Below are positions 1 to 46,871 of a stretch of DNA of 46,871 nt, piece by piece. The stretch lies in assembly GCA_044220955.1 (NCBI GenBank), contig JBGAQA010000017.1:53827-100697 (forward strand). Direction: 5' to 3'. Position 1 is the first letter of the stretch. The number at the start of each line of letters is the position of its first letter. The notes below the pieces were generated by a model. It was not told where the DNA came from. It saw only the letters and a program-made list of their open reading frames with translations, and ran no database searches. The position numbers were made by a program, and so were the translations under genes. The stretch is from Sandaracinaceae bacterium (lineage in GTDB: Bacteria; Myxococcota_A; Polyangia; Polyangiales; Sandaracinaceae).

Positions 1-444
1 GTGCGCGCAGTCGGCGTTCACTGCGCAGGCGGCGCACGCATGGCTCGTCGTGTCGCAGCGCGACGCCGTCGCGCTCGTGCAGTCGCTCGCGCCCAGGCAC
101 GCGACGCACGCGTGGGTCGTGGGCTCGCAGCGCGTCGCGGCGCCGCCGGTGCAGTCGCCGTCGAGCAGGCACGCCACGCACGTCTCGTTCGCGAGCAGGC
201 AGTGCGGCGTCCCGCCGCCGCAGCTCCCCCCGCAGGGCACGTGCGCGTCGATCCGCGGCGCATCGAGCCCCGCGTCCTGCCCGCCGTCGCGGCCGGCATC
301 GCCGCCCGCGTCCGGCGAGACCGCGCCGTCGAGCGGAACGCAGTGCTGGCCCGTCGCGTCGAGCGCGAAGCCGGCCGGGCACGTGGCGCCCGAGCAGCCG
401 AGCACGGCGGACGCGGCGAGGGCGACGCAGGTCCGCGGGGTCAC
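1..444 (-). CDS. Cys-rich lipoprotein, paralog of 441-1433 (3' end runs off the window)
   Basis: Manual translation from GTG at 444 (overlaps the TGA of the upstream gene): MTPRTCVALAASAVLGCSGATCPAGFALDATGQHCVPLDGAVSPDAGG...; lipobox VLGC; nt 1-362 match 981-1342 with 6 mismatches. Not listed in the ORF track. Confidence 0.85.
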   Translation of the reverse strand, partial: MTPRTCVALAASAVLGCSGATCPAGFALDATGQHCVPLDGAVSPDAGGDAGRDGGQDAGLDAPRIDAHVPCGGSCGGGTPHCLLANETCVACLLDGDCTGGAATRCEPTTHACVACLGASDCTSATASRCDTTSHACAACAVNADCAH

Positions 445-1342
445 GGCGAGCCGCAGTACCCGCCGGCGCCACAGTTGGCGCCGCTCGGGCACTGGCTCGA
501 GAGACCGCACGAGTAGGTGCAGCGGTTGGCGACGAGATTGACGGTCTCGCAGCGCCCGTCCGCCAGCCCGCTCGCCCCGCAATCGCCGGGCGCCGTGCAC
601 GCCGTGTCAGAGGTGAGCGCTTGCACCGCCTCGCACGTCGTCGCGTCCTCGTCGACCCCGCAGTACGCGGCGGCCGCTGCGCCGGACGCGGTCACGCGTG
701 CAGGCGTCGGTACCGTGTAGGGCCGCATGCACCCGACGGCGCCCTGCCTCAGGCAGTAGCTCCCGTGGCTCGCGCCCATGAACTGCATGGGCACGCAGCG
801 CTCCATGGCGCTGGCGCACTCGCTGTCGGCGCGGCAGGCGCGGCAGGTGGTGACCGAGCCGCGCGGCGTGGTGGTGCACGCGTGCGTGGCCGGGTCGCAG
901 CTGTTCGCGCCGCAGGCGGTCTCGTCGGTGACCGAGCACACGACGCACGTCCCCGCCTCGCAGACGCCGGTGCCCGCGAGGTGCGCGCAGTCGGCGTTCA
1001 CTGCGCAGGCGGCGCACGCATGGCTCGTCGTGTCGCAGCGCGACGCCGTCGCGCTCGCGCAGTCGCTCGCGCCCAGGCACGCGACGCACGCGTGGGTCGT
1101 GGGCTCGCAGCGTGTCGCGGCGCCGCCGGTGCAGTCGCCGTCGAGCAGGCACGCCACGCACGTCTCGTTCGCGAGCAGGCAGTGCGGCGTGCCGCCGCCG
1201 CAGCTCCCGCCGCAGGGAACGTGCGCGTCGATCCGCGGCGCATCGAGCCCCGCGTCCTGCCCGCCGTCGCGGCCGGCGTCGCCGCCCGCGTCCGGCGAGA
1301 CCGCGCCGTCGAGCGGAACGCAGTGCTGGCCCGTCGCGTCGA
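1..1342. repeat. Direct repeat: 1-362 vs 981-1342 (offset 980 nt)
   Basis: Manual alignment gives mismatches only at 78, 133, 211, 229, 238 and 298; the copies diverge after position 362/1342. Confidence 0.95.
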
Positions 1343-1433
1343 ACACGTAGCCCTCGGCGCACGTGTTCACGAGCGCGGGCGAGCAGCCGGCGACCGACGC
1401 CGCGAGCACGAGACAGAACGAGCGCGTCACCAT
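441..1433 (-). CDS. Cys-rich repeat lipoprotein (myxobacterial type)
   Basis: MVTRSFCLVLAASVAGC lipobox, DAGG linker, repeated C-V-A-C-L-x3-DC units; start overlaps the stop of the upstream gene. Confidence 0.85.
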   Translation of the reverse strand: MVTRSFCLVLAASVAGCSPALVNTCAEGYVFDATGQHCVPLDGAVSPDAGGDAGRDGGQDAGLDAPRIDAHVPCGGSCGGGTPHCLLANETCVACLLDGDCTGGAATRCEPTTHACVACLGASDCASATASRCDTTSHACAACAVNADCAHLAGTGVCEAGTCVVCSVTDETACGANSCDPATHACTTTPRGSVTTCRACRADSECASAMERCVPMQFMGASHGSYCLRQGAVGCMRPYTVPTPARVTASGAAAAAYCGVDEDATTCEAVQALTSDTACTAPGDCGASGLADGRCETVNLVANRCTYSCGLSSQCPSGANCGAGGYCGSP

Positions 1434-1919
1434 CGCATCACCCATCCTGCGACGCCGCCGCGGTCGTCGAGCGAGGCCCACGGGACCAGCTCGACCGACG
1501 CGCTCCGTGACGGCCGCACGCGCGCGAGCTGACGGAAGTAGTCGTCCGCGACGAACGCGAGCACGACGCCGACGGCGGCGAACGCCACGCCCGCGCCGAG
1601 CGCGAGCCCCGCGAGCATCCGCGCGTCGGCGTTCCGCGACTGCGTCTGGATGCACGCGCCCGCGAGGCTGCGCTCGATGCACGCGCCGTCGGGCTGCGCG
1701 AGCTCGTAGCTCCCGAAGATCACGCCGAAGAGGCCGTCCGCGATCAGGACGGCGCTGCCGACGCTCGTCCCGATCGCGCGCGTCTCGAACGTCGCCGCGA
1801 GCCCGGAGTCGGCGCGATCCTGCGCGTCACAAACGGGGGGGGGCAACGAACGTACCAACCGTCAGCGCGATCGAGATCGCGAGCTCCAGCGAGCACGAGT
1901 TCAGTCGGCGCAAGGTCAT
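1427..1919 (-). pseudogene. Secreted/membrane protein gene frameshifted at a G9/C9 tract
   Basis: ATG 1919 with GAGGGAGG upstream gives signal-like MTLRRLNSCSLELAISIALTVGTFVAPP, then stops after the C9 run (1835-1843). Removing one C joins it to ORF 1427..1858 (two hydrophobic segments). Span 493 nt = 3n+1. Confidence 0.65.
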
Positions 1920-2022
1920 CCCTCCCTCAGGCGGCGCGGTCATAGCCGCTTCTCGGCCACCTCGCCAATGCGTTGCGCACGCTCCCCCGAACCCTCTCCC
2001 TCGCCGATTCAGAGGGCTTCCG

Positions 2023-3663
2023 TCAGGGCGCGGAGCTCTCGAGCGACACGCTCGGGAGCGCCGGGATGGCGAGGTCTTCGCCGCGCGGGTACGCCCAGAG
2101 GATCGTGTTCCAGCCGATCGAGCCGCGGCGGATGACCAGGTGCTGCGCCGGATCGAGGTGTCCCGGCGGGTTCATGTAGTCGTCGTCCGTGACGAAGCCC
2201 TCGTAGAGGTAGTCGGTGAGCTCGCCCGCGTAGAGCACGCCGTCGTGCGGCTTGTAGTCGGCCTCGCCGAGCACGCCGCGGCGCAGGTACCAGGACACGT
2301 AGCCGCCCGCGCGGCGCGGCTCGGCGGTGTCGCTCAGCACGTCCTCGTCGGACGAGAAGATGCCCATGCGGCCCGGCCGCGTCATGAAGTCCTCGGCGAA
2401 GCCGCCGGCGTGGCAGGAGTCGAGCGCGAGGATGGTCGTGTTCGCGCGGATCGCGTCGAGCTCGCGCACCACCTCGGTGTCGGTGAGCTGGCCGTCGATC
2501 ATCACGACGGTCTCGTCGATGCCGTCGAGCTCGTGCGGGTCGCCGCCGGCGGGCACCGGCACGACGTTGCCGTGCCCCGAGTAGAAGATCATCACGACGT
2601 CGTCGGGCTGCGCGCGCGCCGCGAGGGCGCGGATGCCCGCGAGGAAGTTCGCCTGCGTCGCCTGCGCATCGATGAGCACGGTCTGCTCGTCCACGCGCTG
2701 CAGGTGCGCCGCGCGCATCGCGTCGCCGAGGAAGGTCGCGTCGTCGGCACAGCCGTAGAGGCGGCCGTGATCGACGTACTCGGTGATGCCGACGATGAGG
2801 CTCAGGATGCGGCCGCGCCCCTCCGGGCCGGCGAAGGGACCGCTCGGCACCGTCTCGCCCGCGTGCACGATCACCGGCGGGCGCACCGACGTCGCGACCG
2901 AGAAGGCGCCGCTGCCGCCGCCGCCGTACGCCGAGACGATCAGCTGGTAGGTCCCGCTCTCCGGCAGCGCCACGAAGACCGTGCTGTCGAGCGCGCGCTC
3001 GGTGCCCTCGGGCCCGAGGTCGTTCGCGTCGTCGTTCACCCAGCTCTCGCCGTGCGGGCCGATGACGGTCGCGATCGTGTCGAAGTCGCGCGAGGTCACG
3101 CGGATGCGCAGGATCGAGCCGCCCTGGCCGTCGAAGCGCAGGAACGAGTGGCCCTGGAACATCGGGTCGGACACCGCGCCGAGCGTGCCCGTCGCGCGGG
3201 CGTCGAGCGCGAGCGGCTCCCCCGGGATCACGCTGAGCGACTGGACGTCGACGATGTAGGCGCCGAGCTGGTTCGCGACCGCGGAGCTGACCGACACGCG
3301 GTAGGTCGCCGTGACCGGCGCCGTGAACTGCAGCATCGAGTCGAGGGTGTTCGGCAGCGCGTCGTCGTTCTCGATCGAGAAGTCGCCCGGCCCCGTGATC
3401 CGCACGACGGGATCGATCGCGCCCGCCGGCACGTGCACGCGCACGAGCTGCCCCTCGTTCAGGTCGAGGTCGTAGTCGTCGACGTGGTGCGAGCCGTCCT
3501 CTTCGCGATCGCTCGCGGTGAGCTCGCCCTGCGTGCTCGTCCCGATCGCGAGGCGGGAGGGCGCCGGGCCCTCGCCGTTCGCTTGCGGCGTGGTGGTCCC
3601 GGTGGGCTGGGCGCCGCCGCAGGCGACGAGCAGGAGGGTCACGAAGAGGGATGTCCGCGTCAT
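2023..3663 (-). CDS. Lipoprotein with two PPC-like domains and a C-terminal caspase-family (peptidase C14) domain
   Basis: MTRTSLFVTLLLVAC lipobox; two PPC-like beta repeats (DDYDLDLNEGQLVRV..ENDD; FLRFDGQGG..VNDD); His and Cys motifs FYSGHG and LDSCHAG. Confidence 0.88.
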   Translation of the reverse strand: MTRTSLFVTLLLVACGGAQPTGTTTPQANGEGPAPSRLAIGTSTQGELTASDREEDGSHHVDDYDLDLNEGQLVRVHVPAGAIDPVVRITGPGDFSIENDDALPNTLDSMLQFTAPVTATYRVSVSSAVANQLGAYIVDVQSLSVIPGEPLALDARATGTLGAVSDPMFQGHSFLRFDGQGGSILRIRVTSRDFDTIATVIGPHGESWVNDDANDLGPEGTERALDSTVFVALPESGTYQLIVSAYGGGGSGAFSVATSVRPPVIVHAGETVPSGPFAGPEGRGRILSLIVGITEYVDHGRLYGCADDATFLGDAMRAAHLQRVDEQTVLIDAQATQANFLAGIRALAARAQPDDVVMIFYSGHGNVVPVPAGGDPHELDGIDETVVMIDGQLTDTEVVRELDAIRANTTILALDSCHAGGFAEDFMTRPGRMGIFSSDEDVLSDTAEPRRAGGYVSWYLRRGVLGEADYKPHDGVLYAGELTDYLYEGFVTDDDYMNPPGHLDPAQHLVIRRGSIGWNTILWAYPRGEDLAIPALPSVSLESSAP

Positions 3664-3909
3664 GGCGGGCGCGAAGCTAGCACGACGAACCGGAGCGTCT
3701 CCCCCATACGAGGGAGGGCGGTGGCGTCGCGGCAGGGTGGGGCTGCTCCGAAGAGGCTCCATGCGCGTCACGAGGGGGGGATCTCGCTGGTCGGGATCTT
3801 CCGGCTCGTCGTGCCCCCGGCGCGCTCGCGGCCGACACGACGAACGCGTCCGGTGGCTGCAGCTGAGCCGGTAACGGCGCGGCCCGACTTGGGGGTACCA
3901 TCGCCCGCC

Positions 3910-5835
3910 ATGTTCGAGCTCGGCCCCAGCGTCCCCACCACCTGCACCGCCGACAACGCGCGCACCGTCGGCGAGATGTTCTACCTGCGCCGCGCGCGCA
4001 GCGCGTCCCGCCCGGCGCTCTACCACCGGCCGGCGGACACGTGGATCCCGATCACGTGGGACGAGTTCTACCTGCGCGCCGCGCGCGTCGCGAAGGGCAT
4101 CCTCGAGCTCGGCCTCACGCGCGGCGACCGCGTCGCGATCCTCGGGCCGACGCAGCCGCCCTGGGCGATCCTCGATCTCGGCGCCCAGCTCGCCGGGATG
4201 GTCAGCTTCGGCATCTACCCGAAGCAGTCGGTCGAGCAGGCGCGCTACCTGCTCGAGCACAGCGAGGCGAAGGTCGTCTTCGTCGACGAGCCCAAGGAGC
4301 TCGAGACGATCCTCGCCGCCGGCAAGGACGTCTCGACGCTCGAGACGATCGTTCCCTGGACGAAGGAGCTCTACGAGAAGTACCGCGCGCGCGACCGGCG
4401 CATCGTCTCGTTCGAGCGCTTCGAGGCCGAGGCGCTCCCGGACGCGGACGTCCGAAGCATCCAGCAGAGCAAGGACCCGGACGAGGTCGCCATCCTGATC
4501 TACACGTCGGGCACGACGGGGCCGCCGAAGGGCGCGATGCTCTCCCACAAGAACATCCTCTCGCTGCTCTCGTCGAGCGCGCGCGAGTCACCCTTCTCGA
4601 CGAGCGATCTCTCGCTCAACTTCCTGCCGATGGCGCACTCCGCGGAGCGCATCCTCGGCTTCTACGCGCGCGTCGCGAACGGCGTGACCGGCGCGTACGC
4701 GCAGAGCACGGCGACCGTGCTCGACGACCTCAAGACGGTGCGGCCGACGGTGTTCGGCAGCGTGCCGCGGATCTTCGAGAAGGCGTACACGAAGATCCTC
4801 GGGGAGATCGAGAAGCAGTCGCCCGCCGTGCGGCGCCTCTTCGCGTGGGCCGTCGACGTGGGCAAGCAGCGCATCCCCTACCTCACGACCGGTCGCCCCG
4901 TGCCGATGCACATCGAGGCGCGCTACAAGATCGCCGAGCGGCTCGTGTTCAGGCGCATCCGTGACGCGTTCGGCGGCCGCGTGCGCATGATGGTGACGGG
5001 CGCCGCGCCCACCGCGCGCGTGATCCTCGAGTTCTTCTGGGCCGCGGGCCTGCCGATCTACGAGGCCTTCGGCATGACCGAGGCGACGGTGATCACGCAC
5101 GCCAACCGCATCGGCGCCACGAAGCTCGGCACGGTCGGCCGCGTGATCCCGCCGGCCGAGTGCAAGATCGCCGAGGACGGCGAGATCCTGCTGAACGGCC
5201 CCTGGGTGTTCCGGGGCTACTACAAGCAGAAGGAAGCCACCGACGAGGCGCTCGCAGGCGGGTGGCTGCACACCGGCGACATCGGCTCGATCGACGAGGA
5301 CGGGTACCTCCGCATCACCGACCGCAAGAAGCACCTCATCATCACGGCGGGCGGAAAGAACATCTCGCCCGCGAACGTGGAGAAGGCGATCAAGGACGAG
5401 GAGTCGCTCGTGAGCCAGGTCCACGCGCACGGCGACCGGCGGAACTACCTCTCGGCGATCCTCGCGCCGAGCCCGATCGAGACGCTCGAGTGGGGCGTGC
5501 CGCGCGGGCTCGCCACCCAGGACGACGTGTTGCGCTTCACCAAGGAGCTGATGGACGACCCGCTCGGCCGCAGCGACGCGCTCAACGCGGCGATGGCGAA
5601 GGTGGTCGCGCACCCGGAGTTCAAGGAGCGCATGCGCGCGGCCGTCAAGCGCGGCAACGGCAAGCTCGCGCAGGTCGAGCACGTGCGCCGCTTCGTCATC
5701 CTCGATCGCGACTTCAGCCAGTCGCAGGGCGAGCTGACCCCGACGATGAAGATCCGCAGGAAGGAGGTCGAGGCGAAGTACGCCCCGCTCTTCGACAAGG
5801 TGTACGCCGAGGATCCGATCGGGATCGAGGTCTGA
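3910..5835 (+). CDS. Long-chain fatty acid-CoA ligase (AMP-dependent synthetase, FadD-like)
   Basis: YTSGTTGPPKG, FGMTE, GWLHTGDIG, ITDRKK..GGKNISP, ELTPTMKIRR motifs; start ATG 3910 follows TACCAT. Confidence 0.93.
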   Translation: MFELGPSVPTTCTADNARTVGEMFYLRRARSASRPALYHRPADTWIPITWDEFYLRAARVAKGILELGLTRGDRVAILGPTQPPWAILDLGAQLAGMVSFGIYPKQSVEQARYLLEHSEAKVVFVDEPKELETILAAGKDVSTLETIVPWTKELYEKYRARDRRIVSFERFEAEALPDADVRSIQQSKDPDEVAILIYTSGTTGPPKGAMLSHKNILSLLSSSARESPFSTSDLSLNFLPMAHSAERILGFYARVANGVTGAYAQSTATVLDDLKTVRPTVFGSVPRIFEKAYTKILGEIEKQSPAVRRLFAWAVDVGKQRIPYLTTGRPVPMHIEARYKIAERLVFRRIRDAFGGRVRMMVTGAAPTARVILEFFWAAGLPIYEAFGMTEATVITHANRIGATKLGTVGRVIPPAECKIAEDGEILLNGPWVFRGYYKQKEATDEALAGGWLHTGDIGSIDEDGYLRITDRKKHLIITAGGKNISPANVEKAIKDEESLVSQVHAHGDRRNYLSAILAPSPIETLEWGVPRGLATQDDVLRFTKELMDDPLGRSDALNAAMAKVVAHPEFKERMRAAVKRGNGKLAQVEHVRRFVILDRDFSQSQGELTPTMKIRRKEVEAKYAPLFDKVYAEDPIGIEV

Positions 5836-5887
5836 GGCGCACGAATTGCCGCGCCGTCCGGCGGGCGTGGTAAGCCCCGCGTAGGCC

Positions 5888-7273
5888 ATGTTCCGCGGGC
5901 GCGTTCGCAACATCCACTTCGTCGGCATCGGTGGCATCGGCATGAGCGGCATCGCCGAGGTGCTGCTCGCCAGCGACTTCCACGTCACGGGCTCCGACGC
6001 GCGCGCGAGCGACGTCACCAAGCGCCTCGAGGAGCTCGGCGCGAAGGTGTTCGTCGGGCATGCCGCGACCAACGTCGGCGACGCGGACGTCGTCGTGTTC
6101 TCGAGCGCCGTCGCCAAGGACAACCCCGAGCTCGTGATCGCCCGCGCGAACAACGTCCCGGTCATCCCGCGCGCGGAGATGCTGGCCGAGCTGATGCGCC
6201 TCAAGGACGGCGTGGCGATCGCCGGCTCGCACGGCAAGACCACCACGACCTCGCTCGTGGCCACGGTGCTCCGCGAGGCGGGACGCGACCCGACGGTCGT
6301 GATCGGCGGCAAGCTCAACTCGCTCGGAACGAACGCCGCCCGCGGCGAGGGCGATCTGCTCGTGGCCGAGGCGGACGAGAGCGACGGCTCGTTCCTGCAC
6401 CTCTCGCCCGTCGTCGCCGTCATCACCAACATCGACGCCGAGCACCTCGACCACTACGGCACGCACGCGAAGGTGAAGGACGCGTTCGCCGAGTTCGCCA
6501 ACCGCGTGCCGTTCTACGGCCTCGTGGTCGCGTGCCTCGATCACCCGCACGTGCAGGCGATCCTTCCGCGGATCGAGAAGCGTGTCGTGACGTACGGCCT
6601 CGCGGCGCAGGCCGACTACCGCGCCAAGAGCCCCGTGGTCGAAGGGCTCTCGACGCGCTTCACGCTCGTGCGCCGCGGCAGGCCGGGCGGCGAGTTCGTC
6701 GTGCGCATGCCCGGCATCCACAACGTGCTGAACGCGCTCGCGGTCATCGCCGTCGCCGACGAGCTCGACGTGCCGGAGGACGTGACGCGCCGGGCGCTCG
6801 CGGGCTTCACGGGCGTGCAGCGGCGCTTCACGATCCGCGGCGAGGCCGGCGGCGTCACGGTCGTCGACGACTACGGCCACCACCCGGCCGAGGTGCAGGC
6901 GACGCTCGAGGCCGCGCAGCGCGCCTACGGGCGCCGGCTCGTCGTCGCGTTCCAGCCGCACCGCTACTCGCGCACGCACCACTGCTTCGACGAGCTCGTG
7001 CGCGCGTTCAACCGCGCCGACGTGCTCTTGCTCGCAGACGTCTACGCCGCCGGTGAGGCGCCCATCCCCGGCGCGACGAGCCCCGAGCTGGCGGCGGCGA
7101 TCCGCGCGCACGGCCATCGCGACGTGACGTGGGCCGGGCCCCGCACCGAGGTCGCCAAGGCACTGGCCGCGCGCGTGCAGCCCGGCGACGTCGTGATCAC
7201 GCTCGGCGCCGGCGACATCACCCGCGTCGGGCCGGACCTGCTGGCCCTGCTCGGCGGCGACGCGAGCGCGTAG
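5888..7273 (+). CDS. murC: UDP-N-acetylmuramate--L-alanine ligase
   Basis: [49 protein letters not shown]. Confidence 0.97.
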
Positions 7274-7328
7274 CTCGCGGCCGATCGGCGAAGGCCGGGC
7301 CGCGGCAGGTGAGCTATCCTGCGCGGCG

Positions 7329-8147
7329 ATGACGGTTCCTCACGAGCGGCGGGGGTGGGCGCGGGCCAGCATGTTGCTCGCCGGGCTGGCCCTGTGGGCC
7401 GTGGGCAGCCCGGCGGCCGCGCAGACCGCGGGCCACGAGGACGATGGTCCGAGCCAGACGCCCGGCCAGAGCGAGCCCACGCGCGCGCGAGACGCCGGCG
7501 ATCCGCCCGAGGACGAGCTCGCCGAGGTGTCGTCGGGGCCGACGCTGCAGCAGCGCGAGCTCGCCGCGCGGCGGGGGCATCCGCTCGACCGCCCGTCGTA
7601 CGCGCCCGATCCCTCGGATCCGGATCTGCCCGTCGCCGTCACGATCGCGCTCGGTGGCGGCGCGACCGTCGTCGGGTCGTCCTTCGATGCCGTCCTCGCC
7701 TCGCACGACTACGCGAGCTCGACGGGCGTCTACCTCGGCGACGTCACCGTGCTCGGGCGTCTCGCGGACTGGTTCTTCCTCGGCGGGCGCCTCGGAGGCC
7801 GGGCGCGCACGTTCGTGCGCAACGACGGCCCGGGCGGCTCGGCCGGCGTCGTCGATCTGCAGCTCATCGCGATGGCGCGCGTCCAGCTCGGGCGCGTGAT
7901 CGATCTCGGCGTCCACGTCGGCGGTGGAGCCGGCGTCGTCGGGATCGCGCTCCACGACGGCGCCTCGAACGGCATCGCCCCGCGCGTCACCGCGGGCGTC
8001 CACCTCGCCTTCCGCGTCGGCCACGGCGTGCGCCTCGTGCTGCGCGGCGCCTACGACTTCTGTCGCTGGTTCGGCATCGATCGCTACGGCGACGAGCTCG
8101 AGCTCGGCGGCCCGAGCGCCGCCGTGGGGCTCGAGGTGCGATCGTGA
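7329..8147 (+). CDS. Secreted protein, probable small outer-membrane beta-barrel
   Basis: Signal peptide ending AAAQ, acidic linker, alternating amphipathic Gly-rich strands; TATCCT 8 nt upstream of ATG. Confidence 0.7.
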   Translation: MTVPHERRGWARASMLLAGLALWAVGSPAAAQTAGHEDDGPSQTPGQSEPTRARDAGDPPEDELAEVSSGPTLQQRELAARRGHPLDRPSYAPDPSDPDLPVAVTIALGGGATVVGSSFDAVLASHDYASSTGVYLGDVTVLGRLADWFFLGGRLGGRARTFVRNDGPGGSAGVVDLQLIAMARVQLGRVIDLGVHVGGGAGVVGIALHDGASNGIAPRVTAGVHLAFRVGHGVRLVLRGAYDFCRWFGIDRYGDELELGGPSAAVGLEVRS

Positions 8148-8722
8148 GGGCGGTGCGGGGCGCCGCGCGGCCGCCGATGATCGCCGCGCTCGCGCTGCTC
8201 GCGCTCGTCCCGGCGTGCAACGGCGCGAGCGACCAGGCGCTCTGGCGCGACGACTTCGAGACCCTCTGCGACGGAGTCCCCTGCGGCTGGTCGCAAGTGG
8301 CGGGGCCCGCCGGCGCGGTCACCTACGTCGAGACGGCGCCGAGCGAGCACGGCCTGCAGATGCGGGGCGACGGCGTCGCGATCTCTCGAACCGCGGACGG
8401 CGACGAGGTGCTCGTGCCGGCGATGGCGGCGTCGATGAGGGCGCACGTGGTCGCGCGCTGCGACGCCGGCTCGCAGATCACGGCGATCGTGACGGTCCGC
8501 AACCTCACGGGCGGCCTGCCGATCGACGTCTCGGGAGTCGCGACGTACCCGTCGACGTGGGACGGCACGCGCACGACCTTCGATCTCTTCGTCACGGACA
8601 GCGGCGACCGCGACGCCCAGTACGACGACATCCTGGGCGTCGTGCTCCACAAGGAGGGGCCGGGCGTCTGCGAGGTCGATTACGTCTCGCTCGCGGACGA
8701 CAACGTGCCCTTCTTCGAGTGA
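8144..8722 (+). CDS. Hypothetical lipoprotein (possible carbohydrate-binding-like beta-sandwich)
   Basis: GTG overlapping the upstream TGA; ALALLALVPAC lipobox; DDFETLCDGVPCGW...CEVDYVSL. Fold call is inference. Confidence 0.7.
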   Translation: MRAVRGAARPPMIAALALLALVPACNGASDQALWRDDFETLCDGVPCGWSQVAGPAGAVTYVETAPSEHGLQMRGDGVAISRTADGDEVLVPAMAASMRAHVVARCDAGSQITAIVTVRNLTGGLPIDVSGVATYPSTWDGTRTTFDLFVTDSGDRDAQYDDILGVVLHKEGPGVCEVDYVSLADDNVPFFE

Positions 8723-8773
8723 GCGCCTTGCCGTTTTTTTGAGCGCCCCGGCGGCACCGTGTATCTGCGGTGC

Positions 8774-10033
8774 ATGGCGATCGAAACGAGCGGCGAGAAC
8801 GAGATCATCGCGGGGCTGGACCTCGGGACGACCAAGGTCTGCGCGATCGTCGCCGAGGTCACCGACGACGGGCTGGACATCATCGGTGTCGGCTCGGTCC
8901 CCTCGCGCGGCCTGCGGCGCGGCGTGGTCGTGAACATCGACTCCACCATGCAGGCCATCCGCGGCGCGGTGGAGCAGGCCCAGACGATGGCCGGCGTGCA
9001 GATCGACTCGGTCTACGCCGGCATGTCGGGCAGCCACGTCCAGGGGCTGAACAAGGAGGGCGTGGCGGCCATCAACACCCGCGAGGTCACGGCCGACGAC
9101 GTCGCGCGGGTGCTCGAGCAGGCGCGCGCCATCCCGCTCGCGAGCGACCGCGAGGTGATCCACGTCCTTCCGCAGGACTACACGGTCGACAACCAGATCG
9201 GCATCCGTGAGCCCATCGGCATGAGCGGTGTGCGCCTCCAGGCGCAGGTCCACCTGGTGACGGCCGCGTCGGCCAGCGTGATGAACATCCGCCGCTGCTG
9301 CGAGCGCTCGAGCCTCGAGGTGGCCGAGGTCGTCCTCGAGCCGCTGGCGAGCGCCGAGGCCGTGCTCGAGCCGGACGAGAAGGAGATCGGCGTCGCGCTC
9401 GTCGACATCGGCGGCGGCACCTCCGACATCATCGTCTACGTCGACGGCGCCGTCGTGCACACGAGCGTCATCCCGATCGGCGGGCTCAACTTCACCAACG
9501 ACGTCGCCCACCGCTTCCGCACGCCGATCGCCGAGGCCGAGCGCCTCAAGATCAAGTATGGCTGCGCGAGCCCGGCGCTCGTCGATCCGGAAGAGGAGAT
9601 CGAGGTGCCCAGCGTCGGTGGCCGCGCTCCGCGGGCGATGTCGCGCCAGGAGCTGTGCGGGGTCCTCGAGCCGCGCGTCGAGGAGCTCTTCCAGTCGGTC
9701 GCGCACGCGCTCGAGCAGGGCGGCTTCATGCAGATGCTCGCGAGCGGCGTGGTGATCACGGGCGGCGCGACGCAGCTCGAGGGCATGCCCGAGATCGCCG
9801 AGCAGATCCTCGGCATGCAGGTGCGGCGGGGCTCGCCCATCGGCATCGGCGGCCTGTCCGACGTGGTGAAGAGCCCGGGCTTCGCGACGGCGGTCGGCCT
9901 GGTGAAGTACGGGGCGGCCAAGGCGCGCCTCGCGGCGCGCTCGCAGAGCCGCCACGTGGAGGTCGCGGTGCCGGCCGTGCGGCCCCGGTCCAGCTGGGCC
10001 TCGATCGGACAGTGGTTGAAAGAGGTCTTCTGA
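8774..10033 (+). CDS. ftsA: Cell division protein FtsA
   Basis: GLDLGTTKV, EPIGMSGVRL, VDIGGGTSD, VVITGG, C-terminal amphipathic WLKEVF. Confidence 0.97.
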   Translation: MAIETSGENEIIAGLDLGTTKVCAIVAEVTDDGLDIIGVGSVPSRGLRRGVVVNIDSTMQAIRGAVEQAQTMAGVQIDSVYAGMSGSHVQGLNKEGVAAINTREVTADDVARVLEQARAIPLASDREVIHVLPQDYTVDNQIGIREPIGMSGVRLQAQVHLVTAASASVMNIRRCCERSSLEVAEVVLEPLASAEAVLEPDEKEIGVALVDIGGGTSDIIVYVDGAVVHTSVIPIGGLNFTNDVAHRFRTPIAEAERLKIKYGCASPALVDPEEEIEVPSVGGRAPRAMSRQELCGVLEPRVEELFQSVAHALEQGGFMQMLASGVVITGGATQLEGMPEIAEQILGMQVRRGSPIGIGGLSDVVKSPGFATAVGLVKYGAAKARLAARSQSRHVEVAVPAVRPRSSWASIGQWLKEVF

Positions 10034-10104
10034 TTTTCCCTCGCTGCGTGAAGGCAGGGCGAGCCGACACGTAGCTCCAAACGCAGAAGGTGTGGGAGGC
10101 GAAC

Positions 10105-11445
10105 ATGGGCTTTTCGATCGAGTTCTCGGACGAGCAGGAGATGACCGCGCGGATCAAGGTGATCGGCGTCGGCGGCGGCGGCGGGAACGCCCTCGACACG
10201 ATGATCAAGAGCGGCCTCGAAGGGGTCGAGTTCATCGCGGCGAACACCGACACGCAGGCGCTCGAGAAGAGCCTCGCGACCACGAAGATCCAGCTCGGGC
10301 CGGCGCTCACGCGCGGCCTGGGCGCGGGCGCCAACCCCGACGTCGGCAAGAAGGCGGCCCTCGAGGAGATCGAGCGCATCCGCGAGGCGATCGACGGCGC
10401 CGACATGGTGTTCGTCACCGCCGGCATGGGCGGCGGCACCGGCACCGGCGCTGCGCCGATCATCGCCGAGATCGCGCGCGAGATGGGCGTGCTCACGGTG
10501 GCCGTGGTGACGCGGCCCTTCCTCTTCGAGGGCAAGCGCCGCAGCAAGAACGCCGATCACGGCATCGCGGATCTCAGCGAGCGCGTGGACACGATCATCT
10601 CGATCCCGAACCAGAAGCTGCTCGGTCTGGACGACGACCTCTCGGTGCTCGAGGCGTTCCGACGCGCGGACGACGTGCTCGTCCAGGCCGTGAAGGGTAT
10701 CAGCGACCTCATCACCCAGCCGGGCGTGATCAACGTCGACTTCGCGGACGTGAAGACGATCATGAACTCGCAGGGCCGCGCGCTCATGGGCACGGGCTAC
10801 GGCAAGGGCGAGCGCCGCGCGCTCGACGCGGTCGAGATGGCCATCAACTCGCCGCTGCTCGACGACATCTCGATCGACGGCGCGATGGGGATCCTGCTGA
10901 ACTTCACGGCGGGCCCGGACGTGAAGCTCAAGGAGATCAACGAGGCGGCCAGCCTCGTGCAGCAGGCGGCCCACGAGGACGCGAACATCATCTTCGGCCT
11001 CCTGACGGATCCCGACATGGGCGACGTCGTGAAGGTCACCGCCATCGCGACCGGCTTCGACGTCGATCGCGCCGCGATGCAGCCGATCGCCTCGCAGCAG
11101 CAGGCGGGCCGGCCGCGCAGCACGACGCTGCCCCTCTCCATCCCGCAGGCCACGATGGGCCGCGGCTCGCTGGCGCCGGCGCGCGAGAGCATCGCGCCCC
11201 GCAACGCGCTGCGTGAGCTCTCGAGCCAGCCGCCGGCGGCTCGCGAGTCGCGCGAGATGGGGCGCCGCGAGAGCGCCGAGCAGCTCGTCCGGGTCACCGC
11301 GGGCGGCCGCCGCTCGATGGCGCCCGAGCAGACCGCGCTCCCCATGGGCTCGCACGCGCCGCGCGCGTTCGGTCCTTCGGCGCTGCACGACGAGGCCACG
11401 CTGGACATCCCCGCGTACCTCCGGCGCGCGCAGTCGCACGAGTAG
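10105..11445 (+). CDS. ftsZ: Cell division protein FtsZ
   Basis: [30 protein letters not shown]-terminal [17 protein letters not shown] upstream. Confidence 0.98.
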
Positions 11446-11447
11446 CA

Positions 11448-11480
11448 CCGCCTTCGCGGGGCGGTTGGTTCGCCCCGCCG
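11448..11480 (+). terminator. Possible GC-rich hairpin after ftsZ
   Basis: GCGGGGCG...CGCCCCGC inverted repeat just after the ftsZ stop; no clear U-tract. Confidence 0.3.
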
Positions 11481-11631
11481 TTCGTCTCCCCACGCTTCGC
11501 TTGCCCAACCTCGACCCTGCGCTCGCGAGAGCGCGGGGTCGTGCGTTTGCGCGGAGCGCGGCCGAGGCTCGCGGTCCCGGTGCCGTGACGTCCGTCACGA
11601 CCTGCACGCGATCGGTGCGGATGCACGAGAG

Positions 11632-14028
11632 ATGAAGACCGTGCTGGTGGGGGCGGACTTCGAGGAGAACCTCGGGGTCGGGATGGTCGCGGCCGCCGCG
11701 ATGGAGGCCGGGCACGAGGTCCGCATCGTCCCGTTCGACGCGCCGGAGGACGCGCCGCGCGTGGTCGAGCGGGTGATGGCCGAGCGACCCGACGTGGTGG
11801 GGCTGAGCATGCAGTTCCAGCACCGCGCCGCCGAGTTCGTGGAGCTCGCCGAGCGGCTGCGGGCGGCGGGGTGCGGCGCGCACGTCACCAGCGGAGGGCA
11901 GTACCCGAGCCTGGCCTGGCAGCCGATGCTCGAGGCACACCCGGCCATCGACTCGGCCGTGATGTACGAGGGCGAGCGCTCGTTCGTGGCGCTGCTGGCC
12001 GCCCTGGGGGCCGGCGCGCCGCTCGGGAGCGTCCCGGGCCTGGCGCTCCGCGACGGCGAGGGACACGCCTTCCGCACGCCGGGCGAGCTGCTCACGCCCG
12101 ACCTCGATGCGCTCCCGTTTCCCGCCCGCTACCGGGCGCACGCCCGGCACGCCGGCATCCCGTTCATCCCCGTCATGGGCAGCCGCGGCTGCTGGGGCGC
12201 GTGCACCTACTGCGCGATCACGAGCTTCTACCGCGAGGCGCGGGCGCACGGCGGCGGCAAGACCCTGCGCCACCGCAGCCCGGACGACGTCGCGGAGGAG
12301 ATGGCCGGCCTCTGGCACGAGGCGGGGCCGAGCCTCTTCTGCTTCCACGACGACAACTTCCTCTTCCCGCGTCCGGCCGACACCCTCGCGCGCCTGCGCG
12401 CGATCCGCGCCGGGCTCGACGCGCGCGGCGTGGGCAAGGTCGCGATGATCGGCAAGTGCCGGCCCGACTCGATGACGGCCGAGCTCGCCCGGGAGCTGCG
12501 CGCGCTGGGCGTCATCCGGCTCTACGTCGGCGTCGAGAACGCGAGCGAGCAGGGCTCGACGCACCTCAACCGTCGCATGCAGACGACGCGCGTCCGCGAG
12601 GCTCTCCGTGCCTGTCGCGAGGCGGGGATCTTCGTCTGCTACAACCTGCTCCTCTTCGAGCCGGACGCGACGATCGCCGACGTGGAGGAGAACCTCGCGT
12701 TCATGCGCGAGCACGCGGCGCACCCGGTGAACTTCTGCCGCGCCGAGCCCTACTACGGCACGCCGCTGCACCACCTGCTCGCCGCGCGCGAGACGATCGT
12801 CGGGGGCCACCTCGGCTTCGGCTACCGCATCGAGGACGATCGCACCGAGGTGCTCTTCCGCATCTGCGCGGCGGCGTTCCGCCAGCGGAACTTCGACCCC
12901 TCGGGGGTCGCCAACCGCACGATGGGCCTCGGCTACACGTCGAAGATCCTCGAGCACTTCTACGACGACCCGGACGGACGCCGCGCGCGGCTCTCGGCGC
13001 GCGCCGACGCGCTCACGCGGGCCATCTCCGCGGAGACGGCGGACTTCCTCGCCAGGGCCGTCGCCGTGGTGAAGGAGACGAGCCCGGCGGACGAGGACGC
13101 CGTCGCGCGGCAGACCGCGCGCCTCGGCCTGGACGTCGCCGCCGCCGATCGCGACCGGCATGCGCAGCTCGACACGCTCTACGCGGACATGGAGGCGTAC
13201 GGCGCCAGGGCGCGCACGCCGGCCCGGCCGGCCACGATGTCGCGCACGCTCGAGAAGGTCGCCCGCCGCGCGATGCTCGGTGCCTCGATCGCGGCGCTGA
13301 TCCCCGCGTGCGAGAGCTGCGGCAGCCAGCCGATGCCGGTCGATCCCCCGCCGCCCCCGATCACGGCGCCGCCGCCCGACCCGGTGCCGCCGCCGACGAC
13401 GGTGATGCCGGTCGATCCGCCGCCGCCGCCCACGTTCGTGCCTCCGATCGTCGATCCGGCACCACCGCCCACACACCTGGGGCCCCAGCTGCCGCCGACG
13501 ACCGTGATGCCGGCCGATCCTCCCCCGCGGCCGACGACGGTCGACACGAGCCGAAACGGCCGGCACCGAAGGCCGCCGCCGCCGCCGGATCCGGTGCCCC
13601 GGCCGACGGTGGTGCCGGTCGACCCGGTCCCCGCGCCGCACTCGTTTCTCCAGGGCGCGTCGCGTCGGGCGCTGGCGGTCCTCACCGATCGGCGCGAGCC
13701 GGGAGGGCTGATCGATCAGTGGCGCGACACGACGGCGCGGCGCGTGGGGCGCAGCGAGGCGCTGCCGCTCGCGGACCCGCCGGGCGTGGCGCTCTCGGCC
13801 CGACGGGCCGGCGACGCGCTCCGGGTCACGCTCTCGGCGCCCGAGGTCGCGACGATCCGGTGGGAGCGGCCCGGCGCCGACGACGCGGACCTAGGCCGGC
13901 TCGTGGTCGAGGAGGGTGGCCGCGCTCTCACGTGGCGCCCGGCGCTGCCGGAGGACCAGCTATGCGTCGCGGTGCGGACGGCGGGCGGGGTGACGATCGC
14001 GGCGCTGCGCGCGTGCGACGTCGCGTGA
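11632..14028 (+). CDS. B12-binding radical SAM enzyme fused to a lipoprotein-signal-like segment, Pro-rich DP repeats and a C-terminal domain
   Basis: N-terminal cobalamin-binding fold (ENLGVG, PDVVGLS, GGQYPS, EGE); SRGCWGACTYC (CxxxCxxC); FHDDNF; YVGVEN; PYYGTPL. Tail from 13237: MSRTLEKVARRAMLGASIAALIPAC, then 7 DP motifs. Confidence 0.92.
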   Translation: MKTVLVGADFEENLGVGMVAAAAMEAGHEVRIVPFDAPEDAPRVVERVMAERPDVVGLSMQFQHRAAEFVELAERLRAAGCGAHVTSGGQYPSLAWQPMLEAHPAIDSAVMYEGERSFVALLAALGAGAPLGSVPGLALRDGEGHAFRTPGELLTPDLDALPFPARYRAHARHAGIPFIPVMGSRGCWGACTYCAITSFYREARAHGGGKTLRHRSPDDVAEEMAGLWHEAGPSLFCFHDDNFLFPRPADTLARLRAIRAGLDARGVGKVAMIGKCRPDSMTAELARELRALGVIRLYVGVENASEQGSTHLNRRMQTTRVREALRACREAGIFVCYNLLLFEPDATIADVEENLAFMREHAAHPVNFCRAEPYYGTPLHHLLAARETIVGGHLGFGYRIEDDRTEVLFRICAAAFRQRNFDPSGVANRTMGLGYTSKILEHFYDDPDGRRARLSARADALTRAISAETADFLARAVAVVKETSPADEDAVARQTARLGLDVAAADRDRHAQLDTLYADMEAYGARARTPARPATMSRTLEKVARRAMLGASIAALIPACESCGSQPMPVDPPPPPITAPPPDPVPPPTTVMPVDPPPPPTFVPPIVDPAPPPTHLGPQLPPTTVMPADPPPRPTTVDTSRNGRHRRPPPPPDPVPRPTVVPVDPVPAPHSFLQGASRRALAVLTDRREPGGLIDQWRDTTARRVGRSEALPLADPPGVALSARRAGDALRVTLSAPEVATIRWERPGADDADLGRLVVEEGGRALTWRPALPEDQLCVAVRTAGGVTIAALRACDVA
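13330..13638 (+). repeat. Seven imperfect [V/P/A]-D-P-x-P-x-P peptide repeats
   Basis: Asp codons at 13342, 13378, 13414, 13453, 13516, 13588, 13621: VDPPPPP, PDPVPPP, VDPPPPP, VDPAPPP, ADPPPRP, PDPVPRP, VDPVPAP. Confidence 0.9.
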
Positions 14029-14967
14029 GCCAGCGGCCGGGCGAGCTGCGGCGGGATCCGCCTTCGTCTGGGGGGTCCCCGACCGGGTGAGCTCCTCGGC
14101 CAGCAGGTCGAACACCACCCGGATCCGCCGGCTCGTGAGCAGCTCGCCGTGGGCGACCAGCCAGACCGGAACGGGCAGCGGGGGGAAGTCGGGGACGACG
14201 CGCCGCACGCGCGGCTCGGCGTCGCCGACCTCCTCCATCACGAAGCAGATGCCGACGCCGTGCTTGCACAGCTCCCACTGCACCAGGTGGTTGTCGGTCA
14301 CGACCGGGAAGCTCCTCGGCGTCACCGGCACGCCCATCCGCACGAGGTGTCCGATCATCAGATCGGTGCGATCGAAGCCGAAGAACTCGGCGCTGCCGAG
14401 GTCGGCGCGGCTGCGCGGCGAGCCGATGCGCTCGAGGTACTCGGGGCGCGCGTAGGGGCGCGCGACGCGGTCGTCGATCTTGCGCCCGACGAGCTCGGGC
14501 TGGGCGGGCTTGGCGTTGCGGATGGCGATGTCGGCCTCGCGCCGCCGCAGATCGCGCACGGCGTTCGACGCCACGATCTCGATCTCGATGCCCGGATGCT
14601 CCCGCCGCAGGCGCGAGACGATCGGCGGGAGCAGGTACGCCGAGATGAGCTCGCTCGCGGTCACGCACACGCTGCCTTCGAGCGCGAGGGACTGTCCCGT
14701 CGCCGCGAGCGAGACGCGCGTCGCGGCCTCGCTCATCGCTCGGACGTGCTCGACCAGCTCGACCCCGGCGGGTGTGAGCGACAGGGCGCCGCCGATGCGC
14801 TCGAAGAGCACGACCCCCAGCTCCTCCTCGAGCGCCGCGACCTGGCGGCCGATCGTGGGCTGCGAGGCCTGGAGCGCGCGCGCGGCGGCCGAGAAGGAGC
14901 CCTCTTCCGCGGCGACGAGGAACGCGCGCGCACGGTTCCAGTCGAATCTCACCGAGCGCCATTCCAT
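13960..14967 (-). CDS. LysR-family transcriptional regulator
   Basis: DWNRARAFLVAAEEGSFSAAARAL..SQPTIGRQVAALEEELGVVLFER HTH; DLRRREADIAIR. Start may be 14979; 3' end overlaps the radical SAM gene by 69 nt. Confidence 0.93.
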   Translation of the reverse strand: MEWRSVRFDWNRARAFLVAAEEGSFSAAARALQASQPTIGRQVAALEEELGVVLFERIGGALSLTPAGVELVEHVRAMSEAATRVSLAATGQSLALEGSVCVTASELISAYLLPPIVSRLRREHPGIEIEIVASNAVRDLRRREADIAIRNAKPAQPELVGRKIDDRVARPYARPEYLERIGSPRSRADLGSAEFFGFDRTDLMIGHLVRMGVPVTPRSFPVVTDNHLVQWELCKHGVGICFVMEEVGDAEPRVRRVVPDFPPLPVPVWLVAHGELLTSRRIRVVFDLLAEELTRSGTPQTKADPAAARPAAGSRDVARAQRRDRHPARRPHRDA

Positions 14968-14979
14968 GCATATTTGCAT
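14966..14979. promoter_or_regulatory. Inverted repeat ATGCA-N4-TGCAT, probable LysR operator
   Basis: AT-rich dyad over the LysR start in the divergent intergenic region. Confidence 0.5.
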
Positions 14980-15059
14980 AGCACGGATGCGAACTACGGC
15001 GTCGCGCGTTCGTTTTTGCAGACGTAGAGATCGGGCGTCCACCCCACGAGGAGATCCCC

Positions 15060-15812
15060 ATGACCCAGACCCAAGAGAGCCCCCGGTCCACCCCCGCCCG
15101 CCCGATGAAGCGCGTCTGCATCGTCGGCGCCTCCGGCAAGCTCGGCCACTACATGATCCAGCACGCGCTCGAGCGCGGGTACGAGGTCGTCGGCGTGTGC
15201 CGCCCCGAGAGCGTCGCCAAGCTCGACCGCTTCGCCGGCCGCATCACGGTGGTCCCGGGGCGCACGGACGACCGCGACGTCGTCCGGCGCGCCGTGGCGG
15301 GCTGCGACGGCGTCCTGGTGGTGCTCGCGCCCTGGGGCATGGCTCGCTACTCGTCGGGCACCGCCCAGGCGGTGCTCGACTTCGCCGAGCCGGGCGCGCG
15401 CCTGGTGTTCTCGTGCGGCTGGCACATCACGCGCGACGGGAAGGACGCCTACTCGTGGTCGTTCCGCCTCCTGGTCGCGGTCCTCACGTGGATCGGGCGC
15501 GTGACGCGCCTGGCGCAGATCGAGGATCAGGTCGAGGCGTGCCGCCGCATCTTCGAGAGCGACACCGCGTGGACGGTCGTCCGCGGCAGCGACCTCGAGG
15601 AGGGGCCGAGCGCCGGCCTGCCGGTGTGGAGCCGCCACGTCGGCGATCCCGTCCTCGCGAGCAACCGGACGCGGCGCATCGACTTCGCGCTCTTCATGGT
15701 CGCGGCGCTCACCGACGGCGCGTTGGTCCGCGAGGCTCCCGCGATCGTGGGGCGCCAGACCCGCTCGGCCCTCGCGCATCGCCCCGTCGCCGGCTCGGCG
15801 CTGCCGGCGTAG
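15060..15812 (+). CDS. NAD(P)-dependent oxidoreductase (atypical SDR / flavin-reductase-like)
   Basis: VCIVGASGKLG Rossmann motif, WTVVR, TRRIDFA; GAGGAG SD; divergent from LysR. Confidence 0.88.
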   Translation: MTQTQESPRSTPARPMKRVCIVGASGKLGHYMIQHALERGYEVVGVCRPESVAKLDRFAGRITVVPGRTDDRDVVRRAVAGCDGVLVVLAPWGMARYSSGTAQAVLDFAEPGARLVFSCGWHITRDGKDAYSWSFRLLVAVLTWIGRVTRLAQIEDQVEACRRIFESDTAWTVVRGSDLEEGPSAGLPVWSRHVGDPVLASNRTRRIDFALFMVAALTDGALVREAPAIVGRQTRSALAHRPVAGSALPA

Positions 15813-15859
15813 AGCGATGCACGGGCGGGATCTCGGAGCGGCCGGCGTACCATGGGGTC

Positions 15860-16573
15860 GTGCCCTTCGACCCGCTCGTCACCCCGCCAGCCTCCCCGCT
15901 CTCGCTCGAGGGCGTCGACGCGTACGTCCTGCCCGTGACGTTCGGGGAGATGTCGGGGCACGGGCGCGCGCGCACCGCGGCGCGGGAAGGGCTGACGAAG
16001 CCTGCCGACATCGGCCGCGCCGAGCTCTCCGAGCCCGGGCGCATCTTCGTCCCGCTGTGGCGCATCGAGGGTGCGAGCGAGTCGTTCCACGTCGGCCTCG
16101 CCTCGCGCACCCAGGGCGGCGCTCGCCGCTACGTGCTCCCGACGGGCGGCTTCCGGCACCAGGATCGCGCGACCCTCGTGCTGGCGCGGCGGCACTACGC
16201 GATCGATCCCAGCGGCAAGGCGAGGCTCGAGCTGAGCGACGCCAAGCGCCTCGCCGACGCCCCCATCGAGGATCGCGAGCGGGTCGATCCCGACGTGACG
16301 AGGGCCGAGGCCGAGGCCGAGGCGACCGACCGCCTGCGCCGCCTCGTCGCGCCCGAGCGCGCGCTCTACGCGAGCATCGACGTGCGGATCCGGTCGGCCG
16401 CGCTCGTCTGGCTGCCGGTCTACGTGGTCCGCTACCGCTACGGCGGGGAGGCCAACGACGGCGTCCCGACCGAGTACCACGTGGCGATCTCCGCGCGCGA
16501 TGGAGCGCTCGTGAGCGAGCGCCGGCCGCCGCTGCTCGGGTCGATCGCGAGCAAGCTGCGCGCGCTCTTCTAG
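15860..16573 (+). CDS. Hypothetical protein
   Basis: 3' part of ORF 14480..16573; GTG 6 nt after TACCAT; globular sequence with FVPLW and LVWLPVYVVRYRYGG motifs. Confidence 0.75.
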   Translation: MPFDPLVTPPASPLSLEGVDAYVLPVTFGEMSGHGRARTAAREGLTKPADIGRAELSEPGRIFVPLWRIEGASESFHVGLASRTQGGARRYVLPTGGFRHQDRATLVLARRHYAIDPSGKARLELSDAKRLADAPIEDRERVDPDVTRAEAEAEATDRLRRLVAPERALYASIDVRIRSAALVWLPVYVVRYRYGGEANDGVPTEYHVAISARDGALVSERRPPLLGSIASKLRALF

Positions 16574-16574
16574 C

Positions 16575-16658
16575 GAGTGCGGGAGCGAGGGCGGGAGCGA
16601 GGGCGAGGGCGAGGGCGAGAGCGAGAGCGAGGGTGAGGTCGAGAGCGAGGGCGGGGTC
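16575..16658 (+). repeat. 14 imperfect tandem GAGRNC-like hexamers (intergenic)
   Basis: gagtgc gggagc gagggc ... gagagc gagggc ggggtc read directly. Confidence 0.9.
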
Positions 16659-16675
16659 AGTGTAGTCTGGCGCCG

Positions 16676-17488
16676 ATGCGACCGGAGCCGCTCCTGATCC
16701 TCACGTCGATCTCCCTCGCCGCCGCCGCCGGCTGCGACGCGCTGCACTCGCTCCACTCCGATCACACCGGCCAGCACGGCCATGCACCCTCGGCGCCCAC
16801 CAGCACGTTCGCGCCCATCGAGGTGACGTTCGCGCCGACCAACGCGCAGCTCGCGGCGCACTTCTGCCCGCTCGTCGCCGCCGCCACGCCGCTCGACTCC
16901 GCAGCTTCCGCGGCGTGCCGCGCGAACGGACCGGCCCCGGCCATCGACGCGCTCGCGACGCACCTGCGCGTCGAGACGACGGCGGCGAGCTCGAACATGG
17001 TGCGCCTCCACGTGGAGTCGGTGCTCCTCGTGCTGACGGTGTTCCCGGACACCGGCGCACCCGAGGTCGTCGGCAGCGTCTGCCTCACCCTCTGCGACGA
17101 GGGCGCGAGCGCTTGCCCACAGACCGACGAGGCCTGCCGCTCCACGAGCCACGAGGTCATCGACGTCGCCGACGTCGACGCGGCGCGCGGGTTCCTCGTC
17201 GCCACGGCCGTCCAGGAGCAGCGCGTGAGCGAGCTGGTCGTGCGCGAGATCCCGCCCCACGGGTCCTTGACGTTCACCACCGATCTCGAGCTCGGCACGG
17301 AGCGGCTGCTCGACGCGATCCAGGCGAACGACGCGCAGGCGCTCGATGCGATCCGCGGCGCGCAGGCGCCGACGTTTCGCGTCCCCTACGCGATCGAGGG
17401 AACGCTCTGGGTCGACGGGCGCGGCAACGACGGCTTCGCCGAGCCGATCACGCGCGCGACCGGGACGATCGAGTTCCCTTCGAGCTGA
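16676..17488 (+). CDS. Hypothetical lipoprotein
   Basis: LAAAAGC lipobox, several Cys; TAGTCT 7 nt upstream of ATG. Confidence 0.78.
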   Translation: MRPEPLLILTSISLAAAAGCDALHSLHSDHTGQHGHAPSAPTSTFAPIEVTFAPTNAQLAAHFCPLVAAATPLDSAASAACRANGPAPAIDALATHLRVETTAASSNMVRLHVESVLLVLTVFPDTGAPEVVGSVCLTLCDEGASACPQTDEACRSTSHEVIDVADVDAARGFLVATAVQEQRVSELVVREIPPHGSLTFTTDLELGTERLLDAIQANDAQALDAIRGAQAPTFRVPYAIEGTLWVDGRGNDGFAEPITRATGTIEFPSS

Positions 17489-17497
17489 CGTCCGCGA

Positions 17498-18445
17498 TCA
17501 GGACTCGTCGAAGGGCAAGCGCGCGCTCGCGAAGACGACTCCGCGGCGGGCGTCGGCCGCGCTGGTCGGGAGATCGCCGTCCGTGCACGACTCCGCCGAG
17601 AGCGCAGCCCGCTCGGCGAGAGGCTCGAGCTCGCGTGCCCAGCGCAGCGCCTCCTCCGCGTCGGCGGCCCGGACGCCGAGCACGCGCAGGAACGCCCCGG
17701 CGCACGTGCGGCCCTGCACGACGAGGCGGAGCGAGCGGGCGGGGCGTGCGTCGTGATCGATGGGCGCGAGCCAGCGCGCGACGGACGCGCTCCCGTGGCC
17801 CGCCTCGACCGCGCGGCGCGCGTGCAACCCGGCGCCTTCGAGGTCGCCCGCGCGGCCCAGCGCGATCGCCAAGAGGCCTCGCAGGCGCCCCGCCACGCCG
17901 TCGTCGTCCTCGGTCTCACCGAGCGCGCCGCGCACGAGCGAGACGGCGTCGTCGCGGCGGCCGAGCCGATCGAGGGCGTCGATCGCGATCTCCACCGCGT
18001 CGATCGCGAAGGGCGGCGGTGACGCCCCCCCCAGCGCGGCCTCGGCGTCGGCGAGGGCCCCGCCCGGATCGCCCGCGCGGAGCCGCGCGATCGCTCGGTT
18101 GTAGCGCACCGACGCGGCCCAGGCGCCCTCGCAAGCGAGCGCGCGCTCGTAGGCCTCGATGGCCGCGGTGTGCTCGCCCGTCGCATCGAGCAGCGTCCCG
18201 CGCAGCTCGTGCAGGCTCCATGCGTCCGGCGCGAGCGCGCACCCCTCCTCGAGCACGGCGATCGCGCCGCCGAGGTCCCGCTCGGCGCGCAGCGCGAGCG
18301 CCAGCACCTCGAACGCCCCCGCCCACCCGATCGCGCGCAGCTCCTGCGCGATGCGCCGCGCACCTTCGAGGTCGCCCTGCTCGAGCAGGGCGAGCGCCTC
18401 GTCGTGCCGCGCGCGGACGTCCTCTTCCTTCGGCCGGATCCACAT
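17498..18445 (-). CDS. Tetratricopeptide repeat protein
   Basis: TPR-like helices (GDLEGARRIA, DLGGAIAVLEEG, GEHTAAIEAYERAL, YNRAIARLRAGD); start 18445 or 18475. Confidence 0.8.
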   Translation of the reverse strand: MWIRPKEEDVRARHDEALALLEQGDLEGARRIAQELRAIGWAGAFEVLALALRAERDLGGAIAVLEEGCALAPDAWSLHELRGTLLDATGEHTAAIEAYERALACEGAWAASVRYNRAIARLRAGDPGGALADAEAALGGASPPPFAIDAVEIAIDALDRLGRRDDAVSLVRGALGETEDDDGVAGRLRGLLAIALGRAGDLEGAGLHARRAVEAGHGSASVARWLAPIDHDARPARSLRLVVQGRTCAGAFLRVLGVRAADAEEALRWARELEPLAERAALSAESCTDGDLPTSAADARRGVVFASARLPFDES

Positions 18446-18484
18446 CGGATCGAAGAATGACACGCCCCGTGGCATCCTCCCGAG

Positions 18485-20440
18485 ATGACTCGCGCCGCGC
18501 CGGTCCTCTTCGCGCTCCTCGGCGTCGTCACCCTCGGGAGCGGCTGCGACTGCTCCGGGCGGCTCACGCCGCGCTCGACGCACGATGCGGCGGTCGACGC
18601 CCGCGACGACTCGGGCGGCCCGAACATCGCGGGGCTGGACTCGTTCACCGTCGCGCCGCTCGACGCCACGCTGACGATCGTCGACGGTGTCCCCGCGATG
18701 CAGACGTACCAGGCCATGGGTCACTTCGCGGACGGATCGAGCCGCGACGTCTCGGCGGCCGTCGCTTGGTCGGTCGTGGCGCCGCACGTCGTCGGAAACT
18801 TCGCCGGCAGCGTCTTCACGACCGGGACGACGAGCGGCGGGACGGGCCTGGTCGTCGCGCGCGCGAACGGTATGCAGGTGACCACCTCCGTGGTCGTCGT
18901 CGTGCGCGCGAGCCACGCGATCCCGCCCACCGGGGGCGGCGCCGTGATCCCAGCGATGCCAGCGCACCTCTTCGACGGTCCGGCCGACGCGTCGCGCGCT
19001 CCCCAGCTCGTGTATCCGAACGACGGCGTGCTCCTGCCGCCGAACCTGGGGCGCGTGGAGATCCACTGGCTGACCGGATCGAGCGCGAACACGCTCTTCG
19101 AGATCGCGTTCACGAACGCCGTGACCGACGTGCGCTTCTACGTGCGCTGCCAGGCCCCGGCGGGCGTGCGTCCCGACGGCTGCATCTACGAGCCGAGCGG
19201 CGCGTTCTGGACGTCGATCGCCGAGACGAATCGAGGCGAGCTGCCGGTGGTGGTCACCGTGCGCGCCACCGACGACGCCGGGAGCGGCGTCGGCACCTCG
19301 GGCACGATCGCCGTCCGCTTCGCGCGAGACGCGCTCATGGGCACCATCTACTACTGGACGACCTCCGCGGAGAGCATCCTGCGCTACGACTTCGGCGCCG
19401 CGACGGGCGCGGCGATGCCGGTGATCACGCCGGCGCAGGCCGACGGCACCTGCGTCGGCTGCCACGCGGTCTCGCGCGACGGACGGCGCATCTTCGCCAG
19501 CGTCGGCGGCATCGGCTCGGGCGGGATCGAGCTCTACGACCTCGCGTCGTACACCCCGCTCCGCAGCGATCCACACTCGCACGTCGTGCAGTTCGGCTCG
19601 TTCAACCCCGATGCGACCCAGCTGGTGGGCTGCTACGGCGACGACGGTGCGCCGCAGGATCGAGGCCTGCTCTTCTTCGACACGCGCTGCGATGCCGCGA
19701 CGATGGCCAGCTGCGGGCAGATCGTGGACATGCTCTCGATCGAGGGACGCGAGGTGAGCCATCCCGCCTGGTCGCCCGACGGTCGGCACATCGCGTACTC
19801 GGACGTCGACGGCGACGCGGTGTCGCAGCGCCCGCGCCACTGCGCGATCGGCATGGTCGACCGGAGCGGGACCGGCTGGAGCGCGCCGCGCTTCCTCGTG
19901 CCTCGACAGCCGGGCGTGAGCTTCATGAACCCGGACTGGGCGCCCGACGACTCGTTCCTCGCGCTCACGCGCTCGACGTGCCCCGGTGGCGATCTCGACC
20001 ACCGAGACTGCAACGGCGACAGCGACCCGAGCTCCGTCGTCCTCGCGGTCCCGCTGGCGGGCGGCACGCCCGTGGAGCTCGCGCGCGCGATGCAGCCGGG
20101 CGCGATGGATGCGGGCCGCACCGAGCTCAACAACACCTTCGCGCGCTTCGCCCCTTTCGAGTTCGTGCTCTCGAGCACCGAGGTGACCGGCGTCGAGCGC
20201 CTGATGTGGGTGAGCTTCTCGACGACGCGCGCCTACGGCCTGCGCAACCCCCCCGGCGGCAACACGGAGAGCGGTGGCCGCGGCACGTATCTCTGGATGA
20301 GCGGCGTGCGCCCCGAGTCGGTGATGGCCGGGACCGACCCGAGCTTCGCGGCGTTCGCGCTCCCGTTCCAGGATCTCGGGACCTCGAACCACATCGCCGC
20401 GTGGACGACGACGGCCGTCGGCACGCCGACGCCGTTCTAA
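18485..20440 (+). CDS. Lipoprotein with Ig-like domain and TolB/PD40-like beta-propeller
   Basis: LGSGC lipobox; Big_2-like FADGSSRDVSAAVAWS; LVYPNDGVLLPPN; SHPAWSPDG and NPDWAPDD PD40 repeats; CVGCH. Confidence 0.85.
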   Translation: MTRAAPVLFALLGVVTLGSGCDCSGRLTPRSTHDAAVDARDDSGGPNIAGLDSFTVAPLDATLTIVDGVPAMQTYQAMGHFADGSSRDVSAAVAWSVVAPHVVGNFAGSVFTTGTTSGGTGLVVARANGMQVTTSVVVVVRASHAIPPTGGGAVIPAMPAHLFDGPADASRAPQLVYPNDGVLLPPNLGRVEIHWLTGSSANTLFEIAFTNAVTDVRFYVRCQAPAGVRPDGCIYEPSGAFWTSIAETNRGELPVVVTVRATDDAGSGVGTSGTIAVRFARDALMGTIYYWTTSAESILRYDFGAATGAAMPVITPAQADGTCVGCHAVSRDGRRIFASVGGIGSGGIELYDLASYTPLRSDPHSHVVQFGSFNPDATQLVGCYGDDGAPQDRGLLFFDTRCDAATMASCGQIVDMLSIEGREVSHPAWSPDGRHIAYSDVDGDAVSQRPRHCAIGMVDRSGTGWSAPRFLVPRQPGVSFMNPDWAPDDSFLALTRSTCPGGDLDHRDCNGDSDPSSVVLAVPLAGGTPVELARAMQPGAMDAGRTELNNTFARFAPFEFVLSSTEVTGVERLMWVSFSTTRAYGLRNPPGGNTESGGRGTYLWMSGVRPESVMAGTDPSFAAFALPFQDLGTSNHIAAWTTTAVGTPTPF

Positions 20441-20572
20441 ATCTAGTGCACTGAGCTGGGGGAGCGCTTCGGTCCCGGCAAACGACGCGTCTGCTGGCCG
20501 CGTCGCGGGGCCGTCGCGGTCCGCTCGGATCGGCCGGTCTCGGCACGCTCCGGTCACGAGACCAGGGCGAGC

Positions 20573-20596
20573 GAGAGCGAGGGCGAGAGCGAGAGC
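20573..20596 (+). repeat. 4 GAGRGC hexamers upstream of fhs
   Basis: gagagc gagggc gagagc gagagc. Confidence 0.7.
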
Positions 20597-20627
20597 GGCG
20601 CGCGAAGATCCGTTATCCTCCCGCGCC

Positions 20628-22319
20628 ATGTCGAAGACGACCCTGCGTCCCATCACCGCCGTCGCCGAGGAGCTCGGCCTCAGCGCCGACGACCTGATCC
20701 CCTACGGGCGCGACAAGGGGAAGATCGACCTCGCCGCGCTCGAGCGGCCGCAGCGCGGGAAGGGCAAGCTGGTGCTCGTCTCGGCCATCACGCCCACGCC
20801 GGCGGGTGAGGGCAAGACGACCACGAGCGTCACGCTCGCGATGGGCCTCCGGAAGCGCGGCAAGAGCGCCGTCGCGTCGCTGCGCGAGCCCTCGCTCGGG
20901 CCGGTCTTCGGCGTGAAGGGCGGCGGCACGGGCGGCGGCAAGGCCCAGCTCGTCCCGGCCAACGAGATCAACCTGCACTTCACGGGCGACCTTCACGCGA
21001 TCTCGTCGGCGAACAACCTGCTCGCCGCGATCGTCGACAACGAGCTGCACTTCGCGTCCGGTGCGGGCGGCGCGGCGAGCGGCGGCGGGCTCGGCCTGGA
21101 CCCGCGGCGCGTCACGTGGCGGCGCGCGATCGACATGAACGACCGCGCCCTGCGGGACATCGTGCTCGGCCTCGGCGGGCGCAACGGCGGCGTGCCGCGC
21201 GAGAGCGGCTTCGACATCACGGCGGCGAGCGAGGTGATGGCCGTGCTCTGCCTGGCCGGCTCGCGCGAGGATCTGGCCGAGCGGCTCGGGCGCATCGTCG
21301 TGGGCAAGACCTACGACCTGAAGCCCGTGACCGCGAAGGATCTCGGCGCGCACGTCGCGATGGCGGCGCTGCTCGCCGACGCCATCCAGCCGAACCTCGC
21401 GCAGACGATGGAGGGCGGCCCCGCGCTCGTGCACGGCGGGCCCTTCGCGAACATCGCGCACGGGTGCTCGTCCGTGCTGAGCACGCGCGTCGCGCTCCGC
21501 TACGCGGACTACGTCATCACGGAGGGCGGCTTCGGCTTCGATCTCGGCGCGGAGAAGTTCCTCGACATCAAGTGCCGCACGGCGGGGCTCTGGCCCGACG
21601 CCGCGGTCGTCGTCGCGACGCTGCGGGCGCTCAAGTTCCACGGCGGCGTCGATCCCAAGAACGCGGCGGCGCCGAACGAGGCCGCGCTCGCCAAGGGCAT
21701 CGAGAACCTCGAGCGCCACCTCGAGACGGCGCGGTTCTACGGCCTGCCCACGGTCGTGGCGATCAACCAGTTCGACACCGACCCGGCGAGCGAGATCCAG
21801 CTCGTGCGGGATCGCTGCGCCGCGCTCGGCGTGCCGGTCGCGCTCTCGCGCGGGTTCGCGTCGGGCGGGGAGGGCGGCCTCGAGCTCGCCGACACGGTGC
21901 AGAGCGTCCTCGCCGCGAGCGAGGGTAAGCCCAAGACGCCGAGGTTCGCGTACGAGCTCTCGCAGAGCTACCCCGCGAAGATGGAGGCCATCGCGAAGAA
22001 CGTGTACGGCGCCGACGGCGTCGACGTGGAGGCGAGCGCGAAGAGCACGCTCGACGCGCTCGAGAAGGACGGCTACGGCGGCTTGCCCGTCTGCATGGCC
22101 AAGACCCAGCTCTCCGTCTCCGACGACGCGAAGAAGCAGGGCCGCCCGCGCGGCTTCCGGGTCACGGTGCGCGAGGCGCGCCTCTCGGCCGGAGCGGGCT
22201 TCGTCGTCGCGCTCCTCGGCGACGTGATGACGATGCCTGGCCTGCCGAAGGTCCCCGCGGCGCGCAACGTCCGCATCGACGCCGACGGGACGATCCGCGG
22301 CCTGATGCAGAACGAGTGA
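20628..22319 (+). CDS. fhs: Formate--tetrahydrofolate ligase
   Basis: TPTPAGEGKTT, LREPSLGP, KGGGTGGG, HGGPFANIAHG, CMAKTQ, MPGLPK. Confidence 0.97.
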   Translation: MSKTTLRPITAVAEELGLSADDLIPYGRDKGKIDLAALERPQRGKGKLVLVSAITPTPAGEGKTTTSVTLAMGLRKRGKSAVASLREPSLGPVFGVKGGGTGGGKAQLVPANEINLHFTGDLHAISSANNLLAAIVDNELHFASGAGGAASGGGLGLDPRRVTWRRAIDMNDRALRDIVLGLGGRNGGVPRESGFDITAASEVMAVLCLAGSREDLAERLGRIVVGKTYDLKPVTAKDLGAHVAMAALLADAIQPNLAQTMEGGPALVHGGPFANIAHGCSSVLSTRVALRYADYVITEGGFGFDLGAEKFLDIKCRTAGLWPDAAVVVATLRALKFHGGVDPKNAAAPNEAALAKGIENLERHLETARFYGLPTVVAINQFDTDPASEIQLVRDRCAALGVPVALSRGFASGGEGGLELADTVQSVLAASEGKPKTPRFAYELSQSYPAKMEAIAKNVYGADGVDVEASAKSTLDALEKDGYGGLPVCMAKTQLSVSDDAKKQGRPRGFRVTVREARLSAGAGFVVALLGDVMTMPGLPKVPAARNVRIDADGTIRGLMQNE

Positions 22320-22753
22320 CCGCGGTGACGCGGACGATCGAGCTCGCCGAGACCGACGCGGACCGTTCGCGCGCGTTCGTCGTGATGTCGCAGCTACGCC
22401 CGGAGCTCACGCTGGACGCGTTCCTCGCCCAGGCGCGGCGGCAGACGGATGCGCACGGCTGGCAGCTCGCGATCGCGAGCGTGGAGGGGCGCGTCGTCGC
22501 GTGCGCGGGCTACCGAATTGCGGAGTGGCTCGCGTGGGGCAAGGCGCTCTACGTCGACGACCTCGTGACCGACGCCGACGTCCGGAGCGGCGGGCACGGC
22601 GGCGCGCTCTTCGACTGGCTCGTCGTGCGCGCGCGCGAGGCGGGGTGCGTGTCGTTCCACCTCGACTCCGGCGTGCAGCGCTTCGACGCACACCGCTTCT
22701 ACCTACGGAAACGCATGGAGATCCGCAGCCACCACTTCTCGATGAAGCTCTGA
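22316..22753 (+). CDS. GNAT-family N-acetyltransferase
   Basis: LYVDDLVTD..RSGGHG, HLDSGVQRFDAHRFY; GTGA overlap with fhs. Confidence 0.9.
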   Translation: MTAVTRTIELAETDADRSRAFVVMSQLRPELTLDAFLAQARRQTDAHGWQLAIASVEGRVVACAGYRIAEWLAWGKALYVDDLVTDADVRSGGHGGALFDWLVVRAREAGCVSFHLDSGVQRFDAHRFYLRKRMEIRSHHFSMKL

Positions 22754-22754
22754 C

Positions 22755-23726
22755 GTGGGGTCCCGCTCGCGCACGCTCGAGGCCTCGGACGCGGGACAGA
22801 CGCTCGCCGCCATCGTGCGCGCGCTCGTCCCCGAGGCGTCGTGGAGCAAGGCGCGCGAGCTCTGCACGAGCGGGCGCGTCACCGTCGACGGGGCGATCGC
22901 GCGCGACGGCGCGATGCGCGTGCGGGCAGCCCAGACCGTCGCGGTCGATCCGCAGGCGCAGCGCAAGACGGAGAGCGGGATGCTCGACGAGGACGTCGCG
23001 TTCGCCGACGCGGACGTGATCGTCGTCCGCAAGCCTGCCGGGTTGCTCACGTGCCCCTACGAGGACGGCGACAAGGGGACGCTCGTCGACCGCGTTCGCT
23101 CGTATCTCCGTCGCACGACCCGATCGCGGGACCCGATGGTCGGGGTGGTGCAGCGGCTCGACAAGGACACGAGCGGCATCCTCGTTTTCGCCCGCTCGAT
23201 GCGCGGCAAGCGCGGGCTCGAGGAGCAGCTGCGCGCGCACACGGTGCTCCGCCGCTACGAGGCGATCGTGCACGGCGAGGCGCGCGGCGAGGCCACGATC
23301 CGCACCGAGATCGTCCAGGACCGCGGCGACGGCCTGCGCGGCTCGTGGGGCGGCAGGCCCTGGCACCAGGGTGAGGCGCCGCCTGGCGCCAAGCAGGCGG
23401 TGACGCACGTGCGAGCGATGGAGGCGCTCCGCGGTGCGACGCTCGTCAGCTGCCGGCTCGAGACCGGGCGGCAGCACCAGATCCGCATCCACCTGGCCGA
23501 GACCGGGCATCCGCTCGTCGGCGAGGTCGTGTACGTCCGCGACTTCGCGGGCCCCCGCATCGAGGCCCCGCGGCCGATGCTGCATGCGCGCGAGCTCGGC
23601 TTCCAGCACCCGGCGACGGGACGCCTCGTGCGCTGGGACGAGCCGCCGCCCGACGACTTCGAGGCGTGCCTCTCGCGCCTGCGCGTTGACACGGGGCGCC
23701 CCCGTGCGCGAGGAGTGCCGGCGTGA
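22755..23726 (+). CDS. RluA-family RNA pseudouridine synthase with S4 domain
   Basis: KPAGL, VQRLDKDTSG (catalytic Asp), LETGRQHQIRIH, LHARELGF. Confidence 0.93.
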   Translation: MGSRSRTLEASDAGQTLAAIVRALVPEASWSKARELCTSGRVTVDGAIARDGAMRVRAAQTVAVDPQAQRKTESGMLDEDVAFADADVIVVRKPAGLLTCPYEDGDKGTLVDRVRSYLRRTTRSRDPMVGVVQRLDKDTSGILVFARSMRGKRGLEEQLRAHTVLRRYEAIVHGEARGEATIRTEIVQDRGDGLRGSWGGRPWHQGEAPPGAKQAVTHVRAMEALRGATLVSCRLETGRQHQIRIHLAETGHPLVGEVVYVRDFAGPRIEAPRPMLHARELGFQHPATGRLVRWDEPPPDDFEACLSRLRVDTGRPRARGVPA

Positions 23727-24190
23727 GCGATGGCCAGGGTGAGGGCGAGATGGCGCCGACGGGGATCGACGCGCGGCCGCGCACGACGGTGGCGCTGGCG
23801 GTGCTCGCGGGCTGGCTGGTCCTGCACGTGGCGACCCCCCTCTCGTACTACCTCTCGAGCGACGTCTACGACGAGCGCTTCGCGTGGCGCATGTTCTCGG
23901 CCGTCCGCGTGCAGCAGTGCGCGGTCGAGGCGCGCGAGACGATCGGCGACGGCGCGCCGCGGCCGATCCCGGTGGCGTCCGTGCTGCCGGCTCCCTGGAT
24001 CTCGCTGCTGCAGCGCAACCGGCCGGCGGTGATCGCGCGCTTCCTCGCGTTCCGCTGCGCGTCCGACGCGCACCCGACCGAGGTCCGGCTGACGCACACG
24101 TGTCGATCCGTCGCCGGGGAGACGCTCCCGGCGGTCCACCGAACGATGCGCTGCGCGGATCGCGGGTACGAAGAGACGACCGATGAGTGA
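23723..24190 (+). CDS. Single-TM membrane protein, partner of HTTM protein
   Basis: One hydrophobic helix then DERFAWRMFS; overlaps both neighbouring genes. Confidence 0.75.
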   Translation: MSDGQGEGEMAPTGIDARPRTTVALAVLAGWLVLHVATPLSYYLSSDVYDERFAWRMFSAVRVQQCAVEARETIGDGAPRPIPVASVLPAPWISLLQRNRPAVIARFLAFRCASDAHPTEVRLTHTCRSVAGETLPAVHRTMRCADRGYEETTDE

Positions 24191-25826
24191 GCGGCGGCTC
24201 GCGGAGAGGTTCGCCTTCGGCCCGGTCGCGGCCGTGCGCCCGTGGCTCTTCGCGAAGGCCCTCTACCTGCTGCTGGCGTTCGACGTCTGGCACACGCTCG
24301 TCGGCCCTGCGTGGCGCTATGGCGCGGCGGGCTTCAACGTCGCGCACTTCGCCGTCCTGGACGCGCTGCCCCTCCCGAGCACCGAGGCGTACGTGGGCAT
24401 GCTCGTGGTCGTGGGGGCGATGGCCTTCGTCGCTGCGCTCCTCCCCCGGCCGCCGCGCTTGCTCCCGATCGCGATCACCGTGCTCTACACCTGGGGCTGG
24501 TCGTGCTCGATGCTCGACAGCTACCAGCACCACTACCTGCTGAGCGCTCTCCTGGGCGCCACGTGCCTCTTTCCCGGCGTCACGGCGCGCGATCTCTTCG
24601 GCGCGTCCGACGTCGTCCCCTCGGCCGCGCCGGCGGCGCCGGCCAAGCGGGGCAAGAAGGGCGGTGCCGTCGCGCCGCGGCCCGCGCCGTCGACGTTCCC
24701 GCACGGGCTCGTCGCGCGCGTCCGCAGCCTCGGCTGGACGATGGTCACGACGTTCTCTGGGATCGTCTACACGTTCACGGCGATCTCGAAGACGGAGCCC
24801 GAGTGGCGCAGCGGCGACGCGCTCCGCAACATCACGCACGAGGGCGCGACGATGCGCGCGCCGATGGACTTCGCGGAGAGCCTCGGGCTGGACGCCGACA
24901 CGGTCTTTCACCTCATGGGCACGGGCATGATCGCGGTGCAGGTGGTCTGCGCCCTCGGCTACCTGACGGCCTCGCTCCGGGACGGGCCGCCCACGGCGGC
25001 CGAGCGCGCCGGCCTCGACGCGGCCTGGGCGGCGCTGACGCGGGATCGCACGTGGGTCGTGATCCGTGGGGTCGTCGTGGTGCTGCTCGCGGTCGGCGTC
25101 GGCGTGAGCCTCTCGTGGGTCGCGGCGCTCGCGCTCTTCACGATCGGGATCACCCTCGGGATGCCGACCTCGTTCGTGCGCTTCGCGTTCGCTCCGCTCG
25201 GCCGCGCGCGTCCGCTCTCCCTGCTGGCGTCGCTGGCGCTGGCGCTGGCGCTCTCGTTCCACGTCGGCGCGGAGTACATCGGCCTGCAGATCGGGTGGTT
25301 CAGCTACTACATGATCGCGCTCGCCCTGGTCGCCCTGACACCGGCGCACTGGCTCGCCGCGCTCGCGGCGGTCGCGAGCGCGCCCTCGCGTACGCGCGAG
25401 CCGAGCATGCTCGCCGGGATGCCGCTCCTGGCGCCGATCCTGGGCCTGACCACGGCGGGCATCGCCGCTTTCGCGGGTGTGGAGATCGATCTGCCTGGCT
25501 CGTACGCCGCCGCGATGGCGGTCGGCCTCGTCGCGCTCGCGCTCGGCCTCGGCGCGATGTTCCGGCCGGATCTGCGCGACCCGCTCGGCCGCGCCGCTGG
25601 CGTGCTCGGCATCGCGATGCTCTCGTGCTGGTTCTCGATGACGCACGGCACCGCGCGCTACGACTTCTACCGCTTCGCCGGCGGCGACTTCCGCAGGCGC
25701 GGCGAGCACCGCGCGGCGCTCGAGGCCTACCGCGAGGCGAACCGCTACGCCCCCCCGGGCGGGAGCCGCGAGGACCGCGTCCACGAGATGGAAGAGGCGA
25801 TCCGCCGCGAGGGAGGTACGCCGTGA
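24183..25826 (+). CDS. HTTM-domain / vitamin K-dependent gamma-carboxylase-like membrane protein with C-terminal TPR-like segment
   Basis: YQHHYL, VYTFTAISKTEPEWRSG and FHVGAEYIGLQIGWFSYYM resemble HTTM/GGCX motifs (NHxYL, YxxAxxxKxxxxWxxG, FH..IGxF); many TM helices. Confidence 0.8.
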   Translation: MSERRLAERFAFGPVAAVRPWLFAKALYLLLAFDVWHTLVGPAWRYGAAGFNVAHFAVLDALPLPSTEAYVGMLVVVGAMAFVAALLPRPPRLLPIAITVLYTWGWSCSMLDSYQHHYLLSALLGATCLFPGVTARDLFGASDVVPSAAPAAPAKRGKKGGAVAPRPAPSTFPHGLVARVRSLGWTMVTTFSGIVYTFTAISKTEPEWRSGDALRNITHEGATMRAPMDFAESLGLDADTVFHLMGTGMIAVQVVCALGYLTASLRDGPPTAAERAGLDAAWAALTRDRTWVVIRGVVVVLLAVGVGVSLSWVAALALFTIGITLGMPTSFVRFAFAPLGRARPLSLLASLALALALSFHVGAEYIGLQIGWFSYYMIALALVALTPAHWLAALAAVASAPSRTREPSMLAGMPLLAPILGLTTAGIAAFAGVEIDLPGSYAAAMAVGLVALALGLGAMFRPDLRDPLGRAAGVLGIAMLSCWFSMTHGTARYDFYRFAGGDFRRRGEHRAALEAYREANRYAPPGGSREDRVHEMEEAIRREGGTP

Positions 25827-27043
25827 GCGCGGTGCATCGCGACCGAGATCGCATCGTCCTGCCGGGTCTGGCGACGGTGCACTCGCACGCGTTCCAGCGC
25901 GCGATGCGGGGCCACGCGCAGCGTGCGCCGCTCCCCGGCTCGTTCTGGAGCTGGCGCGAGGCGATGTACGCCCTGGTGGGCGCGCTCGATCCCGCGTCGA
26001 TCTACGATCTCTCGCACTTCGCGTTCGTCGAGCTCGCGCTCGCGGGGGTCACGTGTGTCGGCGAGTTCCACTACGTCCACCACCAGGCGGACGGGACGCC
26101 CTATGCCATGCGCACCGAGCTGAGCGACGCGGTGATCCGTGCCGCGCTCGACGCAGGGCTCCGCGTGACCCTGCTTCGCGTCGTCTACGAGCGCGCAGGC
26201 TTCGGCCGGGCGGTGGAGAGCGCCCAGCGGCGCTTCTTCGACGCGAAGACCGACGATTCGCTCCACGACGTGGACCTGCTCCGCGCGCGCTGGCAGCACG
26301 AGCCGCGCGTCCAGATCGGGATCGCGCCGCACAGTCTGCGTGCCGTCACGCGCGGTGCGCTCGAGGCCTCGGTGGACTTCGCCGCGAGGCACGCGATGCC
26401 GATCCACGCGCACGTGTCGGAGGTGCTCCGCGAGGTGCGCGAGTGCATCGCCGAGCACGGCCGGCGGCCGGTCGAGGTGCTCGCCGAGGTCGGCGCGCTC
26501 GGCCCGCGCTTCACGGCGGTACACGCGACGCACCTCTCGGCCGCCGAGATCGCGCTCTTCGGGGCGTCACGGTCCACGGTGTGCCTCTGCCGGACCACCG
26601 AGCGGGATCTGGGGGACGGTTTCCCCGACGTCTCCGGGCTCTCGCGCGCGGGCGCGGTCATCGCGACCGGCACCGACAGCCACGCGTCGAGCTGTCCCTT
26701 CGAGGAAGCGCGCGCGATCGAGCTGGACGAGCGGCCGCGCACTCACTCGCGCACCGTCGCGCTCGACGCCGACGGCCTGCTCGAGGCGCTCTCGTCTTCC
26801 GCGTACGCGGCCCTCGGCTGGGATGGAGCGGGCGGCGACTCCGTCACGCTCGACGCGAACGACCCCGCGCTCGCCGGCGCGAGCGATGCGCGCCTGGCGG
26901 ATGCGGTGATCTTCGGGGCCGGCCCTCGCGCGGTCCGCGACGTCGTCGTCGGCGGTACTCGCATCGTCGAGGGCGGCCACCACCCGCGCTACGAGCACGC
27001 GCGGGAGAAGTTCGTTCGCGCGGTCCGCGCGGTGATGGGCTGA
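25823..27043 (+). CDS. hutF: Formimidoylglutamate deiminase
   Basis: PGLATVHSHAFQRAMRG, SFWSWREAMY, VGEFHYVHH, GIAPHSLRAV, HAHVSE, TTERDLGDG, GTDSH; GTGA overlap. Confidence 0.92.
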   Translation: MSAVHRDRDRIVLPGLATVHSHAFQRAMRGHAQRAPLPGSFWSWREAMYALVGALDPASIYDLSHFAFVELALAGVTCVGEFHYVHHQADGTPYAMRTELSDAVIRAALDAGLRVTLLRVVYERAGFGRAVESAQRRFFDAKTDDSLHDVDLLRARWQHEPRVQIGIAPHSLRAVTRGALEASVDFAARHAMPIHAHVSEVLREVRECIAEHGRRPVEVLAEVGALGPRFTAVHATHLSAAEIALFGASRSTVCLCRTTERDLGDGFPDVSGLSRAGAVIATGTDSHASSCPFEEARAIELDERPRTHSRTVALDADGLLEALSSSAYAALGWDGAGGDSVTLDANDPALAGASDARLADAVIFGAGPRAVRDVVVGGTRIVEGGHHPRYEHAREKFVRAVRAVMG

Positions 27044-27056
27044 CCGCCGCGACGAG

Positions 27057-27218
27057 CTAGCCCTTGCTGATCTTGCCTTCCTTGTGGGCCTTGTGGGTCC
27101 GGCAGGCGGCGCAGTACTTCTTGATCGAGAACTTCTCGGGCATCGTCCGCTTGTTCTTGGACGTGTAGTAGTTCGCCCGCCCGCAGTTCTCGCACGTCAG
27201 CTTGATGAGGTCTCGCAT
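27057..27218 (-). CDS. rpmG: 50S ribosomal protein L33 (Zn-ribbon, C+ form)
   Basis: Manual translation: MRDLIKLTCENCGRANYYTSKNKRTMPEKFSIKKYCAACRTHKAHKEGKISKG*; GGAG SD; too short for the ORF track. Confidence 0.96.
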   Translation of the reverse strand: MRDLIKLTCENCGRANYYTSKNKRTMPEKFSIKKYCAACRTHKAHKEGKISKG

Positions 27219-27242
27219 CGACCGGTCTCCGAAAGGGCGGCG

Positions 27243-27270
27243 AGTGTAGCGAGGCCGGGCCGCCCGTCAA
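27243..27270 (-). promoter_or_regulatory. Sigma70-type promoter of rpmG
   Basis: Minus strand TTGACG (27270-27265), 16-nt spacer, TACACT (27248-27243). Confidence 0.75.
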
Positions 27271-27281
27271 TCCGGGGGGAC

Positions 27282-29876
27282 TCAGCCCGGCTTCTTGGCG
27301 TCGGCGACGGCGATCTTCTCGCGCAATTCGCGCACTTCCGTCCGGAGCTTGTCGAGCTCGTCGCGGATCGTCGAGAGCTCGCGCCCGCGTGCCGCCTTGT
27401 CGCGCAGGTCCCGCAGCGCCTCGCGCGCGCCGCGGCGCACGCGGCCGTCGAGATCGCGGTCGACCAGCCGGTTCATCGCCGCCGCCGACCGGAGATCGCG
27501 CAGCGCCGCGAGCGTGCGCGCCGCTCCGATCCGGACGCCTGGGTCGAAGGCGTCGAGCGTCGCCTCGATCCGCTGGCGGATGGTCTCGAGCAGCGGCTCG
27601 TCGGTCGTCACCTCGCGCGCGCTCCCGAGCGCGTTGATGGCCGCGCGGCGCACCGAAGGGGCGTGCTTGGGGTCCAGGGCCTCGAGCAGCGTCGGGATCG
27701 CGCCCGGGTCGCGCAGCGCTCCGAGCCCGTCGACGTCGGCGGCGAGCACACAGTCGTTCCAGCTCACCGGGTCGCTCGCGAAGCGACCCGCGAGGATCGC
27801 CAGCGCGCGCGGGTCGCGGGTCTTGCCGAGCGCTCGCCGCGCCTCGGCCTCGACGAGGTAGCTCCGGTCGCCGCGCTCGATCCACGCGCTGAGCGCGTCG
27901 GCAGCCGCGGCGCTGCGGAAGCGGCCGAGCGCGGACGCCACCGCCCGACGTACGCGCGGGTGCGCGTCGGCGGCGGCGCCGACCAGGATCGCGAGCGCTC
28001 GCGGCGTCCGCTGCTCGCCGAGCGCCGTCGCGCACTCGGCGCGCACGGCCCAGAACGCGTCGCTGCCGAGGCCCTTGCCGAGCGCCTCGAGCGCGCGCGG
28101 CTCGTTGCGCGTCCCGAGCGCCCGGGCCGCCCGCCAGCGCGGGCGAGCCGCCGGGGCGGTCTCGAGCTGTGCGACGAGGAGCGGCGTCGCGATCTTGTTC
28201 TCGATCACCCCGACCACGTTCATCTCGGGGTCGATCACGATCATCTTGGGCACGGCCTTCGCCGGGATGACGAACGTCTCGCGGGCCTTGCCGATCTCGA
28301 GGACGTGCGTGCTCGACCCCTCGTCGGTGACGACGAGCAAGGGCAAGGACACCGTGAACGCCGGGGGCTCACCCGCCTTCGCGCTCTTCTCGACCACCGT
28401 CACGCGCAGCACGCCCGCGTCGTGCTCGCTCGACACCTCGAGCTGCGGGTGCCCGCCCTTCTGCGTCCACTGATCGAAGAACGCCTCGAGCGAGCGACCC
28501 GTGGCCTCTTCGAGCGCGCGCATCAGATCGCGGGTCTCTGCGCCCTGGCCGCGCATCTTGGCGAGGTAGTGCGCGAGCCCGCCGAAGAACGCGTCGTCGC
28601 CGAGGTGCTGCCGCAGCGCGTGCAGGACCAGGCCGCCCTTCTGGTAGAGGTGGCGGTCGAAGATGTCGATCGGCGAGGACCAGACGTTGGTGACGATGGC
28701 GCGGCGGTAGCGGCCGCCGTCCTCGTCCAGGTAGACCTCGAGGTCCTGCTCGAGGCCGTAGAAGTACGCGTCGCGGCCCTCGTCGTGCTCGCGCCAGAGG
28801 TGCTCGAGGTAGGTCGCGAAGCCCTCGTTGAGCCACGCGTGGCTCCAGTCGCGGCACGTGACGAGATCGCCGAACCACTGGTGCGCGAGCTCGTGGCTGA
28901 CGAGCGACTGCATGTCGACGTCGAGCGCGGCACGCTCGTCGAGCAGCGCGCGATCGTAGAGCGTGGTCGCGCTCGTGTTCTCCATGCCGCCGAAGATGAA
29001 GTCGCTGACGACGACCTGGGCGTACTTCACCCAGGGGAAGGGCGTCCGGAGCCGCTCCTCGAAGTGCGCGATCATCCTGGGCGTGGTGCCGAGCGAGCGC
29101 GCGATGGCTCCGGCGTGGCCCGGCGGGACGTAGTAGTCGACGGGCAGCGCAGGGCGGCCTGCCGTCGCGGGCAGCGTGTCGTGCGCCTCCTCGAAGCGGC
29201 CGGCGGCGAGCGTGACGAGATACGGCGGCAGCGGCTCGTCCTGGTGGTAGCGGAACGTCGTCCACTCGCCAGCCACTCTCTTCTCCACGAGCACGCCGTT
29301 GCCGAGCACGGTGAAGCCCGTGGGCACGGTCGCGCTGAGCTCGAGCTTCGTGCGGGCGCCCGGGTGGTCCTGGCACGGAAACCAGTGGCGATTGTCCTCG
29401 TCCTGGCCCTGCGACCAGACCTCGGTCGGCATCGAGGCGTCGTCGTGGAGCGGCGCCCGGAGCTCGCGTCGCGTGACGAAGTAGAGCCCGCGCCGCGGCG
29501 CGCAGCGGTACGTGATGCGCACGCGCACGCGCTCGACGTCGAGCGGCACGTCGATGCGGAGCGTGCGGCCGTCGTTCCGGTAGGTCGCGGGCACCGCCTG
29601 ATCCCCCGGGAGCAGCCGGACGACCTCCGACACCTCGAGGTCGATCGCGTCGAGCTCCAGCTCGGCGCGCTGCCGATCGACGCGTCGCGCGTCGAGCACG
29701 GCGACGCCCTCGACCGAGCGCTCCGCCAGGTTCACGCGCACGTCGAGCGTGGTGGACTCGACCGGGAAGGGGCGCGGCCGGCCCCAGCGCGGGGGATCGC
29801 CGGGGAGCGGGAAGGGGCGACCGTCCGCGGCGGAGGCGGCGGCCTCGAAAAGGTACGCACAGTGCCGACAGCTCAT
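27282..29876 (-). CDS. pepN: M1-family aminopeptidase with HEAT repeats and C-terminal coiled coil
   Basis: GGMEN, HELAHQWFGD..WLNEGFATY, YQKGG; PBS-lyase/HEAT repeats (VRAECATALG, VRRAVASALG). Confidence 0.93.
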   Translation of the reverse strand: MSCRHCAYLFEAAASAADGRPFPLPGDPPRWGRPRPFPVESTTLDVRVNLAERSVEGVAVLDARRVDRQRAELELDAIDLEVSEVVRLLPGDQAVPATYRNDGRTLRIDVPLDVERVRVRITYRCAPRRGLYFVTRRELRAPLHDDASMPTEVWSQGQDEDNRHWFPCQDHPGARTKLELSATVPTGFTVLGNGVLVEKRVAGEWTTFRYHQDEPLPPYLVTLAAGRFEEAHDTLPATAGRPALPVDYYVPPGHAGAIARSLGTTPRMIAHFEERLRTPFPWVKYAQVVVSDFIFGGMENTSATTLYDRALLDERAALDVDMQSLVSHELAHQWFGDLVTCRDWSHAWLNEGFATYLEHLWREHDEGRDAYFYGLEQDLEVYLDEDGGRYRRAIVTNVWSSPIDIFDRHLYQKGGLVLHALRQHLGDDAFFGGLAHYLAKMRGQGAETRDLMRALEEATGRSLEAFFDQWTQKGGHPQLEVSSEHDAGVLRVTVVEKSAKAGEPPAFTVSLPLLVVTDEGSSTHVLEIGKARETFVIPAKAVPKMIVIDPEMNVVGVIENKIATPLLVAQLETAPAARPRWRAARALGTRNEPRALEALGKGLGSDAFWAVRAECATALGEQRTPRALAILVGAAADAHPRVRRAVASALGRFRSAAAADALSAWIERGDRSYLVEAEARRALGKTRDPRALAILAGRFASDPVSWNDCVLAADVDGLGALRDPGAIPTLLEALDPKHAPSVRRAAINALGSAREVTTDEPLLETIRQRIEATLDAFDPGVRIGAARTLAALRDLRSAAAMNRLVDRDLDGRVRRGAREALRDLRDKAARGRELSTIRDELDKLRTEVRELREKIAVADAKKPG

Positions 29877-29964
29877 CGAGGCGACGTGTACACAGCGGCG
29901 GGCACGCTGGCAATCAGGGCAGTTGACGCCCCGCGTCGTGGCTGGCGATCATGCTGGGGCGCCA

Positions 29965-32094
<2,130 letters not shown>

Positions 32095-32112
32095 GACGGG
32101 GCGCGCGGGCTC

Positions 32113-32502
32113 TCAGGCGAGCGTCTTGGGCCGCAGCGCGGCGCGGATCGTGGCGAGCAGCGCGAGCAGGCACGGGACGGCCCCGCAGACGAGCCCGAAG
32201 ATGACGAGGTTCATCGCCTCGGAGATGCCCTGTGAGAGGAGCGTCGCGCGCGAGGACGGGTCGGCGTACGAGACGGCGCCGAAGACGCTCTGCATCGCGA
32301 GCAGGTACCCGACGAAGCCGGTGACGGGGACGAGGAGCCCGAGCACCATCGCGGCGACGCCGATCGCCAGCGACGGCTGCCGGATCTTCGCGGTCAGGGC
32401 CATCGCGAACGCCGTGAGCGCGGTCAGCGTCGCGAGCAGCCCCACCCCGGTGACGACGTACATGAACCAGCCGCCCTCGCGGAACGCCTCGACGACGAAC
32501 AT
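32113..32502 (-). CDS. Small MotA/TolQ/ExbB-like membrane protein
   Basis: AFREGGWFMY, three TM helices, GISEAMN; TGCTAGGGT extended -10 upstream. Confidence 0.75.
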   Translation of the reverse strand: MFVVEAFREGGWFMYVVTGVGLLATLTALTAFAMALTAKIRQPSLAIGVAAMVLGLLVPVTGFVGYLLAMQSVFGAVSYADPSSRATLLSQGISEAMNLVIFGLVCGAVPCLLALLATIRAALRPKTLA

Positions 32503-32565
32503 CCGGCGACCCTAGCAGGAGCTCCGCTCCGCACCCACACGTCCCGGCGCCCATCGTTCGTCTGC

Positions 32566-32601
32566 GAGAGCGAGAGCGACGGCGAGAGCGAGCGCGACTG
32601 C
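32566..32601 (+). repeat. 6 GAxxGC hexamers (intergenic)
   Basis: gagagc gagagc gacggc gagagc gagcgc gactgc. Confidence 0.65.
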
Positions 32602-32651
32602 GTGCGTGAGGGTCGTGGCCCACTCGCCCGAGGAGGCGATATCCTGGGCTC

Positions 32652-32892
32652 GTGGTGCGTCGGCTCGCGCTCTGGACCTTCGCCTCGGCCTCCGTGCTCG
32701 CGGGCTGCGGCATCGCGTCGAGGGTCCCCGCCGATGGGGGAGCGGCCCTCGACGCCGGCGGCGGCGTGGACGCGGGACGCGCCGCACACGTAGCCGCCGG
32801 GCGCGACGGCGGGCTCGACGCGCCCGCTCCGGGTCACGGGCGAGTACACGCCCGCGATGTTCGACGACGTACCCTGCGGGCCGTTCCGCTGA
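32652..32892 (+). pseudogene. Lipoprotein gene remnant
   Basis: MVRRLALWTFASASVLAGC lipobox plus DGG/DAG linker; a protein-like ending GEYTPAMFDDVPCGPFR* lies in another frame (span 3n+1). Confidence 0.45.
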
Positions 32893-32908
32893 GCGGCGGC
32901 CGAGCAGA

Positions 32909-33052
32909 GAGAGCGAGAGCGAGACCGAGGTCGAGGGCGAGAGCGAGGTCGAGAGCGAGGTCGAGGGCGAGAGCGAGGTCGAGGGCGAGATCGAGGTCGA
33001 GGGCGAGGGCGAGATCGAGGTCGAGGTCGAGGGCGAGGGCGAGATCGAGGCC
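32909..33052 (+). repeat. 24 tandem GAGRNC hexamers abutting the argB stop
   Basis: Uninterrupted 6-nt period; reads ES ES ET EV EG... on the plus strand. Confidence 0.95.
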
Positions 33053-33943
33053 CTACGCGACGATCTCGGTGCCGATCCCCTCGTCGGTGAAGATCTCGAG
33101 CAGCGCGGCGTGCTGCACACGACCGTCGACGACGTGGCACTTGCGCACGCCGGCCGAGATCGCGTCGAGCCCGCACTGCACCTTCGGGATCATGCCGCCG
33201 CTGATCACGCCCTCGTCGATCAGCTTCTTCACGTCGCCGGCGCTCATGCTGCTCGCGATCTTGCCATCCTTGCCGCGCACGCCCTCGATGTCGGTCATCA
33301 AGAGGAGCTTGTCCGCCTTCGTCGCGGCGGCGACGGCGCCCGCGACCGTGTCGGCGTTCACGTTGAGCGCGCGCCCGTCCGCGTCCACGGCGACCGGCGC
33401 GATGACGGGGACGAAGCCGCCGCCCGCGAGCTGATCGAGCACCGCGGTCTTGACCTGCACGATGCGTCCGACACGCCCCGGATCGACCTCGCGCCCGGCC
33501 TTGGTCTTCATGCGCGGGATCTTCTCGGCCTGCAGGAACGCGTCGGCCTTGCCGGTGAGGCCGACGGCGCGCGCGCCCGCGCGGCACATGAGCGCGACGA
33601 TCTCGCTGTTCACGCGCCCGCCGAGCACCATCTCGACGACGTCCATCGTGCGCTCGTCGGTGACGCGCAGGCCGTCGATCCGCTCGGTGACGACGCCCAT
33701 CTGCGCGAGCATCGCGTCGATCTGGGGCCCGCCGCCGTGCACCACGATGGGGTGGATGCCGATGAGCTTCATCAGCGTGACGTCGCGCGCGAAGCTGTCC
33801 CTCAGCGCAGGGTCGATCATCGCGTGGCCGCCGTACTTGATGACGAACGTCTTGCCGTGGAAGCGGCGGATGTAGGGAAGCGCCTCGTGGAGGATGGAGG
33901 CCTTCGCGACGAGGTCTTCGACTTCGTGGACGTCGTGGGACAT
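33053..33943 (-). CDS. argB: Acetylglutamate kinase
   Basis: EALPYI, VIKYGGHAM, VHGGGPQI, GLRVTD, NVNAD, GGMIPK, LLEIFTDEGIGT. Confidence 0.97.
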   Translation of the reverse strand: MSHDVHEVEDLVAKASILHEALPYIRRFHGKTFVIKYGGHAMIDPALRDSFARDVTLMKLIGIHPIVVHGGGPQIDAMLAQMGVVTERIDGLRVTDERTMDVVEMVLGGRVNSEIVALMCRAGARAVGLTGKADAFLQAEKIPRMKTKAGREVDPGRVGRIVQVKTAVLDQLAGGGFVPVIAPVAVDADGRALNVNADTVAGAVAAATKADKLLLMTDIEGVRGKDGKIASSMSAGDVKKLIDEGVISGGMIPKVQCGLDAISAGVRKCHVVDGRVQHAALLEIFTDEGIGTEIVA

Positions 33944-33965
33944 GCGGTTGCGATCAAAGCACAGT

Positions 33966-35072
33966 TCAGCCCGTGGGCACGGCGCCGAGATCGATCCGGA
34001 CGAGCATCGCCCGGTGCACCGCGCGCGGCGCGGGCGTCGCGGCGAGGGTCGCAATTCCGTCGATGGACGACGCGGGCAGGAAGAAGAGCAGCACGTCCTG
34101 GCGCCGCGGCCCGGGAGACGCGGCCCATCGCGTCGCCTCGCGGGTGGCGTCGCGCTGCGGTCCCGTGTCGGCGCCGAAGAGCTCGTCGGCCCAGCCGTTC
34201 AGGAACGCGCTCGCTTCGTCGTCGGTGAGGCCGAGGGCGACGAGGATGCGTCGCAGCTCGTCCATGCCCTGCGCGCGGGTGATCGCCTCGGTGCCGACGG
34301 GGAGCATCACCGTCTGTCCGGTGGAGGGCAGCCCCGCGCGCGCGACCACGACGCGACCCTGGGGCCACGGACCGCTCAGCGCGGTCGAGAGCCGCATCAT
34401 GCCGCCCGGGACGTGCTCGACGGCCGCGGTTCCGGTCACGCTCACCGTGAGGTCGGCGGCGCGCGTGACGTCGACGGGGAGCGTCACGCTCGGGACCTGC
34501 GCGCGATAGAAGAGGAGCGCCGTCTGCGTCCCGTCGACGTCGAGGCACGCCGCGGAGGGCGCGTCGTAGCGGGGCAGCTCGGTGACCTCGCAGACGCCGT
34601 CGGTCGTGCCGCAGCCGGGCGCCGCGCGACGCGCGGAGCCGGGGGCGGCGGGCGCGCAGTGTGCGGCGCGGGCGACGACGTGCGGCCACTCGAGGGTCGT
34701 GCCCGCGAGCGTCCCGGCCGGGTCGTGCTCGACGAACGACCCGGCGCCGAGCGTCACGCGGAGCCCGAACGTCTGCTCGGCCGCGCCGTCGAGCAGGTGC
34801 GCGTAGACGACGGGCTTGCGCACCGACATCGGTCGCTGCGGCTGGCCCGCGCCCGCCGAGATCTCGACCGGCCCGCTCTCCGGTACGTCGACGACGCCCC
34901 ACTCGTGCAGCTCGTAGGCGGCGCCGGCGGGGCTCGAGGGGGAGGGCGAGGGGGAGGGCGTGGCTGGCGAGGGGGAGGGCGTGGCGGGCGAGGGGGAGGG
35001 CGAGGGCGAGGGCGAGGCCGACCCGCACGCCACCAGGATCGCCGCGAGGGCCACGCTGCTTCTCGTACGCAT
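33966..35072 (-). CDS. Hypothetical lipoprotein with Ser-Pro linker
   Basis: ILVAC lipobox; (SP)n linker; HEWG, RKPVVY and GLTDDEASAFLNGW motifs. Confidence 0.8.
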   Translation of the reverse strand: MRTRSSVALAAILVACGSASPSPSPSPSPATPSPSPATPSPSPSPSSPAGAAYELHEWGVVDVPESGPVEISAGAGQPQRPMSVRKPVVYAHLLDGAAEQTFGLRVTLGAGSFVEHDPAGTLAGTTLEWPHVVARAAHCAPAAPGSARRAAPGCGTTDGVCEVTELPRYDAPSAACLDVDGTQTALLFYRAQVPSVTLPVDVTRAADLTVSVTGTAAVEHVPGGMMRLSTALSGPWPQGRVVVARAGLPSTGQTVMLPVGTEAITRAQGMDELRRILVALGLTDDEASAFLNGWADELFGADTGPQRDATREATRWAASPGPRRQDVLLFFLPASSIDGIATLAATPAPRAVHRAMLVRIDLGAVPTG

Positions 35073-35094
35073 GCCCCCATGCTAGCAGCCGCGC
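35073..35094. promoter_or_regulatory. Probable bidirectional extended -10 element
   Basis: 22-nt divergent gap with palindrome TGCTAGCA (35080-35087): TGC-TAGCAT 6 nt before ATG 35072 (minus) and TGC-TAGCAG 6 nt before GTG 35095 (plus). Confidence 0.6.
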
Positions 35095-35913
35095 GTGATC
35101 GAGACCCTCGTCCACCTGCCCAGGCACGCCTTCTCGGCGCGCGACGCGGCGCGCGCGGGCGACGTCTGGCGCGCGTTCCAGGAGGTCGCGGTCGAGGCGT
35201 CCACCGCCGCGGGCTGGCCGCCGTCGCGCTATCGCGACGAGGGCGTCGCGTTCATCGTCCGCTCGATGACCGCGGTCCACGCGCGCGAGGCGCTCTACGG
35301 CGAGCGCCTCTCGGGCAGCACGTGGGTCTCGCGCATGCGGCGCGACATGTTCTCGACGCGGGAGGTGCGCATCGCGGGTGGGGGCGGGCTCCTCGCCGCG
35401 GCGCGGCAGGAGTGGGTCCACGTGGCCGCCTCGGGCAACGTCCTCGAGCCAGCGCGCGGCAGCCAGCCGCTCCTCGCCGCGTTCCCGGCCGTGGCGGGCC
35501 CCGAGGGGGACGTCCCGCCGGTGCTCCCGGCGACGCTGACGAAGGCGCCCGATCACGAGCCGCACGTCTTCGAGCTCGAGGCGTTCCACACGTGGATGGA
35601 TCCGCTCGATCACGCCAACCACCCGGCGTACGTCGACTGGGCCGACGAGGCGCTCTCTCGCGCGCTCGCGCGCTGCGGTGTCCCACCGATCGCGCTCGTC
35701 CCGGTGGCCGAGGAGGCGAGCTTCCGCAGCGGCGTCGTCGGTGCGGAGCGCGTGCGCGTCGAGACGCGCGTCGCGGGGCGCACGGCCGCGGCCGACGTCG
35801 TGTGCGAGCACCGGGTGCTGGCGGGGCAGAGGCTCTGCGCGACCGTGACGACGGTCCGGAGGCTCGTCGATCGCTCGGCGGACGAGCTCGAGCGCGCCGT
35901 CCGCCTCGGCTGA
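35095..35913 (+). CDS. Acyl-ACP/acyl-CoA thioesterase (double hotdog fold)
   Basis: FQEVA, QEWVHV, MDPLDHANHPAYVDW (D-x3-H-x-N motif). Confidence 0.8.
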   Translation: MIETLVHLPRHAFSARDAARAGDVWRAFQEVAVEASTAAGWPPSRYRDEGVAFIVRSMTAVHAREALYGERLSGSTWVSRMRRDMFSTREVRIAGGGGLLAAARQEWVHVAASGNVLEPARGSQPLLAAFPAVAGPEGDVPPVLPATLTKAPDHEPHVFELEAFHTWMDPLDHANHPAYVDWADEALSRALARCGVPPIALVPVAEEASFRSGVVGAERVRVETRVAGRTAAADVVCEHRVLAGQRLCATVTTVRRLVDRSADELERAVRLG

Positions 35914-35928
35914 GCGCCGGGGCGGGCG

Positions 35929-36609
35929 CTACGAGTCGGCCCTCGCGGCCGCAGCACCGGCGGAGGCCACGAGCTGCTTCTCCAGGACGTCCATCGCGGC
36001 TGCGACCGAGCCGCGCATCCGCGGGCTCCGCAGGCTCCACAAGATCGCCGACCAGACCAGCAGCACCACCAGCCCGACCGGCACGGCGACGCGCATCGAG
36101 GCGCCCAGCTCGCCGCCGCCGTCGAGCAGAGCCAGCGCCAGCCGGTATCCGGGGATCGCGAGCGGCAGCCCCAGGCTCGCGGGGACGACGCGGGCCACGA
36201 GGCGTCGCCGGTCGCCGAGCGCGACGCAGTCGATGCGGATCGTCCCCAGCGCTCGCGGCACCCGGGCGAGCGGTCCGCGTGGCTCGGCCATCACGGTGAC
36301 GAGCGCGCTCCGCTCGCTCACGATCGTCAGGCGCGTGTGGGCCGCGTCCGCCGGACCGATCACCCAGATCCCCGGCTCGAGTCCCGGCGCGGCGACGTCC
36401 TTGGTGCCTCGGTAGCCGTCGCCGACGCGCAGGGTGGGCCGAGCCTCGGCCGGGAGGTCGCGCGCTCCGAAGGGGGCGAGCGCCAGCGCCCCGACGACGG
36501 AGGGCGCGTGGGCATGCACGACGGCCTCGATGAAGTGCGGCAGCGCCAGCAGCGCCGCTGCGAACGCGCAGACCACGAGCACGCCCAGAACGCCGAGGAT
36601 GACTTCCAC
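35929..36609 (-). CDS. Hypothetical membrane protein
   Basis: Hydrophobic N-terminus and two C-terminal TM segments; GDGYR motif. Confidence 0.6.
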   Translation of the reverse strand: MEVILGVLGVLVVCAFAAALLALPHFIEAVVHAHAPSVVGALALAPFGARDLPAEARPTLRVGDGYRGTKDVAAPGLEPGIWVIGPADAAHTRLTIVSERSALVTVMAEPRGPLARVPRALGTIRIDCVALGDRRRLVARVVPASLGLPLAIPGYRLALALLDGGGELGASMRVAVPVGLVVLLVWSAILWSLRSPRMRGSVAAAMDVLEKQLVASAGAAAARADS

Positions 36610-36640
36610 GTGGATCCACTCTCGCGAGACAGGGAGCGCG

Positions 36641-37978
36641 TCAGAACAGCGCGATCTGATCGATCACCGCGCCCACGCCGACGCCGGGCACGATCCCGGT
36701 GCAGGAGACGTCGCGTGGCCCCGGCGGCTCGATCAGCGCGTAGTAGCGCCCCGCGCGCGTCGCCAGGTAGCCGACGCTGACGGGCGCCGGCGGGCTCTCG
36801 ACCTCGAAGCCGGGCACCGTCGCGGGCGGCAAGAGCGACTGGTAGTTCGTCACTTGCCCGACGTTCGCGCCGTTCTCGTCGAACACCGTCACGAACGCGA
36901 CCACGTTGAACGTGTCCGCCGGGGCCTCGAGCCGCATCGTCATCGAGAGCGTCCGGCGGCCCGCCGTGGAGTCGAACACGAGCACCGCGCGGTCTCGCAG
37001 CAGCAGCGACGTCGTGCCCTCGAGGGCCGTCTCTCCGACGTCGTCCCCGAAGATCTCGGCCGGCGCGCTCGAGAGCACGCCCACCACGCTCGGGTCGCAG
37101 CCGTCGATGGCCGGGCGTGCGAGCTCGGGCACGTCCACGACGAGGGTCGGGATCGTCGCCGCGCCGAGGCCGGCGAGATCGTGCGCAGGCGCGGCCTCCA
37201 GGGTGTAGCGCCCCGCCGGCATGGAGCGTGTGTCGAGCGACCAGCGCGCAGGCGCGCTCGCGCCGATGTCCGCCACGAGCCCCAGCGTCCGCGGGCCGAC
37301 GAGCCGCGCCATGAACGCGGGATCGACGGGCTCCGACGCGCGCAGCACGACCGGATCGAAGCGCGGGATCGGCGCGTCGTGCTCGAGCGCGAGGACCGGC
37401 GGCTGCGTGTCGGGCACGATCGTCCGCACGTACACGAACTCGGCCGAGGGGAAGCCGGGCATGGTGGGTCCCGATCGGGTGATCGTCGAGGCCGACGCGG
37501 CGCTGGCGAGGTGGTCACGGATGCCGTCCCCGTCGGGGTCGTCGAACTGCAGCAACCACTGGTCGATCGTGACCTCGTCGTAGCTGCACGCGTGGTCGCC
37601 CGCGATTCCCATCGGGATCGGGCCTCGCGCTCGCAGGATCCCACCGGGCATGATGTCGAAGATCACGCTCGCCGCACGCCCGCCCGCGCCGCCCACCGCT
37701 CTCACGATCCCCGCCTCCGCGCGCGCGTCGACGTCGAGCGTCAGCTCGAAGGTGTCCGCGCCCACCATGCAGTCGATGATCCACGACTGCGCCGGCACGA
37801 CGTCGGGCAGGGGCGGGCCGGTGTCGGGCCAGCGGAAGGTGTCGGGGCCGTCGGCGTGGCCGCCGTCGCGCGGCGGGGGGAAGAATCCCGCGTCGAACGG
37901 GGGGGGTGCCGGCGGCGGGTCGGGGCAGCCCGAGAGCGCGAGCGCGAACGCGACGACCGCGGCGAGTGCCCCACGCAC
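36641..37978 (-). CDS. Hypothetical lipoprotein with Ig-like domain
   Basis: ALSGC lipobox, Pro/DAG linker, PDTQPP..LRASEPVD..AHDLAG (SbsA/Big-like); TAAGCT 6 nt upstream. Confidence 0.78.
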   Translation of the reverse strand: MRGALAAVVAFALALSGCPDPPPAPPPFDAGFFPPPRDGGHADGPDTFRWPDTGPPLPDVVPAQSWIIDCMVGADTFELTLDVDARAEAGIVRAVGGAGGRAASVIFDIMPGGILRARGPIPMGIAGDHACSYDEVTIDQWLLQFDDPDGDGIRDHLASAASASTITRSGPTMPGFPSAEFVYVRTIVPDTQPPVLALEHDAPIPRFDPVVLRASEPVDPAFMARLVGPRTLGLVADIGASAPARWSLDTRSMPAGRYTLEAAPAHDLAGLGAATIPTLVVDVPELARPAIDGCDPSVVGVLSSAPAEIFGDDVGETALEGTTSLLLRDRAVLVFDSTAGRRTLSMTMRLEAPADTFNVVAFVTVFDENGANVGQVTNYQSLLPPATVPGFEVESPPAPVSVGYLATRAGRYYALIEPPGPRDVSCTGIVPGVGVGAVIDQIALF

Positions 37979-38049
37979 CCGCCGAGCTTAGAGGGAAAGC
38001 CGCGGATGTGCTCGTAGCGCAACGTCACGTTCGTGTAGAGTCCCGCGTC

Positions 38050-39378
38050 GTGGGCCTTCGCCGTGCGCTCCTGACCGTCCTCGCGGTGCTCGCGCTCGCT
38101 CCGGCACGGCTCGCCCACGCGACCCCGCAGGATCTGTTCGGCCTCGGGGCCCGCAGCTCCGCGATGGGCATGACGGGCGTCTCGTGCTCGGACACCTGGG
38201 AGGCCGTGTACACGAACCCGGCCGGCCTGGCGCGGGTGCGCCGCCGCGAGCTCGAGGTCGGCCTCGGGGGCGGCGCCTACCAGCTCACCCTCGACGGGCA
38301 GCGTTTCCCCGTCGAGCCCGCCCGCGGGCTGACCATCGGCTTCGCCCTACCGCTTCCATTCGGGGACGTGCTGCAGGATCGCCTCGTGCTCGCGGGTGGG
38401 TTCTACACCCCCGCGAACGTGCTGCTCCGCGGCCACGTCGACTTCGCCGAGATCCCGCAGTGGGGCGTCGTCGACCGCGCGCAGTCGCTGTCGATCAACG
38501 TCGGGCTCGGCATCAACCTCGACGACCTCGTCTCGGGGCTGCGGCTGGGGATCGGTGTGTCGGCGCTGGCGAACGTCGTCGGCGACCTGTCGGTGCGGCT
38601 CGACGAGACCCACTCGTTCCAGTCGGTCGTCGAGACGCAGCTGCTCGCGACCTTCTCCCCGATCGCCGGCGTGGCCATCGACCAGCCGGAGTGGGGCCTC
38701 GGCCTCGTGTACCGCCACGAGCTCCGCTCCGAGATGAACCTGCACATCGTGGTCAGCGATCTGCCCGTGATGCTCCCGGTGCTCACGATCGGCGCGCTCG
38801 TGCAGTACGACCCGGCGCAGGTGGCGCTCGAGGGCTACTACCGCGTCGATCCCAACGTGCGGCTGGTGGCCAACATCACCTACCGGCTCTGGAGCTTCTA
38901 CCCCGGGCCCTACCAGCCCACGACGGACGGCTCGTTCCTGCCGCCCGCGCCGCTCTTCCACGACACGATCTCGCCGCGCGTCGGGATCGAGGGCGTGATC
39001 CGCGAGGGCAACGCCGACCTGACGCTGCGCGGGGGCTACGCGCTCGAGCTCTCGCCCAGCCCGGGCGCGTTCTTCGGCCCCCAGCGCGAGGCCGACGGGA
39101 CGAACCGCATGCGCGGGATGGAGGTCGTCCCGGCCGCGCTGCGCATCATCGACAACGACCGGCACGTCCTGACCGCGGGCTTCGGCCTCACCTACCGGTT
39201 CACCGACACCGAGCGCCTGCACCTCGATCTCTACGGGCAGCTGCATGCGCTGGTGGACCGCACGCACGCGATCACGCGCACCGCGACGGACCCGCCGCCG
39301 GCGTCCGGCGCGCCGCCCGGCATGGTGAGCGCGGGCTACATCGTCATCGGCGGCTGGATGGTGGGGCTCGAGTTCTGA
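38050..39378 (+). CDS. FadL/OmpP1-family outer-membrane transporter
   Basis: Signal peptide, FGLGARSSAMG, YTNPAGL hatch motif, beta strands, C-terminal Phe. Confidence 0.85.
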   Translation: MGLRRALLTVLAVLALAPARLAHATPQDLFGLGARSSAMGMTGVSCSDTWEAVYTNPAGLARVRRRELEVGLGGGAYQLTLDGQRFPVEPARGLTIGFALPLPFGDVLQDRLVLAGGFYTPANVLLRGHVDFAEIPQWGVVDRAQSLSINVGLGINLDDLVSGLRLGIGVSALANVVGDLSVRLDETHSFQSVVETQLLATFSPIAGVAIDQPEWGLGLVYRHELRSEMNLHIVVSDLPVMLPVLTIGALVQYDPAQVALEGYYRVDPNVRLVANITYRLWSFYPGPYQPTTDGSFLPPAPLFHDTISPRVGIEGVIREGNADLTLRGGYALELSPSPGAFFGPQREADGTNRMRGMEVVPAALRIIDNDRHVLTAGFGLTYRFTDTERLHLDLYGQLHALVDRTHAITRTATDPPPASGAPPGMVSAGYIVIGGWMVGLEF

Positions 39379-40757
39379 TGCGTGTCCTCGTCGCAGCGCT
39401 GGTGCTCCTCGTCGTGGTCCCGCTCGGGCCGGCGCGCAGCGCCGCGCAGCCGATGGACACGTACGGCATCGGCTCGCGCAGCATCGCGATGGGCGGGGCG
39501 GTGACGGCGGACGTCGAGGACTTCTCGGCGAACTACTACAACCCCGCCGGCCTGGTCCGCGGCACGCAGCTGCGGCTCGGAGGCGGGTGGTACGGCGCGA
39601 TCCACGACCTCCGCGTGGACGGGGCGTCGAGCAACGTCGACACCCTGCACGGCGCCGTCTTCGGGCTCGTCGTGCCCGGCAGCTTCGGCGACTTCCGCTT
39701 CGCGTTCGGCCTCTCGGTGCACCTGCCCGACGACGCCGTGTCCCGCACGCGCTCGCTGCCCCACGCGCAGCCGCGCTGGGAGCTCTACGACAACCGCGGC
39801 CACCGCACGTACCTCGCGACCCACGTCGCGATCCGGCCCGTCGAGTGGCTGCTCATCGGCGGCGGCATCTCGTTTCTCTCTCTCTCGAGCAACGCGCTGC
39901 TCATCCGTGGCGATCTCGACATCACGCACCCGAGCTCGTCGCACCTCGACTCGTCGCTGCTGGCGAACCTGACGACCATCCGGTACCCGCAGGCGGGCAT
40001 CCAGATCCTGCCCATCCCGGAGCTCAGCTTCGGCCTCGTCTACCGCGGGCAGTTCGCGCTCGACAACCGGCTCACCGCGCAGGTCGGCTGCCCGGCGACC
40101 GAGCCTGGTTGCCCGACGGACACGCGGCTGACCGGCGCGGGCACGCCCTTCCGCGGGTACTTCGACCTCTTCACGCAGTCCGTGAACGCGTTCGTGCCGC
40201 AGCAGATCTCGCTCGGTGGCTCGTGGTCTCCCATCCCGGACTTCCGCATCAACCTCGAGCTGACGTGGGTGAACTGGAGCAGCTACGTGAGCCCGATCGG
40301 CACGAGCGACATCACGCTGCAGATCGATCTGCCGCCTGCGCTCCGCGATACGATCCGCATCCCCACGAACATCGCTGGCACGCGCCCCGTCGCGGCCAAC
40401 TTCTCCGACCGCTTCGTGCCGCGCATCGGCGCCGAGGGCGTCGCGTTTCGCGACCAGCGCATCGCGGTGCGGGTCCGCGGTGGCTTCTTCTACGAGCAGA
40501 CGCCCGTGCCCGACCAGACGGGGATGACGACGCTGATCGACACCGATCGCTGGGTCTGGTCGGCGGGTCTCGGCCTGGCGCTGACCGACCTTCGCCCGCT
40601 GCTGAACGGCACGCTCAGCTTCGATCTGCACCTCTCCTACGCGTACCTGCCGGATCGCACGACGCGGAAGGCGAGCTTCGTCGACACCATCGGCGACTTC
40701 GTCGCCGGCGGGCAGATGTTCATCGGCGGCCTCACCATGGAGCTCGCGTTCAATTGA
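39378..40757 (+). CDS. FadL/OmpP1-family outer-membrane transporter (second paralog)
   Basis: TGATG coupling; signal peptide, YGIGSRSIAMGG, YYNPAGL, VRGGFFYEQTPVP, IDTDR. Confidence 0.85.
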   Translation: MRVLVAALVLLVVVPLGPARSAAQPMDTYGIGSRSIAMGGAVTADVEDFSANYYNPAGLVRGTQLRLGGGWYGAIHDLRVDGASSNVDTLHGAVFGLVVPGSFGDFRFAFGLSVHLPDDAVSRTRSLPHAQPRWELYDNRGHRTYLATHVAIRPVEWLLIGGGISFLSLSSNALLIRGDLDITHPSSSHLDSSLLANLTTIRYPQAGIQILPIPELSFGLVYRGQFALDNRLTAQVGCPATEPGCPTDTRLTGAGTPFRGYFDLFTQSVNAFVPQQISLGGSWSPIPDFRINLELTWVNWSSYVSPIGTSDITLQIDLPPALRDTIRIPTNIAGTRPVAANFSDRFVPRIGAEGVAFRDQRIAVRVRGGFFYEQTPVPDQTGMTTLIDTDRWVWSAGLGLALTDLRPLLNGTLSFDLHLSYAYLPDRTTRKASFVDTIGDFVAGGQMFIGGLTMELAFN

Positions 40758-40930
40758 CGACCGGAGTGCTCGCCACGGAGGGCGCGGACGGGAGCGCGCG
40801 CGGCGCGCGCGGACGGGAGCGCCCGCAGGGGCGAGCCGACCAATTGACGACCGGAGTGCTCGGCACGGAGGGTGCGGACGGGAGCGCGCGAGGCGCGCGC
40901 GGACGGGAGCGCCCGCAGGGGCGAGCCGAG
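40751..40930 (+). repeat. 2 x 90-bp tandem direct repeat with internal hairpins
   Basis: 40751-40840 vs 40841-40930, 4 mismatches; each unit starts CAATTGACGA and contains GCGGACGGGAGCGC twice. Confidence 0.95.
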
Positions 40931-42115
40931 CCGCGGACGCCCCGAGCGCTCGCCAGCCTGGGGATCGCGATCCTGAGCGCGTGCAGCACCCTGGGGACGC
41001 CGGCGTCGCCGGCCGGGCCGCTGCCGCACGGCGGGACGGGCCAGTTCCGCGCGCTCACCGTCGCCGAGACGATGCTCGGCCCTTCACCAGCCGGCATCAC
41101 GCTCATGACCGGCGGGCGCGCGATCGACGACGCGATGCCGATCCAGGGGAACCTGTTCTACGCGGCGGCGACCATCGCCGCGCCGGTCGACGCCGGCGTC
41201 GTCGACGGCGGCGCGACGGACGGCGGCGCGACGGATGGCGGCGCGACCGATGGCGGCGCCGGGCCGGACGCCAGCGTGCCGACCGACGCCGGCGTGAGCG
41301 CAGACGCGGCCCTCGACGCGGGGCCGACGCCTCCGCCGGGCGTGGATTGGGCGCGCTTCCAGGGCCGCCAGATCTTCCGCAGTGTCCCAGGCGAGGCGTG
41401 GGGCTTCATGCCCGGCACGGCCGTGCTCAGCGCGAGCGAGCCCTGGGAGGGCGGCTACGTCACCGACCCCTGGGTCGTTCGGCGCGCGGACGGTCGCTAC
41501 CTGCTCTACTACGCCGCGGCGGGCGGCATCGGCGTCGCCAGCGCAGCCTCGCTGGACGGTCCGTGGGTGCGGGAGGGCGGCGCGGCGGTGCTGCCGACCA
41601 CGAGCGAGGGCACGCCGCGCCGGCCGAGCGCCGTGTCGAGCGCCGGTCTCGAGGGCGCGAGCGCGGCGATGGTCGTCTACTACGAGCTCGCGGGCTCGAT
41701 CCGCGTCGCGACCAGCGCCGACGGCATCGCGCTCACCGATGCGGGCTCGATCACGACGGTCCCGATCGAGGCGCGCGACGACCGCGACGGCGTCGAGGTC
41801 GAGGTCGGCGCACCTGGCGCCATCACCGTGCCGACCCCGGCCGGTCGCAGCGTGGTGCGCCTCTACTACGAGTCACGCCGCGACAACGGGGTCGTGCTCG
41901 TCGGAATGCTCGGGAGCGGCGACGGCGTGCACTTCGACCAGTTCACGCTCCCCGTGTTCCAGGAGCGCGACCGCCAGCGCCCGGCGCCGCGCTACGTCGA
42001 TGCGCGCACGACGGTGCTCTACACCTGGGTGCCGAACGGATCGAACGGCGCCGAGATCGCGTCGATCACGCCCGCGGGCGTGCGCCTCAACGCGGTCGCG
42101 CCGACCCCGTTCTGA
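40754..42115 (+). CDS. Lipoprotein with five-bladed glycoside-hydrolase-like beta-propeller
   Basis: AILSAC lipobox; (DGGAT)n linker; WEGGYVTDPWVV..YLLYY..IGVA..GPW, and further propeller blades. Start is TTG 40754 or 40844 (uncertain). Confidence 0.7.
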   Translation: MTTGVLATEGADGSARGARGRERPQGRADQLTTGVLGTEGADGSARGARGRERPQGRAEPRTPRALASLGIAILSACSTLGTPASPAGPLPHGGTGQFRALTVAETMLGPSPAGITLMTGGRAIDDAMPIQGNLFYAAATIAAPVDAGVVDGGATDGGATDGGATDGGAGPDASVPTDAGVSADAALDAGPTPPPGVDWARFQGRQIFRSVPGEAWGFMPGTAVLSASEPWEGGYVTDPWVVRRADGRYLLYYAAAGGIGVASAASLDGPWVREGGAAVLPTTSEGTPRRPSAVSSAGLEGASAAMVVYYELAGSIRVATSADGIALTDAGSITTVPIEARDDRDGVEVEVGAPGAITVPTPAGRSVVRLYYESRRDNGVVLVGMLGSGDGVHFDQFTLPVFQERDRQRPAPRYVDARTTVLYTWVPNGSNGAEIASITPAGVRLNAVAPTPF

Positions 42116-42157
42116 GGGCTCGGACGCCGGCGTCGATCCGCGGCAGGCGGCGCGCCG

Positions 42158-43438
42158 TCACCCGAGCCACTTGCCCATCGCGTCGACCGCGGCGAGCACA
42201 CGCGGCGCCTGTCGGCGCAGGAACGTCTCGTCGAGCGGCTGCTCCTTGGGGATCACCTGCACGGCCGCAAGGGCCTTGGCGCCGTCGAAGTCGACGTAGC
42301 TCAGGCGCGCGGTGAGCTCCTCGTCGGGTCGTCCGAACGCAGAGCCTGGCAAGAGCGCCACCCCCGTCTCGTCGAGCAGGCGCTCGACCAGGAGCGTGCT
42401 CGTCGTGATCCCGCGCGCGCGCAGCGCCTCGCCGCGCGGACCGAAGTCCACGAACACGTGGAAGCCCCCCACGGGCTGCGCGCAGCCCAGCCCGAGGGCG
42501 GCGATGCGGCGCGCCGACTGCCGCCCGACCGCCGCGAGCACACGGCGCACGTTCGACAGGTAGCGCTCGATGTCCTCGCCGCCGCCGAACGCCGCCGCGG
42601 CCGCGTACGAGATCGGAGCGCTGGTGGAGGTGAACGTCTCGCTCGCGAGCGCAGCCATCGCGCGGCGAAGCCTCGCGAGCTCCTGCGGGAACACGAAGGT
42701 GCCCAGGCGCCAGCCGCCCGCGCCGAGCCACTTGCTCATGCCCCCCGAGATGACCGTGCCCTCGGGGTAGTGCTTGGCGATGGAGGCGTGCTGGCCCTTG
42801 TGGTGCAGCTCCCCGTAGATCTCGTCCGAGAGCACGAGCAGATCGTGGGCGCGCGCGACCTTCGCCAGCTCGCGCAGCTCTTCGACCCGGTACGTGAGGC
42901 CCGTCGGGTTGCTCGGGTAGTTGAGCACCAGGATCCGCGGGCGCTGCTCGGTCGCGGCGAGCGCGCTCTCGAGCTGGGCGGCGGTGACCATGAACCCGTT
43001 GTCGGCGCTCGCGGGCACGAGGAGCACGTCTCGCCCGAGCACACGCGCCTGGGGCACGTACGCGGTCCAGCTCGGCGTCGGTACGACCAGGTCGCCGGCG
43101 AACGCGACCTGGAGCAGGAAGAGCAGCTCCTTGCTCCCGGGGCCGACCAGCACGTCGTCCGCGGTGCGGTCGATCCCGATGCGGCGCTCGACGAATCGCG
43201 CGACGGCGTGCCGCAGGGCCGGCAGGCCCTCTGGCGGGAGGTAGTCCTTCTCGGTCGCGTGTGCGCGGAGCGTCTCGACGATGCGCTCGGGGACGGGGAA
43301 GGGCGACTGCCCGAGCGCGAGCTTGTAGACCTCTTCACCGGCCGCGCGCATGCGGTCACAGCGCTCGCTCATCGCGATGGCCGGCGAGGTCGCCAGGCCG
43401 CGGACGGCGGGGCTCAGGTGCTCGGACAGACGCGCCAT
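42158..43438 (-). CDS. Class I/II PLP-dependent aminotransferase
   Basis: GQSPF, GSKE, LNYPSNPTG, SDEIY, GMSKW..GWRLG. Confidence 0.92.
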   Translation of the reverse strand: MARLSEHLSPAVRGLATSPAIAMSERCDRMRAAGEEVYKLALGQSPFPVPERIVETLRAHATEKDYLPPEGLPALRHAVARFVERRIGIDRTADDVLVGPGSKELLFLLQVAFAGDLVVPTPSWTAYVPQARVLGRDVLLVPASADNGFMVTAAQLESALAATEQRPRILVLNYPSNPTGLTYRVEELRELAKVARAHDLLVLSDEIYGELHHKGQHASIAKHYPEGTVISGGMSKWLGAGGWRLGTFVFPQELARLRRAMAALASETFTSTSAPISYAAAAAFGGGEDIERYLSNVRRVLAAVGRQSARRIAALGLGCAQPVGGFHVFVDFGPRGEALRARGITTSTLLVERLLDETGVALLPGSAFGRPDEELTARLSYVDFDGAKALAAVQVIPKEQPLDETFLRRQAPRVLAAVDAMGKWLG

Positions 43439-43524
43439 GGCGGCCGCGAGGTGTAACACGAGCGGGCGCTCGCGCGCGGAGGCGGGCGCCTGGCGCGCGG
43501 CGGCCGCGTGCGTACCATGGAGGC

Positions 43525-44007
43525 ATGACCGAACGCCACGAGCTGCGCGCGTACGAGTACGTCACCCGCCCCTACGAGACCGTGAAGTCCGTGCTGCGCG
43601 CCGATCCGGCGGGCGTGCTGGGGCGCGCGACCCACGGCGCGACGACGCGGGCGGGCGACGTGGCGGCCAGCTTGCGAGCCAGCATCGGCACGCTCGAGGT
43701 CGGCACCGACGTCGCCATCGAGGTCGGGGCGATCGAGGAGACGGTCGCGACCCGCGGGGGCGTCGTGCTGCGCATCCCGCTGGCGTGGCGAGCGGCCCAC
43801 GCGCCGGCGTTCTTCCCGTCGATGAAGGCGGTCCTGTCCGCCTACCCGCTGTCGAAGGACGAGACGCAGCTCGAGCTCGTCGGCACCTACACGCCGCCGC
43901 TCGGTCTGCTGGGCGACGCGGTCGACGGCCTCGCGCTCGGACGGCTCGCGGACGCGTCGGTGCACCGGTTCGTGGCGGACGTGGCGGCGTACATCTCGAA
44001 GGGCTGA
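43525..44007 (+). CDS. Hypothetical protein (SRPBCC/START-like)
   Basis: FPSMKAVL, TQLELVGTYTPPLGLLGDAVD, C-terminal helix; TACCAT 6 nt upstream. Confidence 0.75.
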   Translation: MTERHELRAYEYVTRPYETVKSVLRADPAGVLGRATHGATTRAGDVAASLRASIGTLEVGTDVAIEVGAIEETVATRGGVVLRIPLAWRAAHAPAFFPSMKAVLSAYPLSKDETQLELVGTYTPPLGLLGDAVDGLALGRLADASVHRFVADVAAYISKG

Positions 44008-44100
44008 GACCCCGGGACGGGCCGAGAGCGACTCAGCATCGCGGTCCCGACGTGGAGCGCCGTCGGTCAGGGAGACGGCGCGCCGGGGCCGGAGGCTGCG

Positions 44101-44490
44101 TCAGAGCGGCGCGCGCCAGAGCCCCCGGTCGACGAACAGGTACACCGACGAGCCGATGCGACGCGCGGACCTGGCGGTGTAGGTCGCGGGCAGGCCCATC
44201 TCGTACACCGTGCCGGTCGTGTCCGCCTCCGCGAACACGGTCACGTGACTTGCGCCCATGAGATAGACGCAGCTGCCGACCGCGTCCACGGCGCTCGTGC
44301 CGAACACGGTCCCGCTCGAGCGCCAGCTCGCGCCGCCGTCGAAGCTCATCGCCGCGCCGATGCCCTGCCGGATGCCGACCGTCGCGCCGTCGGCGCTGCC
44401 GTCCCAGCGCGACGGGCCGAGGGCTGCTCGATCTCGCGCGAGTCGGTGCGGATCCAGGCCGACCCGACGCGCGAGGCGCGGCGCTGGCAA
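44101..44490 (-). pseudogene. C-terminal remnant of a BNR/Asp-box beta-propeller gene
   Basis: SFDGGASW Asp-box and GLWRAPL end, but only 129 aa with a non-protein-like N-terminus and no signal peptide. Confidence 0.45.
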
Positions 44491-44493
44491 GCG

Positions 44494-45867
44494 TCAGCCG
44501 CCCCGGACGAGGCGCGACGTGACGAGCTGGAAGAGGATCTTGCCGACCTCGAAGCTGCCCATGCGGACGTGCTCGACGATCGCGCGGACGCTGCGCGTGC
44601 CGTCCACGGCGTCGAGCACGGTGCGCTCCTCGCGAGAGAGCCGCGCGCGATCGATGCGCGCGAGGGCGTCGGGATCGGGGCGGAACACGTCGTCGAACGA
44701 GCGCACGTGCTCCTCGACCAAGCGCCACTCGTCGACGCGCCTCATGCCCTCCATCAGCACGGAGGAGACGGGGATGCCCAGGCGCGCGAGCGAGGCCTCG
44801 GGACGGGCCGCGAGGCGCGCGAAGCGGTAGCGGCCGCGGCGCCATCGCAGCGCTTCGTACACCAGCTCGCTCGTCTGCCGCGTCAGGAGGCGGGTCAGAT
44901 CCTCGGGGCGCAGGTAGCCGAGCTTCACCAGGTGCGTGCCGAGCAGCTGGCGCGCGCCGCTGCGCGAGGCGAGCAGCCGCTCGAGGTCGCCGGCCTCGAT
45001 CAGCCCCTCGTCGACCGCGTAGCGCCCGATGCGGAATTCGGGGCGCGCCGAGCGCTCCATCGCGAGATCGATCGTCCCGTTCGAGAAGCAGATGGCGACC
45101 GAGTCGCGGCCGTTGTCGATCTCCAGCGTCCCGGTCTGCCGCTGATGGCGCAACATCTCGAGCACGTCGCCGAGGTACACGTGCTCGATCAGGCCCTCGA
45201 GCGCCCGATCGCCGCGCGCCTCCGGGACCATCGCGCCGAGGTCGGCGGCCCACGAGAGCAGCACGTCCGCGTCGGCGTGCCGGTGCAGCGCGGCGACGAC
45301 GTTGTCGGGGTTGATCGCGACGCGGGCGCCCACGATCAGCTCGGCGAGCTTCTGCGCGATGCGCGCCGCGGCCTCCTTCCTGCCGGGGTCGTCCTCGGTC
45401 TGGGGACCGGGCGCCGGGGCGCCGTTCAGGGTGATCTTCACCGGATCCGAGGGGTCGGGGGCGAGCGGCGGTGGCGGCGGGAGCGACTCGGCCTCGGCGC
45501 GGGCGAGCGCATGCGTCGCGACCGCGAGCAGCGCCTCGGGGGAGAAGGGCTTGGTGATCGCGTCGAGCGCGCCCGTCTGCGCGACGAAGCTCTCGCCGAT
45601 GCGATCGGCCTTCGCGCTCATGAGCACGACGGGCACGCCCGCGAGGTTCTGCACGGCGCGGAGCGACTGGATGAAGCGCAGGCCGTTCATGTGCGGCATC
45701 ACGAAGTCCGTGAGCACCAGATCGGGGGCCCGCAGGGTCGCCCGCTCGAGCGCCTCTCTACCGTCGGCCGCGACCTCGACCTCGAAGCCCGCGGCAACGA
45801 GCATCTGCGCGACGACGCGACGTACCGTGCGGCTGTCGTCGACGACCAGGACCCGGTGTGCGGCCAC
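44494..45867 (-). CDS. Response regulator (REC) with DUF4388/PATAN-like domain
   Basis: VLVVDDS, DLVLTDFVMPHMNG, ITKPF; LEGLIEHVYLGDVLEML..TGTL; VLMEGMRRVDEW. Confidence 0.9.
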   Translation of the reverse strand: MAAHRVLVVDDSRTVRRVVAQMLVAAGFEVEVAADGREALERATLRAPDLVLTDFVMPHMNGLRFIQSLRAVQNLAGVPVVLMSAKADRIGESFVAQTGALDAITKPFSPEALLAVATHALARAEAESLPPPPPLAPDPSDPVKITLNGAPAPGPQTEDDPGRKEAAARIAQKLAELIVGARVAINPDNVVAALHRHADADVLLSWAADLGAMVPEARGDRALEGLIEHVYLGDVLEMLRHQRQTGTLEIDNGRDSVAICFSNGTIDLAMERSARPEFRIGRYAVDEGLIEAGDLERLLASRSGARQLLGTHLVKLGYLRPEDLTRLLTRQTSELVYEALRWRRGRYRFARLAARPEASLARLGIPVSSVLMEGMRRVDEWRLVEEHVRSFDDVFRPDPDALARIDRARLSREERTVLDAVDGTRSVRAIVEHVRMGSFEVGKILFQLVTSRLVRGG

Positions 45868-45962
45868 GCGCCGATGCTACTCGGGGCCCGGGCGCGTTGC
45901 GAGCGACCGGGCGTGGCCGAATGCGAGTCACGTCACGCGCACGACATCGCTATTGTCCGTCC

Positions 45963-46865
45963 ATGGCGCAAGCGCAGGTCGGACGCGGGATCGCGCTCGA
46001 GTGGGAGGCCTTCGGCGAGGTGGGCGCCGAGCCGCTCGTGCTCGTGATGGGCCTCGGAGCCCAGATGATCCTCTGGCCGGACGGCTTCTGCCAGCAGCTC
46101 GCCTCGCGCGGATTCCGGGTCGTCCGCTTCGACAACCGCGACGTCGGGCTGAGCACCAAGCTCCACCACCAGGGCGTGCCGCGCATCCCGCTGCGGATCC
46201 TGGCGCGCACCGTCGCGCGGATCCGGATCCCGGGGCGCTACTCGCTCTCGGACATGGCGGCCGACACCGTGGGCCTGATGGACGCGCTCGAGCTGCCGGC
46301 CGCCCACGTCGTGGGCATGTCGATGGGCGGGATGATCGCGCAGACGATGGCGATCGAGCACCCGGCGCGCGTGCGCTCGCTGGTCTCGTTCGCGTCGAGC
46401 TGCGGCGACGACGGCCTGCCGCGGGGCAAGCCCGAAGCGGTGCGGGTGCTCGTCCAGAAGCCGCCCACCGAGCGCGAGGCGGCGATCCAGTACGGCGTGA
46501 AGGTGCTGCGGACGATCGGGAGCCCGGCGCACTTCGACGAGGCCGACGCGCGCAGGACGGTCGAGCGTGGAATCGAGCGGTCCACCTACCGGCTGGGGGC
46601 CGCGCGTCAGCTCGCGGCGATCCTCGCCGATGCGCCGCGCTCGCCGCGCCTGCGCGCGCTCACGATGCCGGCGACCGTGATCCACGGCCGGCTCGACCCG
46701 CTCCTGCCGCTCCCGCACGGCGAGGCCACCGCGCGCGCGATCCCGGGCGGCGAGCTCGTGGTGCTCGACTCGCTCGGCCACGACGTGCCGGAGGCGCTCT
46801 GGTCGAGGCTCATCGACGCCATCGAGAGCAACGCGCGCCGCGCGCGGCGGCCCGTCGCCGAGTAG
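45963..46865 (+). CDS. Alpha/beta-fold hydrolase
   Basis: LVMGLGAQ, RFDNRDVGLS, GMSMGG nucleophile elbow, HGRLDP, GHD. Confidence 0.93.
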   Translation: MAQAQVGRGIALEWEAFGEVGAEPLVLVMGLGAQMILWPDGFCQQLASRGFRVVRFDNRDVGLSTKLHHQGVPRIPLRILARTVARIRIPGRYSLSDMAADTVGLMDALELPAAHVVGMSMGGMIAQTMAIEHPARVRSLVSFASSCGDDGLPRGKPEAVRVLVQKPPTEREAAIQYGVKVLRTIGSPAHFDEADARRTVERGIERSTYRLGAARQLAAILADAPRSPRLRALTMPATVIHGRLDPLLPLPHGEATARAIPGGELVVLDSLGHDVPEALWSRLIDAIESNARRARRPVAE

Positions 46866-46871
46866 CCGGTC

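Follow-up and report, generated by a model that had tools for sequence, protein, structure and literature searches.

Gene and enzyme domains

The window is a stretch of 46 871 nucleotides from a Sandaracinaceae bacterium, the genome of which has a G+C content of about 73%. One of its genes encodes a radical SAM enzyme that continues into a lipoprotein-like tail (Table 1). In agreement with the preliminary description, a single uninterrupted open reading frame of 798 codons runs from a B12-binding domain through the CxxxCxxC radical SAM core and a helical region to seven DPxPxP units; a small domain, predicted to be a β-sandwich, closes the chain. The GC3 value stays at 0.82–1.00 in all 150-nt blocks across the gene; thus, one frame is coding throughout. 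A stop or frameshift before nt 13237 had been named as a possible flaw, and none is present: contigs from independent sludge metagenomes, spanning 12942–13389 and 13037–13289, cross this position without gaps.

Table 1. Features of the fused gene, with positions in the window and in the protein.
Feature	Residues	Nucleotides	Strand	Remarks
Whole gene	798 aa + stop	11632..14028	+	Radical SAM enzyme fused to lipoprotein-like tail
B12-binding domain	12-121	11665..11994	+	Pfam PF02310, 68.8 bits (cut-off 32.1)
Radical SAM core	184-355	12181..12696	+	Pfam PF04055, 64 bits
Cluster motif CxxxCxxC	C187-x3-C191-x2-C194	12190-12213	+	Within the radical SAM core
Superfamily-specific helical region	403-528	12838..13215	+	AlphaFold2 helices, pLDDT >90; conserved in clades A-E
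Lipoprotein-type signal	536-560	13237..13311	+	n-region M536-R546, h-region A547-A559, lipobox Cys560 (IPAC)
Array of seven D-P-x-P-x-P units	568-670	13333..13641	+	Predicted disordered
Linear motif LIDQWRDTxxRRxxRSxxLPLxDPP	693-718	13708..13785	+	Highly conserved; includes the eighth Asp-Pro
Ig-like β-sandwich C-domain	719-798	13786..14025	+	AlphaFold2 model

No precursor-like gene adjoins the fused gene within the window, as had been reported earlier; the upstream neighbour is ftsZ, and a LysR gene follows downstream in convergent orientation. A link to cell division, raised by the position of the gene after ftsA–ftsZ, was rejected: ftsZ and ftsA are found at none of 80 related loci, including L001 and L002, the cores of which are 87% identical to that of the window protein. 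The flanks of these 80 loci also hold no conserved operon partner, and the next largest cluster of flank genes comprises 11 genes from eight loci. An Rfam scan of the whole window gave no match; therefore, no cobalamin riboswitch is present in it. Promoter and terminator scans of the window gave nothing useful. Nor is there support for the tail being translated on its own from a start codon inside the gene. A suitably placed ATG occurs in 14 of 55 genes (25%) compared with a background of 24%, and any start codon with an SD-like string ahead of the tail occurs in 13% of these genes compared with 10%, so there is no internal-start enrichment.

By its N-terminal domain, its cluster motif and its predicted fold, the window protein is assigned as a cobalamin-dependent (class B) radical SAM enzyme. 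We found at least 120 homologs of 563–856 residues, and both the B12-binding and the radical SAM domains are found in all homologs among the matches listed. The cluster residues C187, C191 and C194 are invariant in 64 aligned sequences, and all 40 second-tier relatives have CxxxCxxC as well. The top Foldseek matches of the core are OxsB (E = 1.1e-21), TsrM (1.1e-18) and MgmA (3.6e-17), along with AprD4, TokK and CysS. None of the NCBIfam equivalog cut-offs is reached: the best similarity is to the hopanoid methylase HpnR (100.1 bits, far under its cut-off of 650), followed by ApyD (91.5 versus 750), BchE (81.5 versus 481) and HpnJ (72.2 versus 578). A SPASM auxiliary-cluster domain is absent from the Pfam and NCBIfam matches of the window protein. 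The sole Pfam domains are B12-binding and Radical_SAM, and a SAM-dependent α-N-methyltransferase domain was not found.

Predicted export signal, DPxP array and end domain

A signal-like element, overlooked in the preliminary description, lies between the enzyme and the repeats. We assigned it by simple rules (charge, h-region, a small residue at -1, and Cys). Its n-region is basic, and 13 uncharged residues of the h-region are followed by Ala-Cys; a second Cys is located at residue 563. The element starts at residue 536 and is thus internal, not N-terminal as in ordinary lipoprotein precursors, although its layout is the same as that of the N-terminal signals in the split relatives described below. 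It is kept, with Gly, Ala or Ser preceding the Cys, in 108 of the 109 homologs analysed. Across these 109 homologs, positions -32 to -15 before the Cys contain on average 4.5 Lys/Arg and 0.65 Asp/Glu, the 14 residues ahead of the Cys carry zero charges in 78 homologs and one in 30, and the charge balance is reversed beyond the Cys (3.8 Asp/Glu versus 0.7 Lys/Arg). The strict E. coli lipobox [LVI][ASTVI][GAS]C fits only 23 of the 109; the preferences at -3, -2, -1 and +2 match those of 446 candidate N-terminal lipoproteins from the same genome. Twin-arginine export was considered and dropped, as an RR pair ahead of the h-region is not conserved. Since the element is kept in nearly every homolog, the tail is predicted to be exported, which we regard as probable from the sequences; cleavage at Cys560 is a prediction that could go either way.

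Beyond the signal, Asp-Pro occurs at residues 571, 583, 595, 608, 629, 653 and 664, each time as D-P-x-P-x-P, and an eighth copy (ADPP) is found at 715. The repeat is weak at the DNA level. In the protein it far exceeds chance, with seven DPxP in the tail compared with a mean of 1.1 over 20 000 composition-preserving shuffles, none of which reached seven; similarly, 76 of 90 family tails beat all 300 of their own shuffles in motif count. The preliminary description had proposed to test whether homologs keep the tail and its Asp-Pro at variable copy number, and this is what we observe: the 90 tails carry 2–15 copies, and the tail is fused to the enzyme in most homologs and encoded by an adjacent gene in some. 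The family consensus is sharp, M-V-V-D-P-x-P-x-D-A-G, and 574 units show Pro at +3 in 93%, Asp at +5 in 73%, Val at -2 in 52% and Val at -1 in 46%. The motif is also rare in its own genome. The window protein is the only one among 5222 coding-like frames with at least five DPxP per 150 residues, and at least two hydrophobic-x-DPxP occur elsewhere only in its paralog. The AlphaFold2 model leaves residues 556–691 disordered (pLDDT <50) and gives no sign of docking. A complex prediction for the core (1–545) with the repeats (567–690) returned a score of 0.00; it gives no verdict and weighs neither way. An ESM Atlas search with the tail gave no usable match.

Long open frames arise easily in a genome of this G+C content, and the tail might therefore have no specific meaning, being either a Pro-rich linker of low complexity or the product of an error in assembly or annotation that joined two genes. 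However, the motif count is unmatched by shuffles, the motif positions are conserved, the gene has coding-type GC3 along its entire length, independent contigs bridge the junction and the same fused gene is present at 71 loci. Taken together, these observations refute this reading, and we give it almost no weight.

The last part of the protein is composed of a linear motif and a folded domain. Within the linear motif, Asp695, Asp699 and Arg707 are invariant, and Trp697, Pro716 and Pro717 are at least 90% conserved. The C-terminal ~100 residues form a seven-stranded β-sandwich in the AlphaFold2 model (pLDDT 80.5). A fold search with this C-domain gave generic Ig-like matches only (Foldseek E of at least 4e-3, Z up to 7.3). 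A profile search found it only at the C-terminus of the family of the window protein, with a weak end that extends to Big_9/PKD surface proteins; at 71 of 80 genome loci it is encoded downstream in the same gene. None of the 27 C-domain members matched a Pfam model, and neither Pfam nor NCBIfam assigned a family to the tail, to the C-domain or to the lipoproteins of the split relatives. A search for stand-alone C-domains among shorter proteins returned two short matches. The short matches from an exhaustive search start mid-enzyme, in the helical region or in the repeats, so they look like fragments.

Fused clades, split pairs and the favoured reading

We compared the window protein with the second-tier relatives of its core (n = 40, 27–46% identity), 22 of which have the internal signal. 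Within this enzyme superfamily, the repeat is shared by three deep clades in the Myxococcota, and clades A, B and C each have an SH-aLRT value of 100. The tree leaves the deep branching of the clades without resolution; thus, a single origin of the enzyme–motif pairing is not established. Enzyme and signal-bearing tail are fused in clades A–D. Clade B combines DP repeats with a diverged C-domain, and the proteins of clade C (seven loci) stop right after the DP repeats. The repeats are therefore not a linker, since in clade C there is nothing left to join.

A split form is found at seven loci, where a gene for a soluble, core-only radical SAM protein stands ahead of a distinct gene for a lipoprotein precursor; the two genes share an ATGA start/stop overlap at five of these loci. 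All of the split precursors combine an N-terminal signal with a DPxP motif (e.g. YAVVDPLPPPAQC, GVVDPLPMDSG), the lipoprotein carrying one VVDPxP, and the string L[LM]PE[VI]LPxP is conserved in the n-region of four of the precursors. Ten downstream ORFs were examined, and seven contain DPxP compared with 40 of 446 control lipoprotein candidates; those lacking it belong to L113, L116 and L119. No coupled lipoprotein gene was found within the ~2.4 kb examined at the core-only loci L096, L098, L099, L110, L118 and L121. Some signal-bearing relatives carry other motifs, of E-M-A-P types, or none (L104, L106, L114 and L122), and the motif definition was widened to [DE][MP]xP post hoc, after inspection of the data. 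Hydrophobic-DPxP persists across clades in which the remaining tail parts differ or are absent. The homologs that keep tail and Asp-Pro, whether fused or adjacent, thus support a specific link between the radical SAM core and the DPxP motif.

The hydrophobic stretch may be read differently, as the permanent anchor of an uncleaved bitopic membrane enzyme with a periplasmic repeat stalk and an Ig-like domain that docks to or senses an envelope structure. Topology rules agree with an N-in, C-out orientation, and the β-sandwich of the C-domain, with its faint reach towards surface proteins, fits such a role. However, the 13-residue h-region is short and Ala-rich, with a Kyte–Doolittle mean of ~1.6 over the best 15-residue window, and the nearly invariant small residue and Cys would have no role in a plain anchor. 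The enzyme of the split relatives is soluble without any anchor, and clade C has no end domain for docking. We consider a bitopic enzyme improbable.

The preliminary description itself proposed a borosin-like fusion that modifies its own repeats. Taken literally, the whole protein would stay cytoplasmic and would then be cut to free small modified peptides as a natural product. An enzyme and a repeated motif in one chain, the variable copy number and the lack of a separate precursor gene all fit this proposal. The comparative test upholds one part of it, the specific link between core and DPxP, while the other part gives way: by its features the tail is predicted to be an exported lipoprotein module, and the conserved signal separates the enzyme from the repeats. 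In the split relatives, the lipoprotein signals are of the ordinary N-terminal kind. The repeats are followed by a folded Ig-like domain, and no protease or transporter gene is conserved in the flanks of the related loci. In its literal form, the proposal has very little chance of being correct.

On the best reading, the gene appears to be a natural fusion of a two-part Myxococcota module, consisting of a cobalamin-dependent radical SAM enzyme and a lipoprotein precursor with hydrophobic-hydrophobic-Asp-Pro-x-Pro. We tentatively favour a fused maturase–substrate pair, to which we would assign slightly less than an even chance, in which the enzyme modifies the DPxP motif in the cytoplasm ahead of Sec export and LspA cleavage. 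First, the enzyme domain would fold in the cytoplasm. It would then act on its own tail, or on that of a neighbouring molecule, and modify the DPxP units there at an unactivated carbon of Asp or Pro. Subsequently, the weakly hydrophobic signal would carry the tail through Sec, Lgt would lipidate it and LspA would cut at Cys560. The final product, released into the envelope, would be a Pro-rich lipoprotein in which seven modified units precede the Ig-like end domain. The position of the signal between enzyme and repeats means that any modification must come before export, and in the split pairs a soluble cytoplasmic enzyme and an exported lipoprotein could likewise meet only before export. From sequence comparison, the arguments for and against an enzyme–substrate relation of core and DPxP motif are about equally strong. 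C-methylation is the commonest class B radical SAM chemistry, but methylation as the reaction here is rather doubtful. Class B radical SAM enzymes are slow, and co-translational SRP targeting, if it occurs, would leave the tail little time in the cytoplasm, which counts against this reading, as do the disordered repeats without docking in the AlphaFold2 model, the core-only loci lacking a coupled lipoprotein gene, the downstream ORFs that lack DPxP and the signal-bearing relatives with other motifs or none.

A rival reading is a linked function without an enzyme–substrate relation. The target of the radical SAM enzyme could be a membrane lipid, some other protein or a small molecule, and the lipoprotein could serve the same pathway across the membrane in binding, transport or sorting. 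In that case, VVDPxP would have a role in structure, tethering or sorting, and the fusion would have arisen neutrally from two overlapping genes, since a cytoplasmic domain and a following signal peptide are topologically compatible. Little would have to change for the ATGA-overlapping split forms to become a fusion, and the closest NCBIfam similarity, distant as it is, is to an enzyme of hopanoid methylation. The PxD[AS]G half of the repeat is common in the genome (227 occurrences, and 21 frames with at least two), PDAG-like strings occur in several of 43 proline-rich candidate linkers of the same genome, and linker length varies from 61 to 200 residues across the family. However, the hydrophobic-DPxP part sets these proteins apart (it occurs in 1.8% of the control lipoproteins), it survives in clades with differing or missing other tail parts, the clade C tail consists of repeats and nothing else, and no other pathway genes are conserved nearby. 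On balance, a linked function of this kind seems unlikely.

If the favoured maturase–substrate pair is correct, it would represent the first natural fusion of a radical SAM enzyme with its own substrate and the first RiPP-like pathway through the lipoprotein route; a full-text literature search gave no description of such a fusion, with either a substrate or a lipoprotein as the partner. There are many class B radical SAM enzymes, most of them without a known substrate, and here the genome itself names a candidate. Enzyme and short motif are passed on together, in one chain or as neighbouring genes, across lineages with only 27–46% identity. Should the motif be the substrate, it would provide a direct handle on a new C—H functionalization of Asp or Pro, and lipoproteins could be chemically tailored before export by a cytoplasmic enzyme that is made in one chain with the exported protein and parted from it by signal peptidase. 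A broader picture, which we offer more cautiously still, is that of tailored envelope lipoproteins, the Asp-Pro motifs of which would be modified before Sec export by a dedicated B12-radical SAM maturase. The maturase would often be fused in front of the signal peptide, and lipoprotein signal peptidase would serve as the 'leader protease', with the enzyme, the export signal and the multi-copy substrate all specified by a single gene.

Comparison with known systems

The enzyme part shares the N-terminal B12-binding domain and the CxxxCxxC core with class B enzymes that act on peptides or proteins, such as MgmA/QCMT and ApyD, and its fold matches OxsB, TsrM, MgmA, TokK and CysS. PoyB/C and the bottromycin methyltransferases are also class B radical SAM enzymes acting on peptides or proteins. 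Compared with these enzymes, the window core has its own helical region, and only here does the chain also include a signal peptide, an array of motif repeats and an Ig-like domain. Radical SAM proteins of the CUAEP/CCAEP-tail type (NF040546) likewise have B12 binding and are defined by a conserved C-terminal tail; however, the match is weak (56.5 bits versus a cut-off of 500), and in place of an exported repeat array they have a short peptide at the C-terminus. The signal agrees with bacterial lipoprotein precursors of signal peptidase II in its basic n-region, uncharged h-region, small -1 residue and Cys at +1, but here it starts 535 residues in, behind a folded enzyme. To our knowledge, the sole known case of a polyprotein cleaved at an internal signal peptide is the Bradyrhizobium cytochrome b–c1 precursor FbcH.

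Borosins, with an OphMA-type autocatalytic α-N-methyltransferase fused to the core peptide, also have enzyme and presumed substrate in one polypeptide with the substrate at the C-terminus. The enzyme class and chemistry are different; a lipoprotein signal intervenes here and a folded domain follows the repeats, and the product would be an exported lipoprotein and not a small cytoplasmic peptide. The repeated conserved core motif at variable copy number (2–15 in 90 tails) is a trait of multi-core RiPP precursors. The target motif of anaerobic sulfatase-maturating enzymes (anSME) is (C/S)xPxR, which lies in an enzyme active site, and we know of no anSME that is fused to its target. The anSME enzymes are of the SPASM type and without B12, whereas the window enzyme has a B12-binding domain and no SPASM match. 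An anSME-like coupling is seen in the genomes, the radical SAM gene being fused to (clades A–D) or ATGA-overlapping with (five loci) the gene of an exported protein with a short motif. The closest match in logic, and a precedent for the favoured reading, is anSME/AtsB, which matures periplasmic Ser-type sulfatases at a short motif (PMC3920027); what it has in common with the proposed pair is a radical SAM maturase in the cytoplasm, a partner protein that is exported and a short Pro-containing linear motif.

The window gene and an internal lipoprotein-type signal

The gene is one unbroken ORF (798 codons), and since its third-position G+C stays at 0.82-1.00 per 150-nt block along the whole length, it reads as one coding frame from start to stop. 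A stop or frameshift before nt 13237 is ruled out by independent sludge metagenome contigs that bridge this site without gaps (X2 record 10, 12942-13389; X12 record 2, 13037-13289). DNA near-identical to 12800-14028 occurs in runs whose labels name activated sludge, sludge or a bioreactor metagenome; the 20 rows represent 11 coded studies, and 10 of them hold at least half of the sampled words.

The CxxxCxxC cluster motif of the radical SAM (rSAM) domain is formed by C187/C191/C194. Asp-Pro occurs at residues 571, 583, 595, 608, 629, 653 and 664, in all seven cases as D-P-x-P-x-P, and again at residue 715; the C-terminal ~100 residues are predicted as a seven-strand beta sandwich. The preliminary description (a 798-aa ORF, B12 and rSAM domains, seven DP units, an eighth Asp-Pro and a compact end domain) was accurate in every detail of this architecture. 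The tail has seven DPxP motifs against a shuffle mean of 1.1, and none of 20000 same-residue shuffles reaches seven. In the AF2 model of the full protein, the enzyme is predicted with confidence (pLDDT >90) as far as about residue 530; residues 538-556 form a helix, 556-691 are disordered, and the end domain is folded.

Coordinates of features in the window and in the 798-aa protein
Feature	Position	Strand	Source
Protein of 840 aa with caspase domain (Peptidase_C14) and PPC domain	2023-4548	-	window
MurC-type Mur ligase	5888-7273		window
ORF without Pfam match, in ftsQ place	7329-8147		window
ORF presumed to be ftsA, by position	8759-10033		window
ftsZ	10090-11445		window
rSAM enzyme-lipoprotein gene	11632..14028	+	window
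LysR-family gene, convergent	13960..15042	-	window
Ser/Thr protein kinase with C-terminal DUF2378 domain	29749-32094	+	window
B12-binding domain	residues 12-121	+	Pfam
Radical_SAM domain	residues 184-355	+	Pfam

The earlier reading recognized the fusion of enzyme and repeats and overlooked a signal-like element between them. Residues 536-560, MSRTLEKVARR-AMLGASIAALIPA-C, lie between the helical region and the repeats, and consist of a basic stretch, 13 uncharged residues, and a small residue followed by Cys. We compared this region, with signals called by simple rules, in 121 proteins (the query and its 120 best homologs); it was located in 109, eleven others being without the anchor motif and one cut by a contig end. 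G/A/S directly precedes the Cys in 108 of the 109; the 14-residue stretch ahead of the Cys is uncharged in 78 and has a single charge in 30. K/R prevails over D/E upstream of the uncharged stretch (4.5 versus 0.65), and D/E over K/R after the Cys (3.8 versus 0.7). Judged by sequence, the element has the layout of a lipoprotein signal peptide, with a predicted N-in/C-out orientation. The strict E. coli lipobox is satisfied in only 23 of the 109; the 446 N-terminal lipoprotein candidates from a crude screen of the window genome are just as permissive, and their preferences extend to Pro at -2, the residue found there in IPAC. In the subclade of the window protein, a second Cys follows three residues past the lipobox Cys (C-E-S-C, residues 560-563, nt 13309-13320; C-N-A-C and C-D-S-C in relatives); most family members have only one Cys here. 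The conserved signal between enzyme and repeats contradicts a fully cytoplasmic, borosin-like fusion, as first proposed to account for the repeats as cis-encoded substrates, and we now consider that model very improbable.

Conservation and genomic setting of the family

A search at the protein level gave 639 relatives, of which the 120 listed measure 563-856 aa and all contain both enzyme domains; the closest among the matches listed is from a Sandaracinus MAG (78% identity). Alignments show a conserved order of enzyme, helical region, signal, variable repeats, linear motif (LIDQWRDTxPRRAxRSxDLPLxxPP, nearly invariant) and end domain. Retention of a variable-copy Asp-Pro tail in homologs, set beforehand as a test, is borne out: in 90 tails the linker spans 61-200 aa with 2-15 Asp-Pro, and from 574 repeat units a sharply defined consensus emerges, M-V-V-D-P-[PVLA]-P-x-D-A-G, in which 93% of units have P at +3 and 73% have D at +5. 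The DPxP count exceeds that of all 300 own shuffles in 76 of the 90 tails. Among 1.84 billion representatives, an end-domain profile matched 161 proteins, always at the C-terminus. Every match with a complete N-terminus is the family enzyme, and the short matches, which begin within the enzyme, helical region or repeats, look like fragments. The weak end of the list consists of Big_9/PKD/cadherin-like surface proteins, and neither the tail nor the split lipoproteins described below matched a Pfam or NCBIfam family.

The 80 genome loci are all from MAGs, nearly all labelled Myxococcota (Sandaracinaceae, Polyangiaceae, Haliangium and others). The end domain is encoded after the core in 71 of them; in at least three of the remaining nine (L022, L051, L057) the match runs to the locus end. 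No other conserved gene was found in the flanks of the 80 loci. The upstream ftsA-ftsZ position is peculiar to the window genome (0 of 80 related loci); here 5888-11445 is the end of the cell-division (dcw) cluster, and the rSAM gene begins 186 nt past ftsZ. At its 3' end the gene overlaps the LysR-family gene by 69 nt (13960-14028), the overlapping part of which encodes a low-complexity extension of ~40 residues, its substrate-binding domain ending at residue 318 of 360. In a sample of Myxococcota whose relatives are not mutually independent, the end domain occurs in 15 of 401 genomes and 12 of 255 genera.

Several genomes carry two or three family paralogs. The second copy in the window genome (G000:C222:11075-13345; L082 1027..3408, minus strand) is 54% identical, with the signal ...AATVTEGC and three FVVDPxPxDxG units, nearer the family consensus than the Pro-richer window repeats. 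Among 5222 coding-like frames of this genome, only the window protein has at least five DPxP per 150 aa and only the paralog has at least two hydrophobic-x-DPxP; the DPxP motif is no general linker feature there. By contrast, the other half of the repeat, PxD[AS]G, is widespread in the genome (227 occurrences), and PDAG-like strings occur in several of the lipoprotein-candidate linkers listed.

Fused and split relatives

The enzyme part alone (residues 1-533) was searched in the 401 genomes. This gave a second tier of matches that include the helical region; of the 59 listed below the family's own, 57 score 204-418 bits at 32-46% identity. We fetched 40 such loci, with our own GC3-based gene calls; core identity to the query is 27-46% (tblastn), and CxxxCxxC is kept in all 40. 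An internal signal of the same kind is present in 22. The five loci of clade B have VVDPxPPD or WVDPPPPDM repeats and an end domain, missed by the HMM search, that is probably a diverged homolog of that of the family (hhalign probability 79%, E 1.6e-5). In the seven loci of clade C, 4-5 units of the form DPLPPP or VDPPPPP follow the signal, and the chain terminates directly after them, e.g. ...PPPDPLPPPTMKK-stop. These repeats connect to nothing and so cannot be a linker. Other signal-bearing relatives have related strings, such as THMCEMAPPP x4, each ahead of a ~110-aa domain (L097, G262:C303), PEMAPRP x5 at the extreme C-terminus (L111), and SEMAPRP and SEMAPMP (L108); L104, L106, L114 and L122 have none. 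The motif [DE][MP]xP, widened post hoc and thus descriptive only, occurs 2.3 times per 100 aa versus 0.085 in control lipoproteins (27-fold). In split forms and EMAP-type clades the acidic residue often has a Cys only a few positions away; clade A-C repeats contain none. A tree built from 60 cores supports each of the clades A, B and C at SH-aLRT 100, with core-only clades interspersed; the deep branching order is not settled by this tree.

The enzyme is encoded alone in 17 of the 40 loci (519-672 aa, 16 of them 519-574). All of these lack a lipobox-type signal, and in 16 the B12-domain strands are the only hydrophobic segments; the 672-aa enzyme (L123) has a hydrophobic stretch at about residue 540 with no Cys. 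In seven, the next gene encodes a separate lipoprotein precursor, which overlaps the enzyme stop by ATGA in L091, L100, L102, L103 and L109, and starts 23 nt past it in L115 and 35 nt before it in L117. All seven precursors comprise an N-terminal Met, basic n-region, hydrophobic h-region, Cys, DPxP motif and beta-rich domain. The motif is VVDPxP in four and AVDPAP in L091, and a Cys stands ahead of DPxP in L100 and L109; examples are GAVDPAPPPLEC, GVVDPLPMDSG, YAVVDPLPPPAQC and YAVVDPMPAPARC. DPxP was found in 7 of 10 downstream ORFs examined, versus 40 (9%) of the 446 control lipoprotein candidates of the window genome, 8 (1.8%) in the hydrophobic form. Six core-only loci have no such lipoprotein gene within the DNA fetched per locus. 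As the split forms show, the element inside the window protein has its homolog, in form, in a genuine N-terminal lipoprotein signal, and the occurrence of both fused and adjacent forms shows that evolution keeps the enzyme and the motif-bearing lipoprotein together as a unit. The main rival explanation, which we regard as unlikely, accepts this pairing and places the two parts in one pathway without contact, the fusion being a neutral one of overlapping genes.

The precursors of L102, L103, L115 and L117 have unusually long n-regions, ~40 residues before the hydrophobic stretch, with a conserved L[LM]PE[VI]LPxP string on the cytoplasmic side of the signal. Their rSAM enzymes, and that of L098, share a conserved terminal PLTx[IVM]G...[ATV]TPLQ tail. 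Either element could serve in recognition.

A possible maturation pathway and known systems

Any contact between a soluble cytoplasmic rSAM enzyme and a lipoprotein bound for export has to precede that export. The short motif is the sole lipoprotein feature kept across all DP-bearing clades, while linkers, copy number and end domains vary. A maturase and its substrate is the simplest reading of the pairing. While the precursor is still unfolded, the enzyme would modify the motif at Asp or Pro by class B chemistry, most often a C-methylation in this class; the signal, Ala-rich and weakly hydrophobic, would then route the tail through Sec, with processing by Lgt and LspA at Cys560, the predicted lipobox Cys. 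We put this whole chain forward tentatively, as a serious possibility somewhat short of probable: architecture and pairing are directly observed, and export, cleavage, action of the enzyme on the tail and the type of reaction are inferred from them. The internal signal might instead hold the protein permanently in the membrane, with a stalk in the periplasm; neither the soluble split enzymes nor clade C fit this well, and it seems improbable to us.

Regarding known systems, the core is a class B rSAM enzyme by domain content and fold. Its best fold match is OxsB (E 1e-21), followed by TsrM, MgmA, AprD4, TokK and CysS; sequence comparison gives just two solved relatives, OxsB and another chain (E ~1e-6), and no curated NCBIfam equivalog is reached. 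A full-text search of a limited literature collection gave no description of a natural fusion of an rSAM enzyme to a substrate or lipoprotein. The pre-export maturase logic proposed here for the window family has a precedent in AtsB/anSME, which act on periplasmic Ser-type sulfatases (PMC3920027). The enzyme class and the maturase logic are already known; the new features are the architecture, with the enzyme ahead of an internal lipoprotein signal, and the candidate substrate motif.
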